Shown here piece by piece: positions 1-64,000 of a stretch of DNA of 64,000 nucleotides. Below the pieces are notes generated by a model, which was given only the letters and a program-made list of their open reading frames with translations, searched no databases and had not been told where the DNA came from. Made by a program: the position numbers and the translations under genes. The number at the start of each line of letters is the position of its first letter. Within the stretch, counting starts at the first letter, position 1. Source of the stretch: a virus (lineage: Duplodnaviria; Caudoviricetes); IMG/VR virus record IMGVR_UViG_3300033180_000001, positions 2,124-66,123 of that record; one strand, 5' to 3'.

Positions 1-425
1 ACATCGACGATCTGGACGATGAGCGGCTCAAAGAGGAACTACCTGAGGTGCGGGCTTACATGCCGGGGTACCTGCGATTCTTGAGCGACTGTCATCCGAA
101 CTATTCGAGCATCGAGGTACCGGTGTTCCACAAAGTTTTGCGCTATGCCGGAACCCCTGATCGCATCGGCGAGCTGACGTACCAGGGCGCGCGCATCAAA
201 GGTGCCGTGATCGACCTGAAGACCTCGGTGGCCTCGCATCCGTGCTGGGGGCTGCAGTGCTCAGCATATGCGCAAGCGGCGGGACTTCCAGCCGCGCGCC
301 GTTTCTCGCTGCAGCTGCGCAATGACGGCACCTACCGGTTGCTCGAATGGACCAGTCACGACGACTGGCCGGCCTTCGTCTCTCTACTCACGTTGCGCAC
401 TTGGCGCGAAAGGAATCGACTGTGA
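1..425 (+). CDS. PD-(D/E)xK exonuclease (phage recombination nuclease), 5' truncated by window edge
   Basis: Frame open from window start; YAGTPDRIG...VIDLKT...QCSAY matches RecB/Cas4-like nuclease motifs II-IV. Confidence 0.75.
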   Translation, partial: IDDLDDERLKEELPEVRAYMPGYLRFLSDCHPNYSSIEVPVFHKVLRYAGTPDRIGELTYQGARIKGAVIDLKTSVASHPCWGLQCSAYAQAAGLPAARRFSLQLRNDGTYRLLEWTSHDDWPAFVSLLTLRTWRERNRL

Positions 426-559
426 AGATCGCATGGCTTGTCAAAACGACTTCCGATGACGACACCTACGAGTGCCTCTTTGAGGAGCCGCCGAGCTGGT
501 ACAGCGTGATCATTCCGATCGTCTACACCGAAGTGAAAACTGGAGCACCTGAGCAATGA
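422..559 (+). CDS. small hypothetical protein (45 aa)
   Basis: GTG start overlaps upstream stop, AAGGA RBS, stop overlaps next ATG. Confidence 0.55.
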   Translation: MKIAWLVKTTSDDDTYECLFEEPPSWYSVIIPIVYTEVKTGAPEQ

Positions 560-1506
560 GCAACCTGATCGAAATCGAAGACGGCGCGATCGCGACCGTC
601 AGCAAGAAGGGCCCCGACGAGGCGCGCACCGCCCGCAAGGCGAACGCGCTGGTGGCGCTGGCCGAGTCGATGGAAGTCAAGACGCAGGCCGACTACGACC
701 TGGCCGCGGGCGAGCTGCGCACGATCGTCGCATTCCACGGCGAGCTCGAGGCCGAGCGCACCGGGTTCACCGGCCCGCTGAACCTGCTGCTGGACAAGAT
801 GAACGCGCGCTTCCAGCCCTACCTCAAGGCGCTGCGCGGCGACGGCAAGAAGGGCAGCGTGTCGGCCGAGTCGATCATCAAGGGCAAGATGAGCGCATTC
901 CTGGCCGAGCAGGAGCGCCTGGCCGCCGAGGAGCGCCGCAAGGCCGAAGCGCTGGCACAGGCCGAGCGCGATCGCCTGGCCGCCGAGGCCGAGCGCGTGC
1001 GCAAGGAAGCCGAGGCCGAAGCCGAGCGCCTGGCGCAGATCGAGCGCGATCGCGTGGCCGAAGCCGAGCGCCAGCAGAAGCTGGTCGACGATGCCGCGGC
1101 GCTGGTCAAGAACAAAGCGGCGCGCGCGCGGGCCGAGGAGGCCGCCGCGCTGCTGCGCAAGCAGAACGAGGAGGCCGCGGCCGAAGCTGCACGCCAGGCC
1201 GACGTGGCACGCGAACTGGCCGAGCGCCAGGCCGCCGCGCTGGAGACCACGGCAGCGGTCACGATCGCCCAGCCGGTGACTGTGGTGGTTAGCAAGGGCC
1301 GCGGGATCAGCACACCGAAGACGATCGACTGGGAGCTGCAGGACCTGCTGATGTTGGCCACGTTCATCGTGAACAAGCGCCCAGACCTGATCTACCTGCT
1401 GGCGGTCGAGGACAAGAAGATGGGCATGCAAGTCAAGCTGCAGGGGCTGGCCACGCAGATCGATGGCGTGCGGGTGTTCGAGCGCGTTGGCATTACGGTG
1501 CGTTGA
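556..1506 (+). CDS. long coiled-coil phage protein (Gp157/Gam-like recombination-region protein)
   Basis: 316 aa, A/E/R-rich heptads, C-terminal IDGVRVFE motif; next to exonuclease. Confidence 0.6.
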   Translation: MSNLIEIEDGAIATVSKKGPDEARTARKANALVALAESMEVKTQADYDLAAGELRTIVAFHGELEAERTGFTGPLNLLLDKMNARFQPYLKALRGDGKKGSVSAESIIKGKMSAFLAEQERLAAEERRKAEALAQAERDRLAAEAERVRKEAEAEAERLAQIERDRVAEAERQQKLVDDAAALVKNKAARARAEEAAALLRKQNEEAAAEAARQADVARELAERQAAALETTAAVTIAQPVTVVVSKGRGISTPKTIDWELQDLLMLATFIVNKRPDLIYLLAVEDKKMGMQVKLQGLATQIDGVRVFERVGITVR

Positions 1507-1508
1507 CC

Positions 1509-1700
1509 ATGGGTAAGGCAGACCTGAAACCTGGCGACAGCATTCGCCTCAACGATTTGGCCCGGATGGCATTCAGGGACCGCGACATCACCGTGGATGA
1601 GGTCAAAGGCTGGGGTGTCGAGTGCCACATGAAAGATGCTCAAGGTTTCATCTACTACTACCGCGCACCGTGGGAACAAATTCAAGGAATCGCGCTATGA
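1509..1700 (+). CDS. hypothetical protein
   Basis: ORF fits tightly packed operon. Confidence 0.6.
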   Translation: MGKADLKPGDSIRLNDLARMAFRDRDITVDEVKGWGVECHMKDAQGFIYYYRAPWEQIQGIAL

Positions 1701-1933
1701 GCGACACCGACTTTTCATACCAACCCGTGGCGGATGATTCTGGCCCCAGCCAGATCGTTATCGCCCCCGTGGACGGCCGCGTGGTGATGACCCTGACCGA
1801 GCCCATGCAGTGGGTCGGCATGACGCCCACGCAGGCGGTCTACATCGCGATGGCGATGATGCGCGCGGCCGTCGCCATCGACCCGTCGCTGGCGGACGGC
1901 GTGCCCGACAACGACACGCCGACGGTGAACTGA
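1697..1933 (+). CDS. hypothetical protein
   Basis: ATGA overlap, AAGGA RBS. Confidence 0.65.
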   Translation: MSDTDFSYQPVADDSGPSQIVIAPVDGRVVMTLTEPMQWVGMTPTQAVYIAMAMMRAAVAIDPSLADGVPDNDTPTVN

Positions 1934-2229
1934 TGGCTGCAGACCGAAGCGCGGAGTACAAGCACACGATCAGCCCGAGGCTGGCGGCGGCGCTGGAGCA
2001 CTACGCCACCACGCGCTACAACCTCGAGATGCCCACGGTGTTCGTCTACACCGATCCGAAGACGCATCACCAAAGCCCGTGGACCGTCGAGCGGACTATG
2101 GCAGCGGCACAGGAGCTGCTGGACTGCGACGGCCTCGCGTATCTGAAGCTGCGCGCGCTGCAGGCCGGCCTCAAGGCCAACGGCCTCGGGCGCGTCTACG
2201 AGAGGATCATGGGGGAGAAGCTGCCATGA
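1933..2229 (+). CDS. hypothetical protein
   Basis: TGATG coupling, GC3-rich codons. Confidence 0.65.
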   Translation: MAADRSAEYKHTISPRLAAALEHYATTRYNLEMPTVFVYTDPKTHHQSPWTVERTMAAAQELLDCDGLAYLKLRALQAGLKANGLGRVYERIMGEKLP

Positions 2230-2429
2230 GAGTCCGCATCGAGGTCAGTGGTCACCAGTATTCCCACGAGTACGTCGGCAACGTGCTGGCATGGGGTCAG
2301 ACGTCAGTTCTGTGGGGAGGGCACTTGCGGCAAACGCCGTGCGTGGTGATCGAGCTGGACGACAACAGCATCGAGGTTGTTCCCATCGGCGACTACGGCA
2401 TGCGTTATGCCAAGGTGACCCGCTTGTGA
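2226..2429 (+). CDS. hypothetical protein
   Basis: ATGA overlap, GGAG RBS. Confidence 0.6.
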   Translation: MRVRIEVSGHQYSHEYVGNVLAWGQTSVLWGGHLRQTPCVVIELDDNSIEVVPIGDYGMRYAKVTRL

Positions 2430-2908
2430 AGCGCACTGAGTTTCGCCGCAAACTGCCGCCGGCCCGCCCAGTCAAGCAGTACGACGGACAGACGCCAAGC
2501 GCACCGCGTGCACCAGCCGTTCGCGTGCACGACGATCGCGCGCAGATGGTGGTGCCGATCGCCAAGCACGACTACGTGCGCAGCGAGCCGCTGATGAAGG
2601 CCTATCGCTTGATCCGCTGCCAAGGCTGGCTCTGTGGTGTCGCTGATGGCACGGTCTGCGGGGCACACTCGAACTGGGCGATCCATGGCAAGGGTCGAAG
2701 CATCAAGGCCGACGACAACCGCTGCGCATCGCTGTGCTCACGCTGCCACCACGAGCTCGACCAGGGCCTGCGCCTCAATGACGAGCAAAAGCGCCGCATG
2801 TGGTGGCTGGCACACGTCGACACGGTGCGCGAGCTGCAGCACCAGAACCTGTGGCCGGCCGGCGTGCTGGTGCCCGACGTCGAGCACTTCCCAGAACAGT
2901 GGACATGA
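2426..2908 (+). CDS. Zn-binding HNH-like nuclease (DUF1364/YbcO-like, nin-region)
   Basis: C..C...AHSN..HGKG..IKADD...LCSRCHHELD motif; GTGA overlap. Confidence 0.65.
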   Translation: MKRTEFRRKLPPARPVKQYDGQTPSAPRAPAVRVHDDRAQMVVPIAKHDYVRSEPLMKAYRLIRCQGWLCGVADGTVCGAHSNWAIHGKGRSIKADDNRCASLCSRCHHELDQGLRLNDEQKRRMWWLAHVDTVRELQHQNLWPAGVLVPDVEHFPEQWT

Positions 2909-3351
2909 GCGACAACTTCATTTTCCACCGCGTGCTGCGTAGCGACAACGATGCGCGCGCACTGGTGGCCGCGCTCAAGTTGAATCGCAAGCCGATGGCT
3001 GATGCAGGCACACCGCTTCAGGTCACGGTCACGATCTACCGCGCGAGCAGGAAGCAGGAGCAAAACGCGCTGTATTGGGTGATCCTCGCGCAGATCGCGG
3101 ATCAGGCATGGGTCGCTGGTCGGCGCTTCGATGCCGAGACTTGGCACGTCCACTGCAAGCGGTCTTTCTTGCCAGAGGTGAACGAACGCGGAGCCGACAA
3201 GTGGCGGCTTCTGCCGAATGGTGATCGCGAATTGGTGATGTCGTCGACCGACCTCAACGTCAGCGAGTTTTCAACGTACCTCAACGAGGTCCAGGCATAT
3301 GCCACGACCGAACTGGGTGTGATGCTCTCTCAAAACCCGCGCGACCTTTGA
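2905..3351 (+). CDS. ninB: NinB/Orf family recombination mediator
   Basis: QNALYW..LAQIA.QAWV.G...W...K..FL...STDLNVSEFSTYLNEV.AY...LGV. Confidence 0.8.
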   Translation: MSDNFIFHRVLRSDNDARALVAALKLNRKPMADAGTPLQVTVTIYRASRKQEQNALYWVILAQIADQAWVAGRRFDAETWHVHCKRSFLPEVNERGADKWRLLPNGDRELVMSSTDLNVSEFSTYLNEVQAYATTELGVMLSQNPRDL

Positions 3352-3374
3352 AGCGCACAACCCGAAAGGCAGCT

Positions 3375-4175
3375 ATGCAGAATTTCTCTTTCCCGACGAT
3401 GACCGAGGCCGAAATCAAGTCCATCAACTTGAGAGCCGAGACGCATGGAAAGGACTTCGTTCCCGCGATCGACCTCGGCCTGCGCATCAAGGGGTCCAAC
3501 CGCATGCTGCTGATGTTCGGGCTGGGCCGCTTCTACGGCTACTTCGTCCCGGCCGATGCGCCCGCCGATGAGGAGCCGATGCAGGAGGAGCTGGACGGCA
3601 TGGAAGCCATCTCCGACCGGCCCAAGCTGCGCTTCAACGTCGAGAGCGAAGACCTGGGCATCGAGTACACCGGCTTCAATCTGGTTATCGACTACGGTGC
3701 TGGGGGCAAGTCGAATATCGAGCTGTTCGGCAACATCAAGAAGGTCAAGATTGCCGAGTTCCACGATGGCGGCAGCATCACGCTGGAGTTCACGTTCCAG
3801 GCCTCGGGTGTCGACGACAAGACCGTGGGCAAGCTGAGTGGCCTGCTACGCCACAAGGTGAAGTTCACCGCGCTGCGCAGCGCCGAGGCCGATGGCACGC
3901 AGGAGCATCTGCCGGGCACCGAATCGAAGGCTGGCGGCAAGGACAGTCCGTTCAAGTATTCGGCATCCGACACTGGCGGCCTGGTCGAGAACGCGACCGG
4001 CCGCACAGCGACCGATTTGTTCGTCGAAGGCGCTGCGCCGGCCGACCCGAAGGCTGCAGCCAAGGCTGCACGCGAGGCCGAGCGCGCCGCCAAGTTCCCG
4101 ACGGCAGCGAAGAAGGCTGCTGCAAAGAAGGTGCCGGCCAAGAAGGCCGCCGCCAAGAAGACCGCGAAGAAGTAA
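3375..4175 (+). CDS. hypothetical protein with histone-H1-like Lys/Ala tail
   Basis: C-terminus AAKKAAAKKVPAKKAAAKKTAKK. Confidence 0.75.
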   Translation: MQNFSFPTMTEAEIKSINLRAETHGKDFVPAIDLGLRIKGSNRMLLMFGLGRFYGYFVPADAPADEEPMQEELDGMEAISDRPKLRFNVESEDLGIEYTGFNLVIDYGAGGKSNIELFGNIKKVKIAEFHDGGSITLEFTFQASGVDDKTVGKLSGLLRHKVKFTALRSAEADGTQEHLPGTESKAGGKDSPFKYSASDTGGLVENATGRTATDLFVEGAAPADPKAAAKAAREAERAAKFPTAAKKAAAKKVPAKKAAAKKTAKK

Positions 4176-4183
4176 CGGGGTAC

Positions 4184-4209
4184 GCCGCGCGACCCCTCAC
4201 ACGCGCGGC
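4184..4209 (+). repeat. GC hairpin immediately before RBS, copy 1
   Basis: GCCGCGCG-loop-CGCGCGGC then ACAAGGA. Confidence 0.6.
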
Positions 4210-4222
4210 ACAAGGACCATCA

Positions 4223-4510
4223 ATGAACAATTTGAACACCACGCAGGCAGTGGCATCGGCGCCGTCTGAAATTGGCAGCGAGCTTGATTCGCTCGCGGCT
4301 TCGATCGACAACTTGGCGACGAAGCGTGCGCAGTTGAGTCAGCGCTTGGGCCCAGTCAGCCGAGGCTCCGCACCGAAGGCCGATTCGGCAACGACGAAGC
4401 CGGCAGCCGTGCTCGGCTCGTCGGTCGCCAGGTCCATCGAATCGGCGCGTGCTCAGATCGATTCCATCAGTGCGTCGATCGAGGCCGAGCTCCAAGCGCT
4501 GGCCATCTGA
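4223..4510 (+). CDS. hypothetical coiled-coil protein
   Basis: AAGGA RBS, 95 aa. Confidence 0.7.
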   Translation: MNNLNTTQAVASAPSEIGSELDSLAASIDNLATKRAQLSQRLGPVSRGSAPKADSATTKPAAVLGSSVARSIESARAQIDSISASIEAELQALAI

Positions 4511-4519
4511 CGTAGGGAC

Positions 4520-4541
4520 GCCGCGCACCCACTTGCGCGGC
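4520..4541 (+). repeat. GC hairpin immediately before RBS, copy 2
   Basis: GCCGCGCA-loop-TGCGCGGC then ACATCAAGGAG. Confidence 0.6.
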
Positions 4542-4558
4542 ACATCAAGGAGAGTTCA

Positions 4559-4903
4559 ATGGACATTCAACTGCCCCGCTGGCGCTGCCACAAGATCGTC
4601 CAGGCTGCCAAGATCATCGGGTTCCGTGAGAACGGCAACGCCGACATGCCGACCATCCTGCTCGATGGTGACTTGTCGGTCGACCTGCTGCCCGACTGGC
4701 ACGTCAAGCACACGCCGCACGTGGGCGACTATCTGGTGGTCTACGACGACAACTATGTCAGCGTGTCGCCGACGGCCGCGTTCGAGAACGGCTACACCCT
4801 GCTTGGCGAGACCCTGGTGGCGCAGCAGAACGAGCAGATGGCGCCGGGGCCCATCACGATGCTGGGCGGCGATCTGCTCGGCGCGGAGTCCACCGAAAAC
4901 TGA
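4559..4903 (+). CDS. conserved phage hypothetical protein
   Basis: LPRWRCHKIVQAAKI...GDYLVVYDDNYVSVSP..AFENGY; AAGGAG RBS. Confidence 0.75.
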   Translation: MDIQLPRWRCHKIVQAAKIIGFRENGNADMPTILLDGDLSVDLLPDWHVKHTPHVGDYLVVYDDNYVSVSPTAAFENGYTLLGETLVAQQNEQMAPGPITMLGGDLLGAESTEN

Positions 4904-4909
4904 TTCAAG

Positions 4910-5068
4910 GGGATGGCGGCGTGGAGAGTCGGAGACACGCAAAGTCTATGAGTCCGGTAGACAGAAAACTTACGTGGCTAAGGCAGGTAGGTGGCCAGCT
5001 AGACCTGAAAGCCAGCAATGGCCAGACTTCTAACACCTCGCCGGGGTAACGACCGGCCCATCCCACCC
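4910..5068 (+). ncRNA. tRNA-like structured ncRNA (acceptor stem plus T-arm-like hairpin; C4/CI/CA-RNA-like architecture)
   Basis: GGGATGG 4910-16 pairs CCATCCC 5058-64, followed by ACC; GCCGG/CCGGC arm 5040-57; GCGTG/CACGC 4919-40; AAGTCT/AGACTT; intergenic. Confidence 0.65.
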
Positions 5069-5093
5069 CTCAATTCAAACCAAGGAAGTAGAC

Positions 5094-5378
5094 ATGCCCA
5101 AGTCCAATATCGCATTGACCCTGACGCCCGAGTCCAGCCAGATCCATGGCTACGGCTGGGAGAACGGCACGCTCGCGCTCGAGTTCAACTCGAACCACGA
5201 GAAGGTCACGTATCACTACCCGTTCACGCCCGAGCAGTTCGCTGCGTTCGAAGCGGCCGAGTCCAAGGGCAAACACTTCTACGCCAACATCAAGAAGCAG
5301 TACGCCGAGGAAGGCAGCTTCGAGCGGCTGTACAAGGAGCCCGTGCCGGCTGACTCCGAAGGCGGCGAGGCCGCATGA
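5094..5378 (+). CDS. KTSC domain protein
   Basis: SSQIHGYGW..GTLALEF....YHY...P..F.AF.AAESKGKHFYANIK. Confidence 0.85.
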   Translation: MPKSNIALTLTPESSQIHGYGWENGTLALEFNSNHEKVTYHYPFTPEQFAAFEAAESKGKHFYANIKKQYAEEGSFERLYKEPVPADSEGGEAA

Positions 5379-5692
5379 GTAAGACCGCCGCCCCTTCCAA
5401 GCGCGGCGGGTCGCGCACCACAGGCATGAGCCTGCGGGATGGCACGCTCAACGGCATCATGCTGCGCTGGCGTCGTCATCGCGGCATCGGTCGCCCCATT
5501 CCGTACTTGCTCGGGTACTGGGTCGATGTCGACGGCGTGCAGCGGCAGAACGGTGCCAGTCTTGAGGCCAACTCAGTCGTCGCAGCAATCGAACATGCGC
5601 TTGCGCCGCGGCGCGAGGTCGGCATGCCGGTACCAAGCATCAGCAAGGCGCGCGCCGCAGTGAATCGCTTTCTCAAAGAAGGTCCACCATGA
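5375..5692 (+). CDS. hypothetical basic protein (possibly AP2-like DNA binding)
   Basis: ATGA overlap; R-rich beta region followed by helix. Confidence 0.55.
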   Translation: MSKTAAPSKRGGSRTTGMSLRDGTLNGIMLRWRRHRGIGRPIPYLLGYWVDVDGVQRQNGASLEANSVVAAIEHALAPRREVGMPVPSISKARAAVNRFLKEGPP

Positions 5693-5895
5693 ACGACCTG
5701 CTGCCGTGCCCTTTCTGTGGGGGTCTGAAAAGCACACCGTACGAAGAATCTGGCCTCACGATGATGGCTTGCTTCATGTGTGGTTGCTATGGGCCGGCAG
5801 CAGCAAGCCGAGAGCGTGCATTGCAACTTTGGAATACGCGCACGTTCAATGCGGCAGTGCAAGCCATTCCCGACTGCGGTGAAGGTGTCAAGTGA
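5689..5895 (+). CDS. Lar-family restriction alleviation protein
   Basis: LLPCPFCGG...C..CGC.GP...A...WNTR. Confidence 0.75.
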   Translation: MNDLLPCPFCGGLKSTPYEESGLTMMACFMCGCYGPAAASRERALQLWNTRTFNAAVQAIPDCGEGVK

Positions 5896-6073
5896 TCTTT
5901 TTGCGGGCATCAGCCAATCCGCTCATAGGTACAGCATTCCAGAAACGCATGCAAGAACGATGGCGCACAAAAACGTCATAGACACTCTACTGAATGGGCT
6001 TTGCTCTTCGAGCACGCCCGACAAAACGCCTCAACTCATCGGCGACTCTCTCAAACCAATCCGGGGAAGACCA

Positions 6074-6310
6074 ATGACAGAAATCGAAGCTACCAAGATC
6101 GCTCGCGATGCCTTCATCCAACACGAAGGTCGCGAGATGGTGTTCGAGGGTGCAATGCCTTGGGTGATCAGCGCAATCAAGGCAGGTGCAGCAGCGGGCT
6201 ACCAGAAAGGCTACCGCGAAGCCGACAAGGAAGCGCGTGAAGGCGCTATCGCGACAGCGACCGAGGCTCGATGGCAAGAGCGGCAGGGCGAAGACTACGG
6301 GAGCTTCTGA
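6074..6310 (+). CDS. hypothetical protein (start uncertain; frame open from 5780)
   Basis: GGGGAAG RBS before ATG 6074; stop overlaps next ATG. Confidence 0.6.
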   Translation: MTEIEATKIARDAFIQHEGREMVFEGAMPWVISAIKAGAAAGYQKGYREADKEAREGAIATATEARWQERQGEDYGSF

Positions 6311-6849
6311 TGGACCTGCCTGAACAACTCCAGACCAAGAACGTCATGCACGGCAGCGGCGCCAAGGGTGCGTCGATGTACGTCAACGAGGACACGCTGG
6401 GCCTCGGTGTCGTCGTGATCACCACGCGCAAAGCCGGCAATCAGCCCTTCTCGTCGGTCTACCTGCACAAGTGGATGCCCGATCAGGAATTCACCAGCTA
6501 CAGCGCGCTGCGCGTGGCGGTATCGGCCGTGACCGATGAGATGGTGGTGGCCGAGAAAGCGAAGTGGCCGCAGCTGGTCAGCGCAGTGGTCGGCGACCAT
6601 GCGGCCAACAAGTGCATGCGCCACCGTGACCGCCCGAGCCGCATGCGCGCCAGCGTGGCCACGTGCTGGATTCCGATGCTCAACGACTCGTGCGGGCTGT
6701 GCCAGGAGTGCAGCGTGCACGCCACCGGAAACGGCCAGGGCATCGTGGACATGATGGAGGAGCGACGGGCCTATGTGGCTGCGCTGCCGCCGCTGCGCGA
6801 GCGCCTGGGGCTGGACAAGCCGCTGTCCGACGACGACTACCCATTCTGA
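6310..6849 (+). CDS. hypothetical protein with Cys/His cluster
   Basis: TGATG coupling, strong codon bias. Confidence 0.65.
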   Translation: MDLPEQLQTKNVMHGSGAKGASMYVNEDTLGLGVVVITTRKAGNQPFSSVYLHKWMPDQEFTSYSALRVAVSAVTDEMVVAEKAKWPQLVSAVVGDHAANKCMRHRDRPSRMRASVATCWIPMLNDSCGLCQECSVHATGNGQGIVDMMEERRAYVAALPPLRERLGLDKPLSDDDYPF

Positions 6850-6851
6850 CC

Positions 6852-7463
6852 ATGAAAGAACGTCCAATTCTCTATTCCGCGCCGATGGTTCTGGCCAAAC
6901 GCGCTGGCCGCAAGACGCAGACCCGGCGCGTGTTCAAACAAGCCACTGGCCTGAGCCTCAGTGTCGACTGTGAAGACGGCATCGCCGAGCTGTCCTGGTT
7001 GCACGGCGACGGGCCTGGCTACGACGTGCACGAGACGATTGAGCGTGTGCCGTGTCCCTACGGTGTGCCAGGCGACCGACTGTGGACGCGAGAGGCCTGG
7101 CGCAGCGGCAAGCTCACCGATCCGTTCCCGCCACGCGAGATGACGCCACATGTGGTCTGGTACGAGGCCGATGGCCCAGCACCGGAGGCCACGAACGGCA
7201 AGCTGCGCCCTGGCATGTTCATGCCACGCTGGGCTTGTCGTTCCGTCGACGAAGTGACTGAGGTGCGCGTGCAACTGCTGAAAAACATCAGCGAGGCCGA
7301 CTGCATCGCCGAGGGTTGTGCGGGCGGCCACGGCGCGATCCCGGGCTATGTTTACAGCGCCACGCCGAGCGAACACTACCGTCATGTCTGGGAGTCGATC
7401 AACGGCCCCGGCAGTTGGGACGAGAACCCCTACGTGTGGTGCGTGTCGTTCAGGAGCGTGTGA
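6852..7463 (+). CDS. ASCH/PUA-like domain phage protein
   Basis: KERPILYSAPMV.A..AGRKTQTRR...CPYG.PGDRLW.RE...MPRWA.R...WDENPYVWCVSF. Confidence 0.8.
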   Translation: MKERPILYSAPMVLAKRAGRKTQTRRVFKQATGLSLSVDCEDGIAELSWLHGDGPGYDVHETIERVPCPYGVPGDRLWTREAWRSGKLTDPFPPREMTPHVVWYEADGPAPEATNGKLRPGMFMPRWACRSVDEVTEVRVQLLKNISEADCIAEGCAGGHGAIPGYVYSATPSEHYRHVWESINGPGSWDENPYVWCVSFRSV

Positions 7464-7753
7464 TGCCACCGTTCTACGTCGTCAACGGCATGCGCATGCA
7501 CCTGAAGCTCGCCGGCCCGCCGAGCAAGTGGCCCAAGCCCTGCATGGCATTTGTCGAGCGCAATGGCATTCGGTGCCACTGCCATGGCATCAGCACCCTG
7601 CTGTGCGACTGGCCGGTGGGCGATGCGACCTGCGACATGCCAATGTGCGCCGCGCATGGCACCGAGCACAACGCGAAGGCGGGCGACGACCGGCATTACT
7701 GCCCCAAACATATGGCCGAGCATCGCGCGGCCAACCCGGAGCTGTTCCCATGA
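7463..7753 (+). CDS. Cys/His-rich zinc-finger-like protein
   Basis: LCDWPV...TCDMPMC..H...HYCPKH. Confidence 0.65.
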   Translation: MPPFYVVNGMRMHLKLAGPPSKWPKPCMAFVERNGIRCHCHGISTLLCDWPVGDATCDMPMCAAHGTEHNAKAGDDRHYCPKHMAEHRAANPELFP

Positions 7754-7956
7754 TGCTCACCACCGAAGGCCAGCAATGGGCTGGCCATACCCTCGCAGAA
7801 CAAGCCGCCGAGCTGCGGAAACAGGCCGTGGCGCTGCGCAAACGGGGTGCAAGCCATCTTCCTATCCGTCCGGCCGCCGAGGTTGTGGCGGCGGCCTATG
7901 ACCGGGCGGCTATTGAGCTCGAGCGTACACGCAAGTCCATCAACCAAGGAGCATGA
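7750..7956 (+). CDS. hypothetical protein
   Basis: ATGA overlaps both ends. Confidence 0.6.
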   Translation: MMLTTEGQQWAGHTLAEQAAELRKQAVALRKRGASHLPIRPAAEVVAAAYDRAAIELERTRKSINQGA

Positions 7957-8201
7957 CCATGGGTACAGGAACTGACGCAGCACGCGCTGCCGGCAATGTC
8001 GCGCACGCGGACGCGATCGACAACATGAAAGACCAACTGTTGATCGTGTTGATAAAGCGGCTGCTGGACCGGAGCGGCGGCGGCGACACGCTGACCATTC
8101 CGGTCGCCGAGGTCGACGATGTGCCGGGCAATTTCCTCCTCGCGTTCAACCTCGACATCGACGCGCGAGCCTTCAACTTCGTTCTGCAGGCCAAACAATG
8201 A
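7953..8201 (+). CDS. hypothetical protein
   Basis: AAGGAG RBS, overlap coupling. Confidence 0.65.
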   Translation: MTMGTGTDAARAAGNVAHADAIDNMKDQLLIVLIKRLLDRSGGGDTLTIPVAEVDDVPGNFLLAFNLDIDARAFNFVLQAKQ

Positions 8202-8776
8202 TCCCCACCCAAGTCAAGAAGATGATCGCGAAAGAGGGCGTCTACCTCGTGCAGCACCCGACCAACAAGGGCTATTCAGTCGTGCACGTTAGCGAGATTG
8301 GCGTGTGTGAGCAGATGGCCTTCGATGGCGTGCTGGTGCCCGAGCGTTGGCATCCCGACGTCGTCGTACGCGGGCCGCTGACGCTGGACATGGAGCCGAT
8401 TGCAGGCGACCCACCACCAGCCCCTCCCGTGCCGCCGGTCGACCGCAGCGCCAAGACACTGACCGACGGCACCCCGGTCACGGAGGACCACCGCGACATC
8501 AACCCGGCCACCGGCCAGCAGAAGGGCTACGTGGTGCTGAGCGATGAGGAACGCGCGAAGGGCTTTGTGCGGCCGGTGCGCAACAGATACGTGCACGACA
8601 AAGCCCTGGGCGGCTGCGGCTCGACGACCGTGATGGGCCGAACGCTCGCGGAGACCTATGCGCGCGATCCGTCGTTCTACAGCGGCACGTTCTGCGTGAA
8701 CTGCAAGGCGCACTTCCCGGTCGGCGAAGACGGCGAGTTCATCTGGTTTGGCACCAACGAGAAAGTGGGAACTTGA
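8198..8776 (+). CDS. two-domain phage hypothetical protein with C-terminal Zn-ribbon-like domain
   Basis: YVVLSDEERAKGFVRPVR..YVH..CG...AETYARDP.FY.GTFC..C; Pro-rich linker. Confidence 0.7.
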   Translation: MIPTQVKKMIAKEGVYLVQHPTNKGYSVVHVSEIGVCEQMAFDGVLVPERWHPDVVVRGPLTLDMEPIAGDPPPAPPVPPVDRSAKTLTDGTPVTEDHRDINPATGQQKGYVVLSDEERAKGFVRPVRNRYVHDKALGGCGSTTVMGRTLAETYARDPSFYSGTFCVNCKAHFPVGEDGEFIWFGTNEKVGT

Positions 8777-8780
8777 TCCA

Positions 8781-8786
8781 TAAACT
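8781..8786 (+). promoter_or_regulatory. putative -10 box giving a leaderless transcript for the LexA-like gene
   Basis: TAAACT ends 6 nt before ATG 8793; no SD. Confidence 0.4.
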
Positions 8787-8792
8787 CGGCGC

Positions 8793-9029
8793 ATGGAGAA
8801 GGCACCAACGCTACTGCAAACCGAAGTCCTCAAGTTCATCAACCGGTTCCGGGAGCGTGAGCAGTACAACCCTTCCTACTCAGAAATAGCATCCCACTTC
8901 GGGTGGAGCTCACCAACATCCGCCTACAGCCATGTGAAGGCACTTGAGAAGCGCGGCGTGCTGTCCTTCCGGGGAAAGTCGGGGTTTCGGGGGTATGTGG
9001 TCAATGACAAGTTCAAGGAGAAAAGATGA
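8793..9029 (+). CDS. LexA N-terminal DNA-binding domain-only protein
   Basis: T..Q.EVLKFI......YNPSYSEIASHFGWSSPTSAYSHVKALEKRG; no Ala-Gly site or peptidase domain. Confidence 0.8.
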   Translation: MEKAPTLLQTEVLKFINRFREREQYNPSYSEIASHFGWSSPTSAYSHVKALEKRGVLSFRGKSGFRGYVVNDKFKEKR

Positions 9030-9952
9030 GCGAGCACACTGAAATCAGTTGGACCGACCACACGTGGTCACCAGTTTGGGGTTGCACCGAAGTCTCGAAG
9101 GCCGAGACGGGCGGTGGCGGCTGCGACAACTGCTATGCGCGCACCCTGGCCCACCGCTTCGGCACGGGCTGGAACGGCGAGCCGATGCGCGAGTTCGGCG
9201 AACACCACTGGAACGAGCCGGTACGCTGGAACAAGCGTGCTGCGGCCAATGGAACTCAGCCGCGCGTCTTTCCGTCGATGTGCGATCCGTTCGACAAGAA
9301 TTGGCCAGCAGGAATACGGGCGCGATTCTTTCGGCTGATCCACAGCACGCCGCACCTCACTTGGCTGCTTCTTACGAAGAGAATCGGTGTCGCGCACCAG
9401 ATGATTGGCGAGGCACTGATTGAAATAGCGGAGGCCGAAGGTGGAAGACCCACCGCACTGCTGCCGACCTGGCCATGGCCGAACGTGTGGATTGGCGCTA
9501 CGGTCGTGAACCAGAATGAATACGACCGAGACATCGGTAAGTTGCTGCGCATGCCGGCGCGTGTGCGCTTCCTGTCGATCGAACCCATGCTCGGGCCGAT
9601 CGACATGCGCATGGGTGGCGCGTCGATGCCAGACTATTCGGAACATCGCCCGCTGCCGAGAATTGATCTCGTCATTGATGGTGGCGAGAGCGGCCCACAT
9701 GCACGACCAGCACACCCGGACTGGTTCAGGTCGTTGCGTGATCAGTGTGCTGCCGCTGGTGTGGCATACCACCACAAACAAAATGGTGAGTTTGCGCCTG
9801 GCGCTAACTTCGATGCGATTCCTAGCGGCACGTATTGCGACTTCGACGGCACACTCAAGACCGACGACGAGCGTGTCTGGAAGGTCGGCAAGAAGGCCGC
9901 CGGCTGGCTGCTGGACGGTGTCGAGCACAAGGCATTCCCGAGGTCGGCATGA
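9026..9952 (+). CDS. DUF5131 (phage Gp37/Gp68) family, three-Cys radical-SAM-like protein
   Basis: TEISWTDHTWSPVWGC..VS.....GCDNCYA...LLTKR...RFLSIEPMLG...GGESGPHARP.HPDW.RSLRDQC. Confidence 0.9.
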   Translation: MSEHTEISWTDHTWSPVWGCTEVSKAETGGGGCDNCYARTLAHRFGTGWNGEPMREFGEHHWNEPVRWNKRAAANGTQPRVFPSMCDPFDKNWPAGIRARFFRLIHSTPHLTWLLLTKRIGVAHQMIGEALIEIAEAEGGRPTALLPTWPWPNVWIGATVVNQNEYDRDIGKLLRMPARVRFLSIEPMLGPIDMRMGGASMPDYSEHRPLPRIDLVIDGGESGPHARPAHPDWFRSLRDQCAAAGVAYHHKQNGEFAPGANFDAIPSGTYCDFDGTLKTDDERVWKVGKKAAGWLLDGVEHKAFPRSA

Positions 9953-10152
9953 CCGGTCCTGAGCTCCTGGACTCCCCGCGGGTCAGCTCCGACTTCGAGG
10001 CAGCCGACGAGATGGCCCAGTGGGCTGTCGACAACGCCGAGCTGCTGGCGACCTTGCGCGGACCGACCCCAAGGAAAACGCCCCTGCAAGAAGGGGCGTC
10101 TGTGCATTCCAGCGATTCCGTCAACGGACAGAACCGCGATAGCGTCAACTAA
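9949..10152 (+). CDS. hypothetical protein, last gene of + arm
   Basis: ATGA overlap; 3' part overlaps convergent terminator. Confidence 0.45.
   Translation: MTGPELLDSPRVSSDFEAADEMAQWAVDNAELLATLRGPTPRKTPLQEGASVHSSDSVNGQNRDSVN
10075..10099 (-). terminator. intrinsic terminator of the late/lysis operon
   Basis: ACGCCCCT/AGGGGCGT stem followed by TTTT on - strand. Confidence 0.65.
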
Positions 10153-10154
10153 CT

Positions 10155-10514
10155 TCAGGTCGTGGGCGGTGCCTCGGCCGGCGCAGGCGCAGGCGCCGGT
10201 GCGTTGGCCGCATCCACCGCGGCCTCGGTTGCATCGGTATCCGCGGTCTGGGCCACGACCTCGGCCGTGGTGGCGGCGGTGCTGGCCAGGACGGCCTCGA
10301 CCTTGGCGGTCACGGCGTTGATGTCGGCCGCGGTGACGTTGCCACCTTGGTTGGCGGCGTCGGCCAGTTCCTTCAGGCGCACCAGCACGACGTTGACGAC
10401 CACGTCGTTGAGGGCGTCGGCCTTGACGTTGCCGGCGTCCACGGCGGTCTTCAGGTCAGCGTTGGCGCTGGCCAGTTCTTCCAGCTTGGCGTTGAGGGTG
10501 TCGAGTGCTTCCAT
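10155..10514 (-). CDS. Ala-rich coiled-coil protein (alternative start 10607)
   Basis: heptad pattern, PA-rich tail; downstream of lysis genes. Confidence 0.65.
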   Translation of the reverse strand: MEALDTLNAKLEELASANADLKTAVDAGNVKADALNDVVVNVVLVRLKELADAANQGGNVTAADINAVTAKVEAVLASTAATTAEVVAQTADTDATEAAVDAANAPAPAPAPAEAPPTT

Positions 10515-10609
10515 GATTCGATGTTCCGATCTGTGAGTTGCGAGGGCGGGAAAGAGCACGACCGCCAGGAGGCGGCCGATGCGTTGGGTCAGGCGCCAGA
10601 GGCGCATGA

Positions 10610-10852
10610 TCAGGGTGCGGCTGCGATGTCTGCTGCGAGCTTGGCCATGTCGGCGTTCAAGCCGTCGGCTGCCGCTTGGACATCGGCCATCGTCAGCGTA
10701 CCACTGGCCATCTTGGCCGAGTAGTCTGCCCAGAAGGCCATTCCCTGGGACAGGATCACTGCGGCCAGCTGGCCTTCTGGACCGGCGAGTGGCAGGAGGG
10801 ATGAAGCGATGGCAGCGCCTGCTGCGACTGTGGGGTTGGTGGTGGTGGTCAC
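10610..10852 (-). CDS. small hydrophobic/helical protein, lysis accessory candidate
   Basis: GTGA overlap with lipoprotein stop. Confidence 0.55.
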   Translation of the reverse strand: MTTTTNPTVAAGAAIASSLLPLAGPEGQLAAVILSQGMAFWADYSAKMASGTLTMADVQAAADGLNADMAKLAADIAAAP

Positions 10853-11130
10853 TTGGAGGCTCCTGATGCTGCGGAAGCGGGTGGGGCGGCCATCAATGCG
10901 GCGACGGCGGCATTGCAACCGGCCTGCATGGCAGTGAAGCCGGCGAAGGCCTTCTGCGCATCGGCTTTGCTCAGCTTGCCGGCGAGCAACGCCGCATCGG
11001 TGGCTTGGACAGCCGCACGTGTTGCGGTGCATCCGTCATAGGTGGCCTTCAATGGATCGGGGGTGCCAGTTGTGGCACACGCGCCAAGTAGCAGCAAACA
11101 TGCTGCAAGGAAGAGACGGATTGACTTCAT
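10849..11130 (-). CDS. lipoprotein, spanin candidate
   Basis: signal MKSIRLFLAACLLLLGA-C lipobox; two further Cys; follows holin/endolysin. Confidence 0.7.
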   Translation of the reverse strand: MKSIRLFLAACLLLLGACATTGTPDPLKATYDGCTATRAAVQATDAALLAGKLSKADAQKAFAGFTAMQAGCNAAVAALMAAPPASAASGASK

Positions 11131-11441
11131 GGTGCTGGTTCCTTCGGTGGTGTGCCAGTATCGGCGGGCGGGGTCGTTGTGGTGATCACGGTGCCTGGCG
11201 GGACAAGTGCTGGAGCCGGCGGCAACCCGGCAATGATGTCGTCCTTCTTCGAAGATCCCTGCGAAGTACCAATGAAGAACGACGCCGCAGCAATCGTCAG
11301 ATTGATCAACGTCTGCACCAGCGGATTTGACTGGTCCATCTCAACGCCAATCCGCTTGCCGAAAAGCGCCAATCCGAAGTAGGCCAGCAGCACCGTGACG
11401 ATGAAGGCTGGCATCGTGACCTTGGGGGTGGGTAGGTTCAT
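11127..11441 (-). CDS. holin candidate (2 TM)
   Basis: two hydrophobic helices, FFIGTSQGSSKKD tail, adjacent to endolysin. Confidence 0.7.
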   Translation of the reverse strand: MNLPTPKVTMPAFIVTVLLAYFGLALFGKRIGVEMDQSNPLVQTLINLTIAAASFFIGTSQGSSKKDDIIAGLPPAPALVPPGTVITTTTPPADTGTPPKEPAP

Positions 11442-11872
11442 GCTTGCCAGACTCCGGTCTTGATTTGAAGGGCGACTCGTTTCGCTCGAGCCGGCGTCTG
11501 CTGCGCCCACTTGGACGCTAGGGCATGGTCATAGGCCTCTTGCCACTTGGCCGCCTTGATGGCCGCAAGTGTGCCAGAGAACCCGAGCAAGCCACCAATT
11601 CCGAGCTGAAAGCACATATTCACCAGCGCCCCCAGCCGCGCATCGTCAAGCCCTGCGGCCCACGGCAGTCGCGCCTCGACGCCTGCAATGGCTTGGGCCA
11701 CATCCTTAGCAAACGCAGTGTCGACCTGTTCGCTGGTCCAGATCAATCCCATGTGCACCTCGGGTCCAGTGTGGCCGATGCCGATCGTGGGCACGCCGAG
11801 CGTGTCGAGGTAGGCAACGTACCGTCGGCCTTCCTCTCGCTCCAATTGGGTCCGTAGTCTGTCGATGTCCAT
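11438..11872 (-). CDS. endolysin, GH24 T4-lysozyme-like
   Basis: EEG....Y.DTLG.PTIGIGH (E-8-D-5-T triad)...NMCFQLG...SKWAQQTPARA. Confidence 0.92.
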   Translation of the reverse strand: MDIDRLRTQLEREEGRRYVAYLDTLGVPTIGIGHTGPEVHMGLIWTSEQVDTAFAKDVAQAIAGVEARLPWAAGLDDARLGALVNMCFQLGIGGLLGFSGTLAAIKAAKWQEAYDHALASKWAQQTPARAKRVALQIKTGVWQA

Positions 11873-11875
11873 GGC

Positions 11876-12151
11876 TCAACTCTTGGTGCGTAGGAGCTTG
11901 CCGAAGGCGGCAATGCGGGCCAAGAAACTGATGACGGCCTCAATCTCTGGGGCGTGCATCTCGCGCATCGGCTGGGCCAACTCGCGCAGACGGTAGTCGC
12001 GGACCTGCGGGTAGAACGATACCTCGACGGTCCTGGGTGGAAGTGGGTCAATGACTGGGCACTCGGTCAACTCGACTGTCACACCCTCGGATTTGGCGGC
12101 ACCCCTGCGCCCATCGAAGTAGAGCGCAGTGCGGTACAGGTCTTGGCTCAC
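11876..12151 (-). CDS. hypothetical protein
   Basis: GTG start with GGGGA RBS. Confidence 0.6.
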   Translation of the reverse strand: MSQDLYRTALYFDGRRGAAKSEGVTVELTECPVIDPLPPRTVEVSFYPQVRDYRLRELAQPMREMHAPEIEAVISFLARIAAFGKLLRTKS

Positions 12152-12160
12152 GTTGGTCCC

Positions 12161-12433
12161 CTACGGTTTTTTGCGGTCTTCTTTCGTGTCCAGCTTGTCC
12201 TCGATGCGACGCAGCGCCGTGAACATACCGTCACCGAGCTTTTCAATGTCCGAGCGCTGAGCATAGGTCGTTGGCAGTGCGATACGCAACTCGTTCACGG
12301 CGGTGGCCAGCGTGAAGTCGGCCACTTCCAGCGTCTTGATCTTGTCGAAGAGGACCTTCATGAACCAGCCGCCGAACAGCAGCGCGAACTTCAGGCCCCA
12401 ATCAAGCGCGGTGAGCAATGCTGGGTCCATCAT
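12161..12433 (-). CDS. membrane-anchored coiled-coil protein (holin/antiholin-like)
   Basis: N-terminal TM plus LRRIEDKLD coil. Confidence 0.65.
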   Translation of the reverse strand: MMDPALLTALDWGLKFALLFGGWFMKVLFDKIKTLEVADFTLATAVNELRIALPTTYAQRSDIEKLGDGMFTALRRIEDKLDTKEDRKKP

Positions 12434-12855
12434 GGTCTCCTGAGCAGCGAAACGATTAGCACCACCACGATAGTCACCATGTAGACGGGCCAGCCGGTGG
12501 CCAGGTCACATAGGCCGGTGTAGAGCTCGGTCTTGGGCGGCGGGCGGTCCATGGGGAACTGCAGGCGGCACCCGGCGATCATGAAGGACTCGGCCGCACC
12601 CCACGCACACACCAGGCTGGCCGCCAGGCGCAGCACGATGGGGCGCCAGGGGATCAGCAGCCACACCAGCAGGTAGAGCAGCGTGGCTTCTGGGAACGCG
12701 CGCAGCACTGATTGCCACGCAGTGGCGGCGCGCACCTGGTTCGGCTCGGCATACAAGCTGCCGATCAGGTCGGGCGCGATGTGCGTTACCGCCACGATCA
12801 GCAGCAGCAACGACGGCAGGCCAAAGGCCTTGACCGCCGCCCAGAGCCGCGGCAT
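12430..12855 (-). CDS. integral membrane protein (~4 TM)
   Basis: hydrophobic segments. Confidence 0.65.
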   Translation of the reverse strand: MPRLWAAVKAFGLPSLLLLIVAVTHIAPDLIGSLYAEPNQVRAATAWQSVLRAFPEATLLYLLVWLLIPWRPIVLRLAASLVCAWGAAESFMIAGCRLQFPMDRPPPKTELYTGLCDLATGWPVYMVTIVVVLIVSLLRRP

Positions 12856-12856
12856 G

Positions 12857-13054
12857 TCAGCCTTCTTCGCCGTGACCGCCAGCCAAACCGCCGCTGTCGA
12901 CCGGCAACACGGTGATGGTCAAAGGCTGGGTGTCGGTGGCAGTCGCGGACTGCGAGTTGCCTGAGAGCACATCGACTGGCGATGTGAGTGTGCCGCCCGA
13001 GATGCGGATCTTGTCGGAGCCGCCGTTGCTGATGTTCAAGGTGCTGCTGCTCAT
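12857..13054 (-). CDS. small beta-rich hypothetical protein
   Basis: AGGAG RBS; GATAAT -10-like box upstream. Confidence 0.65.
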   Translation of the reverse strand: MSSSTLNISNGGSDKIRISGGTLTSPVDVLSGNSQSATATDTQPLTITVLPVDSGGLAGGHGEEG

Positions 13055-13082
13055 GGTTGACTCCTATTGGGTGGATGAATTA

Positions 13083-13385
13083 TCACGGCGCAGCCAGTAA
13101 CTTGGTTGCCTCGAGTTGCAGGTAGTTCGGGTCGGCGTCGTAGCTGTGCATGGTCAGCAGTCGTACCACCTCAATCGGATAGGGTGGCACGCGCGGCTTC
13201 CACTCTGCGCGCGCTGCGAACGCGACCGTCGACTTGTCCGGGCACTTGAATGCGATCAGCAGCGCACCGCTGGCGTGCTCTTGATACAGGATCGGTCCGA
13301 TGGCCTGGTTGGGTTCGCATGCTGCGTGCGCAATGGCGCTGATGAACATGGCGACCAGAAGAATGGCTGGCTTGAACGTCTTCAT
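13083..13385 (-). CDS. secreted hypothetical protein
   Basis: Sec signal ending AHA; AAGGA RBS. Confidence 0.65.
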   Translation of the reverse strand: MKTFKPAILLVAMFISAIAHAACEPNQAIGPILYQEHASGALLIAFKCPDKSTVAFAARAEWKPRVPPYPIEVVRLLTMHSYDADPNYLQLEATKLLAAP

Positions 13386-13396
13386 GGTGCTTCCTT

Positions 13397-14887
13397 TCAG
13401 TACATCCAGGTGCCGTCACCGAGCAGATTGGTGTGGCAATCGATGCTCGGGTTGTCACAGTTCTTCATGATCTTCTCCATCGTGGGCGCATCCCATCCCA
13501 TCAGATAGTCACCGTGTCCGCTGTAGCCGCCTGGGCTGGTCGACGCGTAGTTGTCGCTTGCCAGACGCCATTTCGCCATTCGAGCCGCAACGGCAGTCGC
13601 GTTGTAGTGAATCTCGTAGTCGATCTTCGGCAGAGCCACCGGATGCGTGGACGGGCAGCCCGAGCCTGTGGTCTCGGCCATGTGGCTCTTGTGGTCCGGG
13701 CTGTCGAGGTTCACGCCGTCCCAGCACTGCGGGAAGCTCACCTCCATCATCAGCTCGGTGTTGTTGCCGCAGGTCGCGGGGATGGCGCTCTGCCAACCGA
13801 TATTGTCAGTACCGCCGATGCAAGCGAAGCGGCTCGCGCTGGTGCCACTGGTGGGCGTCCCTGCCGCGCTGCCGGCAATCATGCGCAGACCGTTCGGCAC
13901 CGCCTTCACGTCCGCCGGCTTCACGCCGCCATAGCCGGTTTTGTAGTAGACGAGGAAGCTGATCGGCGCGAGCGGTGTGCCGTTCGCCGTGTCGATCATC
14001 GCAGGGAACCAGTAGGCGCTCTTGTTGAGCGTGCCGCCAGCGCACGTCGACCCGCCAACTGCGACGATGCTTTCCGTCGTCGAGTTCGCATCCACGCTGT
14101 CGTTGCAGACGAAGGTGTGAAGGTGCGATGCGCCAGGCAAGCCATGAAAGACGATCGGATCGTCGAACAGCATCCGCGCGAAAGTTGCCGTCAGGCGGAA
14201 TGCGCCGATGTCATTGGCGCTCGGCGCTTGCGGGCAACCGGTACAGAATGGGCCAGGCGCAGTCTGGACCCGCGGTGTCGTCTGGCCGGCGACCGCTGCA
14301 GGGATCTTCGCCTTGTCGATCGCCGGCAGATTGCCTACTGGCGTCGATGTGCACGCGCCGGTGGGCGGCGTAGTTGGTGTCCACGTGTCGGCTTTCCACG
14401 TGTTGCTTGCTGCATCGTAGACCCAGCCTTGCGTCTGCGTGTAGCTGCCGGTCGATCCTGCAGGGCAGGCCTGCGCACGAGTCAAGTCGGCAGGTTTCGG
14501 CGGGATCTGTGTGGTGCATGCGCCAGTTGGTGCAGATGCCGGCGCCCATGCCCCGGCGACCCATGCGCCATTCACGATGCTGTAGGTGCGGGTTTGTGTC
14601 CAGCTGCCAGTAGAACCAGATGGGCAACTCACGATCTGCGAATCAGGTGCGTGCTTCGGGATGATCTGGCGTACCGTGGTGCTGCGGCAGTTCAGGCCAA
14701 CGATCGGCAGTGGCTCGGCGTACTGCTGGCATCCATCGAAGGATGCGGCGACCGATGCAGCCGCACTCGGCGGCGTGACCTTAAACGACGACGATCCCTT
14801 GTAGAGATAGGTCGGGCCAACCGTATCGGCGGGCACTGCGCTCGCAGAAACGATGCAGGCCAAAGCGAACAAGAGGATGCGTTTCAT
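13397..14887 (-). CDS. secreted DUF1996 domain protein with two Cys-bounded N-terminal repeats
   Basis: signal peptide; DPIV..G...SHLHTF, NKSAYW.P, GLRMIAG, FPQCWDG.NLDSPDHKSH, CPSTHPV..P, GHGDY..GWD. Confidence 0.88.
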   Translation of the reverse strand: MKRILLFALACIVSASAVPADTVGPTYLYKGSSSFKVTPPSAAASVAASFDGCQQYAEPLPIVGLNCRSTTVRQIIPKHAPDSQIVSCPSGSTGSWTQTRTYSIVNGAWVAGAWAPASAPTGACTTQIPPKPADLTRAQACPAGSTGSYTQTQGWVYDAASNTWKADTWTPTTPPTGACTSTPVGNLPAIDKAKIPAAVAGQTTPRVQTAPGPFCTGCPQAPSANDIGAFRLTATFARMLFDDPIVFHGLPGASHLHTFVCNDSVDANSTTESIVAVGGSTCAGGTLNKSAYWFPAMIDTANGTPLAPISFLVYYKTGYGGVKPADVKAVPNGLRMIAGSAAGTPTSGTSASRFACIGGTDNIGWQSAIPATCGNNTELMMEVSFPQCWDGVNLDSPDHKSHMAETTGSGCPSTHPVALPKIDYEIHYNATAVAARMAKWRLASDNYASTSPGGYSGHGDYLMGWDAPTMEKIMKNCDNPSIDCHTNLLGDGTWMY

Positions 14888-14946
14888 CGCTGGACTCCGG
14901 GGCTTGGGTGGATGGCGCCGATTATCGGCGTTCGTACAATGCCGCA

Positions 14947-15162
14947 GTGTTCACGGCCCTCACTCTGTTTCTCGCGTGCGCTGGGCTTGCCCTGGTGGCC
15001 GAGTTTCCGTGGCTCGGGATCATCTGTTTTCTGGCCTCTTATGGCACATCCAAACTGGCGGCGCGCGACGAGGACCACTTCATGGGAATGATGCTGGTGC
15101 TTGCTGGGGCCGGGTCCATCGCGATCACGTTGGACTATCTCGCTGGTCTCATTGCGCATTGA
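14947..15162 (+). CDS. small multi-TM membrane protein on opposite strand, probably leaderless
   Basis: TACAAT at 14935-40 ends 6 nt before GTG; ~3 hydrophobic segments. Confidence 0.55.
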   Translation: MFTALTLFLACAGLALVAEFPWLGIICFLASYGTSKLAARDEDHFMGMMLVLAGAGSIAITLDYLAGLIAH

Positions 15163-18100
15163 CGACACCCTCGGACTTCATGACTTGCTTGGACACGTCG
15201 GCGCGCTGGCGTAGCAGATCCTCCAGTGCGGCCCGTTTCTGCTTCGGCGTCATTTCCTTGTCGGCGTAGATAGCGTCACGCGCCTTGTTGAGACTGCCCA
15301 GCGCCTTGCCGCCGTGCTCCAGCGCCTTGCGCGCTTCCAGCAGCTTCTCGTTCTTGGCAATCAGTGCGTCGGCCTCGGCCGCCTTGTCGTCCTTCTGCAG
15401 TGCGCGAACCGACTTGTAGACCTGCTCGACCTCGGCACGCATCTTGTAGAGGTCGGTCTCGTAGACGGTGCTGAAGGCGGGTTCCTGACGGTAGAAGCTG
15501 CCGATCAGCGGGACCTGGTCCAGGCGTGTTTCGGGTCGCGGCGGCGCTTGCTTGTCGAGCGCACGGATGGCGAAGTCGGACAGGCCCAGTGCGTACAGCC
15601 CGGCGGTGCCCAGATAGCCACCCACAAGGTACTCGAGCTTCTTCGGGCTCAGACCAATCTCGTCGGCGATTGGCGCGATGGCTTTGGTGGCGGCCACGGC
15701 AGTCGGCGAGGTGACCTTCGAGTAGCGCTGGCTGGGCAGCTTGCCCTCGTCGCCCTGGTTTTCGAGCGGGCGATCACGGAAGGTGTCCTTGTTGGCCCAT
15801 GCATTGAGCGCCGGGCGGATCATCTGTGGCGCCGGATCGAAAGCGAGTTGATCGCGAAGGATGGCCCACACGCGGCCCAGCGTCTTCTTGCCAGTGTCCT
15901 GACCGCGGATGTACCGCATGATGCGCTCGGGCACCGAGGCGAACACCGCGCCGAGCTCGAACGGCTTGGGCATGCGGAAGTGCTCGCCCTTGATCCAGAA
16001 GTGCCAGTAGGTCTCCTTGTCCCAGTCGGGCAGCTTGTCGTAGTCGTCGTTGTCGCCGTTCGCGTAGGCCAGTGCCAGGCTGGCCAGCATCATCAGCGTG
16101 CCGTACATGGCCACCCGCTTCGGGTCAGCGCGGCCGAGCCGATACAGGCCCTGCACGCGCGCGTTGAAGAACGGCAGCACGTCGGCCAGCAGCTGGTACA
16201 TGGGGCTGCTGCCGCGCAGCGTGAAGTCCATCATGTCCTTGGCCTCGAAGGCCGCCGCGGTGGCGCCGCGGCCGGCCTTGGTGGTGGCCTCGTAAACGGC
16301 CTCGCGGTTCGAGTTCTCGATGGCCTCGCCCACGTGCCGGTACTTGTCCCAGAACTTGGCCGGCGTGTCGATGATGCTGCCCACGAACGCGCCGGCCGAG
16401 CTGGCGTCGAATCCCTTGGAGCGTAGCGCGCGGCGCATCGCCTTGCCGGTGGCCGTCGGGTCGGACGCGTTGATGTCCCCGGTCTGGAAGCTGGCGCCCG
16501 CGAAAAGCATGTCCTCGTAGGCGCCGGCCTCACGGTAGGACTTGACGATGCCGCTCAGCGACTTGGCTGGGTTGAAGCCGTGCCGCGTGATGATTGCGGT
16601 GGCCGCTGTGTCGCGGATGAAGTTGCGGGCCATGAACTCGGGGGTGGCCGTCACCATGCCGGTCAGCACGCGCTTGAACGCGCGCGCCACGCCGAGGCCA
16701 GGGAAGTCGAACGGCACGAAGCTGGTCAGCGCCTTCAGCAGCAGAGGATCGTTGACCTTGTAGAACTGCGGCTTGCCGCCCACCATGATGCGCACCACGG
16801 TCGGGTCGGTCGGGGCCTGGATCGACCACATTTTGGCCATGCCCTCGAAGGCCTCGGGCGGGATAATGTCCAGGACCTGCTGCGGTGTGCCGGCCTCGGC
16901 GAGCTGCTTGCGCACCTGGTCGGCGGGCACCAGCTGTTTGCTCATCTCGTAGCCGACCTTTTGCACCACGTCGGACTTCGCCGCGGTCAGCGTGTCGATG
17001 GTCTTGGACAGCGCCCTGTTCTTCAGGCTGGCATCGATCAGCCGGCTGAAGTTCATCAGGATGTTCTCCATCGGGTCGTTCAGTGCGGCCTCGCCGCCCT
17101 TGAGTGTGCGGATGCCACTGCTCTGACCCGACAGGCCCTTCTTGCCGGTGGCGCCGAACACCGCCTTGTCGTCAATCTCGCGGTAAAACGGGATGTAGTC
17201 GGCGTTGTCCCAGACCTTGCGGCTCTCGGGGTCCAGCAGCCCGGCCTGCTCGGCGACGTCGAGCACGCTGCGCTTGAACGCGGCGTAGCCCAGCGCGGCC
17301 TTGCGGAAGGCGTCTTCCTTGCCCTTATTCAGGCCCTGCAGCGCCTTGATCTGCTCGGGCGTGAAGTTGTTCTCGCGGCCTTCGCGCATCAGGCGCGCAG
17401 CGCGGTTGCCGATCATCCAGCCGAAGAAGCTGTTCAGGTCCTTGTCCAGCGGCTTCAGGATGTCCAGCAGGCCCTCGCTGCCGGCGATCTTCTCCAGGTG
17501 CTGGCCGTTGGCCGCCCACTTGGCCTGGCCGTGCAACATCAGGCCGCGCATCACGGAGCTGGTACCGCCGTTGGCCAAGCGCGCCGCCACGTAGGGGTCC
17601 TGGTCGGTCGGCAGTGCGCCAATCTCGCGCCGCACGGCCTGGTCGATGCCGTGGAACTGGTCGAGTGCACCCTGCTGGAACTGGCGGGCCCAGTTGCCAC
17701 GCAGTGCATCAACGGCCTTCTCGTACCCTTGGTGGATGCGGTCGCCGGCTCGCTGGAAACGGCTACGCGTGTTGATGCCGGCCCGCTCGAGCGCTTCGCG
17801 CTCTTCGTGGGTGTAGTCGGGCAGGCTCATGTTGATTTCTGGCTTGCTCGCATCGAACTCGCCGTTGTTGCCGATCGAAGACTTGACCTGTTCAGGGTCG
17901 AACACGATGAAGACACGATGCCGAGTGGCGGTGTCGGCGTTTCTCACCCGACCGCCGCCCATGTGCGTGATGCCATCGAAGCCCATGTTGCGCAGGCCGT
18001 CCTGCATCATTTCGGCCCCCTCCCATTTCGGGACGCCCTGGTTAGAGAGTTCATCCTCGACGGCGCGGTAGAAGGCCTCGTTGGTGTCGCCGTCTGGCGT

Positions 18101-21100
18101 CCACTGGTCGAAATCGACTTCGGGGTAACCCTTCTCCCACAGCGCGCGATCAGCCTTGCCATCCATGTCGATGGCGTTCTTGATCGAAAGGTAGGCGGGG
18201 TAAACCGTGGCTGACGCACCCTTTCCTTTGGACGTGTATTCGCTGGCGATGCTGGGGTCCGCAGTGAAGTAGCTGCCCTGACCGAACAAGCCGTAATTGC
18301 TGGCGTAGGCGTCGAAGTGATGGATGTCGCCGGCACTGGTGCCGTGATAGACGACCAGCGGCGTGCCCTTGCTATCGACCACCTTGGAGTCGCCGAACCA
18401 CTTCTTGAAGGCAGCGCTGTCGGTCTGCACCGGTTCGGCTTGGCTCAAATTCGCCTCGGCCGCCGTCACCACTGCCGCTGCCGCAGTCTTCGGGCTCGCC
18501 GCAAACTGGCTCATGGCCTCGACCACCGCATCGCGCGCGGCCTGTACGTCGTTCAGGTACTTGCCGGTGCCGTACGGGCGCTCGTTGCGCAGCTTGGCCA
18601 GCAGGTCGTCGAAGAAGTCCTTGATCACGCGCAGCACGCGGCCGAACAGGCTGGGCTGGCCCTTGGCCATCTGCTTCCAGAACTGGGGGTCCGTGAAGTT
18701 GTCGCCCACGATGTCGGCGATCAACTCCTCGCGCAGCTTGTCAAAGTTGAGTGGATCCAGACCTCGTGCGGCACGCCGCGCATTCAACTGCTCGCCATAG
18801 CGTCCTGGCTCCTCCAGCATGCCGCGCAGTCGATCGCTCAGCTTGTCGTACAGCTTGGGGTCGTCGGCGCGCATCGCGTGCGTCAGTTCGTGGCCCAGCA
18901 CCGCCTGGATCGGCCGCGTGGTGTTCTCGCTCACGAAGATCATGCCGGGCAGGTAGTCGGCCTGCAGCCCGTTGGCGAACTGCATGTTGGCGTTGAAGAA
19001 CACCACGCGCTTGCCGAACAGCTTCTCGGCCAGGTCGGCCGCAGCGTAGCGCTGGCGCTCGGCCTCGGTGGCCTTGTTGCCTGGCTTGGCCATGCGCGGC
19101 ATCGCGGTCAGCTTCAGGCCCTTGAAGGCGTCGACCTTGCCGCGGAACGATGCTTCGATCTTGGCCAGCGCGTCGACGTCCTGCTGTGCCGGTGCGCCTT
19201 CGGTGACTTCGGGACGCTCCAGCTGCTGGGTGTCCTGGAAGTCGGGGTTCTCGCTCAAGCGGATGTCGCCCTTGGTGGCGTCGAACGTGCCCTTGTTGCC
19301 GATCGCGGACTTGATCTGCGTGGGCTCGAAGGCGATGTAGTGCACGGTGCCGCGCTTCATCCCCTTCATCTTCACGCCGGTGCCGCGCTCGCTGCCAAAC
19401 TTCTCGTTGACGGTGCTGTCGATGATGCCGTCGAAGCCGGCTTCCTCGAAGGCCTGGCGCAGTATTTCGGTGCTGGCCATCGTGCCATTCTCGTCAGTCG
19501 CGTGCATCAACCCCTCGGAAGCCTTGGCCTTCTCGATGAACTTGGATGCAGGCATGCCGTCGAGGACATCGTCGCCGATCGACTCCATCAGCTTGCCGTA
19601 GTTGAAGTCCTCGAATTGGCTCTCCAGGCCCTGGAGCGCCATCAGCACATCGACCAGCGTGCCGTGTTCCTCGCCATATTCGTCGGTCTCCTCGTCGAAT
19701 GGCGTTTCGTAGGTCAGGTGAGTCTCGTCCTTGCCGCCGACGCGCAGCGGGTTCTCGATCTTCAGGTAGACCGGCATGGTCGCGCCTGCATGCTCGCTGA
19801 ACTCCTTGCGAGCCAGTTCGCGCGCGCGCTCCATCGTCGCGTCCTCGGCGCCGTCGTCCTCCATCTCCTGCTGAATGCGCTCGGCGCGCAGCTCGATCTT
19901 CTGGGTCAGGTCCGGTCCCTCGCCGGCATAGTTGGCAGCGACGTCGGCGGGCGTGTTCGTGAAGTAGAACCCGGCGCCCATGTCGGCCTCGATGTTGCCC
20001 TTGGCGCGATCGAACGTGTGGAAGTCGGCCGTGGTGCCGTGGTAGAGCACCAGCGGCTTGCCTTTCGCGTCGACCACCTTGCTGTCGCCGAACCATTTCT
20101 TGAAGTCCGCGGTATCGGTCGGGCCTGCCAGGTCGAACATCACGCCCTGATCGGGGTTCTGGTCGGCCTTGCGATCAGATCCAGTCAGCGTAAATTCTTC
20201 ACGCTGCTTGTCGGCCTCGGCCTTGTCGGCCAGGCGCTTCTGTTCGGCCTTGTCGGCGGCCAGCGCAGCGGCGTCGCGCGCCGCCTTGGCCTTCAGCTCT
20301 CCGGTGTCGTGGCTGGTGAGCTCGAGGTCAGGTCGATCGGCTGTCCGTCCGGCGTCTTGTCCACCCGCCGCGCGTTGGTCGCCAGCAGCTTGCTGGCCAC
20401 CCGCATCACCCGGTCGCGATTGGGCCCCGGCAGGTTGCCCAATCTCGCCGCGGTGGGCAAGGAGAGCAGTGCGGACCGCTGACTGGACGGCTTGAAGGTA
20501 GGCATGGTCGGATTCTCCCTCAGTCTGGCGCACTGCGCCATCCTTGAGCGCTTCGGTGTCGATGCCGACCGCATCGGCCTCCTGCACCAACGCCTCGACG
20601 GTGGCGCGCTCGTCGGCGTTCAGGTCGTTGTAGCCGCTGGCGTCCAGGTCGTCGGGTTCGAACATGAACGAGTCCCACGGCTCGGCGGTGCCCTCCTGCC
20701 GCGCGCGCGCCGCGGCGTCGATCGCATCGGCGTTGCCGACCTGCAGCGTGCTGCCGGGCTTGGCCAGCTCGGCCTGCACGATCTTGCCGGCCTGCTGCGC
20801 GGCGCCCACGCCGTCGGCTTCCACGGTACCGGCGGTCAGGTAGCCGGCCTCCTCCAGCGCGCGCGCGACCTCGGCCAGGTCGGTGGTGCCGCCGGCGCGG
20901 AACAGTGGGCCCACGCCGGTCGCCGGCGGGTTGTCCCACACGATGTAGCTGGTGGTCTTGCCCAGCTTGCTGGTGCGCGTGCGGGTCACCTTCTGGCTCA
21001 GGTCTGGCAGCAGTTCAGGCGACAGGCCGCCGAGCTCGTTGCTGATCGTGCCCAGCACCAGCGAGCCGCGCAGCGCCGTGGGCGCCTTGCGCTGCTTCTG

Positions 21101-21346
21101 CGGCGTGGCGGGTAGCGCCGGCCGGTCGCTCTTGAACAAGTCTTGGTGCTGGTCGCGCAGATGGCCGACCATCTCCGTGCGGTCAGCCTTGATGCTGGCC
21201 ATCAGGTCATCGATCGCTGCGGTCTCGGCCGCAGTAGTGTCCATGCCGGCCCGCTGGTAGTGCTCTATCGATGCGGTGATGGCGTCCAAGTCTTGCGCGT
21301 TCAGGTCTTTGGCTGCTTTGACGCAGAACGAAAGTTTCATGGACAC
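15149..21346 (-). CDS. giant polyvalent internal virion/ejection protein: 2x ADP-ribosyltransferase-like (ART-PolyVal), zincin peptidase, LPD38
   Basis: two FKKWFGDSKVVD.KG.PLV.YHGT...G.YFT...PVYL.I.N domains; LGHELTH; C-terminal PFFNARVQG...LPDWDKETYW...PKPFELG. Confidence 0.85.
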   Translation of the reverse strand: MSMKLSFCVKAAKDLNAQDLDAITASIEHYQRAGMDTTAAETAAIDDLMASIKADRTEMVGHLRDQHQDLFKSDRPALPATPQKQRKAPTALRGSLVLGTISNELGGLSPELLPDLSQKVTRTRTSKLGKTTSYIVWDNPPATGVGPLFRAGGTTDLAEVARALEEAGYLTAGTVEADGVGAAQQAGKIVQAELAKPGSTLQVGNADAIDAAARARQEGTAEPWDSFMFEPDDLDASGYNDLNADERATVEALVQEADAVGIDTEALKDGAVRQTEGESDHAYLQAVQSAVRTALLAHRGEIGQPAGAQSRPGDAGGQQAAGDQRAAGGQDAGRTADRPDLELTSHDTGELKAKAARDAAALAADKAEQKRLADKAEADKQREEFTLTGSDRKADQNPDQGVMFDLAGPTDTADFKKWFGDSKVVDAKGKPLVLYHGTTADFHTFDRAKGNIEADMGAGFYFTNTPADVAANYAGEGPDLTQKIELRAERIQQEMEDDGAEDATMERARELARKEFSEHAGATMPVYLKIENPLRVGGKDETHLTYETPFDEETDEYGEEHGTLVDVLMALQGLESQFEDFNYGKLMESIGDDVLDGMPASKFIEKAKASEGLMHATDENGTMASTEILRQAFEEAGFDGIIDSTVNEKFGSERGTGVKMKGMKRGTVHYIAFEPTQIKSAIGNKGTFDATKGDIRLSENPDFQDTQQLERPEVTEGAPAQQDVDALAKIEASFRGKVDAFKGLKLTAMPRMAKPGNKATEAERQRYAAADLAEKLFGKRVVFFNANMQFANGLQADYLPGMIFVSENTTRPIQAVLGHELTHAMRADDPKLYDKLSDRLRGMLEEPGRYGEQLNARRAARGLDPLNFDKLREELIADIVGDNFTDPQFWKQMAKGQPSLFGRVLRVIKDFFDDLLAKLRNERPYGTGKYLNDVQAARDAVVEAMSQFAASPKTAAAAVVTAAEANLSQAEPVQTDSAAFKKWFGDSKVVDSKGTPLVVYHGTSAGDIHHFDAYASNYGLFGQGSYFTADPSIASEYTSKGKGASATVYPAYLSIKNAIDMDGKADRALWEKGYPEVDFDQWTPDGDTNEAFYRAVEDELSNQGVPKWEGAEMMQDGLRNMGFDGITHMGGGRVRNADTATRHRVFIVFDPEQVKSSIGNNGEFDASKPEINMSLPDYTHEEREALERAGINTRSRFQRAGDRIHQGYEKAVDALRGNWARQFQQGALDQFHGIDQAVRREIGALPTDQDPYVAARLANGGTSSVMRGLMLHGQAKWAANGQHLEKIAGSEGLLDILKPLDKDLNSFFGWMIGNRAARLMREGRENNFTPEQIKALQGLNKGKEDAFRKAALGYAAFKRSVLDVAEQAGLLDPESRKVWDNADYIPFYREIDDKAVFGATGKKGLSGQSSGIRTLKGGEAALNDPMENILMNFSRLIDASLKNRALSKTIDTLTAAKSDVVQKVGYEMSKQLVPADQVRKQLAEAGTPQQVLDIIPPEAFEGMAKMWSIQAPTDPTVVRIMVGGKPQFYKVNDPLLLKALTSFVPFDFPGLGVARAFKRVLTGMVTATPEFMARNFIRDTAATAIITRHGFNPAKSLSGIVKSYREAGAYEDMLFAGASFQTGDINASDPTATGKAMRRALRSKGFDASSAGAFVGSIIDTPAKFWDKYRHVGEAIENSNREAVYEATTKAGRGATAAAFEAKDMMDFTLRGSSPMYQLLADVLPFFNARVQGLYRLGRADPKRVAMYGTLMMLASLALAYANGDNDDYDKLPDWDKETYWHFWIKGEHFRMPKPFELGAVFASVPERIMRYIRGQDTGKKTLGRVWAILRDQLAFDPAPQMIRPALNAWANKDTFRDRPLENQGDEGKLPSQRYSKVTSPTAVAATKAIAPIADEIGLSPKKLEYLVGGYLGTAGLYALGLSDFAIRALDKQAPPRPETRLDQVPLIGSFYRQEPAFSTVYETDLYKMRAEVEQVYKSVRALQKDDKAAEADALIAKNEKLLEARKALEHGGKALGSLNKARDAIYADKEMTPKQKRAALEDLLRQRADVSKQVMKSEGVVNAQ

Positions 21347-21374
21347 GATCTGGTCTCCTAGTTGTGCACTACGT

Positions 21375-22706
21375 TCACGAAGCGGTCGCCCGCATCGTCA
21401 CGACGGCGGTGCCGGTCTGTGCTGCCAGCGCTGTGATCCGCACGCCGATCACGGAGGACACATTGCTGCATTGGAAGATGCTTTGCAGCGCCGAGGTGAT
21501 CGACGCTAGTGCGGTGCCTGTGTTCACGTTGAACAATGGTGTGCCACCGACCGTGATCCAGTTGACATTGTCGACCGTAATTTGCAGCGACAGCGCGCCG
21601 GTGTAGGTGCCGGTGACTTGGACCATCAGATTCGCCAGCCCATTGGTCGCCAGCGATACCGCAGAGCCAGCCGTCGCAACACCCCCCGGCACCAGGTTCT
21701 GTGTCGTGATGCTACCGGTGGCCGTCAGTTCCGGTGTCATCGTGGCCGATCGGCCGAGAGCATCGACCGTCTGCAACCGCCACGGGTAGACCGGATCAGC
21801 CTGGGTGAAGTTTGAACCGCCGATGGCACCCAGCAGCATGCCGCTTACCGTGTAGGTAGTCGCTAGCACTGTGCTCACTGCGGGCGTCGAGATCGACGCA
21901 ATGCGAATCGGGAGTGCAGCGACGTTCGGCTGGTAGGACGCAACGCCAACCGGAATGTCCATTCCAGTGATCGCGCTGGCCATGAAGAAGTACACGAGAC
22001 CCGAGTAGTACTGCATCGTGACGATGGCAGTGCCAGAGGCTGGCCACGTCAAGGGTTGACCGTAGTTGCTCATCGTCATGTTCGCGGCCCACGAACCAGG
22101 TGCAGTGATGAGTGCTGGATTCGTCGAATTGACGACATACCGAACTCCAGCAATGTAGACGCACGCACACAGCGCGCCGGTGACATCCACTTCCCACTGA
22201 TGCCCGTCCGTTGTCGGATTGCCCGCAGTGAAACCGGTCACGACACTGGCACCGAATATTCGAACCACATTCGGGTTCGCCTGTTGTGCGCCGAGGGTCA
22301 TCTGACCCGCCAGCACATACGGCGCGCCTTGTGGGGTGAACGACGGAACGCTGATCATCGACGACGAGACCGAGTTCGCCGCCGTCAGGCTCAACAAGAC
22401 GGACGTGCCAGACGCGGCTGGGGGCGTGGTACCGCTCAACGTCCATTTGTTGAGGTCGAGGGTAGTGTCGAATGAATCGTTGAACAGTGTTACGAGGCCG
22501 CCCGACGTACTCAAGGAACCGAACACATTCGCCTTCGCAATGATGCCGACTGCTGCCTGCGCGGCACTGGCCAACGTGGTGGCCCCGCCCGAGACTGCCG
22601 TGAAGTTCACTCCGTCAGTCGTTGAATAGGGGCTGCTGTTGTCCGACATCTTGAACCAAAAACCAGACTGGAGCCTTTGGTAGCCATTTGAAGTCACTGC
22701 ACCCAT
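21375..22706 (-). CDS. tail fibre/spike-like virion protein
   Basis: T/S/G/A-rich beta protein with lectin-like core; AGGAAGGA RBS. Confidence 0.65.
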   Translation of the reverse strand: MGAVTSNGYQRLQSGFWFKMSDNSSPYSTTDGVNFTAVSGGATTLASAAQAAVGIIAKANVFGSLSTSGGLVTLFNDSFDTTLDLNKWTLSGTTPPAASGTSVLLSLTAANSVSSSMISVPSFTPQGAPYVLAGQMTLGAQQANPNVVRIFGASVVTGFTAGNPTTDGHQWEVDVTGALCACVYIAGVRYVVNSTNPALITAPGSWAANMTMSNYGQPLTWPASGTAIVTMQYYSGLVYFFMASAITGMDIPVGVASYQPNVAALPIRIASISTPAVSTVLATTYTVSGMLLGAIGGSNFTQADPVYPWRLQTVDALGRSATMTPELTATGSITTQNLVPGGVATAGSAVSLATNGLANLMVQVTGTYTGALSLQITVDNVNWITVGGTPLFNVNTGTALASITSALQSIFQCSNVSSVIGVRITALAAQTGTAVVTMRATAS

Positions 22707-22812
22707 GATAGTTTTCCTTCCCTGGTTGAGATAAAGAGGCCGCCGAAGCGGTTCTCTATCATCGCGCCGACATGAGCCCACCGCCAAATTGTTTGTGGGA
22801 TGTTCACGTCGG

Positions 22813-25044
22813 TCACTTCGGTCCTTTCAGACCGCGCACAGTCGCCGCGGCCAAGCTCATGATGAACGCGTTGTTCTGCGCGATACGGGCACGCTTGCGG
22901 TCGGCACTGAGCTGCAGAATGTGGCGTTGCTCGGCGTCATGGTCGATATCGTCACCATTGCCGCTTGCACCGCCGCCGCCAGTCCCTGCCGCAGCAAGCG
23001 CTGCAGCCAGCAATGCTTCGAGCTCGGCAATGCGCGCCATGGCTGCTGCGAGCTGCGCAGGGCACGTGTCGACTGGCAATGCGCCGGCATCGGGCTGGGT
23101 GATTTCAAGCCACTGGGCATCGTCATCGGTGTCGTCAGCGTTGAAGTCCCACGCTTCGGCATAGGTCGGGCCCGGCAACTGAACGAAGTCGACTAGCGGA
23201 AAGTCGATCAGTTGCCACCACGTGTCGTCGTCAGCTGGCTCCTCGTCCCAGTTCCAAGCGTCGGGCGCGGCCAGTGGCGGCTCATCAGGACCAACGAGTG
23301 CGAACGGTTCGATCAGCTCGTCACCGACATCCTCGGCAAAGTCCGGCTCATCTTGCAGGACGACATCGATCTGCGGTGTGAAGTCGACCAACTGCACCGG
23401 CAGCTCAAGCCACCACGAATCGTCATCGACGTGGTCGCTTTCCCAGTTCCATCCATCTGGCAACGGCAGGGGTGGCGCGTCGGCTCCGACAGGCGCTGAA
23501 TCCTCCAGCAGTTCATCGGTCAGGTCGTCATCGGCCCACTGGTCGCCAGGTGGCTGATCGACCAGCACGAGGTCGGCGCCTACGGGGCTGGACTCATCGA
23601 TCAGGTCGTGGTCGGCGTCTTGCGCAAGATCTGGCTCGTCCTGCAGAACGATATCGACAGACGCAGCTTGATCGACCTGCAGCGTGGGCCACTCAGCCCA
23701 CCATGCGTCGTCGTCGGCCACGTCATCGAACGGCCACGCGTCATCAAGCAGGCCATCGTCGATAGCGACAGGGGCCGATTCATCGGCCAGCTCGTCAGTG
23801 ATCAGATCATCCCATACCCACTCGTCAGATGGTGGCTGGTCAGCGATCGTCAGAGCGTTGTCGGAGAGGAAGGCTCCATCAGTCCACCAGAGCTCGTCGT
23901 CGACCTCATCGGTCTGCGGTTGCTCTTGGTCTTGGAATGTCGCAGGCGCGGGTGCATCGGCACCGACCGGCGGCAGGTCGAACTCAAGCAAGGCATCGCC
24001 GGTCGGATCATCGAATAGCGGCCACGGCCATGCGTCATCAGGAATGGCGGGCGGCGCATCCGGTCCAACAGGCAGCGTGTCGAGCGTCAGCAAGTCCTCG
24101 CTGTTCGCGTCGTCCCACAACTGCCAAATCCACGTATCTTCAGGCGCCCCTGGTGGTGCATTGGCTTGCACTGGCCCACTGGCCGATTCGATCAAATCCG
24201 TTGTCGGGTCTTCATAGGCCTGGTCGGAAGTGAAGTCGTCGACGTCTTGCGCGGGTTGTGGTGGCGCAATGGCGACCGGTTCCTGATACTGCGCAGTGAC
24301 CTCAATCTCCATCGTCCCATCGAACGAGCCAGCACCTTCATCGCCCCAGTCCCACGCATCCTCTACAAGTTGGTCTGGCGGTGCGGCGCCGGCCGGTATT
24401 GACAGCAGAAACGCGCCCCACCCAGTGGTGCCACCGAGGAATACAAACGTTGCATCCTTGTTTCCAGTAGCGCCAGCAGAAACGTTGTCGAGGGTCGCGA
24501 CTCCGAATGAGGCAAAGCCTCCATCACCACCCACACCAGATGCGCGGGAAGTCATCCCGATAGGTGCAGCGAAGACCCAAGGATCGTCGGAATTCTGATC
24601 GGTGAAATAGAGGCCGACCAGATCAGCGTTTGCCGGGGCCGTCAGGCCAGGTGCAGATACCGTGGCTGGATTGGCAGTGCCAGAAGCGTCGAAACCAAAA
24701 TTCGTCTGAATGTTTGCAAGCGTCGTATCCCGTCCGCTAAAGCAAAGCATGACGGCCCAGCCGCCATTGAACCCAGTGGTTACGTTGAATTGATGGGTAG
24801 AAGGCTCACTGGCACCAGCCACACGGGCAAACCACTGGAACGATTGGCCATCGAATAGGCATTGCTCCTTTGTGCTGACTCTGGGCCAATTTCCTGGAAC
24901 ATTGGCTGCGATGCTGGAAGACGTTTGATCAACCGAAAACCCAGCAATCAGAATGTCGCCAGGCGCGCACGTAGGCGTAGCCAACAGAACGGTTGAACCG
25001 CTGACGGCTATTGACCAAGGTGCCCCGACTGACTTGTAGGCCAT
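22813..25044 (-). CDS. virion fibre-like protein: N-terminal beta domain plus acidic Trp repeats and C-terminal coil
   Basis: 743 aa; repeated DAWxWDD...PVGxDAPP units. Confidence 0.75.
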   Translation of the reverse strand: MAYKSVGAPWSIAVSGSTVLLATPTCAPGDILIAGFSVDQTSSSIAANVPGNWPRVSTKEQCLFDGQSFQWFARVAGASEPSTHQFNVTTGFNGGWAVMLCFSGRDTTLANIQTNFGFDASGTANPATVSAPGLTAPANADLVGLYFTDQNSDDPWVFAAPIGMTSRASGVGGDGGFASFGVATLDNVSAGATGNKDATFVFLGGTTGWGAFLLSIPAGAAPPDQLVEDAWDWGDEGAGSFDGTMEIEVTAQYQEPVAIAPPQPAQDVDDFTSDQAYEDPTTDLIESASGPVQANAPPGAPEDTWIWQLWDDANSEDLLTLDTLPVGPDAPPAIPDDAWPWPLFDDPTGDALLEFDLPPVGADAPAPATFQDQEQPQTDEVDDELWWTDGAFLSDNALTIADQPPSDEWVWDDLITDELADESAPVAIDDGLLDDAWPFDDVADDDAWWAEWPTLQVDQAASVDIVLQDEPDLAQDADHDLIDESSPVGADLVLVDQPPGDQWADDDLTDELLEDSAPVGADAPPLPLPDGWNWESDHVDDDSWWLELPVQLVDFTPQIDVVLQDEPDFAEDVGDELIEPFALVGPDEPPLAAPDAWNWDEEPADDDTWWQLIDFPLVDFVQLPGPTYAEAWDFNADDTDDDAQWLEITQPDAGALPVDTCPAQLAAAMARIAELEALLAAALAAAGTGGGGASGNGDDIDHDAEQRHILQLSADRKRARIAQNNAFIMSLAAATVRGLKGPK
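23070..24380 (-). repeat. degenerate ~30-aa acidic Trp repeat array (coding)
   Basis: DAWDW, DTWIW, DAWPW, DEWVW, DAWPF, DGWNW, DAWNW, EAWDF plus recurring (E/D)SxPVGAD. Confidence 0.7.
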
Positions 25045-25058
25045 CTGCGAAGCTCATG

Positions 25059-25085
25059 AAAAACGAGCCGCGCAAGGCGGCCCGT
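25059..25085 (-). terminator. intrinsic terminator after the 152-aa structural gene
   Basis: ACGGGCCGC/GCGGCTCGT stem followed by a T-run on - strand. Confidence 0.65.
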
Positions 25086-25105
25086 TCGTTGTCCGCAAGG
25101 ACGGC

Positions 25106-25564
25106 TTAGATCGCTGCGACCTGCAGGCGGCCCGTGACCACGTTGGTACCGCTGATCGTGAAGATCCCCAGCGAGGCCGCCGCCACGTTGCCGGCCGGCA
25201 CGCTGATGGCGTTGTTCAGGTTGGGGTTGGCACGCCAGAAGTAGCGTTGCCCGTTGCCGTTGATCGCGACGTTTTGCACCAAGGCACCCTTGACCGGTTG
25301 GGTGGTGTAGCTGGCGAAGGCCGTGCCAGACCATGCGGTGTAACCCGCATTGGTCGGGACTGCGGTGACCGCACCAGCACCCGTGACACCAGCCGTGCCG
25401 ATTCGATAGATGCCGAACTCGTTGGCGGCCGAGGTGGTGCCCATGCCCTCGGCATCGATTTCGGTCACCAGACCGGCCTGGACCGATCCGTTGATCATCG
25501 TGAACAGCGCAACGAGGGCGGTCGCTTCGAGCGTGCCAGAGAAGCGCAGGTTGTAGGTTTGCAT
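25106..25564 (-). CDS. small beta-rich structural protein (probable high-copy fibre/decoration subunit)
   Basis: AGGAG RBS, optimal codons, own terminator. Confidence 0.7.
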   Translation of the reverse strand: MQTYNLRFSGTLEATALVALFTMINGSVQAGLVTEIDAEGMGTTSAANEFGIYRIGTAGVTGAGAVTAVPTNAGYTAWSGTAFASYTTQPVKGALVQNVAINGNGQRYFWRANPNLNNAISVPAGNVAAASLGIFTISGTNVVTGRLQVAAI

Positions 25565-25614
25565 GGTGAAGAACTCCTAGGTTGACCCGGACTGAGCCGG
25601 TGGGATGAAAGCGC

Positions 25615-25953
25615 TCAGTGCGCGGGGACGGGACTCGTGGAAATCTGGGGGACGTGCAGGAAGAAGTCGCGCTTGCTCGCGCGCTCGACGAACTCGAGGT
25701 GAAACACGCCGCTGCCGGTCGGGATCACCTCGGCGTAATACTCGATCGCATCGCCATCGTCGGAGTTGAACAGGCCGGCGATGGGCGCGTAGTCCATGGT
25801 CTCGGCCACCGCACGGCGGTCGCCCAGATCGGGATCGATCTTCGAGACCACGCGGCACTTCGGCTCGACGCCCTCGGGCAGTTTGGTGACATCGGGACGG
25901 ATGATCATGACGATGCCGCACCACTTCGCGAGCGGGTTGCGCTGCAGGTTCAT
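25615..25953 (-). CDS. hypothetical protein
   Basis: ATGA overlap. Confidence 0.65.
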   Translation of the reverse strand: MNLQRNPLAKWCGIVMIIRPDVTKLPEGVEPKCRVVSKIDPDLGDRRAVAETMDYAPIAGLFNSDDGDAIEYYAEVIPTGSGVFHLEFVERASKRDFFLHVPQISTSPVPAH

Positions 25954-26348
25954 TGAAGCCTTTCGTACTGCACTCCGACGAAGGTGATCAGACCGTCGTC
26001 GTTGTACTTCGGGGTGAAGCCGACCGCGCACATGCCGTACTCCTTGCCATCGTCAGCATCGGGCTCGGGTTCGGGCTTGCTGACCATGCTGGCGATGAGT
26101 TGCAGCTGCGCGGTGAATCGAGCATCCTGCTCGGCCAGCAGTCGCTCGACCTCGGCCCGCGTGAAGCTCTCGACCGCTGGCGGTGCCACAGGCACGGGCA
26201 CGACTGGAGCGCGCGGCGTCGGCGCGGCGGTGATGGCCTTGGGCTCGATCTGTGCACGCGCCGAATTGAAGACCTTGCCGTCAATGGAAACTTCGGCCCC
26301 CGTGCGCAGCGCGTGGGCTCTCAGTTCGTCGGCGGTCATTTTCATCAC
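25950..26348 (-). CDS. hypothetical virion-region protein
   Basis: overlap coupling both ends. Confidence 0.65.
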   Translation of the reverse strand: MMKMTADELRAHALRTGAEVSIDGKVFNSARAQIEPKAITAAPTPRAPVVPVPVAPPAVESFTRAEVERLLAEQDARFTAQLQLIASMVSKPEPEPDADDGKEYGMCAVGFTPKYNDDGLITFVGVQYERLQ

Positions 26349-29300
26349 GCGTGTCTGCCAATACAGGCTTTGAGCTCGTTCAGGGTCTTCAGGCGTGCAT
26401 CCAGGTCGCGCATCGCCTTTGCGGCGGCAAGTTTAAGCGTAGCCGTCTGGCCCGTGTCTGCAATCTGGACAGGGCGCACCACATCGCGGTCTTCGAAGGC
26501 CTTGTAGTCCTGGGCAAAGGCTTCTTTGTCGGACAGTTTGCGCGTGACCGGCGTGGGCGGTTGGGCTGGTGGTGCGGTGGCTGCGACTTCCGGTTTTGCC
26601 TCCACAGATGGGGCAGCCGTGTCCACTTTCGCCGTGGCGTTTGCAGCCTCTTTCTCGGCGCGCTTTCGCTCCAGGAACGCGTCCGACGTGGCAGAGCCTG
26701 GCGTGCTGGCTTTCACACGCGAATCCGCCGGCTTGGGCGCGGCCGCGCTCGGAGCGTTAGCCGGCGCGGCTTCCAGCGCGGCCGCGCTTTGCTTTGGCGC
26801 CTCGAAGTACCGCGCGCGGCGCCCGAACGCGCCCGAGTCCTTCACGATCTGAAGCGCCGCGGCGTCGCTGGTGCCGGCCGGGATCTGCACTGGCGTGCCT
26901 TGCTCAAAGTCCAGCACCTCGTGGCCGTCGTGCCAGGCCGTGCTGCTGCCGTCCTTGTTGGGACGCAGCTCGAGCGGTTTGGCGCTGTTGGGCATCGGCC
27001 CGACGAGTGCGATCGCGCGGGCTACTGGCTTGGCGTCTCCACCGGCATCTCGAACAGGTTCAGCCGTTCGGCCGCCGGCCACAGGCGCCGCGGCAGCGCC
27101 TCCACGTCGCTGGTCGCCGTCAGCGCCAGGTCCCAGATTTCCGCGGCTTCCGGCAGGCTCAGCGCTCCGGCCAGCACCGCCTCCTGCAGGTTCTCCGGCA
27201 ATTGGCTGTACGTTAGGCTGTGCGGGTCCATAGGGCTTGGTCGTGTCGCCGGTGGCGATCCAGTTCTTGAGGTCAGCGATCGGCGCAGCGTGAATGCCGC
27301 CCAGACCGCCCCAGCCCTGATGGTAGTTCGCGTGGTAGGCGTCGCGCGCCTCCTCGATGCTGTCGAAGCCCAGCATTACCTTGTGTTCGTCTGGCTGGCC
27401 GGTGGCCGGGTCGATCTGGTCGACCACGAACGCGGTGCCGTTGAAGTCGGTGGGCGTGCCGGGCTTGATGAACGTGTCGATGTGCTCGCCATCCTGGCCG
27501 ATCGTGCCGCGGATGTAGCCGTAGTGGTGCTTGAGGTCGTTGCTCCAGACCTTGCCGTCGGCGCCCACACCGCTGCGCGTGCTGCCCTCGGGGTTCTCGA
27601 CGCTGATGTCCAGACCCGCGACCTTGACGTGGCCCTTCTGATAATTGCCAGCCTCTTTCTGCGCATCGGTCGGCTCGGGCAGGTCGTTGGTCGGCGAGTG
27701 CGCGGCCTGGTGCGCCGCCTCGTCGATGCTCGGGCCGGTCGCGGTGCTGGGCTCGGACAATCCGGTCAGATCCTCTTCGGCCGTTGCTTCACGTGAAACA
27801 ATCTCCTTTGGTTCACCCGGTACTGTTGACGGTTGCGCGGCCTTCTCGGCATCCTTGGCCTTGGCCTCGATCACCTTGGGATCGTCGATCGGGCCTGCGG
27901 TCAGCACGTCCACGGCGTGCTGCTCGACGGGCTTGGCCACCAGGTTGCGCTTCTGCAGCGCGCCGGTCAGTTTGGCCAGGAACGGGCCCACGTCGGCTGC
28001 CGGCATGCCCTTGGCGACCTCAGTTGCGCGCTTCACCGCCTCGGGGTCCATGCCGTACTGCGCGGCCACGGCGTTGAAGATGCCGACAGTCTTCGCGCGC
28101 TGCGCGTCGGGCGCGTCAGTGGTGTAGGGCGGGGTGACGTGCAGGCCGGCCAGCTTGGCACTGTCGTAGGCTGCCACGGCGTCGGCGCGCTGGTAGGTGC
28201 CTTTGAGCGCGGCCGGTGCACCCATCAGGGCGGTCTGACCGATGGTCTGCACCGCGGTGTCAGCGGCCTGCTCAAGGTAGTCGGCCAGCGTCGCCTTCGG
28301 GTTCTTGGCAGCGGGGCCGTACTTGTCGGCCAGGAACTCGATCGCGGTGGTCAGCTCCTCGCCCGGGATCTCTTTCATCATCTCGGTGGCCAGCACGCGG
28401 CCGAGCTCGTGTGAGCCCAGTTGCTTCTTGCCCACCGCGGCGCGCAGCACCGCCATCTGCTCGTGGAAGCCGAAACGCTCGCCCAGCACCTCGGCAGCGC
28501 CGAAGATGCCGGCGCGCGCGGCCGACTCGCCCGGGTCGAAGCCCGAGTTGCGGCTATCGGCGTACTCCTGGCCAGCAGTCTGGGTGAACAGCGCCTTCAT
28601 CGCGTTGTCGCGCGCCTTGTTCGCTGCGACTGTGGCCACCGCCTTGCCGCCGGCAATCTCAGCAGCCCCGGGCAGGCCAAAGGCGATCACCGGGATGTTC
28701 TGGGCCACGCTGTTGAAGACGTTGCCCACCAGCTTGGTGTAGTAGTCGCCACCTTGGCCCTGCACAGCATCACCGAACTGGTCGGCGATGCGCGCCTGGC
28801 CCAGCGAGAAGTCGCGGACGGCCTCGGCGCCCGGCAAGCCAGCCTTGTCGGCCAGATCGGCAGCACCAGCCACCATGCCTGGCACGACCTTGGCGATGCT
28901 GGACAGACCCGAGAGCGTGCCCTCGACCGCCGCGGCCGGCACACCGCTGCCCAGCGCGCGGCGGATGTTGCCGCCCACCACGGCAGGCATTGGTGAGTTC
29001 TGGATCGTGTCGCGCGGATCGCCGCCGACTCGTGGCTGATCTTTGGGCTTGGCGTTGGAGCCGTAGTTCGCCTGATACTCGGCATCGGACATCGTGCCGG
29101 AACGTGGCCCGAGGTCAGCACTGGGCTGATCCAGCACCGATGCTGTTTCCGGGGCGACGGCCGGCGTGTCGCGCTGGCGCTGCACCGCTTGGCGCGCGCT
29201 GCGCACGGAAGCCAGCCCCGCCGCTGGGCCCTCGGCGTTCTGGGGGAAGTGCGATTCGACTGACACGCCAGCATCGCGGCCTGCTGATGGCTTGACGTCG

Positions 29301-29434
29301 GCCGGCAGCGGCTTGCGCGCCTGCTCGGTCCTGATGCGATCTGTCTGTTCGCGGGCGACCCGCTCGATCACGTGGTCGGGCGTGCCGTCCTCGAATTGCA
29401 GCTGGGTGCCATCAAACAGCTCTGCGGTCGGCAT
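26345..29434 (-). CDS. internal virion/ejection protein with inorganic pyrophosphatase-like (InPase) domain
   Basis: PTDAQKEAGNYQKGHV...ENP.GS.RSG...HYGYIRGT.G.DGEHID.F...DEHKVMLGF...AY..NY. Confidence 0.85.
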   Translation of the reverse strand: MPTAELFDGTQLQFEDGTPDHVIERVAREQTDRIRTEQARKPLPADVKPSAGRDAGVSVESHFPQNAEGPAAGLASVRSARQAVQRQRDTPAVAPETASVLDQPSADLGPRSGTMSDAEYQANYGSNAKPKDQPRVGGDPRDTIQNSPMPAVVGGNIRRALGSGVPAAAVEGTLSGLSSIAKVVPGMVAGAADLADKAGLPGAEAVRDFSLGQARIADQFGDAVQGQGGDYYTKLVGNVFNSVAQNIPVIAFGLPGAAEIAGGKAVATVAANKARDNAMKALFTQTAGQEYADSRNSGFDPGESAARAGIFGAAEVLGERFGFHEQMAVLRAAVGKKQLGSHELGRVLATEMMKEIPGEELTTAIEFLADKYGPAAKNPKATLADYLEQAADTAVQTIGQTALMGAPAALKGTYQRADAVAAYDSAKLAGLHVTPPYTTDAPDAQRAKTVGIFNAVAAQYGMDPEAVKRATEVAKGMPAADVGPFLAKLTGALQKRNLVAKPVEQHAVDVLTAGPIDDPKVIEAKAKDAEKAAQPSTVPGEPKEIVSREATAEEDLTGLSEPSTATGPSIDEAAHQAAHSPTNDLPEPTDAQKEAGNYQKGHVKVAGLDISVENPEGSTRSGVGADGKVWSNDLKHHYGYIRGTIGQDGEHIDTFIKPGTPTDFNGTAFVVDQIDPATGQPDEHKVMLGFDSIEEARDAYHANYHQGWGGLGGIHAAPIADLKNWIATGDTTKPYGPAQPNVQPIAGEPAGGGAGRSAEPAGSRGNLGPGADGDQRRGGAAAAPVAGGRTAEPVRDAGGDAKPVARAIALVGPMPNSAKPLELRPNKDGSSTAWHDGHEVLDFEQGTPVQIPAGTSDAAALQIVKDSGAFGRRARYFEAPKQSAAALEAAPANAPSAAAPKPADSRVKASTPGSATSDAFLERKRAEKEAANATAKVDTAAPSVEAKPEVAATAPPAQPPTPVTRKLSDKEAFAQDYKAFEDRDVVRPVQIADTGQTATLKLAAAKAMRDLDARLKTLNELKACIGRHA

Positions 29435-31428
29435 CAGGGGCTCACTCGTTGGCCGTTCTTGTCGAACTTGAGCACTAGGCCAGGCTTGGTGCCAGATGCA
29501 GGCGTTGATGCAGTGCCGCCAGGGCGCCGCGCCGCGCCAAGGCCTTGCACGCGCCCCAGTTCGCGCTCCAGTGCCGCTACATCGCCGCGTTTGCGCTCCA
29601 CGGCGTTCGGATCAGCGTCGGTGTTCTTGACGGTAGCGAGCCCCTGCCGAGCCTTGTCCAACTCGTCAGACAGGATGCGCGCCGCATCCTTGTCGCGCGC
29701 CTTCTGGTCGGCTGGATCGACCTTGGTGCTGCTTGCGCGGGTTTCGCCGCTGGCAGTGCGCGCGGCGCCGAGACCAGCGGCAGGCGCTGGTGCGCTGTCG
29801 GCAGCGTCTGCTGCATCCAGCTGGTCGTTGATCTTCTTCATGCGGAGTTTCAAGTCCGCCTCGTCCGAATCAAGGGCCTTGATCTTGGCGTCGTAGATGG
29901 CCTTGGCGTCGGCCTTGGTCTTCTTGTCGAACTCGTCCTTGATCGCGGCCTGGTACTCGTGCAGCGCGTGCGTGCGCTTGCTGTCGACCTCGATCCGTGC
30001 ATCCTTGGCGGCCTGCAGCTGACGGCCCAGCTTTCGGTCGGCCGTGCGCGCATCGCCATTCGCACCAGTGCCGCCTCGAGCCGTGCTGGGCTTGATGCCG
30101 GACAGGATGGCCTTGCGCTGTTCGGCCTTCTGGTCTTCGGACAGGTTGGGGTCGTCGTTGACCTCGCGCAGCTTGGTCTCCATCGTGGAATCGCCCGTGC
30201 CGCGCGCCTGGCGCGTCGCGAAGTCGGACTTGAGCTGCGCCCCTTCCTCTTCGCTCATCACGCCCTGGTCGACCTGCTTGTCGATGCCGTCCGAGAAGAG
30301 GGTGAGCTTGTCCGCCTGGTTCACCTTGTTGTTGCCCTGAATGCTGCTCTGGCTGACCACCGCACCGGTGCGCGCGTTGGTGACAGTGCGCTGCAGCGTG
30401 CCGCCAGCTGGGATGACGGTCTCCTTGACGCTGACCTTGGGCTGCGGCGATACACCGACCTGCGACAGCGCGGTCAGGTACTGCTGTGGGTCGAACTGCT
30501 GGGCGGATTGCTGGTCCTGCTGCAGCTTGGCCAGGCCCTCGGGCTGGTTCAGCAGCTCGGCCACGTGCAGATTGTGGCCAACGAAGTCCATCACGTCCTT
30601 GATGCCGAGTGCCTTCACCTTGGCGTCGGGCGCGCTGCTGCGGCCCTCGGTCAGCGGCGCATCGTAGTGGCCGGTGGCGCCGCCCTTGTCCGGGTCACCC
30701 GGACCGGTGAAGCCATCCTTCTTGACGTACACGCGCAGCACCGGGATGAACTTCGGATCGTTCGGGTCGCCGCCGGGCGCGGGCACGATGTTGACGATTT
30801 CCTTCTTCACGATCTTGCCGCCGTGCGGACTGGTCTCGCCGATGCCGACGTTCAGCTTGGGGCCGAACAGCACATTGGCGCCGGCCACCACCTTGGCCTG
30901 ATCGCCGCCCTGGATGCCTTCCAGCATGGCCTGGCCGGCCTGCTCGATCGGCGACGGTTTGTCGCCATCGCGGAGATAGACCGATGGGTTCTGGCCGGTG
31001 CCCACGGTGATCGCGCGCGTCAGGTTCTGTACCTTGGACACGTCGCCGGTGTTCAGTGTGGCCAGATCGATGTCGGCCGCCTTCTTGGCGTCGGCCACGT
31101 ACCCCGACATCTTCGACAGCTGATCGCTCTTGGCTTTGCGCAGACCTTGCACGCGTCCAGCGAAGTCAGCCTGAGCTTGCGGGGAGGGCGCTGTCTCCGC
31201 GTTGACCATGCCCTGACCTTCTTGCGTCAGATCCTGCTGCTGCTGGTTGAGAGCGCCCAGCGTGTCGGCGTTGGTCTGACGCGTGATGTTGCGCTGCCGA
31301 TCCTCGGCCTGCATTGCATCTTGCGTGTCCTGCCGGGCCATCTGGCGGCGCTGATTCGCGATGCCGAGACCGAGACTCAGACCGCTCTCAAGGCCGTTCG
31401 ATATTGCTTCACCGACACTGCGGGCCAT
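29434..31428 (-). CDS. internal virion (ejection) protein
   Basis: 664 aa, Q/A/G-rich helical, between tail and polyvalent genes. Confidence 0.7.
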   Translation of the reverse strand: MARSVGEAISNGLESGLSLGLGIANQRRQMARQDTQDAMQAEDRQRNITRQTNADTLGALNQQQQDLTQEGQGMVNAETAPSPQAQADFAGRVQGLRKAKSDQLSKMSGYVADAKKAADIDLATLNTGDVSKVQNLTRAITVGTGQNPSVYLRDGDKPSPIEQAGQAMLEGIQGGDQAKVVAGANVLFGPKLNVGIGETSPHGGKIVKKEIVNIVPAPGGDPNDPKFIPVLRVYVKKDGFTGPGDPDKGGATGHYDAPLTEGRSSAPDAKVKALGIKDVMDFVGHNLHVAELLNQPEGLAKLQQDQQSAQQFDPQQYLTALSQVGVSPQPKVSVKETVIPAGGTLQRTVTNARTGAVVSQSSIQGNNKVNQADKLTLFSDGIDKQVDQGVMSEEEGAQLKSDFATRQARGTGDSTMETKLREVNDDPNLSEDQKAEQRKAILSGIKPSTARGGTGANGDARTADRKLGRQLQAAKDARIEVDSKRTHALHEYQAAIKDEFDKKTKADAKAIYDAKIKALDSDEADLKLRMKKINDQLDAADAADSAPAPAAGLGAARTASGETRASSTKVDPADQKARDKDAARILSDELDKARQGLATVKNTDADPNAVERKRGDVAALERELGRVQGLGAARRPGGTASTPASGTKPGLVLKFDKNGQRVSP

Positions 31429-31440
31429 GGTGCTCTCCGT

Positions 31441-31740
31441 TCAAAGGTTGTAGCCGGCGATCGCGCCGACAGCCGCACCGGCGAGTGCGCCCCACGGCCC
31501 GAAGGCAGCCCCTGCGGCAGCACCGCCAATGGTCGAGCCCATCTGGCTGTTTCCGGACTTGCGCTGGGTCTCGATCTGTTCGTTGGCCTGGTTGCGCTTG
31601 GCCTCTTCCTCGGCCGACTGCGCGAGCATGTCCATGCCCATGCGCTTCTGGCTGGCGCCGAGGCCCAGTAGCGTGGTTCGACTACCGGCGCCGGCTCTTG
31701 GCACGCCAATAGTGTCACCATAGGTGCCGTAGTCGCTCAT
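31441..31740 (-). CDS. small internal virion protein with Gly-zipper
   Basis: GGAAAGAAFGPWGALAGAAVGAIAG C-terminus. Confidence 0.7.
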   Translation of the reverse strand: MSDYGTYGDTIGVPRAGAGSRTTLLGLGASQKRMGMDMLAQSAEEEAKRNQANEQIETQRKSGNSQMGSTIGGAAAGAAFGPWGALAGAAVGAIAGYNL

Positions 31741-32210
31741 CCCAGTGCTCCCTTCAAAGGACTGACGTTCGCACCGCCAATGATGGCCTGCTGCCGGGCC
31801 ATGGTGACATCGCGGGCAGAGTTCTGGGCGCCGACATCGGCCAGCGAGCGCGACAGGCCCTCACTGCGCGTCACCGCGGCCTGCTCGTCAGGCGCCAAGC
31901 TCAGGCCGAGTCCACTGAGGCGGCGCTGGTTGTTCACCGACTGCCGATCGAATGCGCCCGTCACGTCGCTGCTGGCCTCGCTCATGGCGTTCTTGACCGT
32001 GTCGGGGTTGGTTGCATAGTCGATCAGCTTGTTCTCTTGCGGCACGCCGATCGTGTTCATGTAGTCGAACCAACTGCGCTTTGTCAGCGAGGCATAGAGG
32101 TCTTGCGCCGAAGTGTCTGGCGCATCGTCGCCGTTCCCGCGCAGCTTTGGGCCAAGCCACTGGCGCATCGGCGCGTCAGGGTTCCACAGGTACTCCGAGG
32201 AATTGCTCAT
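31737..32210 (-). CDS. internal virion protein
   Basis: helical, operon-coupled. Confidence 0.7.
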   Translation of the reverse strand: MSNSSEYLWNPDAPMRQWLGPKLRGNGDDAPDTSAQDLYASLTKRSWFDYMNTIGVPQENKLIDYATNPDTVKNAMSEASSDVTGAFDRQSVNNQRRLSGLGLSLAPDEQAAVTRSEGLSRSLADVGAQNSARDVTMARQQAIIGGANVSPLKGALG

Positions 32211-32866
32211 GTCCAACCCCTTCGCGTGTTGAGAGTGCCGATCGGGTCGTTCGACGCATTGGCCGCGCCGAGGTCCTGAGGCGTCACGGCAGACCCGCCG
32301 CCACCCATCCACAACCCGGCACCCGTGCCGACGATCTTGCTGGCAAGCCCGGAGTACCCCGCGCGCTCGTTCAGCGATTGCTCGGCCGCTGCAGTGGCTT
32401 GCTGCCCACTCAGTGCGGCCTGCTGTCCCATCGCATTGATGGTGTCGGCCTTGTCGCCCTTGGCGATCGACGTGATGGCCTTGTAGTTGTTGATGCTCGA
32501 GTCGTCGACGGCTTGATCCGCAGCAACCGACCCCAGGCCCGTCGCCGTGGCCTCGTCGTTGCCCATGCTGGTGATGCCGAGCTTCTGCTTGGCAGAGCCG
32601 ACGGCACCGTTCGCCGATGCCAATCCCAGCGCCTTCCCCTGTGCTTGATCGAATCGCACGGAGTTGTCGGTGCCGGCCGCCGTGGTCGCGGCGCGGCGCT
32701 CACGCGAGCCAGCCAGCATGGCCTTGTCGGTGTTCTCCGAGAAGCGCGTGAGCTGCGGCATCCAGCGCGTGCGCCAGTCCTGAATCTGCTGGTTGGCGAT
32801 GTTGAGCTTGGCCTTTTGCTGGGCCGTCTGCTCGACTTGTCCGCTTCCTTGACCCATTGACATCAC
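32207..32866 (-). CDS. internal virion protein
   Basis: A/G/Q-rich, operon-coupled. Confidence 0.7.
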   Translation of the reverse strand: MMSMGQGSGQVEQTAQQKAKLNIANQQIQDWRTRWMPQLTRFSENTDKAMLAGSRERRAATTAAGTDNSVRFDQAQGKALGLASANGAVGSAKQKLGITSMGNDEATATGLGSVAADQAVDDSSINNYKAITSIAKGDKADTINAMGQQAALSGQQATAAAEQSLNERAGYSGLASKIVGTGAGLWMGGGGSAVTPQDLGAANASNDPIGTLNTRRGWT

Positions 32867-33243
32867 ACGCCCCTTTCAAAAACGTTGCCAGCGCATCGGC
32901 GCCACTCCGGGCCCAGGACCCGCAGCCACCCGGCCCGCTTCGATCCGAAAGCCAGACTGCTGGCGCCCATGTCTCTTGCGATCTGGACCATGGCGGGCTC
33001 GCTGCGCTTGAAGGCGCCCCAGTTGCCGAAGCCGATGGCCAGCAGCACGAATGCCCGCATTGTCGCTCCGGTATCGGGTTGCAGGGCGATCGACACGATG
33101 CCGTCAGGCGATTCGAGGCACACGGCGTTTGGGGCTGTGGCCTCTTCGATCGCTTCGGCATGGATGCGCGCGCGTCCCGTGGCCGGCATGCGGGCCCATG
33201 CGCTCTCGAAGTCCACCAGGACAAATTCGGTGCCGCAAATCAT
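32863..33243 (-). CDS. GNAT-like protein preceding ejection proteins
   Basis: ARDMGASSLAF.SKRAGW.RVL motif typical of podophage GNAT-fold genes at this position. Confidence 0.55.
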   Translation of the reverse strand: MICGTEFVLVDFESAWARMPATGRARIHAEAIEEATAPNAVCLESPDGIVSIALQPDTGATMRAFVLLAIGFGNWGAFKRSEPAMVQIARDMGASSLAFGSKRAGWLRVLGPEWRRCAGNVFERGV

Positions 33244-33911
33244 GACGCTTCCATGATTCCGTCGGCCTCGTCGCCGCCCCAGTGGAAACCGTCATCGAAC
33301 CCGGGCGGGAAGGACTGCGGCGCGCTCGGGATCGGCGTCGCGTCGATCAGTTGCATGATCAGGTCGAGCTCCACGTCCACCCACCAGTCGTACACGTCAA
33401 GGTCGAGATAGGACAACTGCGCTGGCGCGTTGGCGCTCAGCAGCGGCTCGATGAACTCGGTGGGTGCGTCCTGGTCGGTGTCGGTCCACCAATCGTAGCT
33501 ATCGTTACCGCCGAAGGCGATTGGCACCGGGTCGGGCGTGGGCACCAAACTGATGATCGGATTGCCTGAGAAGCCATCAGGGTAGGTGATGAAGATGCCA
33601 GGGCCAGGCTGCAGCACGCGAGAGGTCACCACACCGTCGCGGATCACCAGCAGGCCGTTGCTGACCGCCAGGATCGCGTTGATCAGCGCCAGCGCGTTGG
33701 TGCCGTCGGTGTTCGATCTGTTGTCGGACTGCTGATTGATCTGCTGCTGCAGCAGGGTGATGGCTTTGCTGACGTTGCCGGCGTCCAGCTGCAGGCGCAG
33801 ATTGGCCAGGTCGGCCTCGAGCGCGACGAATCTCTCTCTGATGTTGTTGATCGTCTGTTCGAGGCCTGGCGGTAGGCCGCGTGGTGGCTGGACGGCAGGC
33901 TTGAGGGCCAT
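33240..33911 (-). CDS. tail-associated protein with coiled coil and C-terminal acidic Trp repeats
   Basis: DSYDWW, DVYDWW, DGFHW repeats at 33240-33540. Confidence 0.7.
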   Translation of the reverse strand: MALKPAVQPPRGLPPGLEQTINNIRERFVALEADLANLRLQLDAGNVSKAITLLQQQINQQSDNRSNTDGTNALALINAILAVSNGLLVIRDGVVTSRVLQPGPGIFITYPDGFSGNPIISLVPTPDPVPIAFGGNDSYDWWTDTDQDAPTEFIEPLLSANAPAQLSYLDLDVYDWWVDVELDLIMQLIDATPIPSAPQSFPPGFDDGFHWGGDEADGIMEAS

Positions 33912-33912
33912 G

Positions 33913-36240
33913 TCAGTCCAACTCAGCAACCGTCTGTGCGATCTGCGGGGTACGACTACGCGACGTGCCTACCAGCTCCAGCTCGTAGCTTGAATACACG
34001 GTCAGACCCGGGATGCGGAAGGCGTTGGCCGACACCACACGAACTGCATAGATCAGCGCGCCGTCGGCGTACACGCGTAGCACCAAGTTGCTGAACTCCT
34101 CGGCCTCTACCTTGGCGAAGTGGAAGGTGGTCTCGTACGGCATCAGGTTCAGCTTGCCGCGCCACTGGAAGCGGATGCGGTTGGTGGCGTGCGCATCGAA
34201 CTGGAAGATGGTCAGCGGGCTGGCAGTCACCGCGGTGCTGGCGATCGGCAGCAGGGCCTCGACCGGCTCACTGTTCACGTCGAGCACCAGATAGAGCGCG
34301 TCCAGCTCTGGGTCCACGTAGCTGGCCAGGATGTGGTGGCTCAGGCGGATCAGCCCGAACCCGCCGGTCTTGGTGTCGAGCGCGTAGCCGCTGTCGGGGT
34401 TGGTCCCATCGAACCAGAAGAACAGCACGCCGTCGTACACCGCCGCGATCATGCTGCTCGGGTTCAGCGCCTCCCACTGCTGTTTCGTGAAGATGCTCTC
34501 GGTTGCGTTGCGCACGTTGCCCGCACTGCCCGCACAGACCTGGATGCCATCGGGTGAGGGGAAGCACACACCGTAGCCATCGACATAGATGGTGCCGCGC
34601 TTGGCCACGCAACTCTGCGCCTCGCCCGGCTGGCTCATCGAGTACGTGCCGGGCTCATTGCCTGCCGCGGTGTAGACGAAGGCCTTGGTGGTCACCACGA
34701 TCACGTTGTCGATGTTCTTGATCGAGACGATGTCGGTGTCGGTGGTCAGTCGGAAGCCCACCGGCCACGCGTGCGGATAGCCCTGTGCCGAGAAGCACAG
34801 TTGGTTGCGGAAGAACCCAGCCATGCAGTTGTTAGGCAGCGCGATGATGCCTTGCAGCGTAGGCGGCGGCAGATCCCAGTCGCTTGAGGGCAACGGCGTG
34901 CCGGGAGTGCTGATCACGCTGTCGTCGAGCACGTCCACGTAGTCGGCCTGCGCCAGTGGTGTCTCGTCGACGAGCAGGTAGACCGTTCCGCTCGCACCGG
35001 TCACTGCGCGATAGATCACCTTGGTGTCGATGCCGTACAGCGGGTCGTAGGGTGTGGTCGTGGGTGTGGTGACGGTCACCGAGACACCATCAGGGCGCAG
35101 CACGGTCACGCTGGCCGGGCTGGGCGCGCTCTCCCAGTCGTTCGCGCCTCTGTACGTGTAGACGTAGCTGGTGGCTGTGTTGACGACGACAGCAGGGTTC
35201 AGAGAACCCGAGCCAGTCACCACGATGTTGTCGTAGCGCGTGGCCTGCGCATTCGTGGAACGTGCAGTGAGGCCGAAGAACCCGCCCTTGGCGAAGGACT
35301 GCTTGAGCGTGAGCGAAGCGACCTCGACCGCGCCGTTCAGGATGGTGGCAACTGCCGTGGTCGTGCCATCCTCGTTCGTCGTCGTGGTCACGCGCATCGT
35401 GTACCAGGTCTCGCTGGTCATGATGCCGATGTGCGACAAAGTGGTGGCGGCCCACTCGTCCTCCCAGTTGATGCCCGAGCCAATCTGGAACAGCGAGTCG
35501 GCGCCGTTGGTGTTGATCTGCACGCGGATGCCGCTGCCAGCCGAATCGTTGCCGATCGCGAAGCCGCACTGGTGGTTCCCGTCCCCGAGCTCGAACCAAA
35601 AATCGCAGTTGAACGTCGTTGAAGAGCTGTCCGCGGTGCCGAAGTCCCGATGTCCCCATACCGTCGCATGGTCCTCATAGAGGCGGTAGCACGGCGCTGG
35701 ATTGCCGAAGCCGGCTTCTTGCGTGAACTCGCGTACACCAGGCAGCAGGCCCACAACAGTCCACGAAGCAGCGAGGTTGCTGCCATCGTCGGTCACGTTG
35801 ACCGCGGTGTCGGCTGCCGGGTTCACGGTCACGACCAGCGTGGGCGCCACGGTCGGGCCCGGCATGCCCAGCGGACGCGTGACGACTGGATAGGGCTCAG
35901 CGCCGCCGGTGGCCAGCGCGTACGTGGTGTACTGCGGCACCGCGTAGAGCGCTGGGCAGGTTAGGAAGGTGAAGTAGCTGGCATCGCCAGGAATCAGGCC
36001 GCGCGCGACGTCGACCTGCTCTTTCCAGCTGAGCCACGCGCCATTGAGCTTGTAGATGGTCTTGACCGGCGCGCTCGGCGTGAAGGCGCTGAGCACCTTG
36101 ATCTGAACGAACTGCCGCCAGGCCTCGAGGTCAGTGGTCTGCAGCCGCGCGTTGGTGGCGTTCTGCGCGAGCTCGTTGGGCAGGTTGCGCGGGCTGAGCC
36201 GTGGCGCCTCTCCTTTGAATGTCTGAATGTCGATCTTCAT
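33913..36240 (-). CDS. tail nozzle/stabilisation protein (P22 gp10/T7 gp12-like) with inserted lectin-like domain
   Basis: FKGEAPRLSPRNLP...ESAPSP...LCFS...PHAWP...CVAKR...YDGVLF; 775 aa. Confidence 0.75.
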   Translation of the reverse strand: MKIDIQTFKGEAPRLSPRNLPNELAQNATNARLQTTDLEAWRQFVQIKVLSAFTPSAPVKTIYKLNGAWLSWKEQVDVARGLIPGDASYFTFLTCPALYAVPQYTTYALATGGAEPYPVVTRPLGMPGPTVAPTLVVTVNPAADTAVNVTDDGSNLAASWTVVGLLPGVREFTQEAGFGNPAPCYRLYEDHATVWGHRDFGTADSSSTTFNCDFWFELGDGNHQCGFAIGNDSAGSGIRVQINTNGADSLFQIGSGINWEDEWAATTLSHIGIMTSETWYTMRVTTTTNEDGTTTAVATILNGAVEVASLTLKQSFAKGGFFGLTARSTNAQATRYDNIVVTGSGSLNPAVVVNTATSYVYTYRGANDWESAPSPASVTVLRPDGVSVTVTTPTTTPYDPLYGIDTKVIYRAVTGASGTVYLLVDETPLAQADYVDVLDDSVISTPGTPLPSSDWDLPPPTLQGIIALPNNCMAGFFRNQLCFSAQGYPHAWPVGFRLTTDTDIVSIKNIDNVIVVTTKAFVYTAAGNEPGTYSMSQPGEAQSCVAKRGTIYVDGYGVCFPSPDGIQVCAGSAGNVRNATESIFTKQQWEALNPSSMIAAVYDGVLFFWFDGTNPDSGYALDTKTGGFGLIRLSHHILASYVDPELDALYLVLDVNSEPVEALLPIASTAVTASPLTIFQFDAHATNRIRFQWRGKLNLMPYETTFHFAKVEAEEFSNLVLRVYADGALIYAVRVVSANAFRIPGLTVYSSYELELVGTSRSRTPQIAQTVAELD

Positions 36241-37487
36241 TAGAAAAGTGCCTGATTAGAGCAAATTGAAGTCCAAATGTTGTCTGCTGGGTTTACCTGT
36301 GTGGTCCAAGCGTGACCATCTGGAGAAGTCATGACGCGGGTGTTTAATCCTACGTCTGCGACAGCGGCAAATATGCTGCCGTTCCACGCAACGCCGCGCC
36401 ATGTATTCGCGATCGATGAAGCGAACCCAGACCACGTCAATCCATGATCGTCGCTAGTCATTACTTGGAGGCCACCCAACACACTCACTGCGATTGCAAC
36501 AGCACGAGTCACGCCGTTGACACTCCCCATCGCTATGCATCCCCAAGAATGCGCCGTTCCCAGCGCAACTCTCGCCGTCCAGATAACCCCATCTGGGCTG
36601 GTCAACACTTGGGTGTTGACTGATGAACTGTTTTCAATAGCTATGAAATTAATGCCGCTCCAGGCAACTCCTTTGAAGGAAACATTTGAACTTGAGTCTG
36701 GATTGGTTGCATTCGTCCAAGTGACACCGTGATCCTGGCTATATTGAACATTAAGAGGTACAGAACTCGCAGCCACAGAAACGTCAACAGTTCCATTGCT
36801 TGCAAGCGAACCCCAATTTGCTCCAAACGCAGCCACTCTCATCGTCCAGTTGATGCCATCTGGGCTGGTCATTATTCTGTTGGCCCCGATCCCTGATTGG
36901 GCACCCGCGATGAATACGTACCCGTTCCAACAAACTGACTCCCAGTCCCAATTTCCTGCGGGTGTTCGGCTTGTCCAATTTATTCCATCTGGACTGGTCA
37001 TGACACCATCGCCTATACCATCGGAAGCTACTGCACAGTAGAGATTCAACGTCTGGCTGTAGCACACGGCTGTCCACGACCTTGCCGAAGCTGCGTTGTG
37101 CAATGACCATGTGATTCCATCGGAACTCGTCATGACCCGTTGCGCTCCAGACCGCGCCACGGCCACGAATATCGGAGACCGAGATTTTCTGATAGTGATG
37201 ACGTTTTTGTTTTCGCCAACGCCGCGAGTAACGCTGATCAAATTTGGGTCGCCAATGATGTCTATGACCTGAACGGTCGGAGACCCTAAATTTGCGCCCA
37301 ATAACATCCATTGAATAAACTGGTTGAATTGGGTTCTTTGACTGCTTGAGTCCTTGGCGCCGACTGCAAAGGCCGTGCTTGCTGCGGCAACAGGCATCAG
37401 CGTAAAAGACGCTGGCAGGTTTGGCCTAACCGGCGAACTCTCGTCCCAGATCGGATCTTCCGGCGTGTTGTCTAGGAAGTCATCCAA
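36240..37487 (-). CDS. receptor-binding candidate, BNR/Asp-box beta-propeller
   Basis: repeated (M/L)TSPDGxxWT and SxDHGxTW boxes; lower GC than flanks. Confidence 0.8.
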   Translation of the reverse strand: MDDFLDNTPEDPIWDESSPVRPNLPASFTLMPVAAASTAFAVGAKDSSSQRTQFNQFIQWMLLGANLGSPTVQVIDIIGDPNLISVTRGVGENKNVITIRKSRSPIFVAVARSGAQRVMTSSDGITWSLHNAASARSWTAVCYSQTLNLYCAVASDGIGDGVMTSPDGINWTSRTPAGNWDWESVCWNGYVFIAGAQSGIGANRIMTSPDGINWTMRVAAFGANWGSLASNGTVDVSVAASSVPLNVQYSQDHGVTWTNATNPDSSSNVSFKGVAWSGINFIAIENSSSVNTQVLTSPDGVIWTARVALGTAHSWGCIAMGSVNGVTRAVAIAVSVLGGLQVMTSDDHGLTWSGFASSIANTWRGVAWNGSIFAAVADVGLNTRVMTSPDGHAWTTQVNPADNIWTSICSNQALF

Positions 37488-37698
37488 AGGACACCGTGAT
37501 CTTGTTGGCGTTGGCGCCAGTGCCGCGTGTCACATTGAAGCCTGATCCTACGAAGTCCACTGTGTCGGCATCAGGGCCGCCCAGGTCTACTCCGTTGAAG
37601 CGAAACTGGATGTACTGTGGCATCACGCCGGGCGCCAAAGGGACATGGCCGCTGTCATCGCCTGCCTGCACAGAGAAGGATGTGGATGCGCCGCTCAT
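37480..37698 (-). CDS. 72-aa protein paralogous to the N-terminal module of the beta-propeller protein
   Basis: YIQFRFNGVDLGGP...VTRGTGANANKITV vs FIQWMLLGANLGSP...VTRGVGENKNVITI. Confidence 0.7.
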   Translation of the reverse strand: MSGASTSFSVQAGDDSGHVPLAPGVMPQYIQFRFNGVDLGGPDADTVDFVGSGFNVTRGTGANANKITVSFG

Positions 37699-38360
37699 AT
37701 GGCCTGCATCTTAGTGCGCACGCCACTAGAGCGCGGGCCCAGCGCATCGGCTGGGATCGAACCTGGGTTGTAGCCGCCGGCCGCGTTGTGCGATGCGCTG
37801 GCGGTCTCGCTGCGGAAGTGCGCTGCGTGCATCTGGCCTTCGGCCTTGTCGGTCCACGGCTGGCCGCCCATGCCCAACAGGTAGGCCAGCGCGCCATGCT
37901 GCAGCGTATAGCTCCAGTTGATCAGCAGCGTGTCATCGACGCTGTTCGATCCTGCCTTCGGCTGCAGCACCACACCCACATTCAAGGTGTAGATTTGATC
38001 GGCCTTCGGGTGCACCGCGAATGAGCCTTCAGGGACGTACTGGTAGTACTTCGGCACATCGTTGGCCTCGGTGGTGTCCCACTCCTCGGAGTTCTTGCCG
38101 ATCAGGCCGTGGATGTCGTCAGCCGCTTCGGTGATGTCGATGGCCGAGATGCCAATAATCTCGTTGTACGGGTCGCTCCCGAGTGCGTACAGGCGCTGGT
38201 CGACGATGGTGGCGCCGGCAATGGTGGCGCGCAGCCAGCGCGAGCGGTTGCAGAACTGCCGCGCGGCATCCATGTAAGCCTGCACGACCGTGGTGATCGG
38301 GGCTGACGGGCATTTCTGCCAGACCGGGGCGATGATGTCCTTGACGAGCACCTGGGTCAT
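37695..38360 (-). CDS. head-tail adaptor/connector protein
   Basis: CPSAP......AARQFCNRS..W...GALAYL..M..QPWTD. Confidence 0.7.
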   Translation of the reverse strand: MTQVLVKDIIAPVWQKCPSAPITTVVQAYMDAARQFCNRSRWLRATIAGATIVDQRLYALGSDPYNEIIGISAIDITEAADDIHGLIGKNSEEWDTTEANDVPKYYQYVPEGSFAVHPKADQIYTLNVGVVLQPKAGSNSVDDTLLINWSYTLQHGALAYLLGMGGQPWTDKAEGQMHAAHFRSETASASHNAAGGYNPGSIPADALGPRSSGVRTKMQAI

Positions 38361-38361
38361 G

Positions 38362-39009
38362 TCACGTGCCTCCTGGATTGGCCGACTTCTGGGCCGTGGC
38401 GATCTGGGCCGACGTGCTCACGCCGAGCAGTTGCTTGCCCTGGGTATCGTAGCTCGCCATCTTGGCCAGGTCTTGCCGGGTGGTGTTCTCGGCGTAGGCC
38501 AGCGAGACCACGAAGGCCTCGAGCACGGCCTCGTAGATGTCGTCGAGGTTGATCGCGCTGCCCACTGCGGCGATCGGCGTGGGCGTGATCCCATAGAGGC
38601 CGACCACGGAACCGCTGCCGTCGTTGGGCGGGAAGCACTCGAACTGTTTGCGCGTGCGCGGGTCGAACGTCCAATGCTGCACGTCCTGCTCAGGCGTGGC
38701 CGCGGGCCAGACGCGATTCGCTGCGTCCATGTTGGCGCGGCTGATCTGCGACACGCGGCGCTTGCTGCCTGCGTTCTCGTAGAGGTCAAACAGCGCGATG
38801 CCACCGACCGGCAGCGTTTGGTGCGAGCCGGCCACAAGCGGTATCGCAGCGCGTGCGGTCAGGATCTCGGGCTTGAGCAGGCAGGCCAGGCGCTCGGCCT
38901 TGTTGGTCATGCGCAGAAAGTCGGCATCTAGCCACGTCACGCCAGGTGACGGGTCCAGCAGGATGCGTCGGTAGCTGACGATCAGGGCGCTGACCAGCAA
39001 GGTGCCCAC
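38362..39009 (-). CDS. head-tail adaptor protein (DUF6682-like)
   Basis: LLD...VTW...L...ER...LKPE...LVAGSHQTLP...FDPR..KQF..FPP. Confidence 0.7.
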   Translation of the reverse strand: MGTLLVSALIVSYRRILLDPSPGVTWLDADFLRMTNKAERLACLLKPEILTARAAIPLVAGSHQTLPVGGIALFDLYENAGSKRRVSQISRANMDAANRVWPAATPEQDVQHWTFDPRTRKQFECFPPNDGSGSVVGLYGITPTPIAAVGSAINLDDIYEAVLEAFVVSLAYAENTTRQDLAKMASYDTQGKQLLGVSTSAQIATAQKSANPGGT

Positions 39010-39012
39010 GCG

Positions 39013-39462
39013 CTACTCCTTGGCGGCAGCGCGTGCGGCCTGGGTTTCGAGGAAGGCGGGGCGCAGCTTATCGGGCGCGAGGCGGTGATGCAGGCCGAAC
39101 TTGCGCTTGGCGCCCTCGGCGCGCACATCCTCGTCGCTCATCTTGGCCAGGTCTTCGGCGGTCAACTCGGTCACGACGTCGACGGTGATCAGATCCTTGC
39201 CATCGCCGGCCGCGATCTGCGCGCGCAGCCTGGCGTTCTCGGCTTCGAGCACTGCCAGCTCATCGGCGGTGGGCTGGGCTTGGGTGACCAGCTTCCACGT
39301 GTCTTTGTGCTCGGCCAGCTTGGGCCAGAGCCGTTTCGGGTACTCCTGCACATCACCCTTGCCGATCCACACGATGTCGGTGTAGTTGCGGCAGTCGTCT
39401 TTCAGTTCGATGTCGCGGACCAGCTCCACGAGCACCATCGGTTCATTCGGGTCGTAGTCCAT
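39013..39462 (-). CDS. hypothetical head-region protein
   Basis: CAGGAG RBS. Confidence 0.7.
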   Translation of the reverse strand: MDYDPNEPMVLVELVRDIELKDDCRNYTDIVWIGKGDVQEYPKRLWPKLAEHKDTWKLVTQAQPTADELAVLEAENARLRAQIAAGDGKDLITVDVVTELTAEDLAKMSDEDVRAEGAKRKFGLHHRLAPDKLRPAFLETQAARAAAKE

Positions 39463-39524
39463 CGTCGCTCCTGATTGTTGGTGGTGAGGGTGGGGACACC
39501 ACCGCAAGGCGTCCCCTGGCCCTT

Positions 39525-39992
39525 TTACTTCGGACCCAGCTGATTGATGTCGCAGATCATCCAGATTTCCGGGTTACCGGAGATGCCAGTCGGCGCGGTG
39601 CCGACCACCATCTGCACGTACACGTCCTCCTGGAAGATGATCGGTTTGAACGCGCAGATCAGTCGGCCTCCAGCCTGGCCGGTCGTTTGACCGGCAGCGG
39701 CGAAGTAGGTCGAGCTGGCAGCCAACGAGCTGGACGTGTCCACAGCGCGATAGCCGACGCCGAACACGAAGGTCGTGCCGGTGTCGCTGTCGTCGATCTG
39801 GAACGCCAACTGGCTGACTTGCGCGCCGGCTGGCACGCGGAAGTCGATCGTGTCGGCAGCAGCCGGCGTGCCGACAGCGCCGGCGGCGGTCGATGCCAAG
39901 CCGAGGACGATCTTGTCGATGATCGAGACAGCAGTGCCGTCCACGCGCATCGGCTGCGGCGAGAGGGCTTTTTGACTCTTGAGGGAGGCCAT
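39525..39992 (-). CDS. capsid decoration/cement protein candidate
   Basis: 155-aa beta protein directly after capsid gene. Confidence 0.65.
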   Translation of the reverse strand: MASLKSQKALSPQPMRVDGTAVSIIDKIVLGLASTAAGAVGTPAAADTIDFRVPAGAQVSQLAFQIDDSDTGTTFVFGVGYRAVDTSSSLAASSTYFAAAGQTTGQAGGRLICAFKPIIFQEDVYVQMVVGTAPTGISGNPEIWMICDINQLGPK

Positions 39993-40022
39993 GGTGAGAA
40001 TCCTTGAAGTTGAGGGTTTGAC

Positions 40023-40042
40023 GATGGGGCCGAAGCCCCGTC
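40023..40042 (-). terminator. cUUCGg-capped hairpin after capsid gene (terminator/stabiliser)
   Basis: GACGGGGC-TTCG-GCCCCATC; no U-run. Confidence 0.45.
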
Positions 40043-40048
40043 AGTTGA

Positions 40049-41350
40049 TCAGCTCACGCGCTTGCGCACCACGCTGTCGATCACCAGCACACCGAAGTCG
40101 GTGGGCTCGAGGTCGCCGGCGGCGTTCGGCAGGCTCCAGCGCAGCTTCTGCTCGGCACCGATGATTTCACCGGCGAATTCGAGGTTGCGGCCGAAGTTCG
40201 TGCGGTTCTCCAGCAGGGAGTAGGTTTCCTCGCTGGTTTGGTTCGCGCCCGACGCCATGCCCAGCGCTTGCGCACCGAGGAACAGCGAGCGTGCCATCAC
40301 GTGCGTGGTGGACAGCGAAGCCGACACGGCGCCCGTGGTCTCCGCTGCGGTCAGCCGGTTGGCCACCGCCACGTAGTTGTAGGCGTCACTGGCCGCGAAC
40401 CGGATGCCAGTGGTCATCTTGCGCATCAGGATGCCGTTCCAGAGGATCGGCGAGCCGCTGAACAAGGGGTGGGCCTTCAGGTTGCCGTACTCTGCACGCT
40501 TCATCGCGTTGGTTTCGAACGTACGGATGTTGTTGCTCGCCGTCGTGTCGGTGATCAGACCGTCCCAGACCAGCTCGTCGATCAGCAGGATGCCCTTGAT
40601 GGGGTCATCGCTGGCCGCCGGGTCACCCGGGATCTGGATCGGCGCCATGCGCGTCGCCATTTCCGACCACAGCGCTGCCAGCTCGTCGATGTGCGACAGC
40701 TTCAGGATGTCGGTCGTGGCCAGGGATGCCGATTGCAGGCCGCCCTGGGTCAGCGACGCCGCATTCACCACGTAGTGGCGGTTGTACGTCGGCGCCTTCA
40801 GCGCGTTGATCATGATGTCCGCGAACTCGGGATCGCTTTGCTGCGGGACGATCCAGTCGTTGCCGTCCTGGTTGCCACGCGCGCCGGCCAGCATGACCTG
40901 GCAACGCTGCCAGCGGAAGCGCGGCATGCCGCCCTTGAGCTGCATCAGCGCGTTCTGGCGCATCGAGTGCGGGGTGCGCTGCTGGGTCATTTTGCCGCCG
41001 GCCGACACGGGGAGCGTGGCCATGTCGATCAGGATGTCCTGGCTGCTGTACTTCAGCGCGGCGCCCTTGCCCTCGGCATTGGTGTCACCCATCGTCGGGC
41101 GCAGCTTGATGACGTGCGCGCAATCGATCTGCACGCGATCGCCGGGGCCCTTGGTCAGCTCGTCGACGCGCACGATGGGCATGTCGATCGTGGTCTGCTG
41201 ACGCAGCTTGCGCATGGCCGAGTCCTCGGTGGACATCGGGCCGGTGAGCATCTTCACGGGCGTGGGTTGACGCGTCGCCATCGCGGCGAGCGCCTTGCTG
41301 TACTGCTTATTTGCCTGCGGCGAGCCGCTGGGGATGCTGGTGCTGGACAT
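40049..41350 (-). CDS. major capsid protein, N4-gp56-like (DUF4043)
   Basis: PIVRVDEL.K.PGD.V...MGD.NAEG.G..L...GGKMTQQRT.H..R...DFGVLVID. Confidence 0.9.
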   Translation of the reverse strand: MSSTSIPSGSPQANKQYSKALAAMATRQPTPVKMLTGPMSTEDSAMRKLRQQTTIDMPIVRVDELTKGPGDRVQIDCAHVIKLRPTMGDTNAEGKGAALKYSSQDILIDMATLPVSAGGKMTQQRTPHSMRQNALMQLKGGMPRFRWQRCQVMLAGARGNQDGNDWIVPQQSDPEFADIMINALKAPTYNRHYVVNAASLTQGGLQSASLATTDILKLSHIDELAALWSEMATRMAPIQIPGDPAASDDPIKGILLIDELVWDGLITDTTASNNIRTFETNAMKRAEYGNLKAHPLFSGSPILWNGILMRKMTTGIRFAASDAYNYVAVANRLTAAETTGAVSASLSTTHVMARSLFLGAQALGMASGANQTSEETYSLLENRTNFGRNLEFAGEIIGAEQKLRWSLPNAAGDLEPTDFGVLVIDSVVRKRVS

Positions 41351-41391
41351 GGTGGTGGTCTTTCAGAGGTTGGAGACCGCCACCAGCGTGG

Positions 41392-42330
41392 TCAGTTCAG
41401 GCGAGCCATGATTTCCTCATCGCTCATGCCCTTGGCTGCCATCTGGTGGAAGTCGGGGATTTCGTTGTCGGGCATTTCCCCGCTGCGAAGTCCACCAGCC
41501 GTGACAGTGCGTTGCGCGACCGGGATGGCGTCGAGTCGCGCTTGGAGCTCTGCGGCAGTGGGGGCGGCGGGGGCCGGCGCGGGGGCGGGTGCAGGCGCAG
41601 CGGTTGCATTGGCGGTCTTGACCATCTTGACGGCCTCGACCATGCGTTCGGCAAGGGGCTTGCCCTTCCATGCTGCAGTACCCGACAGGAAAATGTCAGC
41701 GTCGACGGCGGCAGTCCACTCGGACTGCTTGTCGGGATCGTTCTGCCAGCTCACCAGCTCGGGGATGTCATCGACCAGTTCCTGCACGTTGGCGGGCAGC
41801 ACGTCGGGCTTGAACTCCTTGGTGGGAGCAGGCGGGGGTGCAGCCGTGATCTGCTTGCGCAGGCGTGCAATCTCAGCGTCACGCTCCTCGATGGCGGTCA
41901 GCGCGGTGGGCGCGTACTGCTCGAGGTCGCCTTTCAGCTTGTCGTCGATGGCAGGCAAGGTGCCGTTGGCCGCGGGGATCAGCTTGCGCAGTTCCTCGTT
42001 CTCGCGGGCGAGCGTTTCGGCTCGTTCGCGGTTCAGCCGTTCCTGATGCCGGGATGCGCGCAGCGCTCCTCGCAAGTCGCCCTTGGGCTGTTCCGCGGGA
42101 GCCTCGGCTGGGGCTGCAGCAGGTGCTGCGGCGGCCGGTGCAGCTGCTGGGGTTGGTGCTGCGGCTGGGGCGGGAGCCGGTGCGGGCGCCGGGCTTGGCG
42201 CTGGTGCTGGCGGGGTCGCGTCATCTTTCGCGTCGGTCAACAGCGCAGCGTCAGCGGCGAGGGATGCCCTCTGTGCCTCTGCCAGGTCGTTCATGTCGTT
42301 CGCGTCGATGTCGTTTGATCCGCTGTTCAT
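41392..42330 (-). CDS. capsid scaffolding protein
   Basis: between portal and capsid; PA-rich linkers, coiled coil. Confidence 0.75.
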   Translation of the reverse strand: MNSGSNDIDANDMNDLAEAQRASLAADAALLTDAKDDATPPAPAPSPAPAPAPAPAAAPTPAAAPAAAAPAAAPAEAPAEQPKGDLRGALRASRHQERLNRERAETLARENEELRKLIPAANGTLPAIDDKLKGDLEQYAPTALTAIEERDAEIARLRKQITAAPPPAPTKEFKPDVLPANVQELVDDIPELVSWQNDPDKQSEWTAAVDADIFLSGTAAWKGKPLAERMVEAVKMVKTANATAAPAPAPAPAPAAPTAAELQARLDAIPVAQRTVTAGGLRSGEMPDNEIPDFHQMAAKGMSDEEIMARLN

Positions 42331-42490
42331 TTCCTGTTCCTTCGCGCCTTTTGACGGTTGGCATCACCGCGGCCTTGCGGCCTCCACCCTGAGTACACGG
42401 GCGCTAGGTGGATGATTCCTGGCGCTCGGCTTGCCGTTGTGTACGCCCCAACGGTCACGGACTGGTCCGTTGGGGGCTGAAAGTGTCGCG

Positions 42491-42507
42491 AGTTTAGCCA
42501 GTGTCTG
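42491..42507 (-). promoter_or_regulatory. putative late promoter CAGACAC-N4-TAAACT for scaffold/capsid operon
   Basis: same motif pair recurs at 47508-47526. Confidence 0.45.
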
Positions 42508-42515
42508 ATTCCCGG

Positions 42516-44756
42516 TCACGCCGGAACTGCATCAGATGGGTGCATGGCGGGCTCGCTCGCCTGCTGGGCGACAGCCGGTGAGCCTTGGGCTTCGGCCATG
42601 GCCTCGTCGATCAGGCGCTGTTTCTCGGCCTCGGGGTCTGGTGCGGCTGCCGCTGTTTCGTCGACCGCGGCCTGGCGCTGGCCCAGCCCGACGGCGTGGC
42701 CAATCTCGAAGGTCTTGGCGCTGTTGAGCTCGGTCTCGCTCTTGATCTTGTTGATCTTCGCGGCCTGTTCCTCCATGCCAAGCTGCACCGCGGCCTGCTG
42801 GACCTGCTGCTGCTGGGCGGCTTGCTGGGCCTGCTGCTCCTGCATCTTGGCCTGGGCTTGCTTGTCGCCGGCCGTGGGCATGCCGGTGGCGCGGCGCAGG
42901 TCGTCGGCCAGTTCCATGCGGTTGGGCAGGTCGGTGGCCTCAATGAACGAGGGCGTGAGCACGGCCACGGCCTGCGGGTTGGCCTGCAGCGCGCCGATGA
43001 TCGTGGCGATCTGCTGCTGCTGCTGCATGCGGAAGCCGGGCGTGCTGGGCACCTCGCCGAGGCCCACGCGCACCGGTGCGTCGCTGACGTTGTTGACGAT
43101 CTGGCCCGACTGGGGATCGAAGTGGTTCAGCACCACCACGCGGCGCGAGCTGCCACGGCCGATCATGACCTGCAGGTCGGCGGTGTTGTGCCGGTTCACG
43201 ATGTTCTCGAGCAGCAGCTCGTACACCATGCGGCGGCTGTGGCGGTAGTTGTCGTTCAGGTCGCCCATGGCCACGGCGCCCTGCTCGATCAGCAGGCTGT
43301 TGGCGATGCCGCTGGTCACGCCGCTGGCTTGCTGGCCCAGTTGGCTGCCGTAGACGCCCGGCACGTCCTGGATCAGCTGCTTGGCGTCCTGCATGACGTC
43401 GACCTGCTCCTTTTGCAGGCTCAGGTTGTTGCCCACGCGGAAAGCGGTGTCGTTCTTGTTGGCGCGCTCGCTGTCGAGCACCACGGTCAGGTCGGGGCGG
43501 TTCACCCGGTCGGCGATGTCGGCCAGGGTGTTGACCTTGGTGTCCAGCGCATCGTTGTCCATCACGATCTGACGGGCGCGCAGCAGCCAGTTGATGCGGA
43601 TGCGCCGGCTGTTGTACTCCATCTGCGGGCTGATCATGCCTTCAACCAGGCCATACGGGCTTTGGTCCTCGTCGTCGCGGTAGGCGAAGAACGGCACGTA
43701 GGGGAAATTGCGCCGTGTGGTGCCCACGTCCTGCAGGCGGTGCGGGCCGGCGAACAGGCTCATGCGGACCTGTGTGGTCAGCTGCTTGGTCACCTTGACC
43801 TTGTTGGACATCACGGCCTGCACGTGCACTGGGTTGCTCTCGTCGAACAGGATGCGGCGCGACGGGCTCAGGTGCAGGATCACGCCGATGGCGGGGCACT
43901 TGTACCAAATCTCGTAGAGCTTCACGCGCTTGCGGGCGCCGTCGTACCAGTCGGTGCGGCGCTGGTAGTTGCTCCACCGGGTCTCGTCGGCCCAGTTGCG
44001 GTCCAGCACCATGCGCGTGGTGTCGTCCATGGTGTCGTCGAAGACGAAGCCGCTCCAGCCGTTGCTGACCTGGCGCAGCAACTCGCGGTTGCGCGGCATC
44101 TTGGCTTCCAGCTCGTCCAGGTCGCCCCAGCGCTTTCGCACGATCCACCGGCAGCCCTCGCGCAGCACGATGTTCGTGCTCTTCCAGTCCCACCAGAGCT
44201 CGCTGCGGTGCACGCTGCTGACGCGATCGGGGTAGTCGAGCGGATCTTCGGCCTCGGCCACCTCGACCCAGCCTACACCGGTGGTGACCTGGCCGAAGTA
44301 GGCATCCGACACGGCCATGTCGGCGAAGGTCTCGCGCTGGGCCTCTTTCATCGACTGGTTCAGCACGTCGCACACGTCGCTGCTCTCGTCGTCGTCGGCC
44401 TCGACCTTGATGTCGGTGCGGGCCTTGGCCTCGCTGCCGCACACGGAGCGGATCACGCGGCCCACCAGGTTGGTCGGGCGCACGTCCTGCAGGCCCTCGG
44501 CCACCAGCGCGGCCTCCTGCTCGGGCGTGAACTGCTTGCCGTCGACGAAGGCAGCCGCCACATCGGCGCGTGGGCGCCAGTTGGGTTGCTGGTCGCAGTC
44601 CGACACCAGGCGCTCGAGCCGGGTCAGGTTGAACGAGCCCGGGTGGGCCTTGTCCATGCTCGAGGTGTACTCGGGCGTGTCGTCGCGCACGTAGCGCAGC
44701 GTGGGGACTTCGAGGGCGCTGGCGTCGGTGGTGGCGGCTACTTGCTGGATGTTCAT
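42516..44756 (-). CDS. portal protein, P22-like
   Basis: DGKQF...N.....I..V.G.E...RTD...G.GWVEV...FPYVPFFAYR..E...PYGLV..M..PQ.EYN.R. Confidence 0.9.
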   Translation of the reverse strand: MNIQQVAATTDASALEVPTLRYVRDDTPEYTSSMDKAHPGSFNLTRLERLVSDCDQQPNWRPRADVAAAFVDGKQFTPEQEAALVAEGLQDVRPTNLVGRVIRSVCGSEAKARTDIKVEADDDESSDVCDVLNQSMKEAQRETFADMAVSDAYFGQVTTGVGWVEVAEAEDPLDYPDRVSSVHRSELWWDWKSTNIVLREGCRWIVRKRWGDLDELEAKMPRNRELLRQVSNGWSGFVFDDTMDDTTRMVLDRNWADETRWSNYQRRTDWYDGARKRVKLYEIWYKCPAIGVILHLSPSRRILFDESNPVHVQAVMSNKVKVTKQLTTQVRMSLFAGPHRLQDVGTTRRNFPYVPFFAYRDDEDQSPYGLVEGMISPQMEYNSRRIRINWLLRARQIVMDNDALDTKVNTLADIADRVNRPDLTVVLDSERANKNDTAFRVGNNLSLQKEQVDVMQDAKQLIQDVPGVYGSQLGQQASGVTSGIANSLLIEQGAVAMGDLNDNYRHSRRMVYELLLENIVNRHNTADLQVMIGRGSSRRVVVLNHFDPQSGQIVNNVSDAPVRVGLGEVPSTPGFRMQQQQQIATIIGALQANPQAVAVLTPSFIEATDLPNRMELADDLRRATGMPTAGDKQAQAKMQEQQAQQAAQQQQVQQAAVQLGMEEQAAKINKIKSETELNSAKTFEIGHAVGLGQRQAAVDETAAAAPDPEAEKQRLIDEAMAEAQGSPAVAQQASEPAMHPSDAVPA

Positions 44757-46258
44757 GATGTGGCATATCCCATTTTTCGTCTGAATTCGTCCACGTCCTT
44801 GGAGCGCGTCGTGCTCTGGGTACCCATGACCTTGCGACCCTCTCCGGCACCGAGCACCAAGTACTGGCCGGCCTCGCAGGGGTGGCTGTACTTGTTCTTG
44901 TCGGGCATGTCGCGGAAGCGATCAGAGCCGACCACGCGGATGCGCTTGTAGGCATAGCCGCCCTGCAGGCCCTTGCGCGTGACCACGCAGTCAGGGTGGA
45001 TCAGCATGCCGGGCTCGCCATCGATCAGACGCGTCATCGGGGCGCCAAAGGCCTCGGTGCGCAGCGCGAAGTCGTTGTTGCCCGGCGCGGGTGTGGCGAT
45101 GATGTCCTTGCTCTTGAGCAGCTGGAACGCGGTGCGGATCTCGGCATCGCCGCCTTGGCGCTGGTCGCCGGCCGGATCGCCGTAGATGCCGTTGATCGGC
45201 CACCCGGCGTAGTGCTTCTGCATGAACAGGTTGAGCTCGTCGCCGAAGCTCAGGATGCCGGTGTCTTCGGTCACCAGCTCGTGGCGGTAGCGCCACTGCC
45301 CATCCACGGTCTGCTGGCCGATCAGCGCAGCGGGTGTCAGGCCGAAGTCCAGCCCAACGTAGATGCCCAGCTCCTTGACCAGCGTGAACTCCTTGCACAT
45401 CACTGCGTCGCGGTAGTTCGGGTACACGGCCTTGCCATCACGCACGAAACCGTACTCGTTGGCCAAGTTGACCTTGATCCAGTCCTCGTCCTTGCCCTCG
45501 GCGCCCTTCGAGTAGTAGCCCAGCGGCAGGTTGCGCAGGTTCTCGGCGTCAGGGTTTGTCTTCCAGGGCGAATCCACGCTGTCGCGGATCACGCCACCGG
45601 GCTGGCGGTGGAAGTGCCACCCCTCGGGGCGCTTCTCCTCGGCCATGATGTAGTACCAATGGTCGGTGTCGCACGCGTTGGTGTCGCCAAAGATGCCGTG
45701 CCACGTTGGGCCAATCTCGCCCTGCGGGTAGCGGCCGATGCGCAAGTCCAGCATCTCGACCACGGCGAACGGCAGCTCCTTGACCTCGGACAGCATGCCG
45801 GCGGTGAGTTGCAGGCCGCGCAGCTTCTTCACGTGCTCCTCGCGGTCTAGGGCCAGGAAGATCATCTCCCCGAGCACGCGCGTGGGCTTGCCGCGCGGGC
45901 CTGATGCGCCTGGCACCTCGGGCGGCAGCATGAAGTCCAGCGTGTGGCTCGGCGGTTCGCGCCCACCCTCGCGCCAGATGCCCAGCGGCGAGAACATGTC
46001 GAGCCAGTCTTTGGCCGTCGTGGTCAGCAGGTCGCCGTAGGTGTTGCGAATGGCCACCTGGCGGGTGCGCCGCACGCCCTCGCGGTCAGGCTCCTGGTCG
46101 ATCATCACCCGGAAGGCCTTCCAGCACGACCCATTCGTCTTGCTGGACCCGAGCGGGCCCATGATGAAGCTGCGCTGTGCCTTGTCGCGGATGTACGAGG
46201 CGACGACGGGGCCCTGCGCCTTGTAGCTGAACTCCATCCGGCGTTCGGTGCCGAACAT
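44753..46258 (-). CDS. terL: terminase large subunit
   Basis: MGPLGSSKT Walker A, IRNTY, DTNA.D.DHW, nuclease GLDFGLTPAA, YGDPAG, KNKYSHPCEA.QY. Confidence 0.92.
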   Translation of the reverse strand: MFGTERRMEFSYKAQGPVVASYIRDKAQRSFIMGPLGSSKTNGSCWKAFRVMIDQEPDREGVRRTRQVAIRNTYGDLLTTTAKDWLDMFSPLGIWREGGREPPSHTLDFMLPPEVPGASGPRGKPTRVLGEMIFLALDREEHVKKLRGLQLTAGMLSEVKELPFAVVEMLDLRIGRYPQGEIGPTWHGIFGDTNACDTDHWYYIMAEEKRPEGWHFHRQPGGVIRDSVDSPWKTNPDAENLRNLPLGYYSKGAEGKDEDWIKVNLANEYGFVRDGKAVYPNYRDAVMCKEFTLVKELGIYVGLDFGLTPAALIGQQTVDGQWRYRHELVTEDTGILSFGDELNLFMQKHYAGWPINGIYGDPAGDQRQGGDAEIRTAFQLLKSKDIIATPAPGNNDFALRTEAFGAPMTRLIDGEPGMLIHPDCVVTRKGLQGGYAYKRIRVVGSDRFRDMPDKNKYSHPCEAGQYLVLGAGEGRKVMGTQSTTRSKDVDEFRRKMGYATS

Positions 46259-46560
46259 CAGGGCGCCTCCCATGGGCGAGTGCGCGACTCGTTGGCCACG
46301 ATGCGCTTGGCCTCTACACGCGGCATCTTTTCAACGACCATGAGCTGTTTGAGCCTGGCCGCTGTCCATGCCACTTCGGCCTCGCTCAGGCCGCTGATAT
46401 GGGCCAGCATCTTCACGCCGTTGTAGGTGCCGTCGCCATTGCTGAACTGGCTGAAAAGGCCTGAAGTATCGCCAGACGATGCCGAAACCGTCGTCGCGCG
46501 GTCTCGGCCCGCGATTTCTCGCACCTCAAGCCCATTCTGGTATCGCGTGACGGTACTCAT
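46258..46560 (-). CDS. hypothetical protein between terS and terL
   Basis: GAGGA RBS; overlaps both neighbours. Confidence 0.6.
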   Translation of the reverse strand: MSTVTRYQNGLEVREIAGRDRATTVSASSGDTSGLFSQFSNGDGTYNGVKMLAHISGLSEAEVAWTAARLKQLMVVEKMPRVEAKRIVANESRTRPWEAP

Positions 46561-47255
46561 GCGTCCTCGGCTGCGCTGCGCGCGCGTGGGCTGTCAGGAT
46601 CACCGCGGCCGGTGTAGTCCTTGATCAGCACGGTGTAGCGGTCGCCGTTGGTCCCACCCTCAGTGTCGAGGCCGAACGCCTCGCGCTCCATGCCGATGCA
46701 TTTGTGCAGCGCGTCGGCCAGATCCTTGGCGATTTTCGTGCGCGCCGGTAGGCTGTTGATCAGGTCGGCCATATCGCGCAGTGCAGCGATCGCGGGTTCG
46801 CTCGGGTTGGACAGGGCGTCGTAGATCATGCCGAACCGCTCGGGTGCGTCGATGGTCAGGCTGAGCTCGCGCGCCAGCCCCCGGATGATCGACCGCAGCA
46901 TGGCGATGTCTTCACGGTGCCCGAGTTGCACCATTGCCAGCTGCTGAGCGCCAGCTTCGGTGATCTGCGCGTCAGTGAAAAGTGGTTCCGGCGTAACCTT
47001 TGGCGTAACCACTTCCGGCCAGTCCTGTGTAACCGCTGAGCTTGCGACGATGCGGTCCGCCTTGGCGGTGATGTCGGGTCTCAGGTCACGTTCCCATCCG
47101 TGCTTGCGTGCGTGCTTGATGATCGCTGCGCGCGAGACGCCGAATTGCTTGGAGATTGCAGTGGGGGTGCGAATGCCAGCGCGCCAGTGTGGCTCGATGG
47201 CTTGCCAGTCGACCGGGACCAGGTCGGCCTTGCTGGGCTTGGGGGCCTTGGTCAC
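46557..47255 (-). CDS. terS: terminase small subunit
   Basis: DWQAIE..WRAG......I..QFGVSRAAIIKHARKHGW.RDL HTH; ...IGMEREAFGLD. Confidence 0.8.
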   Translation of the reverse strand: MTKAPKPSKADLVPVDWQAIEPHWRAGIRTPTAISKQFGVSRAAIIKHARKHGWERDLRPDITAKADRIVASSAVTQDWPEVVTPKVTPEPLFTDAQITEAGAQQLAMVQLGHREDIAMLRSIIRGLARELSLTIDAPERFGMIYDALSNPSEPAIAALRDMADLINSLPARTKIAKDLADALHKCIGMEREAFGLDTEGGTNGDRYTVLIKDYTGRGDPDSPRARSAAEDA

Positions 47256-47479
47256 AGCGCGTTGTACTCGGCTTGCAGCGCGGCGCACTTGGAGTCGATG
47301 TCGGCGCAGATGGCGTGGACGGCGGTGGCCCAGACCTGGCCGTCGACCTCGATGCGGACCACATCGCCCATGCTTTTCGTCCCTGGTGGCTTCTGGTTCC
47401 ACCAGCGGGCACGGAGATCCTTGAGGTCGTCGATGGTGTCCTTGAGCTTCTGGGCCTTGGCCAGGGTGTCGTCGTTCAT
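47252..47479 (-). CDS. hypothetical protein
   Basis: GGAG RBS, GTGA overlap with terS. Confidence 0.65.
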   Translation of the reverse strand: MNDDTLAKAQKLKDTIDDLKDLRARWWNQKPPGTKSMGDVVRIEVDGQVWATAVHAICADIDSKCAALQAEYNAL

Positions 47480-47507
47480 CGCGCGCTCCATGTTGACATG
47501 GGGCGGG

Positions 47508-47526
47508 AGTTTACGGCTTGTGTCTG
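47508..47526 (-). promoter_or_regulatory. putative promoter CAGACAC-N6-TAAACT for terminase operon
   Basis: motif shared with 42491-42507. Confidence 0.45.
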
Positions 47527-47544
47527 GGTTGCGGACACGCTTTG

Positions 47545-47643
47545 GAAATGGTGCCCGGGTCCGCTGAGAACCCGGGCACAAAGACCGATTGCTCGATCAA
47601 GGAGAGACAGATGCCTGCGGGCGGTTCCGGCCGCCTGCAGCAT
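47545..47643 (-). ncRNA. candidate ~95-nt sRNA with anti-SD seed CUGUCUCUCCUU
   Basis: TAGAAT -10 at 47648-53; 5' hairpin, exposed CU-rich tract, GCAA hairpin, 10-bp terminal stem 47551-79. Confidence 0.55.
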
Positions 47644-47735
47644 GTGCATTCTACGGTCTGGAATGGCGAACGGCCCGCGGTTTCAGTGCCGGGGCCGTTC
47701 TGGTGTAGGTGGTCTGCGCCATTGCGGTGGCGCAG

Positions 47736-47858
47736 ACGAGGAGGTCGCTGGTGGTGGCTTACGTCTACCCTCTGGCTCACCAGCTTCGCGGGCTGGGTTG
47801 CCTGTGGCCACGCGTCAACCGGCTTCTGGCCGGACGGGTGGGTTCACCAGTGCTCCGT
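47736..47858 (-). ncRNA. candidate multibranched structured ncRNA
   Basis: TTGCCC-17-CACAAT promoter (47866-94); nested stems CUGGUG/CACCAG, CCGGC/GCCGG, GGUUG/CAACC, CCAGC/GCUGG; two strong hairpins downstream. Confidence 0.5.
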
Positions 47859-47932
47859 GGCGCGGATTGTGCAATGCGGCACGCCTCTGGGCAAGAGCTG
47901 GGTGTAGGACAAGCGCTACACGCGTCGGCGCA

Positions 47933-48142
47933 TCATTTCCCGCGTTTGAGCACCGCATCCGCTTTGCGGTCGATCGTGGCTTTCTGACTGGGGCTCAGGT
48001 TGCCGGCCTCGACCTGCTGCGTGGCGCGCGCTTTGGCGTTTGCTGCGTGGCTTTGATCGTTGACGGGGTAGGCGCGGGCACCGACCAAGCCGAACTGGCT
48101 GGCGGGCAGAGCATTGCGGGTCTTGGTGTTCAGCCTGGTCAT
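47933..48142 (-). CDS. DUF6582-like small basic protein
   Basis: L.TK.RNALPASQFGL.G.RAYPV.D.SHAANAKARA; GGAG RBS. Confidence 0.7.
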   Translation of the reverse strand: MTRLNTKTRNALPASQFGLVGARAYPVNDQSHAANAKARATQQVEAGNLSPSQKATIDRKADAVLKRGK

Positions 48143-48156
48143 GGTGGTCTCCAAGA

Positions 48157-48524
48157 CCCCGGGCACGCAAGGCCCGGGGGTTTGCCTCTCAGCTTCGGCG
48201 TAGCGGGGGCGTCGATCGCAGGCGCTGTGCTCCGATTGAGCCCTCGGCCCGGCTACCCTGCGAGGCGACCGGACACCATGACCTTCGACACTGGCGCTGG
48301 GCCAGCTTGCCCCCTTGGGGTGTATCTTGTGCGGTCTTTCCCGCCGTCATCACAAGCTGCCCATCCGATGTGAACGGAAGCGCGCCCTTCATGGCTTCGA
48401 TGCCACTTCACGTGCGCCCGCGTAGCGGTTTCCTATCCGCTGGCCCGGCAACAATCTGGCGCCGCCCTTTCAGGTGGCATGCCGCTCTACGCTTGCGGTG
48501 GCGACCCGGATACACGTACCGGGA
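48157..48524 (-). ncRNA. candidate large (~370 nt) highly structured ncRNA
   Basis: non-coding gap with >10 stems incl. GGGCCAGC/GCUGGCCC, UCGCAGG/CCUGCGA, CUUGU..GCGG-GAAAGA-CCGC-ACAAG, T-loop-like loops. Confidence 0.5.
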
Positions 48525-48534
48525 CAGACTCAGT

Positions 48535-48813
48535 TCAGTAAGAGCCCTCTCCCCGCATCTTCTTCTCGCGGTGCGGAGCGTGGGGGTGGCTCTGCTTCGA
48601 GACCACGCCGCGGTCGAAGGCTTCTTCGCGCTTGCTGCCTTCCCTCATGCCCTTGGGTTCGACATCGCGCTTGCTGCCCTCGAAGTGCACGCCTTTGGTC
48701 ATCGCATGACCCTGGAAGCTGTCCGTGTGCTGCGATGGCTTGGTGGTCAGCTGGGGGGCGTTCACACCAGCGCTGGGGCCGGTCATGGGATTGATGGGGG
48801 CGGACTTGGCCAT
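48535..48813 (-). CDS. small basic hypothetical protein
   Basis: CAGGAG RBS; FEGSKRDVEPKGMREGSKREEAFD. Confidence 0.7.
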   Translation of the reverse strand: MAKSAPINPMTGPSAGVNAPQLTTKPSQHTDSFQGHAMTKGVHFEGSKRDVEPKGMREGSKREEAFDRGVVSKQSHPHAPHREKKMRGEGSY

Positions 48814-48844
48814 GTGGCACTCCTGTTGCGGTTGGTGGGCGGGA

Positions 48845-49075
48845 TCAATTGTCGCGCTGACGCTTGAGCATGTCAGCCGGCGGCGTGCTGGGCCCGCGCC
48901 GCGTGGTCTTGGTGAACTGGGTTTGGGTCATGTCGCCAGCGGGCTGGGCAGCCGGCGTCGAGCCGCTGTCGCCCATCGCCGTGGCCTCGCGTCGGGCCAG
49001 CACCTTGCGCGGGTTGGTGATTTCGTCCGCCTCGCGGTGCAGTTCGTCGCTGGTGCTGTTGCTGACGCTTCCCAT
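48845..49075 (-). CDS. hypothetical protein
   Basis: AAGGAG RBS. Confidence 0.65.
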   Translation of the reverse strand: MGSVSNSTSDELHREADEITNPRKVLARREATAMGDSGSTPAAQPAGDMTQTQFTKTTRRGPSTPPADMLKRQRDN

Positions 49076-49103
49076 GCAGTGCTCCTTGGTGCAGGGCCTG
49101 AGT

Positions 49104-50066
49104 CTACAGCGGGTTGCGCTTCGGGAGCATGTACTGGCTGCCGGCTTGCTGGATTTGCTCTGCTTCGTGCACGCTGCTTGCCTCAACGGTAACCCATTCG
49201 CGTTTGATCCAGTTGAACATCCTGCGCGGCTCTCCGGCTTCCACTCTTGCCGCCAGTTCGTCGAACACGGTCACCGGCCACTGGCGGACCGCCTTTTCAG
49301 ATACTTGCGGGGCCTGATGGGCTTGTGTCGTATCAACACCGAAGATGCACTCCATGAACCGGGCCGCCGCGCGGTTCGCGTCCCGCCGAGATTCAGTCAA
49401 CCGCGGGGCAGGGGTCTCGCTCACATACGCCATGACCAAGCTGGCGTGCCAGTTCAAGGCATATTGGGGTTCGGCCTTCATGGCCTGAATGAGCGTCGAC
49501 ATGGCTTTGGCGACGCGTTGGTTGCCCGGATAGGTGGCTTGCAACCATGGCGGCGTGTGCTGGCGGGCCAGCTCGGCGTCCTGGCCGTTCAGCTGGGTGA
49601 TGGCCTGCAGGATGTCCTCGCCGGCCTCTTTGGGCATGGCGTTCCAGCCATTTGTCAGGTACATGGTGTGAGGCCTCAGCTTCGCGTCGGCTGGGCAGTC
49701 CTGAGCGCCTTCGACCAGCAGGCCCTTGAATTCGGGGATGTTGATGATCGTGCCGCCACGCTGCAGCGGCACGTCCTTGTCCTTGGTGCTCAGCTGGCTG
49801 GTCAGGCCGTCGACCGGCTTGCCCTGTTGCACGCGTTCGCGCTCTCCGCGCAGGCGCGATGCCTCGATGCGGCGGTCCAGACTGGTCATGCGGGGCTGTT
49901 CAACGGGTTCGTTCATCATCGGCTCCTTTGGTGGTGAAAGTGTCGGCTCGCTCAGCAGGCGAGTCAACGGGGAAGGGTTGGCGTGCATCAGCTCGGCCAC
50001 GCGCCGCGCGAAGTCTCTGTTGGCGTTCGAGCGCTCGGCTGGCGTGTTGAAGTTCTGGCGCGGCAT
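49104..50066 (-). CDS. hypothetical protein (320 aa)
   Basis: TAAGGA RBS, codon bias. Confidence 0.7.
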   Translation of the reverse strand: MPRQNFNTPAERSNANRDFARRVAELMHANPSPLTRLLSEPTLSPPKEPMMNEPVEQPRMTSLDRRIEASRLRGERERVQQGKPVDGLTSQLSTKDKDVPLQRGGTIINIPEFKGLLVEGAQDCPADAKLRPHTMYLTNGWNAMPKEAGEDILQAITQLNGQDAELARQHTPPWLQATYPGNQRVAKAMSTLIQAMKAEPQYALNWHASLVMAYVSETPAPRLTESRRDANRAAARFMECIFGVDTTQAHQAPQVSEKAVRQWPVTVFDELAARVEAGEPRRMFNWIKREWVTVEASSVHEAEQIQQAGSQYMLPKRNPL

Positions 50067-50068
50067 GG

Positions 50069-50350
50069 TCAGTCCTTAGGAGTCATGAACGGCGACGGCC
50101 TGATCGACGCTTCGTACAGCATGCTGTCCTGCAGCGCCTCGCAGCGCCTCAGCGCGTGGTAAGCCAGCGCGGTCATCGTGTCTTCGCCCGACCAGCCTTC
50201 GCGCTCGCCCATGCGCATGCAAGCGTTGACGAGTGCGCTGGTCGGCGATATTTCGGCCATGCTCACGGGCCGGCCGTCGATTCGGTCTCGGCCGTAAGCC
50301 ACGCGCCGCAGGCGCTGGCGCATCTCGCGCGGGTCAGTCAGCTGGTCCAT
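50069..50350 (-). CDS. hypothetical protein
   Basis: GAGAG RBS. Confidence 0.6.
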   Translation of the reverse strand: MDQLTDPREMRQRLRRVAYGRDRIDGRPVSMAEISPTSALVNACMRMGEREGWSGEDTMTALAYHALRRCEALQDSMLYEASIRPSPFMTPKD

Positions 50351-50361
50351 CGTGCTCTCTT

Positions 50362-50697
50362 TCAGCGTGGGGTGGTGCACCAGCCGCAAGCGTGCGGGTG
50401 CTTGGGTTCATGGGGTGCGCCGCAGTTGCGGCAGTTCTTTTGCGCGGCGGGGCCCCCGATGCTGATGCTGCGCATGTCGGTGACGCGTTCGATGTCGGTG
50501 GTCACGTCGGCCACCATACGTCTGCGCCAGTCGGCCATCCACGCGTCGATGGCCGCCTTGTCTTGTGGTATGACCGGGCCGCAGTAGCGGCACCGTCCGC
50601 AGTAGAGATTTCGGCCGTGATCGACATAGCGCATGTTTGCGCTGCTGCTGCAACGCGGACATGCGACCGGCCCGGGCCTGATCGTTGTGCTATTCAC
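50362..50697 (-). CDS. multi zinc-ribbon protein
   Basis: four CxxC pairs; CAGGAG RBS before GTG. Confidence 0.65.
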   Translation of the reverse strand: MNSTTIRPGPVACPRCSSSANMRYVDHGRNLYCGRCRYCGPVIPQDKAAIDAWMADWRRRMVADVTTDIERVTDMRSISIGGPAAQKNCRNCGAPHEPKHPHACGWCTTPR

Positions 50698-50896
50698 GTG
50701 CGGCTCCTGGTTCAATGAACAGCAGGCAGTTGGCCACCATGCGGTGCAACTCGTCGACGTCGCTCTGCTCGAAGTCGTGGCCGCCGGTGCGCATCGCGTT
50801 GATTTCAGCCACCAGCAGCTCGGCTTGCAGGGCGATGTGGGTCAGGGTGATCGGTGCGAGCACGCGCGTGACTTGGTTTGGATTTTGAGTCGTCAT
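50690..50896 (-). CDS. hypothetical protein
   Basis: overlap coupling. Confidence 0.6.
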   Translation of the reverse strand: MTTQNPNQVTRVLAPITLTHIALQAELLVAEINAMRTGGHDFEQSDVDELHRMVANCLLFIEPGAARE

Positions 50897-51333
50897 GATG
50901 CCCGCGCTGAAATATCAACCACTTTCCCGTCGGTGATGCGACGCACCCATGGCCGACCTTCGTTGTCGAGAAAGCTCATGCTCACAGAGCACACGCCGCT
51001 TGCGTCAAGCACTAGCGGGTGCTCGGGCGTGAACAAGATTTCGCCTCCGAGTGGTGGTTGCCAATGCGCATAGCCACCTTGGGCGCTTACCGGTAGATCA
51101 AGCATAGACTGGTCACCACGTAGCAATCGGCCAAAAGCCACACCTGGAACGATGCCCAAGCCCTCTATGGACACGCCCACGACCATGCCCCACTCGTGGA
51201 TCGTCGGCAGGATTACTGTTGGCGCATCGAGCAACACAAGCCCCACGCGAGGCTCAAAAAGTGGGACGCGCGCCAGGACTGGTGCAGCAGCCATGCCCAT
51301 CAACATGCCAAGAAATCCTCGGCGCTGCATCAC
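50893..51333 (-). CDS. protein with twin-arginine (Tat)-like leader
   Basis: QRRGFLGMLMGMAAAPVLA. Confidence 0.6.
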   Translation of the reverse strand: MMQRRGFLGMLMGMAAAPVLARVPLFEPRVGLVLLDAPTVILPTIHEWGMVVGVSIEGLGIVPGVAFGRLLRGDQSMLDLPVSAQGGYAHWQPPLGGEILFTPEHPLVLDASGVCSVSMSFLDNEGRPWVRRITDGKVVDISARAS

Positions 51334-51485
51334 GTAGGCTCCCCAGCGCGCAGGCGCTCGAGCTCGTACTGTCGCATGGCCTCGTCTTCTTCCATGCGGT
51401 TGCGCGGCTCGATCACCTCGAGCCCGGCCAGCGGGTCGAACGGCAGTGGCAGCATCTCCGCGCGGGTGTGGTTGCTGTTTCTCAT
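51330..51485 (-). CDS. small hypothetical protein (51 aa)
   Basis: overlaps both neighbours. Confidence 0.5.
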   Translation of the reverse strand: MRNSNHTRAEMLPLPFDPLAGLEVIEPRNRMEEDEAMRQYELERLRAGEPT

Positions 51486-51604
51486 GGCTTGGCTTCCATG
51501 CAGTCAGTGGCGCAGCCGCAGTCGGTATCCGTGTCGCAGCCCTTGCTGTAGACCCAGAAGATCAGCAGCAGGACCACCAGCAACAGCAGCAGATGCGTTT
51601 TCAT
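51482..51604 (-). CDS. small membrane-anchored Cys-rich peptide (40 aa)
   Basis: MKTHLLLLLVVLLLIFWVYSKGCDTDTDCGCATDC; ATGA overlaps. Confidence 0.5.
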   Translation of the reverse strand: MKTHLLLLLVVLLLIFWVYSKGCDTDTDCGCATDCMEAKP

Positions 51605-51798
51605 GACAGCAGTGCCCGGATTTCTTCTCGCCTGATGCGCAGCGCCTTGTAGTCATCCCACTCGGCCTCGTTCAGGGCATCGTGGCGATGTTCCAGAAGA
51701 TCCTCGGCCTCGTCGATGCGACGGTCAAGGTGCTGCGCTTCGTGTTGCAACGCAAAGCGAGTGAACAAGCGCCAGCGGGGGATGGGGATGGTGGTCAC
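51601..51798 (-). CDS. hypothetical protein
   Basis: GAGGAG RBS. Confidence 0.6.
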   Translation of the reverse strand: MTTIPIPRWRLFTRFALQHEAQHLDRRIDEAEDLLEHRHDALNEAEWDDYKALRIRREEIRALLS

Positions 51799-52058
51799 GG
51801 GTTGGTCTCCTCGTCGTCAGGCTCTGCACACACGGCGTCGAAACAGGTCTCGCACATGCCGCTGATGGCGACCTCATGCCAGCCGTCGACGCTGAACACG
51901 TTGACGTTGCGGCGGAATGGCTGCGCGCAGTTGATGCAGGCCGTGCGGCCACGCACCTCAACCGGCAACGCCTCGACCTGTTCGCGCGTCAGCGCGGCGA
52001 TGTCCTCGGGCGAGCCTGACAGAGTACCGTCGATGTTGCGCACGGGGCCCATGATCAC
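51795..52058 (-). CDS. zinc-finger-like hypothetical protein
   Basis: CINC...E..ISGMCETCFD. Confidence 0.65.
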   Translation of the reverse strand: MIMGPVRNIDGTLSGSPEDIAALTREQVEALPVEVRGRTACINCAQPFRRNVNVFSVDGWHEVAISGMCETCFDAVCAEPDDEETNP

Positions 52059-52324
52059 TCCCCGTTCTCACAATCGACCATGCCACCGCGCGGCGTCAGC
52101 TTCCACGTGCGCAGCAGCCGGTGCTTGATCTTGTCGTCGTTCAGGATGCGGCACACGCCGGACTGGTCCACGGTGACGTCGACCAGCTCAATGCGCACGC
52201 TTTCGCGGATCACGCCGGGCCGGGCCTTGGCATCATTGTGCGCCTCGAGTTGGGTCCGCTCATAGCGTGCGCGCGGTGCGTCCTCGTCAGGGATCGCGCT
52301 GTCAAAGACTCTGAAGAAGTGCAT
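52055..52324 (-). CDS. hypothetical protein
   Basis: GAGGA RBS. Confidence 0.6.
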   Translation of the reverse strand: MHFFRVFDSAIPDEDAPRARYERTQLEAHNDAKARPGVIRESVRIELVDVTVDQSGVCRILNDDKIKHRLLRTWKLTPRGGMVDCENGE

Positions 52325-52389
52325 CGTTCTGTCCTCTGTTGCATGGTCGATAGCCACTCGGGAGCCCAGCACGCTGGGCAACCGGCTGG

Positions 52390-52548
52390 TTATTTCGCCT
52401 TCGGGGCCTTGCTGGGCCAGTTCTTGGTTTTGGCCACCTTGTCGGCGGTCGCCTTCTTCGTTTTCTTGCCTTTGGCCTCTGCGGCCAGCGGGGCGAAGAT
52501 CAGGGCCAGGCTCACGGCCAGGGCGGTCAGGGTGGGGGTCTTCAGCAT
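52390..52548 (-). CDS. small secreted Lys-rich peptide (52 aa)
   Basis: AAGGAG RBS; signal peptide ending AEA then KGKKTKK... Confidence 0.6.
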   Translation of the reverse strand: MLKTPTLTALAVSLALIFAPLAAEAKGKKTKKATADKVAKTKNWPSKAPKAK

Positions 52549-52623
52549 CGTTCTCTCCTTGTGGTTGCGGCGGCCAGGATGGCGTCACCTTGCTGCCCCC
52601 TGTCACGGGGCAGACGGGTGCCG

Positions 52624-53751
52624 TCAGGCGGCGACCAGCTCGCGCTTCTCGGCCTTGGCCACGGTGGCCACTTCACGCCACTGCGCCGGGGCCATCTCGA
52701 TCACCTCGCCACCGATGCGCTCGAACTCGGTGGCGCGGTCGTAGGCCACGGCGTCTTCCTGGCTGTAGCGGGTGATGGCGCTGTGCACCCCGTAGCGGCT
52801 CAGGTCACCGCCGGCGATCAGCGCGGCCAGCACGCCCTTGCGCTCGCCCTCGTTGAAGCTGAAGCGGCGGCCCACACGCTCCACGACCTCGATGACGTTC
52901 TCCGCGGGCACCTGGTCGGCAGCGGCCTGGCCGAGGCGCTGCGCGGTGGCGGCGAACTTGGCACGCTCGAAGCACGCGGCCACCATGTCCGTGGTCTGCG
53001 CCCACACGGCCTCATTCGTCAGGCGCTTGGTGTTGTCGGTCAGCATCTCGTACACGTCGTCCGACAGCTCGGCGCGCTTGCCAAGGTGGGCGCGGCGCAT
53101 GTTGGCGCCGAAGCTGGCCAGGTTCGTGCAGGCCTTGGTCCACACGCCGTACTCGACCAGCAGCGAGCCGCTGCCCACTTCGCTGTTGCTGATGGTGATG
53201 GCCGGGCTGATCGTGTCGAAAATCGTGTGGCCGCCGTCGCCCATCATCTTGCCGGTGGGCACGCTCTCCTCGATCGTGCGGTCCACGGCCTTGATGTACA
53301 GGCGGCGGTCGGTGATTTCGCACGACAGGATCATCAGGTCGCGCTGCAGCAGCACCGGCAGCACCGCGTCGGCCAGGTCCTCGTTCTCGAGCTGGCGGAA
53401 GCTGTTTGACAGGAAGGCACGCAGCTTGCCGTCCAGCGTGCGCAGCATGCGCGCGTCCTTGGCCTTGTCCTTCAGCCAGCGGTTGATGTTGTCGATCAGC
53501 AGCTTGGGGTCGTCCGCGAGCATGCGGCGGTAGTAGGCCATCGGGATGCCGGCGTACTCCGCGATCTGGCCGTGGGCCAGGTCGTTGATGCCGAACTGAT
53601 GCAAGGTGCCGTTGGCGATCGCGATGGCGGGCTTGTCGTCCACCACTGCGAGCTCGAACTTCGGCACCGGCGCGATGAAGTCCCGCTTTGCCTCCGCGCG
53701 CCGCTCGATTTCAGCTGCGAGGTCTTGCAGGGAACGTCCGATCTTTGCCAT
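52624..53751 (-). CDS. DUF932 (LGT_TIGR03299-like) protein
   Basis: GRSLQDLA.E.ER....KRDFI...AH.QIA...GIP..YY.RM...RTLDG..RAFLS...ISNSEVG.G...CTN. Confidence 0.8.
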   Translation of the reverse strand: MAKIGRSLQDLAAEIERRAEAKRDFIAPVPKFELAVVDDKPAIAIANGTLHQFGINDLAHGQIAEYAGIPMAYYRRMLADDPKLLIDNINRWLKDKAKDARMLRTLDGKLRAFLSNSFRQLENEDLADAVLPVLLQRDLMILSCEITDRRLYIKAVDRTIEESVPTGKMMGDGGHTIFDTISPAITISNSEVGSGSLLVEYGVWTKACTNLASFGANMRRAHLGKRAELSDDVYEMLTDNTKRLTNEAVWAQTTDMVAACFERAKFAATAQRLGQAAADQVPAENVIEVVERVGRRFSFNEGERKGVLAALIAGGDLSRYGVHSAITRYSQEDAVAYDRATEFERIGGEVIEMAPAQWREVATVAKAEKRELVAA

Positions 53752-53799
53752 GGTGTCTATCTCCGGTTTGAGTTGCGCCAGCAACGCGCTGGCCCATTC

Positions 53800-54120
53800 C
53801 TATATGCCAGTCCTGTGCCATGCCTTTGAAGGCTGAAAACCAACTTCTTTTCCCACGTCATGAGAGTCGGATGACAGTTTTCGGTTTGAGGGTGACACTT
53901 CTCGGTCGGTGGGTGACAGTTTTCGGTCCGTGCTAGCTGTTTCATTGATGGCGGAAATTTCTATGCCATGTCGAGCCATGCGGTAGCGCATCTGGCGCAG
54001 CGATAAGCCCATCGCCATGCCGGCTCTCGTCCGGTTGTAGCGGTTCTGCTTCAGTGCCTCGATCAAAAGGCCACATTCGATCTGGTCAAGGTGGTCGTCG
54101 AGGTCTTCGGGTATGGCCAC
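53800..54120 (-). CDS. stand-alone Fis-type HTH resembling the C-terminal DNA-binding domain of PilR (NtrC family)
   Basis: P.DLDDHLDQIE..LL.EAL.QNRYNRTRAG..MGLSLRQMRYRMAR.GI; AAGGAG RBS; no receiver or AAA+ domain. Confidence 0.8.
   Translation of the reverse strand: MAIPEDLDDHLDQIECGLLIEALKQNRYNRTRAGMAMGLSLRQMRYRMARHGIEISAINETASTDRKLSPTDREVSPSNRKLSSDSHDVGKEVGFQPSKAWHRTGI
53805..53820 (-). promoter_or_regulatory. sigma-54 (-24/-12) promoter upstream of DUF932 gene
   Basis: TGGCAC-AGGAC-TGGCA, exact GG-N10-GC spacing; predicted +1 ~53794. Confidence 0.7.
53838..53850 (+). promoter_or_regulatory. IHF-like site between enhancer and sigma-54 promoter
   Basis: AACCAActtcTTT vs consensus WATCAANNNNTTR (2 mismatches). 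Confidence 0.35.
53872..53928. repeat. three direct repeats at 21-bp period: bEBP enhancer (PilR-like) sites
   Basis: TGACAGTTTTCGGT 53872, TGACACTTCTCGGT 53893, TGACAGTTTTCGGT 53914. Confidence 0.8.
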
Positions 54121-54132
54121 TGTCGTCTCCTT

Positions 54133-54230
54133 GTCTAACGCTCTAACGGGGTGCTACCCAGGTTGCCTAGCTACCACGCCTAACCCTTCCTTCAAGCGGA
54201 CCCCGCCAGCCCATCGGGCTCTGGTGGGGG
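54133..54230 (+). mobile_element. decayed integron attC-like half site plus extra RYYTAAC-like cores
   Basis: GCCTAACccttccTTCAAGCGGAC at 54178-54201 followed by apex hairpin; GTCTAAC 54133, CTCTAAC 54141. Confidence 0.4.
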
Positions 54231-54728
54231 TGGGGTTTTGATTTGCGAGTCCACCCAATTCCGCATGTAAGTCCAGCGCTTCTCTGCAACGTCTGGCACC
54301 GACACGCGCACGGAGCGTGTGTGTCGGCCATAGTCGGGGTAATGCGGGCGCACCGGGCCGCAGAACTCGATGTCAACCCATTCGTAGTCGTCGATGTACT
54401 CGTCGTTCATGTAGACGATCTCGCGAACCATCGCAGGCGCGATGCCGAACGCTTCGGCCACGCCTTCCGGGTCTTCCGGGTCGAGCGTATCGAGCGCGAT
54501 GCCACGCTGCGCGCCGAGCACACCAAGTGTGCAAAACTCGCCGTCTTCTGTCGCCAGCAATTCGGCAACCAACGCCTTGACCGGCATGGCGTCGAGCGCT
54601 GCAAGAATCTCTCGCAGCGTTTGCTGCCCACGCTTGCCGCGAATCGCGGAGTTGACCGCACCGCGCCAACGCCCCATTGCGAGCGGGTCATCGTCGCCGA
54701 AATCGTCTGTGTATCCGCTTCTGCTCAT
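54192..54728 (-). CDS. conserved phage hypothetical protein
   Basis: MSRSGY.DD...GRWRGAV.SAIRGKRGQ..LRE..AALDAMP.K.L. Confidence 0.75.
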   Translation of the reverse strand: MSRSGYTDDFGDDDPLAMGRWRGAVNSAIRGKRGQQTLREILAALDAMPVKALVAELLATEDGEFCTLGVLGAQRGIALDTLDPEDPEGVAEAFGIAPAMVREIVYMNDEYIDDYEWVDIEFCGPVRPHYPDYGRHTRSVRVSVPDVAEKRWTYMRNWVDSQIKTPPPPEPDGLAGSA

Positions 54729-55051
54729 TTCGGCTCCCCTCCCTCTACCGCTGGGACAGACCCAAGGGCTGCGATCAAGTCGTCCAGATCAGCGATTGCC
54801 GTCTCTAGCATGACGTTGCAGTCCTTGCGCGCGCCCTGGATCTTGGCGAGATGGATCACGTCGCGGATTTGTTGCAGATCGCTCGGCTCCCGTACCGCTG
54901 GCACTGCAATAGCCGTAGCAATCGATTCCGCCACATAGTCGCGCAGCTGGGCGTCGGTCTTGATGTATTGCAGCGGACTGAACTCTGTGAACCCTGCTGG
55001 CACCTCCCGTACCGCAGGGGCTGGGACAGGTGGGGTGGTGGGTTCGTTCAT
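54725..55051 (-). CDS. hypothetical protein
   Basis: GGAG RBS; internal VPAVRE duplication. Confidence 0.6.
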   Translation of the reverse strand: MNEPTTPPVPAPAVREVPAGFTEFSPLQYIKTDAQLRDYVAESIATAIAVPAVREPSDLQQIRDVIHLAKIQGARKDCNVMLETAIADLDDLIAALGSVPAVEGGEPK

Positions 55052-55806
55052 GACGTTCTCCAGTCGGGTTGCGGTGCACGCAGAAAGTCCAGCAGGTGCT
55101 GCACCGGGCGGCTCGTGATCTTTGCGGCCCAACTGCGCGCCTCTGTCCAGTCGTTCGGGTTGCGGCCCTCGCGCCGGGCCGCAAAGCTCCAGGCCATCGA
55201 GTCGGCTGTTTCGAGCAGCGAGCGCACCAGCGGGTCAGCGAGCGCGGTTGTCTTGAGGCCGAAGCCATGCAGGCGCAGGTCGGGCCGCACGCGCTTGATC
55301 GCGAGCAGCACGGCGGCGATGGCGCCGGGGTCGCCGTTTCGCTTGCAGACCGATCCGACGCCGACCCATTGGCCTTGCGTCAGGCGGTCGCCGTACATTT
55401 CGACGTGCGCCACGTAGCTCTCGGGCTCGTAGCCTTGCAGCACCGGCATGATGTAGACGCCGGGCTTCTCTGCAAGCAGCGCGTCGTATCGCATGACGGT
55501 CAGGCGCTGGTGTTGCTCGACGGTGTGCCCAGTCTTCTCGAGGATGTGGGGTTCGCACATCCAGTCCTGCGCCACAGCTGCCAATAGGTTGCCGCACTTC
55601 GCCCAGCGGCGGATCTCGCGGGCGTATTCGGCCACCGACTGACGGTAGCGACCGTGCCTGCTGATTTCGGTGAAGGCGCCGCTGTCCATGATCCAGTCGC
55701 CGACGACGAAATCAGACTTGCGCATGCGAAGCCGGGTCACGCTCACGAAGGCCTCGGGGAAGTGCTTCGCGTCGGATGGCTGGTGCAGCCCGGGGAAGAA
55801 TCTCAT
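55048..55806 (-). CDS. TGT-fold DpdA-like 7-deazaguanine DNA transglycosylase candidate
   Basis: DSGAFTE, QDWMCEP, PVLQG, GVGSVC, LHGFG.K, DSMAWS. Confidence 0.75.
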   Translation of the reverse strand: MRFFPGLHQPSDAKHFPEAFVSVTRLRMRKSDFVVGDWIMDSGAFTEISRHGRYRQSVAEYAREIRRWAKCGNLLAAVAQDWMCEPHILEKTGHTVEQHQRLTVMRYDALLAEKPGVYIMPVLQGYEPESYVAHVEMYGDRLTQGQWVGVGSVCKRNGDPGAIAAVLLAIKRVRPDLRLHGFGLKTTALADPLVRSLLETADSMAWSFAARREGRNPNDWTEARSWAAKITSRPVQHLLDFLRAPQPDWRTS

Positions 55807-56624
55807 TCCGGCGCCTCGCTCGGCTGTTCGCCTGCACCGGCCGCATAGCCCGTTCCATCGCAGACATCACAGCGGGCGCCTTCCTCGTCGGTACGGTTCC
55901 CAAAGCAGACGTGGCATCGGCTCGGCTCTGTGGGTTCGCCTGCACGCCTCTCAGATTCGATCTCGTCGATGTCGGCGATGAAGTAGAAGCGATCACCGCC
56001 TGGCGACATCAGCGCATCGCGCCCGCCGTGCATCTTGACGACGCGCCACCCGGGTTCGCCTGCACCAGCAGGAGCGGCGTAGAGAGGTCGCATTTCGTAC
56101 AGCTTGGGATCGCTGTTGCGGGCCGGGTCGGTCACGGCTTTGGCATGTTCGTAGGTCGTTGGCAACCAGCCGCCCCACTCGCTAAAGTGGTCCTGGCTGT
56201 CGTGAGCAAGGTGGCCCGGCGTCCTCACGTATCGGCTTCGCATGAGCGCGGCCACCGGCTCGGCGCTTGGCTGGGCCACCGGGGCAGCAACGATGGTCGC
56301 AAAGGCGCGTCGAATTCTGGCGATCTGATCCTCCGAGAAATCGGACATCGACATGGGTCTGTCCGCCTCCGGAACGTTCGAGTGCAACTCGTTCATGAAG
56401 CGAATGATTTGCGCCTCGGTCGGCTGGGCCACTGCTGCGGCCTGGGTGGCTCGGAGCTTGGCTTCCAGGTCGACGATGATCCGCTCGGCGGCATTCAGCA
56501 CAGGCCGGCGCGCTGCGTAGATCATCGATTCCTGCATGGCAACCAAAGCGTTGAGCGTGTCGGCGTATTCGCTTTGGCTGAATTCGTCGGTCGGCTCTGC
56601 CTGTTGGGATGGGGTGGTGGTCAT
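55803..56624 (-). CDS. mosaic hypothetical protein
   Basis: linker-joined segments (AQP..EPVA, PLYAAP), C-terminal CxxC pairs. Confidence 0.65.
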   Translation of the reverse strand: MTTTPSQQAEPTDEFSQSEYADTLNALVAMQESMIYAARRPVLNAAERIIVDLEAKLRATQAAAVAQPTEAQIIRFMNELHSNVPEADRPMSMSDFSEDQIARIRRAFATIVAAPVAQPSAEPVAALMRSRYVRTPGHLAHDSQDHFSEWGGWLPTTYEHAKAVTDPARNSDPKLYEMRPLYAAPAGAGEPGWRVVKMHGGRDALMSPGGDRFYFIADIDEIESERRAGEPTEPSRCHVCFGNRTDEEGARCDVCDGTGYAAGAGEQPSEAPE

Positions 56625-56635
56625 GGTCTTCTCTT

Positions 56636-57055
56636 TCAGAGTTGTGTTTGCTCAATGCGCACCAACAGACGAGCGCCGTTCTCGTCGGGCCGCATCCTCA
56701 AGGCGGTCAGGCTGCGCACCCACTTGTCGTCCTCGATCGCCACGCCCTTGAGCGAGTCGAGGACCACCTTGTTGACGTTGTCGAGGTCGAGGCACTGCAC
56801 GGTGTCGTCCCAGCCTTCCGGGTCCAGTCGCTCGCGCTTGGCCCAGTCAAGCGGCCGGTGCGGGTAGAGCCGCACACTGATGGCCACGCGGCCCAGAAGC
56901 GGGTTCACGATGCCCGCCGCCAGGGCAGCGTCGATGACCTGCTTGCGGTACTTCTTCGCCTCGCTGGTCGGAACGATGGTGATGTGCGTGCCGATTCGCA
57001 CTGGGCGCCAGTACCTATTCGCACTTACGGGATAAGGCAATGTCAGGGCGATCAT
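56636..57055 (-). CDS. rusA: RusA Holliday junction resolvase
   Basis: LPYPVSANRYWR...DLDNVNKVVLDSLKGVAIEDDKWV. Confidence 0.9.
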   Translation of the reverse strand: MIALTLPYPVSANRYWRPVRIGTHITIVPTSEAKKYRKQVIDAALAAGIVNPLLGRVAISVRLYPHRPLDWAKRERLDPEGWDDTVQCLDLDNVNKVVLDSLKGVAIEDDKWVRSLTALRMRPDENGARLLVRIEQTQL

Positions 57056-57309
57056 GATGTGGCCCGACGAACGACGCGCACGTTCATGTGCGGCGCCCAG
57101 TTCCGCGCCATGGCCTTATCGGTGGTGCGCATCGTGCCATCCTCGGTCTCCCATTCGACGGCCTCGGGCAGTGGTGCGTTGGGGTCGGGCAGGCGCTGCA
57201 GGATCTGGTACAGCAACAGAGCCTCCATCGACATGCTGGACGCGATGGTGTTGTTCTGGATCTTTGCGTAGAGGCAGCCAGCGACCAACTCGATCTTCAG
57301 CGCGCTCAT
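57052..57309 (-). CDS. hypothetical protein
   Basis: ATGA overlaps. Confidence 0.6.
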   Translation of the reverse strand: MSALKIELVAGCLYAKIQNNTIASSMSMEALLLYQILQRLPDPNAPLPEAVEWETEDGTMRTTDKAMARNWAPHMNVRVVRRATS

Positions 57310-57956
57310 GCCTCACCCCGCAGCCGCTTCCACTCATCCGCGTAGCCACCCACTACAGGCTCGTTCACGGTGTAGCGGGTATCTGTCGAGCTCGGGCAGT
57401 GCTGCACGACGACATGGTCCGGCTTGAAGGCCTCGCCGCTGTGCAAGACCGTCTTGATCGGCCTGCGCGGCTTCATCTTGAGCTCGTCGGTTGGGTTAAA
57501 CGGCGTGGTGGCCCGTCGTGCCAGATCGATGCGCGGCGTCTTGGCCAAGCGCGGGATTTTCAGGGGCATGGGTTCCTCCTTGGGTTTGGCCTGGTCGCGC
57601 GCCATCGCGCTGATGAAAAAGGTGGCTGGCGGTCCATTGCGGCGCCCGCGGCCCCCACCAAGCTGGAACAGGGTGCCGGCCTTCACCAGGTACGCGCACA
57701 TTTCGCGTACCTTCTTGACGGGACGGCGGACCTCTATGGCGATGTGGTCGCACGTCAGACCGGCCAGCAGGTCTTCGTCCCAGAGTCGCAGAAGTTGATC
57801 GCGCGCTGGTGTCGGCCAAGCCTTCGGTGCATTGCTGCGCAGCATGTCCTGCGCCCATTCAATCGTCAATGGGTCGAGTCCAGCTTGGCCAATCTCTGCA
57901 GCGCGTACGATGTCTCGAGCAACGGTCAGCAGGCGGTTGTACTTCTCGCGTGTCAC
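57306..57956 (-). CDS. hypothetical protein with possible winged-helix region
   Basis: GTGA overlap with dnaB, GGAGG RBS. Confidence 0.6.
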   Translation of the reverse strand: MTREKYNRLLTVARDIVRAAEIGQAGLDPLTIEWAQDMLRSNAPKAWPTPARDQLLRLWDEDLLAGLTCDHIAIEVRRPVKKVREMCAYLVKAGTLFQLGGGRGRRNGPPATFFISAMARDQAKPKEEPMPLKIPRLAKTPRIDLARRATTPFNPTDELKMKPRRPIKTVLHSGEAFKPDHVVVQHCPSSTDTRYTVNEPVVGGYADEWKRLRGEA

Positions 57957-59329
57957 AGTGGGCCTCCTTGGGCTTTTTTCTCGGGTTTCAGCAGATCGTC
58001 GGCTTTGTACTCCGACTCGCCCCACGTCATCAGCTCGGGCCAGAAGTCCAGCGCCAGGCACCCCAGCGGGCCCTGGCGGTTTTTCAGGATGTCCAGGCCC
58101 CGGATGTACGCGCCACGGCTGTCCATCGCGCGCAACGGGAATAGCGCCATCAGCACGTCAGCGTCGGCCTCGAGCGCGCCGCAGTCCTTGAAATCGGACA
58201 TGATCGGCCGCTTGTGCGCACGCTCGTCGACCTTGCGGCCCAGCGCCGACAGCACCAGCATCGCGCAGTTGCGGTCCTTGGCCAGCTGCTTGATGGCGCG
58301 ACTGATCACCTCGAGCTCGCCGTTGCGGTTGTTCTCGCCCTCGCCCATGCCCTTGCACAGCTGCACGTAGTCGAGCACCACGATGTTGACGCCGCGCACG
58401 CTGCGCACCTTGATGCCGATGTCGCCGGCGGTCAGGCCAGGCTGCGGATCGACGTGGAAGTTGATGGCGCGGATCTTCTCGACGGCCTCGCTGAGCCGGC
58501 CCCATTCCATATCGCCCAGCTTGCCGGTCTGGATGTGCTCGTAGTTGATCTGCCCCACGGTGGACAGCACGCGCTCGCCCACCTCGGCGTCGGGCATCTC
58601 CTGGCTCAAGTACATGGTGCTCAGGTTGTCCAGCAGCGCGCTGTGCACGGCCTGCCAGAGCGCCAGCGCGGACTTCCCCATGCCTGGCCGGCCACCCAGC
58701 AGGTAGACCCGGCCGGGCTGGAAGCCGCCGCGCAGCATGCGATCCAGCTGCTGCAGCCCGGTGGTCCAGCCATGCACCACGGTGCCCTCGTTCATCGCGG
58801 TGATGTGGTCCAGCCGCTCGATGATGATGTGCTCGATCGCGCGCGGCGTGTTGGCCACGGTCCCACGCTCGAGGTCGCCGAAGCCGTGGACGATCTTGTC
58901 CAGCTTGTCCGAGGCCGTACCCTGGCCGCGTGCGATCGTCGTGGCCTCGTCGGCCCGTGCGATTAGCTGGCGCTCCCGATGGGTCTCCGCGACGATTTCA
59001 GCGTGCCGACGGATGTGCGCTGCGCTGATCACGCTGTTCGCCATGTCGTTCAGGTAGCGCATCGTGACCTGCTTGGCCACATGGTCGCTGCGGCCCAGTT
59101 CCTCGCACCGCTGGTACACGGTGATGATGTCGGCCGGCTTGCACGCATGCACCATTGACGCGATCACTTCGTAGACCGTGCGGTGCTGCACCGCGTAGAA
59201 CATGCGGCCTTGCAGGATGTCGCCCGCACGGTCGAATGCGGCGTTGTCCTGCAGCAGCGCGCCCAGGACGCCCTGCTCGGCTTCTTCGGACCAGGGTGGC
59301 GCTTGCAGGGTGAATTCGTCTTCGTTCAT
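57953..59329 (-). CDS. dnaB: DnaB-like replicative helicase
   Basis: PPWSEEAEQGVLGALL, GGRPGMGKS, LDYVQL, ISRAIKQLAK, G.LE.DAD, KNRQGP.G. Confidence 0.95.
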   Translation of the reverse strand: MNEDEFTLQAPPWSEEAEQGVLGALLQDNAAFDRAGDILQGRMFYAVQHRTVYEVIASMVHACKPADIITVYQRCEELGRSDHVAKQVTMRYLNDMANSVISAAHIRRHAEIVAETHRERQLIARADEATTIARGQGTASDKLDKIVHGFGDLERGTVANTPRAIEHIIIERLDHITAMNEGTVVHGWTTGLQQLDRMLRGGFQPGRVYLLGGRPGMGKSALALWQAVHSALLDNLSTMYLSQEMPDAEVGERVLSTVGQINYEHIQTGKLGDMEWGRLSEAVEKIRAINFHVDPQPGLTAGDIGIKVRSVRGVNIVVLDYVQLCKGMGEGENNRNGELEVISRAIKQLAKDRNCAMLVLSALGRKVDERAHKRPIMSDFKDCGALEADADVLMALFPLRAMDSRGAYIRGLDILKNRQGPLGCLALDFWPELMTWGESEYKADDLLKPEKKAQGGPL

Positions 59330-59331
59330 GG

Positions 59332-59535
59332 CTACTTGCTTGTGGCGATCGTGCGAATGGTGTTGGCGTTGATCCAGACGCGTCCATCGAACTCGATCAA
59401 TGGCATGTCGACGTCGGTAACGATCGCAAATGCTGGGTAGCCTTGCAGCGGCCAGTCCAAGTGATCAAGGCTAAAAGTGATCACGCATCGTTCACCGATC
59501 AGCTTTTTCATTCCGGTGGTGGTTTCGTTGTTCAT
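59332..59535 (-). CDS. hypothetical protein
   Basis: ATGA overlap with initiator stop. Confidence 0.55.
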   Translation of the reverse strand: MNNETTTGMKKLIGERCVITFSLDHLDWPLQGYPAFAIVTDVDMPLIEFDGRVWINANTIRTIATSK

Positions 59536-60344
59536 TCGGTCTTCTCGATCACGTGTTTCATGCCTTTGTCTGTCATCAGAAAATCAATGTCGCAACGCCA
59601 ATTCGCATGCTCGTCGCTGCGCTTGCCTCGACCCATCAGAAAGTCGTTCTCCCTGGCCCGCTCAAAGTATTTCCGCATCCACGCCAGGCCCTGTTCGTCG
59701 TTCTCGGCGCGTCGCCTGCCTTCGATGCTGCTGGTCAGCACCCATGCCCAGACCTTTTGCAGCGCGGCCTTGCGCTTGGCAGGCATCAGCCGGACAGCTG
59801 GCAGCTCTGGCAGCACCTCGTGGTACAGCGCCACGATCGACTCGATCGGTGCTTTGGGGGCGGTCGTCCGTTGCTTGCCAACGGACCTAGGTCTCTTAAT
59901 CTCTTCTTCAGGTTCAGGTTCAGGTTCAGGCCGCGCATGGCGGGCATTTGTCAGCGGCTCGCCGTCATCTGTCCGCGGATTTACATGCAAGCCTTTGATT
60001 TTGTTGACTGCATCGTCGTCGTCGACCATCAAACCATCGGGCGGCAGCGGGTGTTTCGCGCGCTTCACGCGCAGCCGTTGGCGGTATCTCGGCACGAAAC
60101 CGTACCCTTTCGCGCCCACTTTGTACGGCCTGATCAGGTCCTGCGCGGTCAACTCATCGAGTAGCGGCTGCAGGTTCGACTGGTCCAGCCCAGCCTCGCG
60201 GCCCAGCCTGAAGTGGTTGGCCTCGAACAGACCAATGTCGTCGGCATGCAGCAGGATCGTGACGTACAGCCAACGAGCCGAGATCGACACCTTGTGCACG
60301 CGCTCCGAGCTGGTGATGCCGTCACGGATCATCTTCGATGCCAC
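59532..60344 (-). CDS. replication initiator protein
   Basis: IRDGI.SSERV..VS..AR.LY....ADD.G N-domain, PEPEPEPE linker, C-domain YHEVLPELP...W....DFL; upstream of dnaB. Confidence 0.8.
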   Translation of the reverse strand: MASKMIRDGITSSERVHKVSISARWLYVTILLHADDIGLFEANHFRLGREAGLDQSNLQPLLDELTAQDLIRPYKVGAKGYGFVPRYRQRLRVKRAKHPLPPDGLMVDDDDAVNKIKGLHVNPRTDDGEPLTNARHARPEPEPEPEEEIKRPRSVGKQRTTAPKAPIESIVALYHEVLPELPAVRLMPAKRKAALQKVWAWVLTSSIEGRRRAENDEQGLAWMRKYFERARENDFLMGRGKRSDEHANWRCDIDFLMTDKGMKHVIEKTE

Positions 60345-60463
60345 TACAACCCCAGCCGACGCGCTATGGCCCTGCAGACGCGTTCAATCTCGTCGGCCGT
60401 TGCATTGGGATGGGATCGAAGCCATGAGGCCTTCTCGGCCTCATACCGGTTCCAGGAATTCAT
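60344..60463 (-). CDS. 39-aa leader ORF translationally coupled to initiator
   Basis: MNSWNRYEAEKASWLRSHPNATADEIERVCRAIARRLGL; TAG overlaps GTG start. Confidence 0.55.
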   Translation of the reverse strand: MNSWNRYEAEKASWLRSHPNATADEIERVCRAIARRLGL

Positions 60464-60501
60464 GTGGTTGGTCGCTTCACTGCGCTCACGAGAAAGAAAC
60501 A

Positions 60502-60555
60502 CCGGCAGGTGGTGAGTTCACTTTTCGACCTGCTCATGACTTCAGGCCTAGCCGG
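60502..60555 (-). promoter_or_regulatory. structured 5' leader element upstream of replication genes
   Basis: CCGGCUAGG/CCUGCCGG closing stem, CCUG/CAGG and GUG/CAC arms, GAAAAG junction. Confidence 0.5.
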
Positions 60556-60566
60556 GTTCGGGTTTG

Positions 60567-60595
60567 ATTGTGTCGGGCCTATTTCGCCTTGTCCA
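60567..60595 (-). promoter_or_regulatory. sigma-70-like promoter for replication genes
   Basis: TGGACA-17-CACAAT. Confidence 0.55.
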
Positions 60596-61049
60596 GCGCT
60601 GCCTTGATGTCCAGCAGGAAGTGGGTAGCCTTCTGGCTGGCCGGGCTGTTGGCGTGCTTGTCTGGATGACAGAGCTGGATCAGGCGGCGCAGCATCTCGG
60701 CGTCGAGGTCGAACTTGCCGGCTGCTGCAACCTTGGGCTTTGGTGGTTCAGGTGGCGGCTTGCGTGCGCGGTCGCGTTCCCACCATGTCTGCGGCTCGGG
60801 TTCGGCTTGTCGGCGGAATGTCCGATTGGCGCGCAGCAGGTCTTCGTAGGTGAAGCCTTTCGATGAGCCTGTGCTGCCCATGCCAGGCGGCATGCCGGTT
60901 GCGTTGATGACGGTGTCCTGTATCGCGTCAATGGTGCACTTCAGGCACTCGTTGTCTTTGAACTCGGCAACCCGCTTGCCACACTTCGGGCATGTGTACT
61001 TGGCCCCGCCCGGGAAGGCGTAGGCGAATGCGTCGGCTGAGTCGGTCAT
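60579..61049 (-). CDS. zinc-ribbon protein with C-terminal mini J-domain (HPD)
   Basis: CPKC...CLKC; LRRLIQLCHPDKH...ATHFLL. Confidence 0.65.
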   Translation of the reverse strand: MTDSADAFAYAFPGGAKYTCPKCGKRVAEFKDNECLKCTIDAIQDTVINATGMPPGMGSTGSSKGFTYEDLLRANRTFRRQAEPEPQTWWERDRARKPPPEPPKPKVAAAGKFDLDAEMLRRLIQLCHPDKHANSPASQKATHFLLDIKAALDKAK

Positions 61050-61213
61050 GGTGTGATCGCCGCAATGCGCAGGCGCAGTTTTCCCTCGCCCAGCTCGATG
61101 ACCTGACCGACGTAGAAGCGGAAGAAGTCCAGCTCGGCGAGCCGGCCGGTGATTTCGATGATGACGGGCGCCCAGTTGCCTTTCCCCGGCGGTCTGCAGG
61201 TCAGCATCATCAT
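61046..61213 (-). CDS. small beta protein, paralog A
   Basis: LTCRPPGKGNW...GQVIELG...RI.AITP. Confidence 0.6.
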   Translation of the reverse strand: MMMLTCRPPGKGNWAPVIIEITGRLAELDFFRFYVGQVIELGEGKLRLRIAAITP

Positions 61214-61521
61214 GGCGCTCCGATTCCGAAGCACGTAACGCCAGCTGCGAACATGGCGTGCTGACAAGCCATGCAAGCGTAGGTGTGGCCCTCAAGGTAG
61301 GCGCGCGCTCCGATGGCCTTGGGGCCGGCCATGCGCACCGCAACCTGCTCGGCGTGGCCCTCTTGCTGGCAGATAGTCGTGCACTTGGTGTAGTCCTCGC
61401 CGGGCAGGCGAGGGCACACGGCTTGCGGATTGGCGCAGCGATTCGTGCCTACGATGCGCTCACCATCCGGAGTCACCAGGGTGCAGCGCACCGTGGTCTT
61501 GGCGCAGGGGCCGTAGGTCAT
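61210..61521 (-). CDS. minimal dCMP/cytidine deaminase-like protein
   Basis: CAK..V...G.N.C...CPR...C..IC...HAEQ.A...ACMAC. Confidence 0.8.
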   Translation of the reverse strand: MTYGPCAKTTVRCTLVTPDGERIVGTNRCANPQAVCPRLPGEDYTKCTTICQQEGHAEQVAVRMAGPKAIGARAYLEGHTYACMACQHAMFAAGVTCFGIGAP

Positions 61522-62108
61522 GATGGCACCTTGCAACGACGGGCGAGCTCGACCAGCCATTCGGCCAGCAGTGGGGGGGTGTGCTCGCGCTCGGCTTTTG
61601 ACACCTCGGGGCGGTTTCCTTTCCCTGCACGCCCTACGTCACCGATGACGTGCGTTGGCTCATCAAGGCGCAGAGGGATGTCCGGGATGTAGAGTGGCTC
61701 GACGCCGACGATGTAGAGCTTCGTCCGCTTCTCGGCGCGGTGTCCAAAGGCGTGCTGGTGGATGCCCAGCGTCCAACCCCCGAACTCGTCGCGCTCAAGC
61801 GGATACCCCGGCTCAGGCAAGCCAAGGACTGCCCATAGCTTTGATCCGGCCGGATGTTCGAGAACACCGCCGAAGGCGCGCACTTGCTCAACGGCCCAAG
61901 GCGCCAGCGCTTTCTCGTCCTCGCGCGGCTTTGCAAACATGGCGAACTGGCCCCAAGCCCGGCAAGGTGGATGCGCCACCACTGGCGCGCCGCCCGGCCA
62001 CTTCCGCGCGTCGCGCTCGATGTCCCACACATCGCAGCCCGGCAAGGTCTTGTAGATGCTGTCAGATCGAGCAAAGAGCACGGCGACAGTCGAATTGGAG
62101 GGGGTCAT
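61518..62108 (-). CDS. compact C5 cytosine methyltransferase-like protein
   Basis: AHPPC (motif IV), VLEHP (motif VI variant), Q..FGH...KRT.L (motif VIII); canonical FxGxG absent. Confidence 0.65.
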   Translation of the reverse strand: MTPSNSTVAVLFARSDSIYKTLPGCDVWDIERDARKWPGGAPVVAHPPCRAWGQFAMFAKPREDEKALAPWAVEQVRAFGGVLEHPAGSKLWAVLGLPEPGYPLERDEFGGWTLGIHQHAFGHRAEKRTKLYIVGVEPLYIPDIPLRLDEPTHVIGDVGRAGKGNRPEVSKAEREHTPPLLAEWLVELARRCKVPS

Positions 62109-62257
62109 GGTTGCACGGAGCAAATTCGGTAGGTGATGCCGCCAAGGACGAACTTCTGTCCAGGGCGGATCAGGATGGGGCTGGCGCGCTTGCCGTCGAT
62201 GAGCAGGGTCAGGATCGACCAGCGCCCTCGGCCGGCGGGCTTACAGACAAGCGTCAT
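62105..62257 (-). CDS. small beta protein, paralog B
   Basis: LVCKPAGRGRW...GQKFVLG...RICSVQP. Confidence 0.6.
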   Translation of the reverse strand: MTLVCKPAGRGRWSILTLLIDGKRASPILIRPGQKFVLGGITYRICSVQP

Positions 62258-62259
62258 GG

Positions 62260-62445
62260 TCAGCCGCGCGCGGTCACGCTGGTCCAGATTTCGTCGAGTC
62301 GATCGGCTTGCTTCTGCGACAGGTTGCGCCCGGCCTCCAGTTGCTGCTTGAGCGAATCGATGAAGCCACGCTCCCAATCGCTCAGGCGCTCCTCGCGGGT
62401 CTCGCAGTCCTCGATGAGCTGCGCTTGTTCGGTGCGGTCGGTCAT
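62260..62445 (-). CDS. conserved phage hypothetical protein
   Basis: LSDWERGFIDSL.......LSQKQ...L.EIW. Confidence 0.65.
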   Translation of the reverse strand: MTDRTEQAQLIEDCETREERLSDWERGFIDSLKQQLEAGRNLSQKQADRLDEIWTSVTARG

Positions 62446-62789
62446 CGGGACCCCCACACAGCATGTTCACACACGCCGAGAATGACAGTGGCATCTGCAT
62501 CCACAAACCATTCGCGAGTACCAGGAAGACAAGCGAACAGCTCCGCGCATCGCTTGATCGCAACAGCCTCGATTTTGTTTGGCACCTTACCGGTGAATGG
62601 CCCAAACGCAGACCAACGAAGCATCTGCACGCCATATTCTCTTGGGCCAAATGAGAACAACCCTTGCAGCCTGCTACGCAAGTTCTCTGAACGGCCAATC
62701 TTGACAAGACTTCCCTCAAATTCGGCGACATAGACCCGCGATTCAAGCCCGTATGGAAGCGCTTTGATGCTCTCGCGAACTTGGCTCAT
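62442..62789 (-). CDS. T5orf172/GIY-YIG-like protein
   Basis: VYVAE....VKIGRS.N..SRL...REWF. Confidence 0.65.
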   Translation of the reverse strand: MSQVRESIKALPYGLESRVYVAEFEGSLVKIGRSENLRSRLQGLFSFGPREYGVQMLRWSAFGPFTGKVPNKIEAVAIKRCAELFACLPGTREWFVDADATVILGVCEHAVWGSR

Positions 62790-62977
62790 CGCTGCACCAG
62801 CTTGAAGTGCTCGGCCAGACGCTGCACCTTGCTGAAAGGCGGATCGATGGTGCCCTCTCGAATGCGCAGGGCTGTGTCATAGCTCATTGCGACCTCGGTG
62901 GCCAGCGTCCGAAGCGAAGCGCCTTTGACGGTGGACATCTTGGCGCGAACTTTTTCGAGGAGGGTGGGCTTGTTCAT
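62786..62977 (-). CDS. Cro/XRE-like HTH regulator, leaderless
   Basis: LRTLATEVAMSYDT..RI..G..DPPFSKVQRLAEHF. Confidence 0.75.
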   Translation of the reverse strand: MNKPTLLEKVRAKMSTVKGASLRTLATEVAMSYDTALRIREGTIDPPFSKVQRLAEHFKLVQR

Positions 62978-62984
62978 GGTCGGC

Positions 62985-63014
62985 ATTCTGCGCGGTGTTG
63001 CTGAACTGCGTCAA
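62985..63014 (-). promoter_or_regulatory. leftward sigma-70 promoter
   Basis: TTGACG-18-CAGAAT ending 7 nt before ATG 62977. Confidence 0.65.
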
Positions 63015-63046
63015 GCAGATGCGCCAAAATAAATAGCTGAAATGCG

Positions 63047-63075
63047 TTGACGACTGCGAGTCGAATCGGCATAGT
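63047..63075 (+). promoter_or_regulatory. rightward sigma-70 early promoter
   Basis: TTGACG-17-CATAGT with A-rich UP tract at 63026-43. Confidence 0.65.
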
Positions 63076-63116
63076 CCATTCCCAACGGCTGGCGATCGAC
63101 TGGCCTGGAGCGAACG

Positions 63117-63398
63117 ATGCAAGACCTTCTCAATGCCATCTTGGCAGACCCTGGCGTCAGCGACGATCTGAAATTCGTGCTGCAAGGCCAAGCGCAGCGA
63201 GATGACACGCCGATGCGGCGCGCGCGGTACGTAGCAAGTCTGCTGCGATTCGATTGGTCCTTCGAACACTCGGACGACCACGCGCACTGGAAGCGGTGCC
63301 GTGACGAGCTGCAGCGCTTGCGCATCGTGCGCGAGGAGGTCGACAAGGACCATGCGCTGTGGCGTCGGCATGCTCCGATCGAATACCGTTTCGATTGA
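63117..63398 (+). CDS. hypothetical early protein
   Basis: GGAG RBS; FDWSFEHSDDH..W. Confidence 0.7.
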   Translation: MQDLLNAILADPGVSDDLKFVLQGQAQRDDTPMRRARYVASLLRFDWSFEHSDDHAHWKRCRDELQRLRIVREEVDKDHALWRRHAPIEYRFD

Positions 63399-63447
63399 AC
63401 AAGGGCAAGCCGCACGCCCATCTGTGCGGCAATCAGAAGGAAGACAG

Positions 63448-63696
63448 ATGAAGCAAATTGTGATCGCCCAACGGGGCTGGGTCTTCGTGGGCGATGTGTC
63501 GCGCAGCGGCGAAGACGTGACGATCAACTCGGCGCAGTGCATTCGGCGCTGGGGAACGACCAAGGGCCTCGGCGAGCTCGCAAAGAGCGGCCCGAACAAC
63601 AAGACCGTCCTTGACGACATGGGCACGGTGCGTCTGCACGCACTCGCGGTCGTCGCCACGCTGGACTGCGAGGAATCGAAGTGGGCCGCGCGCTGA
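63448..63696 (+). CDS. small Sm-like beta protein (DUF6948-like)
   Basis: IVIAQRGWVFVG...IRRWGTTKGLGELA..GP; AAGGA RBS. Confidence 0.75.
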   Translation: MKQIVIAQRGWVFVGDVSRSGEDVTINSAQCIRRWGTTKGLGELAKSGPNNKTVLDDMGTVRLHALAVVATLDCEESKWAAR

Positions 63697-64000
63697 TCGA
63701 TTGCGAAGCAGTCGCCACGTCGCACGGCGACGGCTACGGCTACGGCGACGGCGACGGCGACGGCTACGGCGACGGCTACGGCGACGGCTACGGCTACGGC
63801 GACGGCGACGGCTACGGCTACGGCTACGGCTACGGCTACGGCTACGGCTACGGCTACGGCTACGGCTACGGCGACGGCTACGGCTACGGCTACGGCTACG
63901 GCGACGGCGACGGCGACGGCGACGGCTACGGCTACGGCGACGGCGACGGCGACGGCTACGGCGACGGCGACGGCTACGGCGACGGCGACGGCTACGGCGA
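63681..64000 (+). CDS. Gly-Asp/Gly-Tyr repeat protein, truncated by window end
   Basis: GAGGA RBS, GTG 63681, MGRALIDCEAVATSH then (G[D/Y])n without stop. Confidence 0.6.
   Translation, partial: MGRALIDCEAVATSHGDGYGYGDGDGDGYGDGYGDGYGYGDGDGYGYGYGYGYGYGYGYGYGYGDGYGYGYGYGDGDGDGDGYGYGDGDGDGYGDGDGYGDGDGYG
63726..64000 (+). repeat. hexamer tandem array GGC(G/T)AC, ~46 units
   Basis: only GGCGAC and GGCTAC units occur. Confidence 0.95.

Follow-up and report, generated by a model that had tools for sequence, protein, structure and literature searches.

PilS-PilR, acting with RpoN on pilA, controls a common phage receptor. Sigma-54 promoters require a host ATPase activator, and to our knowledge few such promoters have been described in phages. 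Stand-alone relatives of the DNA-binding domain of these activators do exist in nature, as the nucleoid protein Fis reportedly arose from the C-terminal domain of NtrC (Morett and Bork, 1998). Phages also act on pili directly: the phage proteins Tip and Aqs1 shut down type IV pili via assembly or pilus components. Likewise, a protein of a P. aeruginosa filamentous phage (PMC8764522), Zip (bioRxiv 2024.03.05.583538) and the FimU-like proteins of prophages (PMC12952977) are described as turning pili off via assembly or components and not via pilA transcription. Multiple enhancer sites are known from NorR at norVW, where full ATPase activity and the formation of open complexes depend on all three sites (PMC2831303). 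A full-text literature search, with most subscription journals outside its scope, returned neither a phage-encoded PilR-like domain nor a PilR-dependent phage promoter.

We analyzed the complete 66-kb virus IMGVR_UViG_3300033180_000001 (66,123 bases, 100% complete by CheckV), of which the window studied here is a stretch of 64,000 nucleotides. A sequence-only reading of this window had described a Fis-type HTH gene, three sites phased by 21 bp, a -24/-12 promoter, a GGAG and a downstream gene, and had proposed that the promoter is wired to host PilR. All of these elements were located on the minus strand, where the order is HTH-only ORF, three repeats, -24/-12 element, GGAG and a gene of 375 aa:

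53800..54120, minus strand: stand-alone Fis-type HTH ORF of 106 aa, a diverged copy of PilR's DNA-binding domain (GTG start, HTH_8, identity to PilR C-termini)
53971..54090, minus strand: HTH_8 domain, aa 11-50, with the recognition helix LSLRQMRYRMAR (Pfam; alignment)
53869..53927, minus strand: UAS of three candidate PilR-type sites (repeat family, host-style pattern, pilA half-site matrix, alignment with the second cassette, L162)
53805..53820, minus strand: candidate sigma-54-type -24/-12 element, TGGCAC-N5-TGGCA, TGGCACaggacTGGCA (consensus, pilA promoter matrix, conservation in L162)
53774..53796, minus strand: GC-rich leader hairpin, GCCAGC / GCUGGC (folding; -16.3 kcal/mol)
52624..53751, minus strand: DUF932-like protein of 375 aa, phrog_1362 (GGAG at 53764-53761, ATG at 53751, GC3 0.93)
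52593..52613, minus strand: GC-rich stem-loop just past the stop codon of the target gene (-27.9 kcal/mol for a 61-nt stretch, z -1.09)

The window had been said to encode no AAA+ activator, and this extends to the whole record, as the sigma-54 activator domain PF00158 has no match anywhere in its 66,123 bases. The neighbors of the HTH ORF are phage genes, with no PilS-type kinase gene beside it. The target had been called an operon; only a single gene is shown downstream of the promoter. The stem-loop that follows this gene may be a terminator, but it lacks a T run, is not significant and was not called as one. We found no sigma-70-like promoter in 52000-54800 and no Rfam match in 51500-54800. 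Among isolate phages, no DNA relative of 52000-56000 was seen except at the DpdA gene (20 records, 60-80% identity across 2-14% of the query). No RNA run was found to contain the stretch. Contigs of four runs (X2, X3, X4 and X6) supplied short pieces over the target gene and the stretch encoding the recognition helix, and none of them covers 53788-53949.

The sole Pfam match of the 106-aa ORF is HTH_8 (PF02954; E 6.8e-8, 32.6 bits versus a cut-off of 22). The protein thereby has the Fis-type HTH of a sigma-54 activator (bEBP) and lacks the PF00158 AAA+ domain. Identity with Fis itself was considered and rejected, since the Fis models score far below their cut-offs (NF001659, 12.8 bits versus 99; NF002517, 14.1 bits versus 122). 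The working portion of the ORF is about aa 1-57, the remainder being an open frame across regulatory DNA. The sites had been placed within the 3' half of the gene, and the frame does stay open over them, but this half looks non-coding by its GC3 (0.45, versus 0.74 in the HTH part).

To which bEBP is the domain related? The sequence-only reading had likened it to the PilR C-terminus, and this held up in comparisons with the bEBPs of host genomes, in which one bEBP per genome stood out at E about 1e-17. In Aquabacterium/Rubrivivax-type Burkholderiales, the phage HTH is 55-67% identical to a single bEBP per genome. With the 57-aa HTH as query, a single bEBP in each of five named host genomes (5/5) matched at E 4e-18 to 3e-17, with 60-64% identity, and the runner-up bEBP had E of at least 2.7e-6. 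The highest identity to a PilR across the HTH is ∼67-71%, a ceiling that was weighed against the proposed PilR circuit. The recognition helix is identical in the phage HTH and in host PilR, with alignment columns G38-R50 invariant. These comparisons support the view that the phage HTH is specifically PilR-like, apparently closest to PilR among the bEBPs of a genome.

A different host sigma-54 activator with a PilR-resembling DNA-binding domain could nonetheless serve the enhancer. The PilR assignment depends on JGI automatic naming, under which PilR is the name of 24 of 83 longer and 2 of 8 near-length relatives, with no other specific bEBP name among them; NCBIfam is without a PilR model, and the host proteins fall under every one of its curated cut-offs. 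Moreover, some genomes hold a weaker second match, which in all five genomes re-examined is a full-length paralogue (E 8e-11 to 1e-6). On the other hand, the matching host bEBP lies behind a PAS-HisKA-HATPase (PilS-like) kinase gene in both loci scanned (L092, L117), and the matrix that picks out the phage repeats, described below, derives solely from regions upstream of pilin genes. We regard service by such an activator as highly unlikely.

In a search of 401 genomes of the bacterial family, a tally that includes the unpublished genome G150, the HTH had matches in 331, and among the 150 matches listed the open frame was at least 269 aa in every one. A metagenome scan for more cassettes returned 80 loci, all of them full-length or contig-cut bEBPs, and tblastn on isolate phages found two records, each a full atoC-like gene.

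The three repeats are 17 nt long (53927-53911, 53906-53890 and 53885-53869), with start-to-start distances of 21 and 21, and lie at about -75 to -133 relative to the putative transcription start near 53794. A host-style site pattern occurs three times in the window, at exactly these repeats. Upstream of 19 of 22 distinct host pilin promoters we found dyads of the form NGACN-N4-7-NGTCN, mostly TGAC...GTCA. We built a half-site matrix from 60 half-sites (30 dyads) lying solely upstream of host pilA/pilin genes, where host means these bacteria. Among about 128,000 window positions scored by this matrix, the phage repeats take ranks 1, 3 and 5, an agreement with pilA upstream DNA of the kind that had been anticipated. 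In a control of 890,488 positions there were 21 matrix matches, and in no locus did two fall within 80 bp. The phage repeats share the PilR-type feature of a half-site in which an A/T-rich spacer is followed by [TC]GTCA; their strong half is TGTCAC and their left half is weak. Two of the three units form a dyad with a 6-nt spacer (16-mers), whereas host dyads are mostly 14-15-mers (16-mers, n = 2). This extra base relative to most host dyads and the weak left half were counted against the PilR reading. An IHF-like site had also been proposed between the repeats and the promoter, but 53820-53870 contains no match to the IHF consensus at ≤1 mismatch, and the eight such matches in the window are all elsewhere.

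The promoter element at 53820-53805 has GG-N10-GC with TGGCAC at -24, in line with the earlier description. Taken alone, a -24/-12 consensus with one mismatch is not significant, with four occurrences in the window versus 3.15 expected; the match gains weight because of its context and conservation. Of 41 starts of pilin genes in this Burkholderiales family, 25 (representing 22 distinct promoters) have TGGCA[CT]-N5-[CT]TGC. A matrix of host pilA promoters ranks the phage element 2 of 127,958, which bears out its pilA-like character. Its -12 element reads TGGCA, compared to a consensus of TTGCW and to CTGC in 21 and TTGC in 1 of the 22 host pilA promoters; this departure (TGGC, not TTGC or CTGC) was likewise counted against a PilR circuit. 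The hairpin predicted for the leader is indeed present, but it folds no better than shuffled sequence (z-score -0.74; 47 of 200 shuffles fold equally well). A hairpin is found at a similar place in L162, with two pairs changed on both sides, in a comparison of two sequences only.

Terminator calling placed none between the HTH and target genes, and read-through could therefore also express the latter. This bears on a simpler scheme, in which the HTH-only protein is an ordinary repressor, the three repeats are operators that gate read-through into the target gene, and the -24/-12 element is unused. The frequency of the consensus and the irregular -12 element fit such a scheme. They are set against the high rank of the promoter by the pilA matrix and its preservation in L162 despite diverged flanks. 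It is also present in the tail of P0165, which reads WHRTGI, the same as the window ORF over its promoter. By letter count, the nearest site and the promoter are also similarly far apart in the two cassettes (window, 48 bases; L162, 50). We consider this scheme very unlikely.

Other phages had been suggested as a place to look for the same cassette, and one such cassette was found. The viral contig L162, which is diverged from the window, has an HTH-only gene, three sites, a sigma-54 promoter and a homologous target gene in the same order. The HTHs are 41% identical and the target proteins 36% identical (E 6e-30). In the DNA alignment, islands of identity coincide with the three sites and the -24/-12 element, and the flanks are diverged. 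Within the L162 locus, the three sites rank 1, 2 and 3 by the pilA half-site matrix and the promoter ranks 1 by the promoter matrix; its -12 element is TGGCT. Scanning IMG/VR with a DNA pattern yielded 32 loci; the only real one is L294, which is the L162 contig itself. Judged from these sequences, the cassettes appear to form a small, old family to which the window and L162 belong, along with P0150, P0152 and P0165 on the basis of their protein tails. Branch lengths of the stand-alone HTHs are 0.5-2.3, versus a host median of 0.046. The HTH-core tree (52 columns, L162 not included) is unresolved on a single origin.

The target gene is a remote DUF932 relative. The name DUF932 given to it earlier was upheld by ESM Atlas, which groups the protein with DUF932 clusters by language-model features (0.97, DUF932 in 28 of 30 matches) and by predicted structure (TM 0.90, the matching cluster being 79% DUF932), but not by the Pfam model, since Pfam gave no match to the window protein even at E ≤ 1. 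PF06067 was found in 6 of 31 homologues (best E 1.9e-5). The AlphaFold2 model (pLDDT 75, pTM 0.57) had no Foldseek match to the PDB at E ≤ 0.001. VIA-align gave a best Z of 6.9 for residues 21-116 versus the OB-folds of Teb1/RPA/Cdc13, a weak lead for the N-terminus, as the Z values to RPA/Teb1/Cdc13 (5.1-6.9) are within the noise range. PADLOC had no match for the protein.

Among the closest 80 viral loci of the target gene, the HTH occurs in none and a weak -24/-12 motif in one, indicating that the control module is rare and dispensable for this gene. All 80 related loci have only the target gene in common with the window. Such mobility among unrelated neighborhoods, together with a GC3 above the 0.73-0.85 of neighboring genes, would suit a captured moron: the phage would have acquired the 3' end of a host pilR along with a PilR-dependent sigma-54 promoter, host PilR would drive this ready-made promoter for a mobile DUF932-like gene, and the HTH ORF would be a leftover of little or no function. 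The long branches of the stand-alone HTHs also fit, and in Geobacter the pilA gene comes directly after pilR (PMC2725144); capture from such a layout would give the order seen here. However, a relic should decay, whereas the recognition helix is intact across stand-alone relatives of 41-47% identity. Furthermore, the HTH part has coding-type GC3, and a start codon with a GGAG/AGGAG ribosome site (GGAG at 54130-54127 in the window) is retained in both cassettes. Of 80 pilR loci in the host family, only 2 have so much as a weak -24/-12 motif within 700 bp downstream, and the idea that a pilR gene with pilA next to it was captured in this family was rejected on that count. We think it unlikely that the HTH is a relic beside a moron.

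We give an even chance to the explanation that we prefer, namely that the cassette connects one phage gene to the host PilS-PilR-sigma-54 circuit, with the HTH-only protein as an antagonist. Host PilR, phosphorylated by PilS, would bind the three sites, three dimers making one hexamer, and would open the sigma-54 promoter such that the target gene tracks the pilin or pilus status of the host. The HTH-only protein would occupy the same sites without being able to activate, and would thereby be a competitive antagonist, tuning the threshold or timing at which the phage promoter fires. Since its recognition helix is the same as that of PilR, it would probably lower host pilA transcription too. 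The cassette likely originated when the 3' end of a pilR gene was captured along with a PilR-dependent promoter. With respect to the wiring to PilR proposed earlier, the PilR-like HTH, the pilA-like sites and promoter, the lack of an AAA+ gene and the recurrence in L162 speak for it, whereas the IHF site, any significance of the leader hairpin and the term operon found no support.

The HTH-only protein might instead help PilR, by occupying or bending the enhancer or by forming mixed dimers with PilR; PilR would then assemble more readily on the atypical phage sites, such that the phage promoter outcompetes pilA for limiting PilR. The sites of both cassettes deviate from those of the host alike, with a strong right half and a longer spacer, and several stand-alone HTHs share non-host changes, such as NRT[RK]AG in place of the NRTAAG of host PilR. 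Yet a domain without an AAA+ part would by default be expected simply to compete, and we know of no precedent for a DNA-binding-domain-only helper of a bEBP, which counts against this idea. We judge a helper role quite unlikely.

Returning to the antagonist, a stronger version is a dual decoy, in which the HTH-only copy of PilR silences host pilin and the three-site enhancer reads the PilS-PilR signal to time the DUF932-like gene. We lean against this version. If true, it would deprive rival pilus-dependent phages, as well as the phage's own progeny, of their receptor, and would join a viral transcription-factor decoy to a hijacked sigma-54 circuit that senses the stock of pilin in the membrane. 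More generally, the connection to PilR, if true, would be a compact means by which a virus both monitors and disturbs a host two-component system. The cassette also provides a testable handle on DUF932-type function in phages and on the PilR recognition sequence in Burkholderiales.

Compared to the systems described at the outset, the cassette resembles NorR control of norVW in that a sigma-54 promoter is preceded by three enhancer sites; there, however, a different bEBP drives a host gene, with no stand-alone DNA-binding domain. The target protein groups with the DUF932 (PF06067) proteins of phages, plasmids and integrative elements by language-model features and predicted structure, although it escapes the Pfam model. 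Should the HTH-only protein reduce pilA transcription, the result would match that of the pilus-blocking phage proteins: fewer pili and exclusion of pilus-dependent phages. Like Fis, the phage HTH would be a naturally free-standing derivative of a bEBP DNA-binding domain, but it is far closer to PilR and adjoins its own cognate candidate sites. Relative to host pilA enhancers, the phage has three sites with exact 21-bp phasing, a weak left half and a spacer longer by one base. With PilS-PilR-RpoN control of pilA, the phage cassette shares the PilR recognition helix, pilA-like sites, a pilA-like -24/-12 element and the usual enhancer distance; it differs in that the domain is phage-encoded and stands alone without receiver or AAA+ parts, and in that the gene driven would be DUF932-like instead of pilin.

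The virus record is 66,123 bases long and 100% complete by CheckV; the window covers 64,000 of these bases, with a GC content of 64%. Its minus strand carries a lambdoid-like gene order, based on PHROG matches. Along that strand:

59532-60344 (-), replication initiator (PHROG match)
57953-59329 (-), DnaB-like helicase (PHROG match)
56636-57055 (-), RusA (PHROG match)
55048-55806 (-), DpdA-like transglycosylase (Pfam DpdA, E 8e-41; phrog_1279)
Between the DpdA-like transglycosylase and the small terminase (-), the cassette, with:
54130-54127 (-), GGAG, then GTG at 54120, start of the HTH-only ORF (106 aa)
53927-53911, 53906-53890 and 53885-53869 (-), a 17-nt repeat present three times, with 21-bp spacing
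53820-53805 (-), predicted -24/-12 element, TGGCACaggacTGGCA
Between the -24/-12 element with its TAG and the next GGAG (-), leader (about 43 nt) that contains a GC-rich hairpin
53764-53761 (-), GGAG, then target gene from ATG at 53751 to 52624 (375 aa; phrog_1362, function unknown)
46557-47402 (-), small terminase (PHROG match)
42516-44756 (-), portal (PHROG match)
40049-41350 (-), major head protein (PHROG match)
After the major head protein (-), internal virion proteins (PHROG matches)

The cassette is therefore flanked by replication genes on one side and packaging genes on the other, and it is phage DNA, not host flank. The DpdA-like gene suggests that the phage DNA is modified with 7-deazaguanine. 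Two proteins encoded elsewhere on this strand probably belong to the ejected or internal virion proteins: one of 2,065 aa (15149-21346), which includes a methyltransferase-like stretch and whose matches are large phage proteins without a known function, and one of 1,029 aa (26345-29434) with an endolysin-like domain.

The only family match of the 106-aa ORF is HTH_8, a Fis-type HTH (E 6.8e-8, aa 11-50), and Fis models themselves score the phage HTH far under their cut-offs. In a collection of 5.8 billion proteins, its near-length relatives are all C-terminal pieces of bacterial enhancer-binding proteins (bEBPs), with 55–67% identity over the HTH. JGI names two of eight of these PilR; among 83 longer relatives, 24 are named PilR, 10 generic sigma-54 regulator and one 'hypothetical', and none bears the name of another specific activator. 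The best matches in named genomes come from Aquabacterium, Leptothrix, Sphaerotilus, Rubrivivax, Roseateles, Ideonella and relatives, and we provisionally place the host within a group of Burkholderiales. In each of five named genomes, the 57-aa HTH finds exactly one bEBP with an E of 4e-18 to 3e-17; the second-best match is no better than 2.7e-6. A PAS-HisKA-HATPase kinase gene lies upstream of the PilR-like bEBP in both host loci scanned (L092, L117), as PilS would predict, and in the alignment the recognition helix GLSLRQMRYRMAR is the same in phage and host proteins. As PilR is not among the NCBIfam models, the host proteins reach none of the curated cut-offs. The only solved structure related by sequence is 2m8g (E 5e-6), the DNA-binding domain from an NtrC-type activator of Aquifex. 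By sequence, the phage HTH is PilR-like, in keeping with the resemblance to the PilR C-terminus that the sequence-only reading had proposed. That a different bEBP serves the enhancer is an alternative reading. The phage supplies no candidate: as had been said of the window, no PF00158 AAA+ domain is encoded, here anywhere in the virus record.

The sequence-only reading had also treated the DNA after the HTH as the 3' half of its gene. Past the HTH, however, the frame has a GC content of 0.50 and a GC3 of 0.45, versus a GC3 of 0.74 in the HTH part and 0.93 in the target gene, so this half looks instead like regulatory DNA under a fortuitously open frame, whose TAG stop directly follows the -24/-12 element. 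The three 21-bp-phased sites were located there as the three repeats, 3' of the HTH coding part, with the -24/-12 element 48 bases beyond the last.

For comparison, pilin genes were drawn from the five named and 81 further genomes of the host-type Burkholderiales family. TGGCA[CT]-N5-[CT]TGC is present at 25 of the 41 pilin starts; these represent 22 distinct promoters, of which 19 show at least one dyad NGACN-N4-7-NGTCN upstream. The dyads mostly read TGAC...GTCA around an A/T-rich spacer and lie 40–190 bases (the majority 55–140) ahead of TGGCAC. A matrix derived from 60 half-sites (30 of these dyads) and nothing else places the phage repeats 1st, 3rd and 5th of about 128,000 window positions. 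The only three window matches to the host-style pattern A[AG]AA-N-TGTCA[CT] are the three repeats. In 80 control loci around target-gene homologues (890,488 positions), the same threshold yields 21 matches, and none of the loci has two within 80 bp. A caveat attaches to the likeness to host pilA upstream DNA: in each phage unit the right half is strong but the left half weak (GGACC, CGACC, AAACC), and the spacer exceeds that of most host dyads by one base. For P. aeruginosa, PMC6058289, citing Jin et al. 1994, gives PilR sites as a TGT-N11-AGA element plus GTCT elements.

The HTH and repeats could instead form a plain repressor-operator pair, with the -24/-12 motif unused. The -24/-12 consensus alone is indeed no rarer than expected (four matches in the window versus 3.15), but when positions are scored with a 22-column matrix derived from the 22 host pilA promoters, the phage element comes 2nd among 127,958, its -12 part reading TGGC versus CTGC or TTGC in hosts. 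The top match to this matrix (3139-3160 (+), 16.76 bits, TGGCAC-N5-CTGCA) falls inside a coding frame at about 2905-3351 (+), has no TGTCA-type sites upstream, and may be either a sigma-54 site within a gene or a chance match. The IHF-like site of the sequence-only reading was not recovered: with up to one mismatch, the consensus has eight matches in the window (8.9 expected), all outside the repeat-promoter interval. A hairpin leader is present, followed by GGAG and the gene, but its fold (-16.3 kcal/mol) is equalled by 47 of 200 shuffles.

Assignment of the target gene to DUF932 stands in part. The Pfam DUF932 model misses the protein itself but matches 6 of 31 homologues, and in the ESM Atlas it groups with DUF932 clusters (features 0.97, structure TM 0.90). 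At least 1,489 relatives were found at E≤0.001 among 8,000 candidates scored, many 60–70% identical. The gene's neighborhood is not conserved, as it alone is common to the window and all 80 related loci. Its GC3 is the window maximum, equalled only by the portal/head genes (0.91–0.92), with neighbors at 0.73–0.85. Fold searches with a model of pLDDT 75 gave nothing significant; residues 21-116 weakly but recurrently resemble OB-folds of RPA, Teb1 and Cdc13, at Z 5.1–6.9, within noise. A preprint (bioRxiv 10.1101/2025.06.20.660599) describes a DUF932 gene on a Variovorax integrated plasmid that was repeatedly mutated following phage exposure. Just 3' of the target gene lies a candidate 52-aa ORF (52390-52548 (-)) with a signal-peptide-like N-terminus and lysine-rich tail, nested in a longer 183-aa frame (52055-52606 (-)).

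Scanning IMG/VR with an alignment of stand-alone HTHs identified a diverged 7.9-kb viral contig (L162) with all parts in order: AGGAG and ATG at the start of an HTH-only frame of 95 aa (41% identity to the window's), a set of three TGTCAC sites at spacings of 21 and 31 bp, CTGGCACgaaggTGGCT 50 bases past the last site, a hairpin leader, and a gene that over its first 140 residues shares 36% identity with the target protein (E 6e-30). Outside the HTH coding part, the three sites and the -24/-12 element stand out as the islands of DNA identity; with the host matrices, the L162 sites rank 1–3 and the promoter 1st within their locus. The L162 hairpin is unremarkable (z -0.92), and two base pairs are changed on both sides relative to the window's, two sequences being too little to judge. 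An all-against-all search added five short proteins, compared at the protein level, that look like stand-alone PilR-type HTHs (P0165, P0150, P0152, P0216, P0140), two of them encoded on contigs of 65.6 and 87.6 kb. The P0165 tail ends ...GFQGQKGWHRTGI, which is how the window frame reads where it crosses its promoter. In P0150 and P0152 the tails contain KSVT / KLS / EKRHP, which can be back-translated to putative AAAGTGTCAC-type sites. The arrangement thus appears, by sequence, conserved in a few places.

The control module is rare. Among the 80 closest viral loci of the target gene, none has an HTH beside it and one has a weak -24/-12 motif; a metagenome scan gave no further cassette, all 80 loci being full or cut bEBPs; and L162 was the only cassette among 32 matches in an IMG/VR DNA pattern scan. 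On another viral contig (L163, 2141-2653 (+)), a 170-aa protein has an unrelated N-terminal part joined to a PilR-like HTH that makes up its C-terminal 50 residues (49% identity to the window HTH), with no -24/-12 element 3' of the gene. In P0129 (189 aa) and P0145 (307 aa), as in several more listed matches, three stretches match the HTH query; both lack an AAA+ part and look like an unusual multi-HTH architecture.

Sigma-54 holoenzyme does not open promoters without a nearby-bound AAA+ activator, and such activators act as hexamers. The computed parts are a PilR-type DNA-binding domain lacking the ATPase, and predicted PilR-type sites with a pilA-type sigma-54 promoter before a phage gene; they are conserved in a diverged relative, and there is no phage-encoded activator. 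Host PilR, phosphorylated by PilS, would place three dimers on the three phased sites and fire the promoter, which probably does depend on PilR and sigma-54. For NorR, each of the three enhancer sites is needed (PMC2831303). Since the HTH-only protein would occupy the same sites and be unable to activate, it would antagonize PilR, and its shared recognition helix leads us to expect it at the host pilA enhancer as well; we hold this antagonist role tentatively, at slightly under an even prospect, with a helper role at the same sites as its rival. The order HTH, sites, promoter is what would be expected from a captured pilR 3' end with the following PilR-dependent promoter. A pilR-pilA layout of this kind occurs in Geobacter (PMC2725144) and did not turn up in the host family that was searched. 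A captured moron carrying a relic HTH would share this origin; the HTH-only frame in L162 speaks for a retained HTH. The whole reading, a PilR/sigma-54-driven phage promoter with an HTH-only antagonist, strikes us as evenly poised.

As the sequence-only reading had supposed, no phage system combining these principles is described in the literature open to full-text search. The principles themselves, enhancer-dependent sigma-54 promoters and domain-only competitors, are already known, and phages are known to shut off type IV pili through proteins acting on pilus assembly or components.
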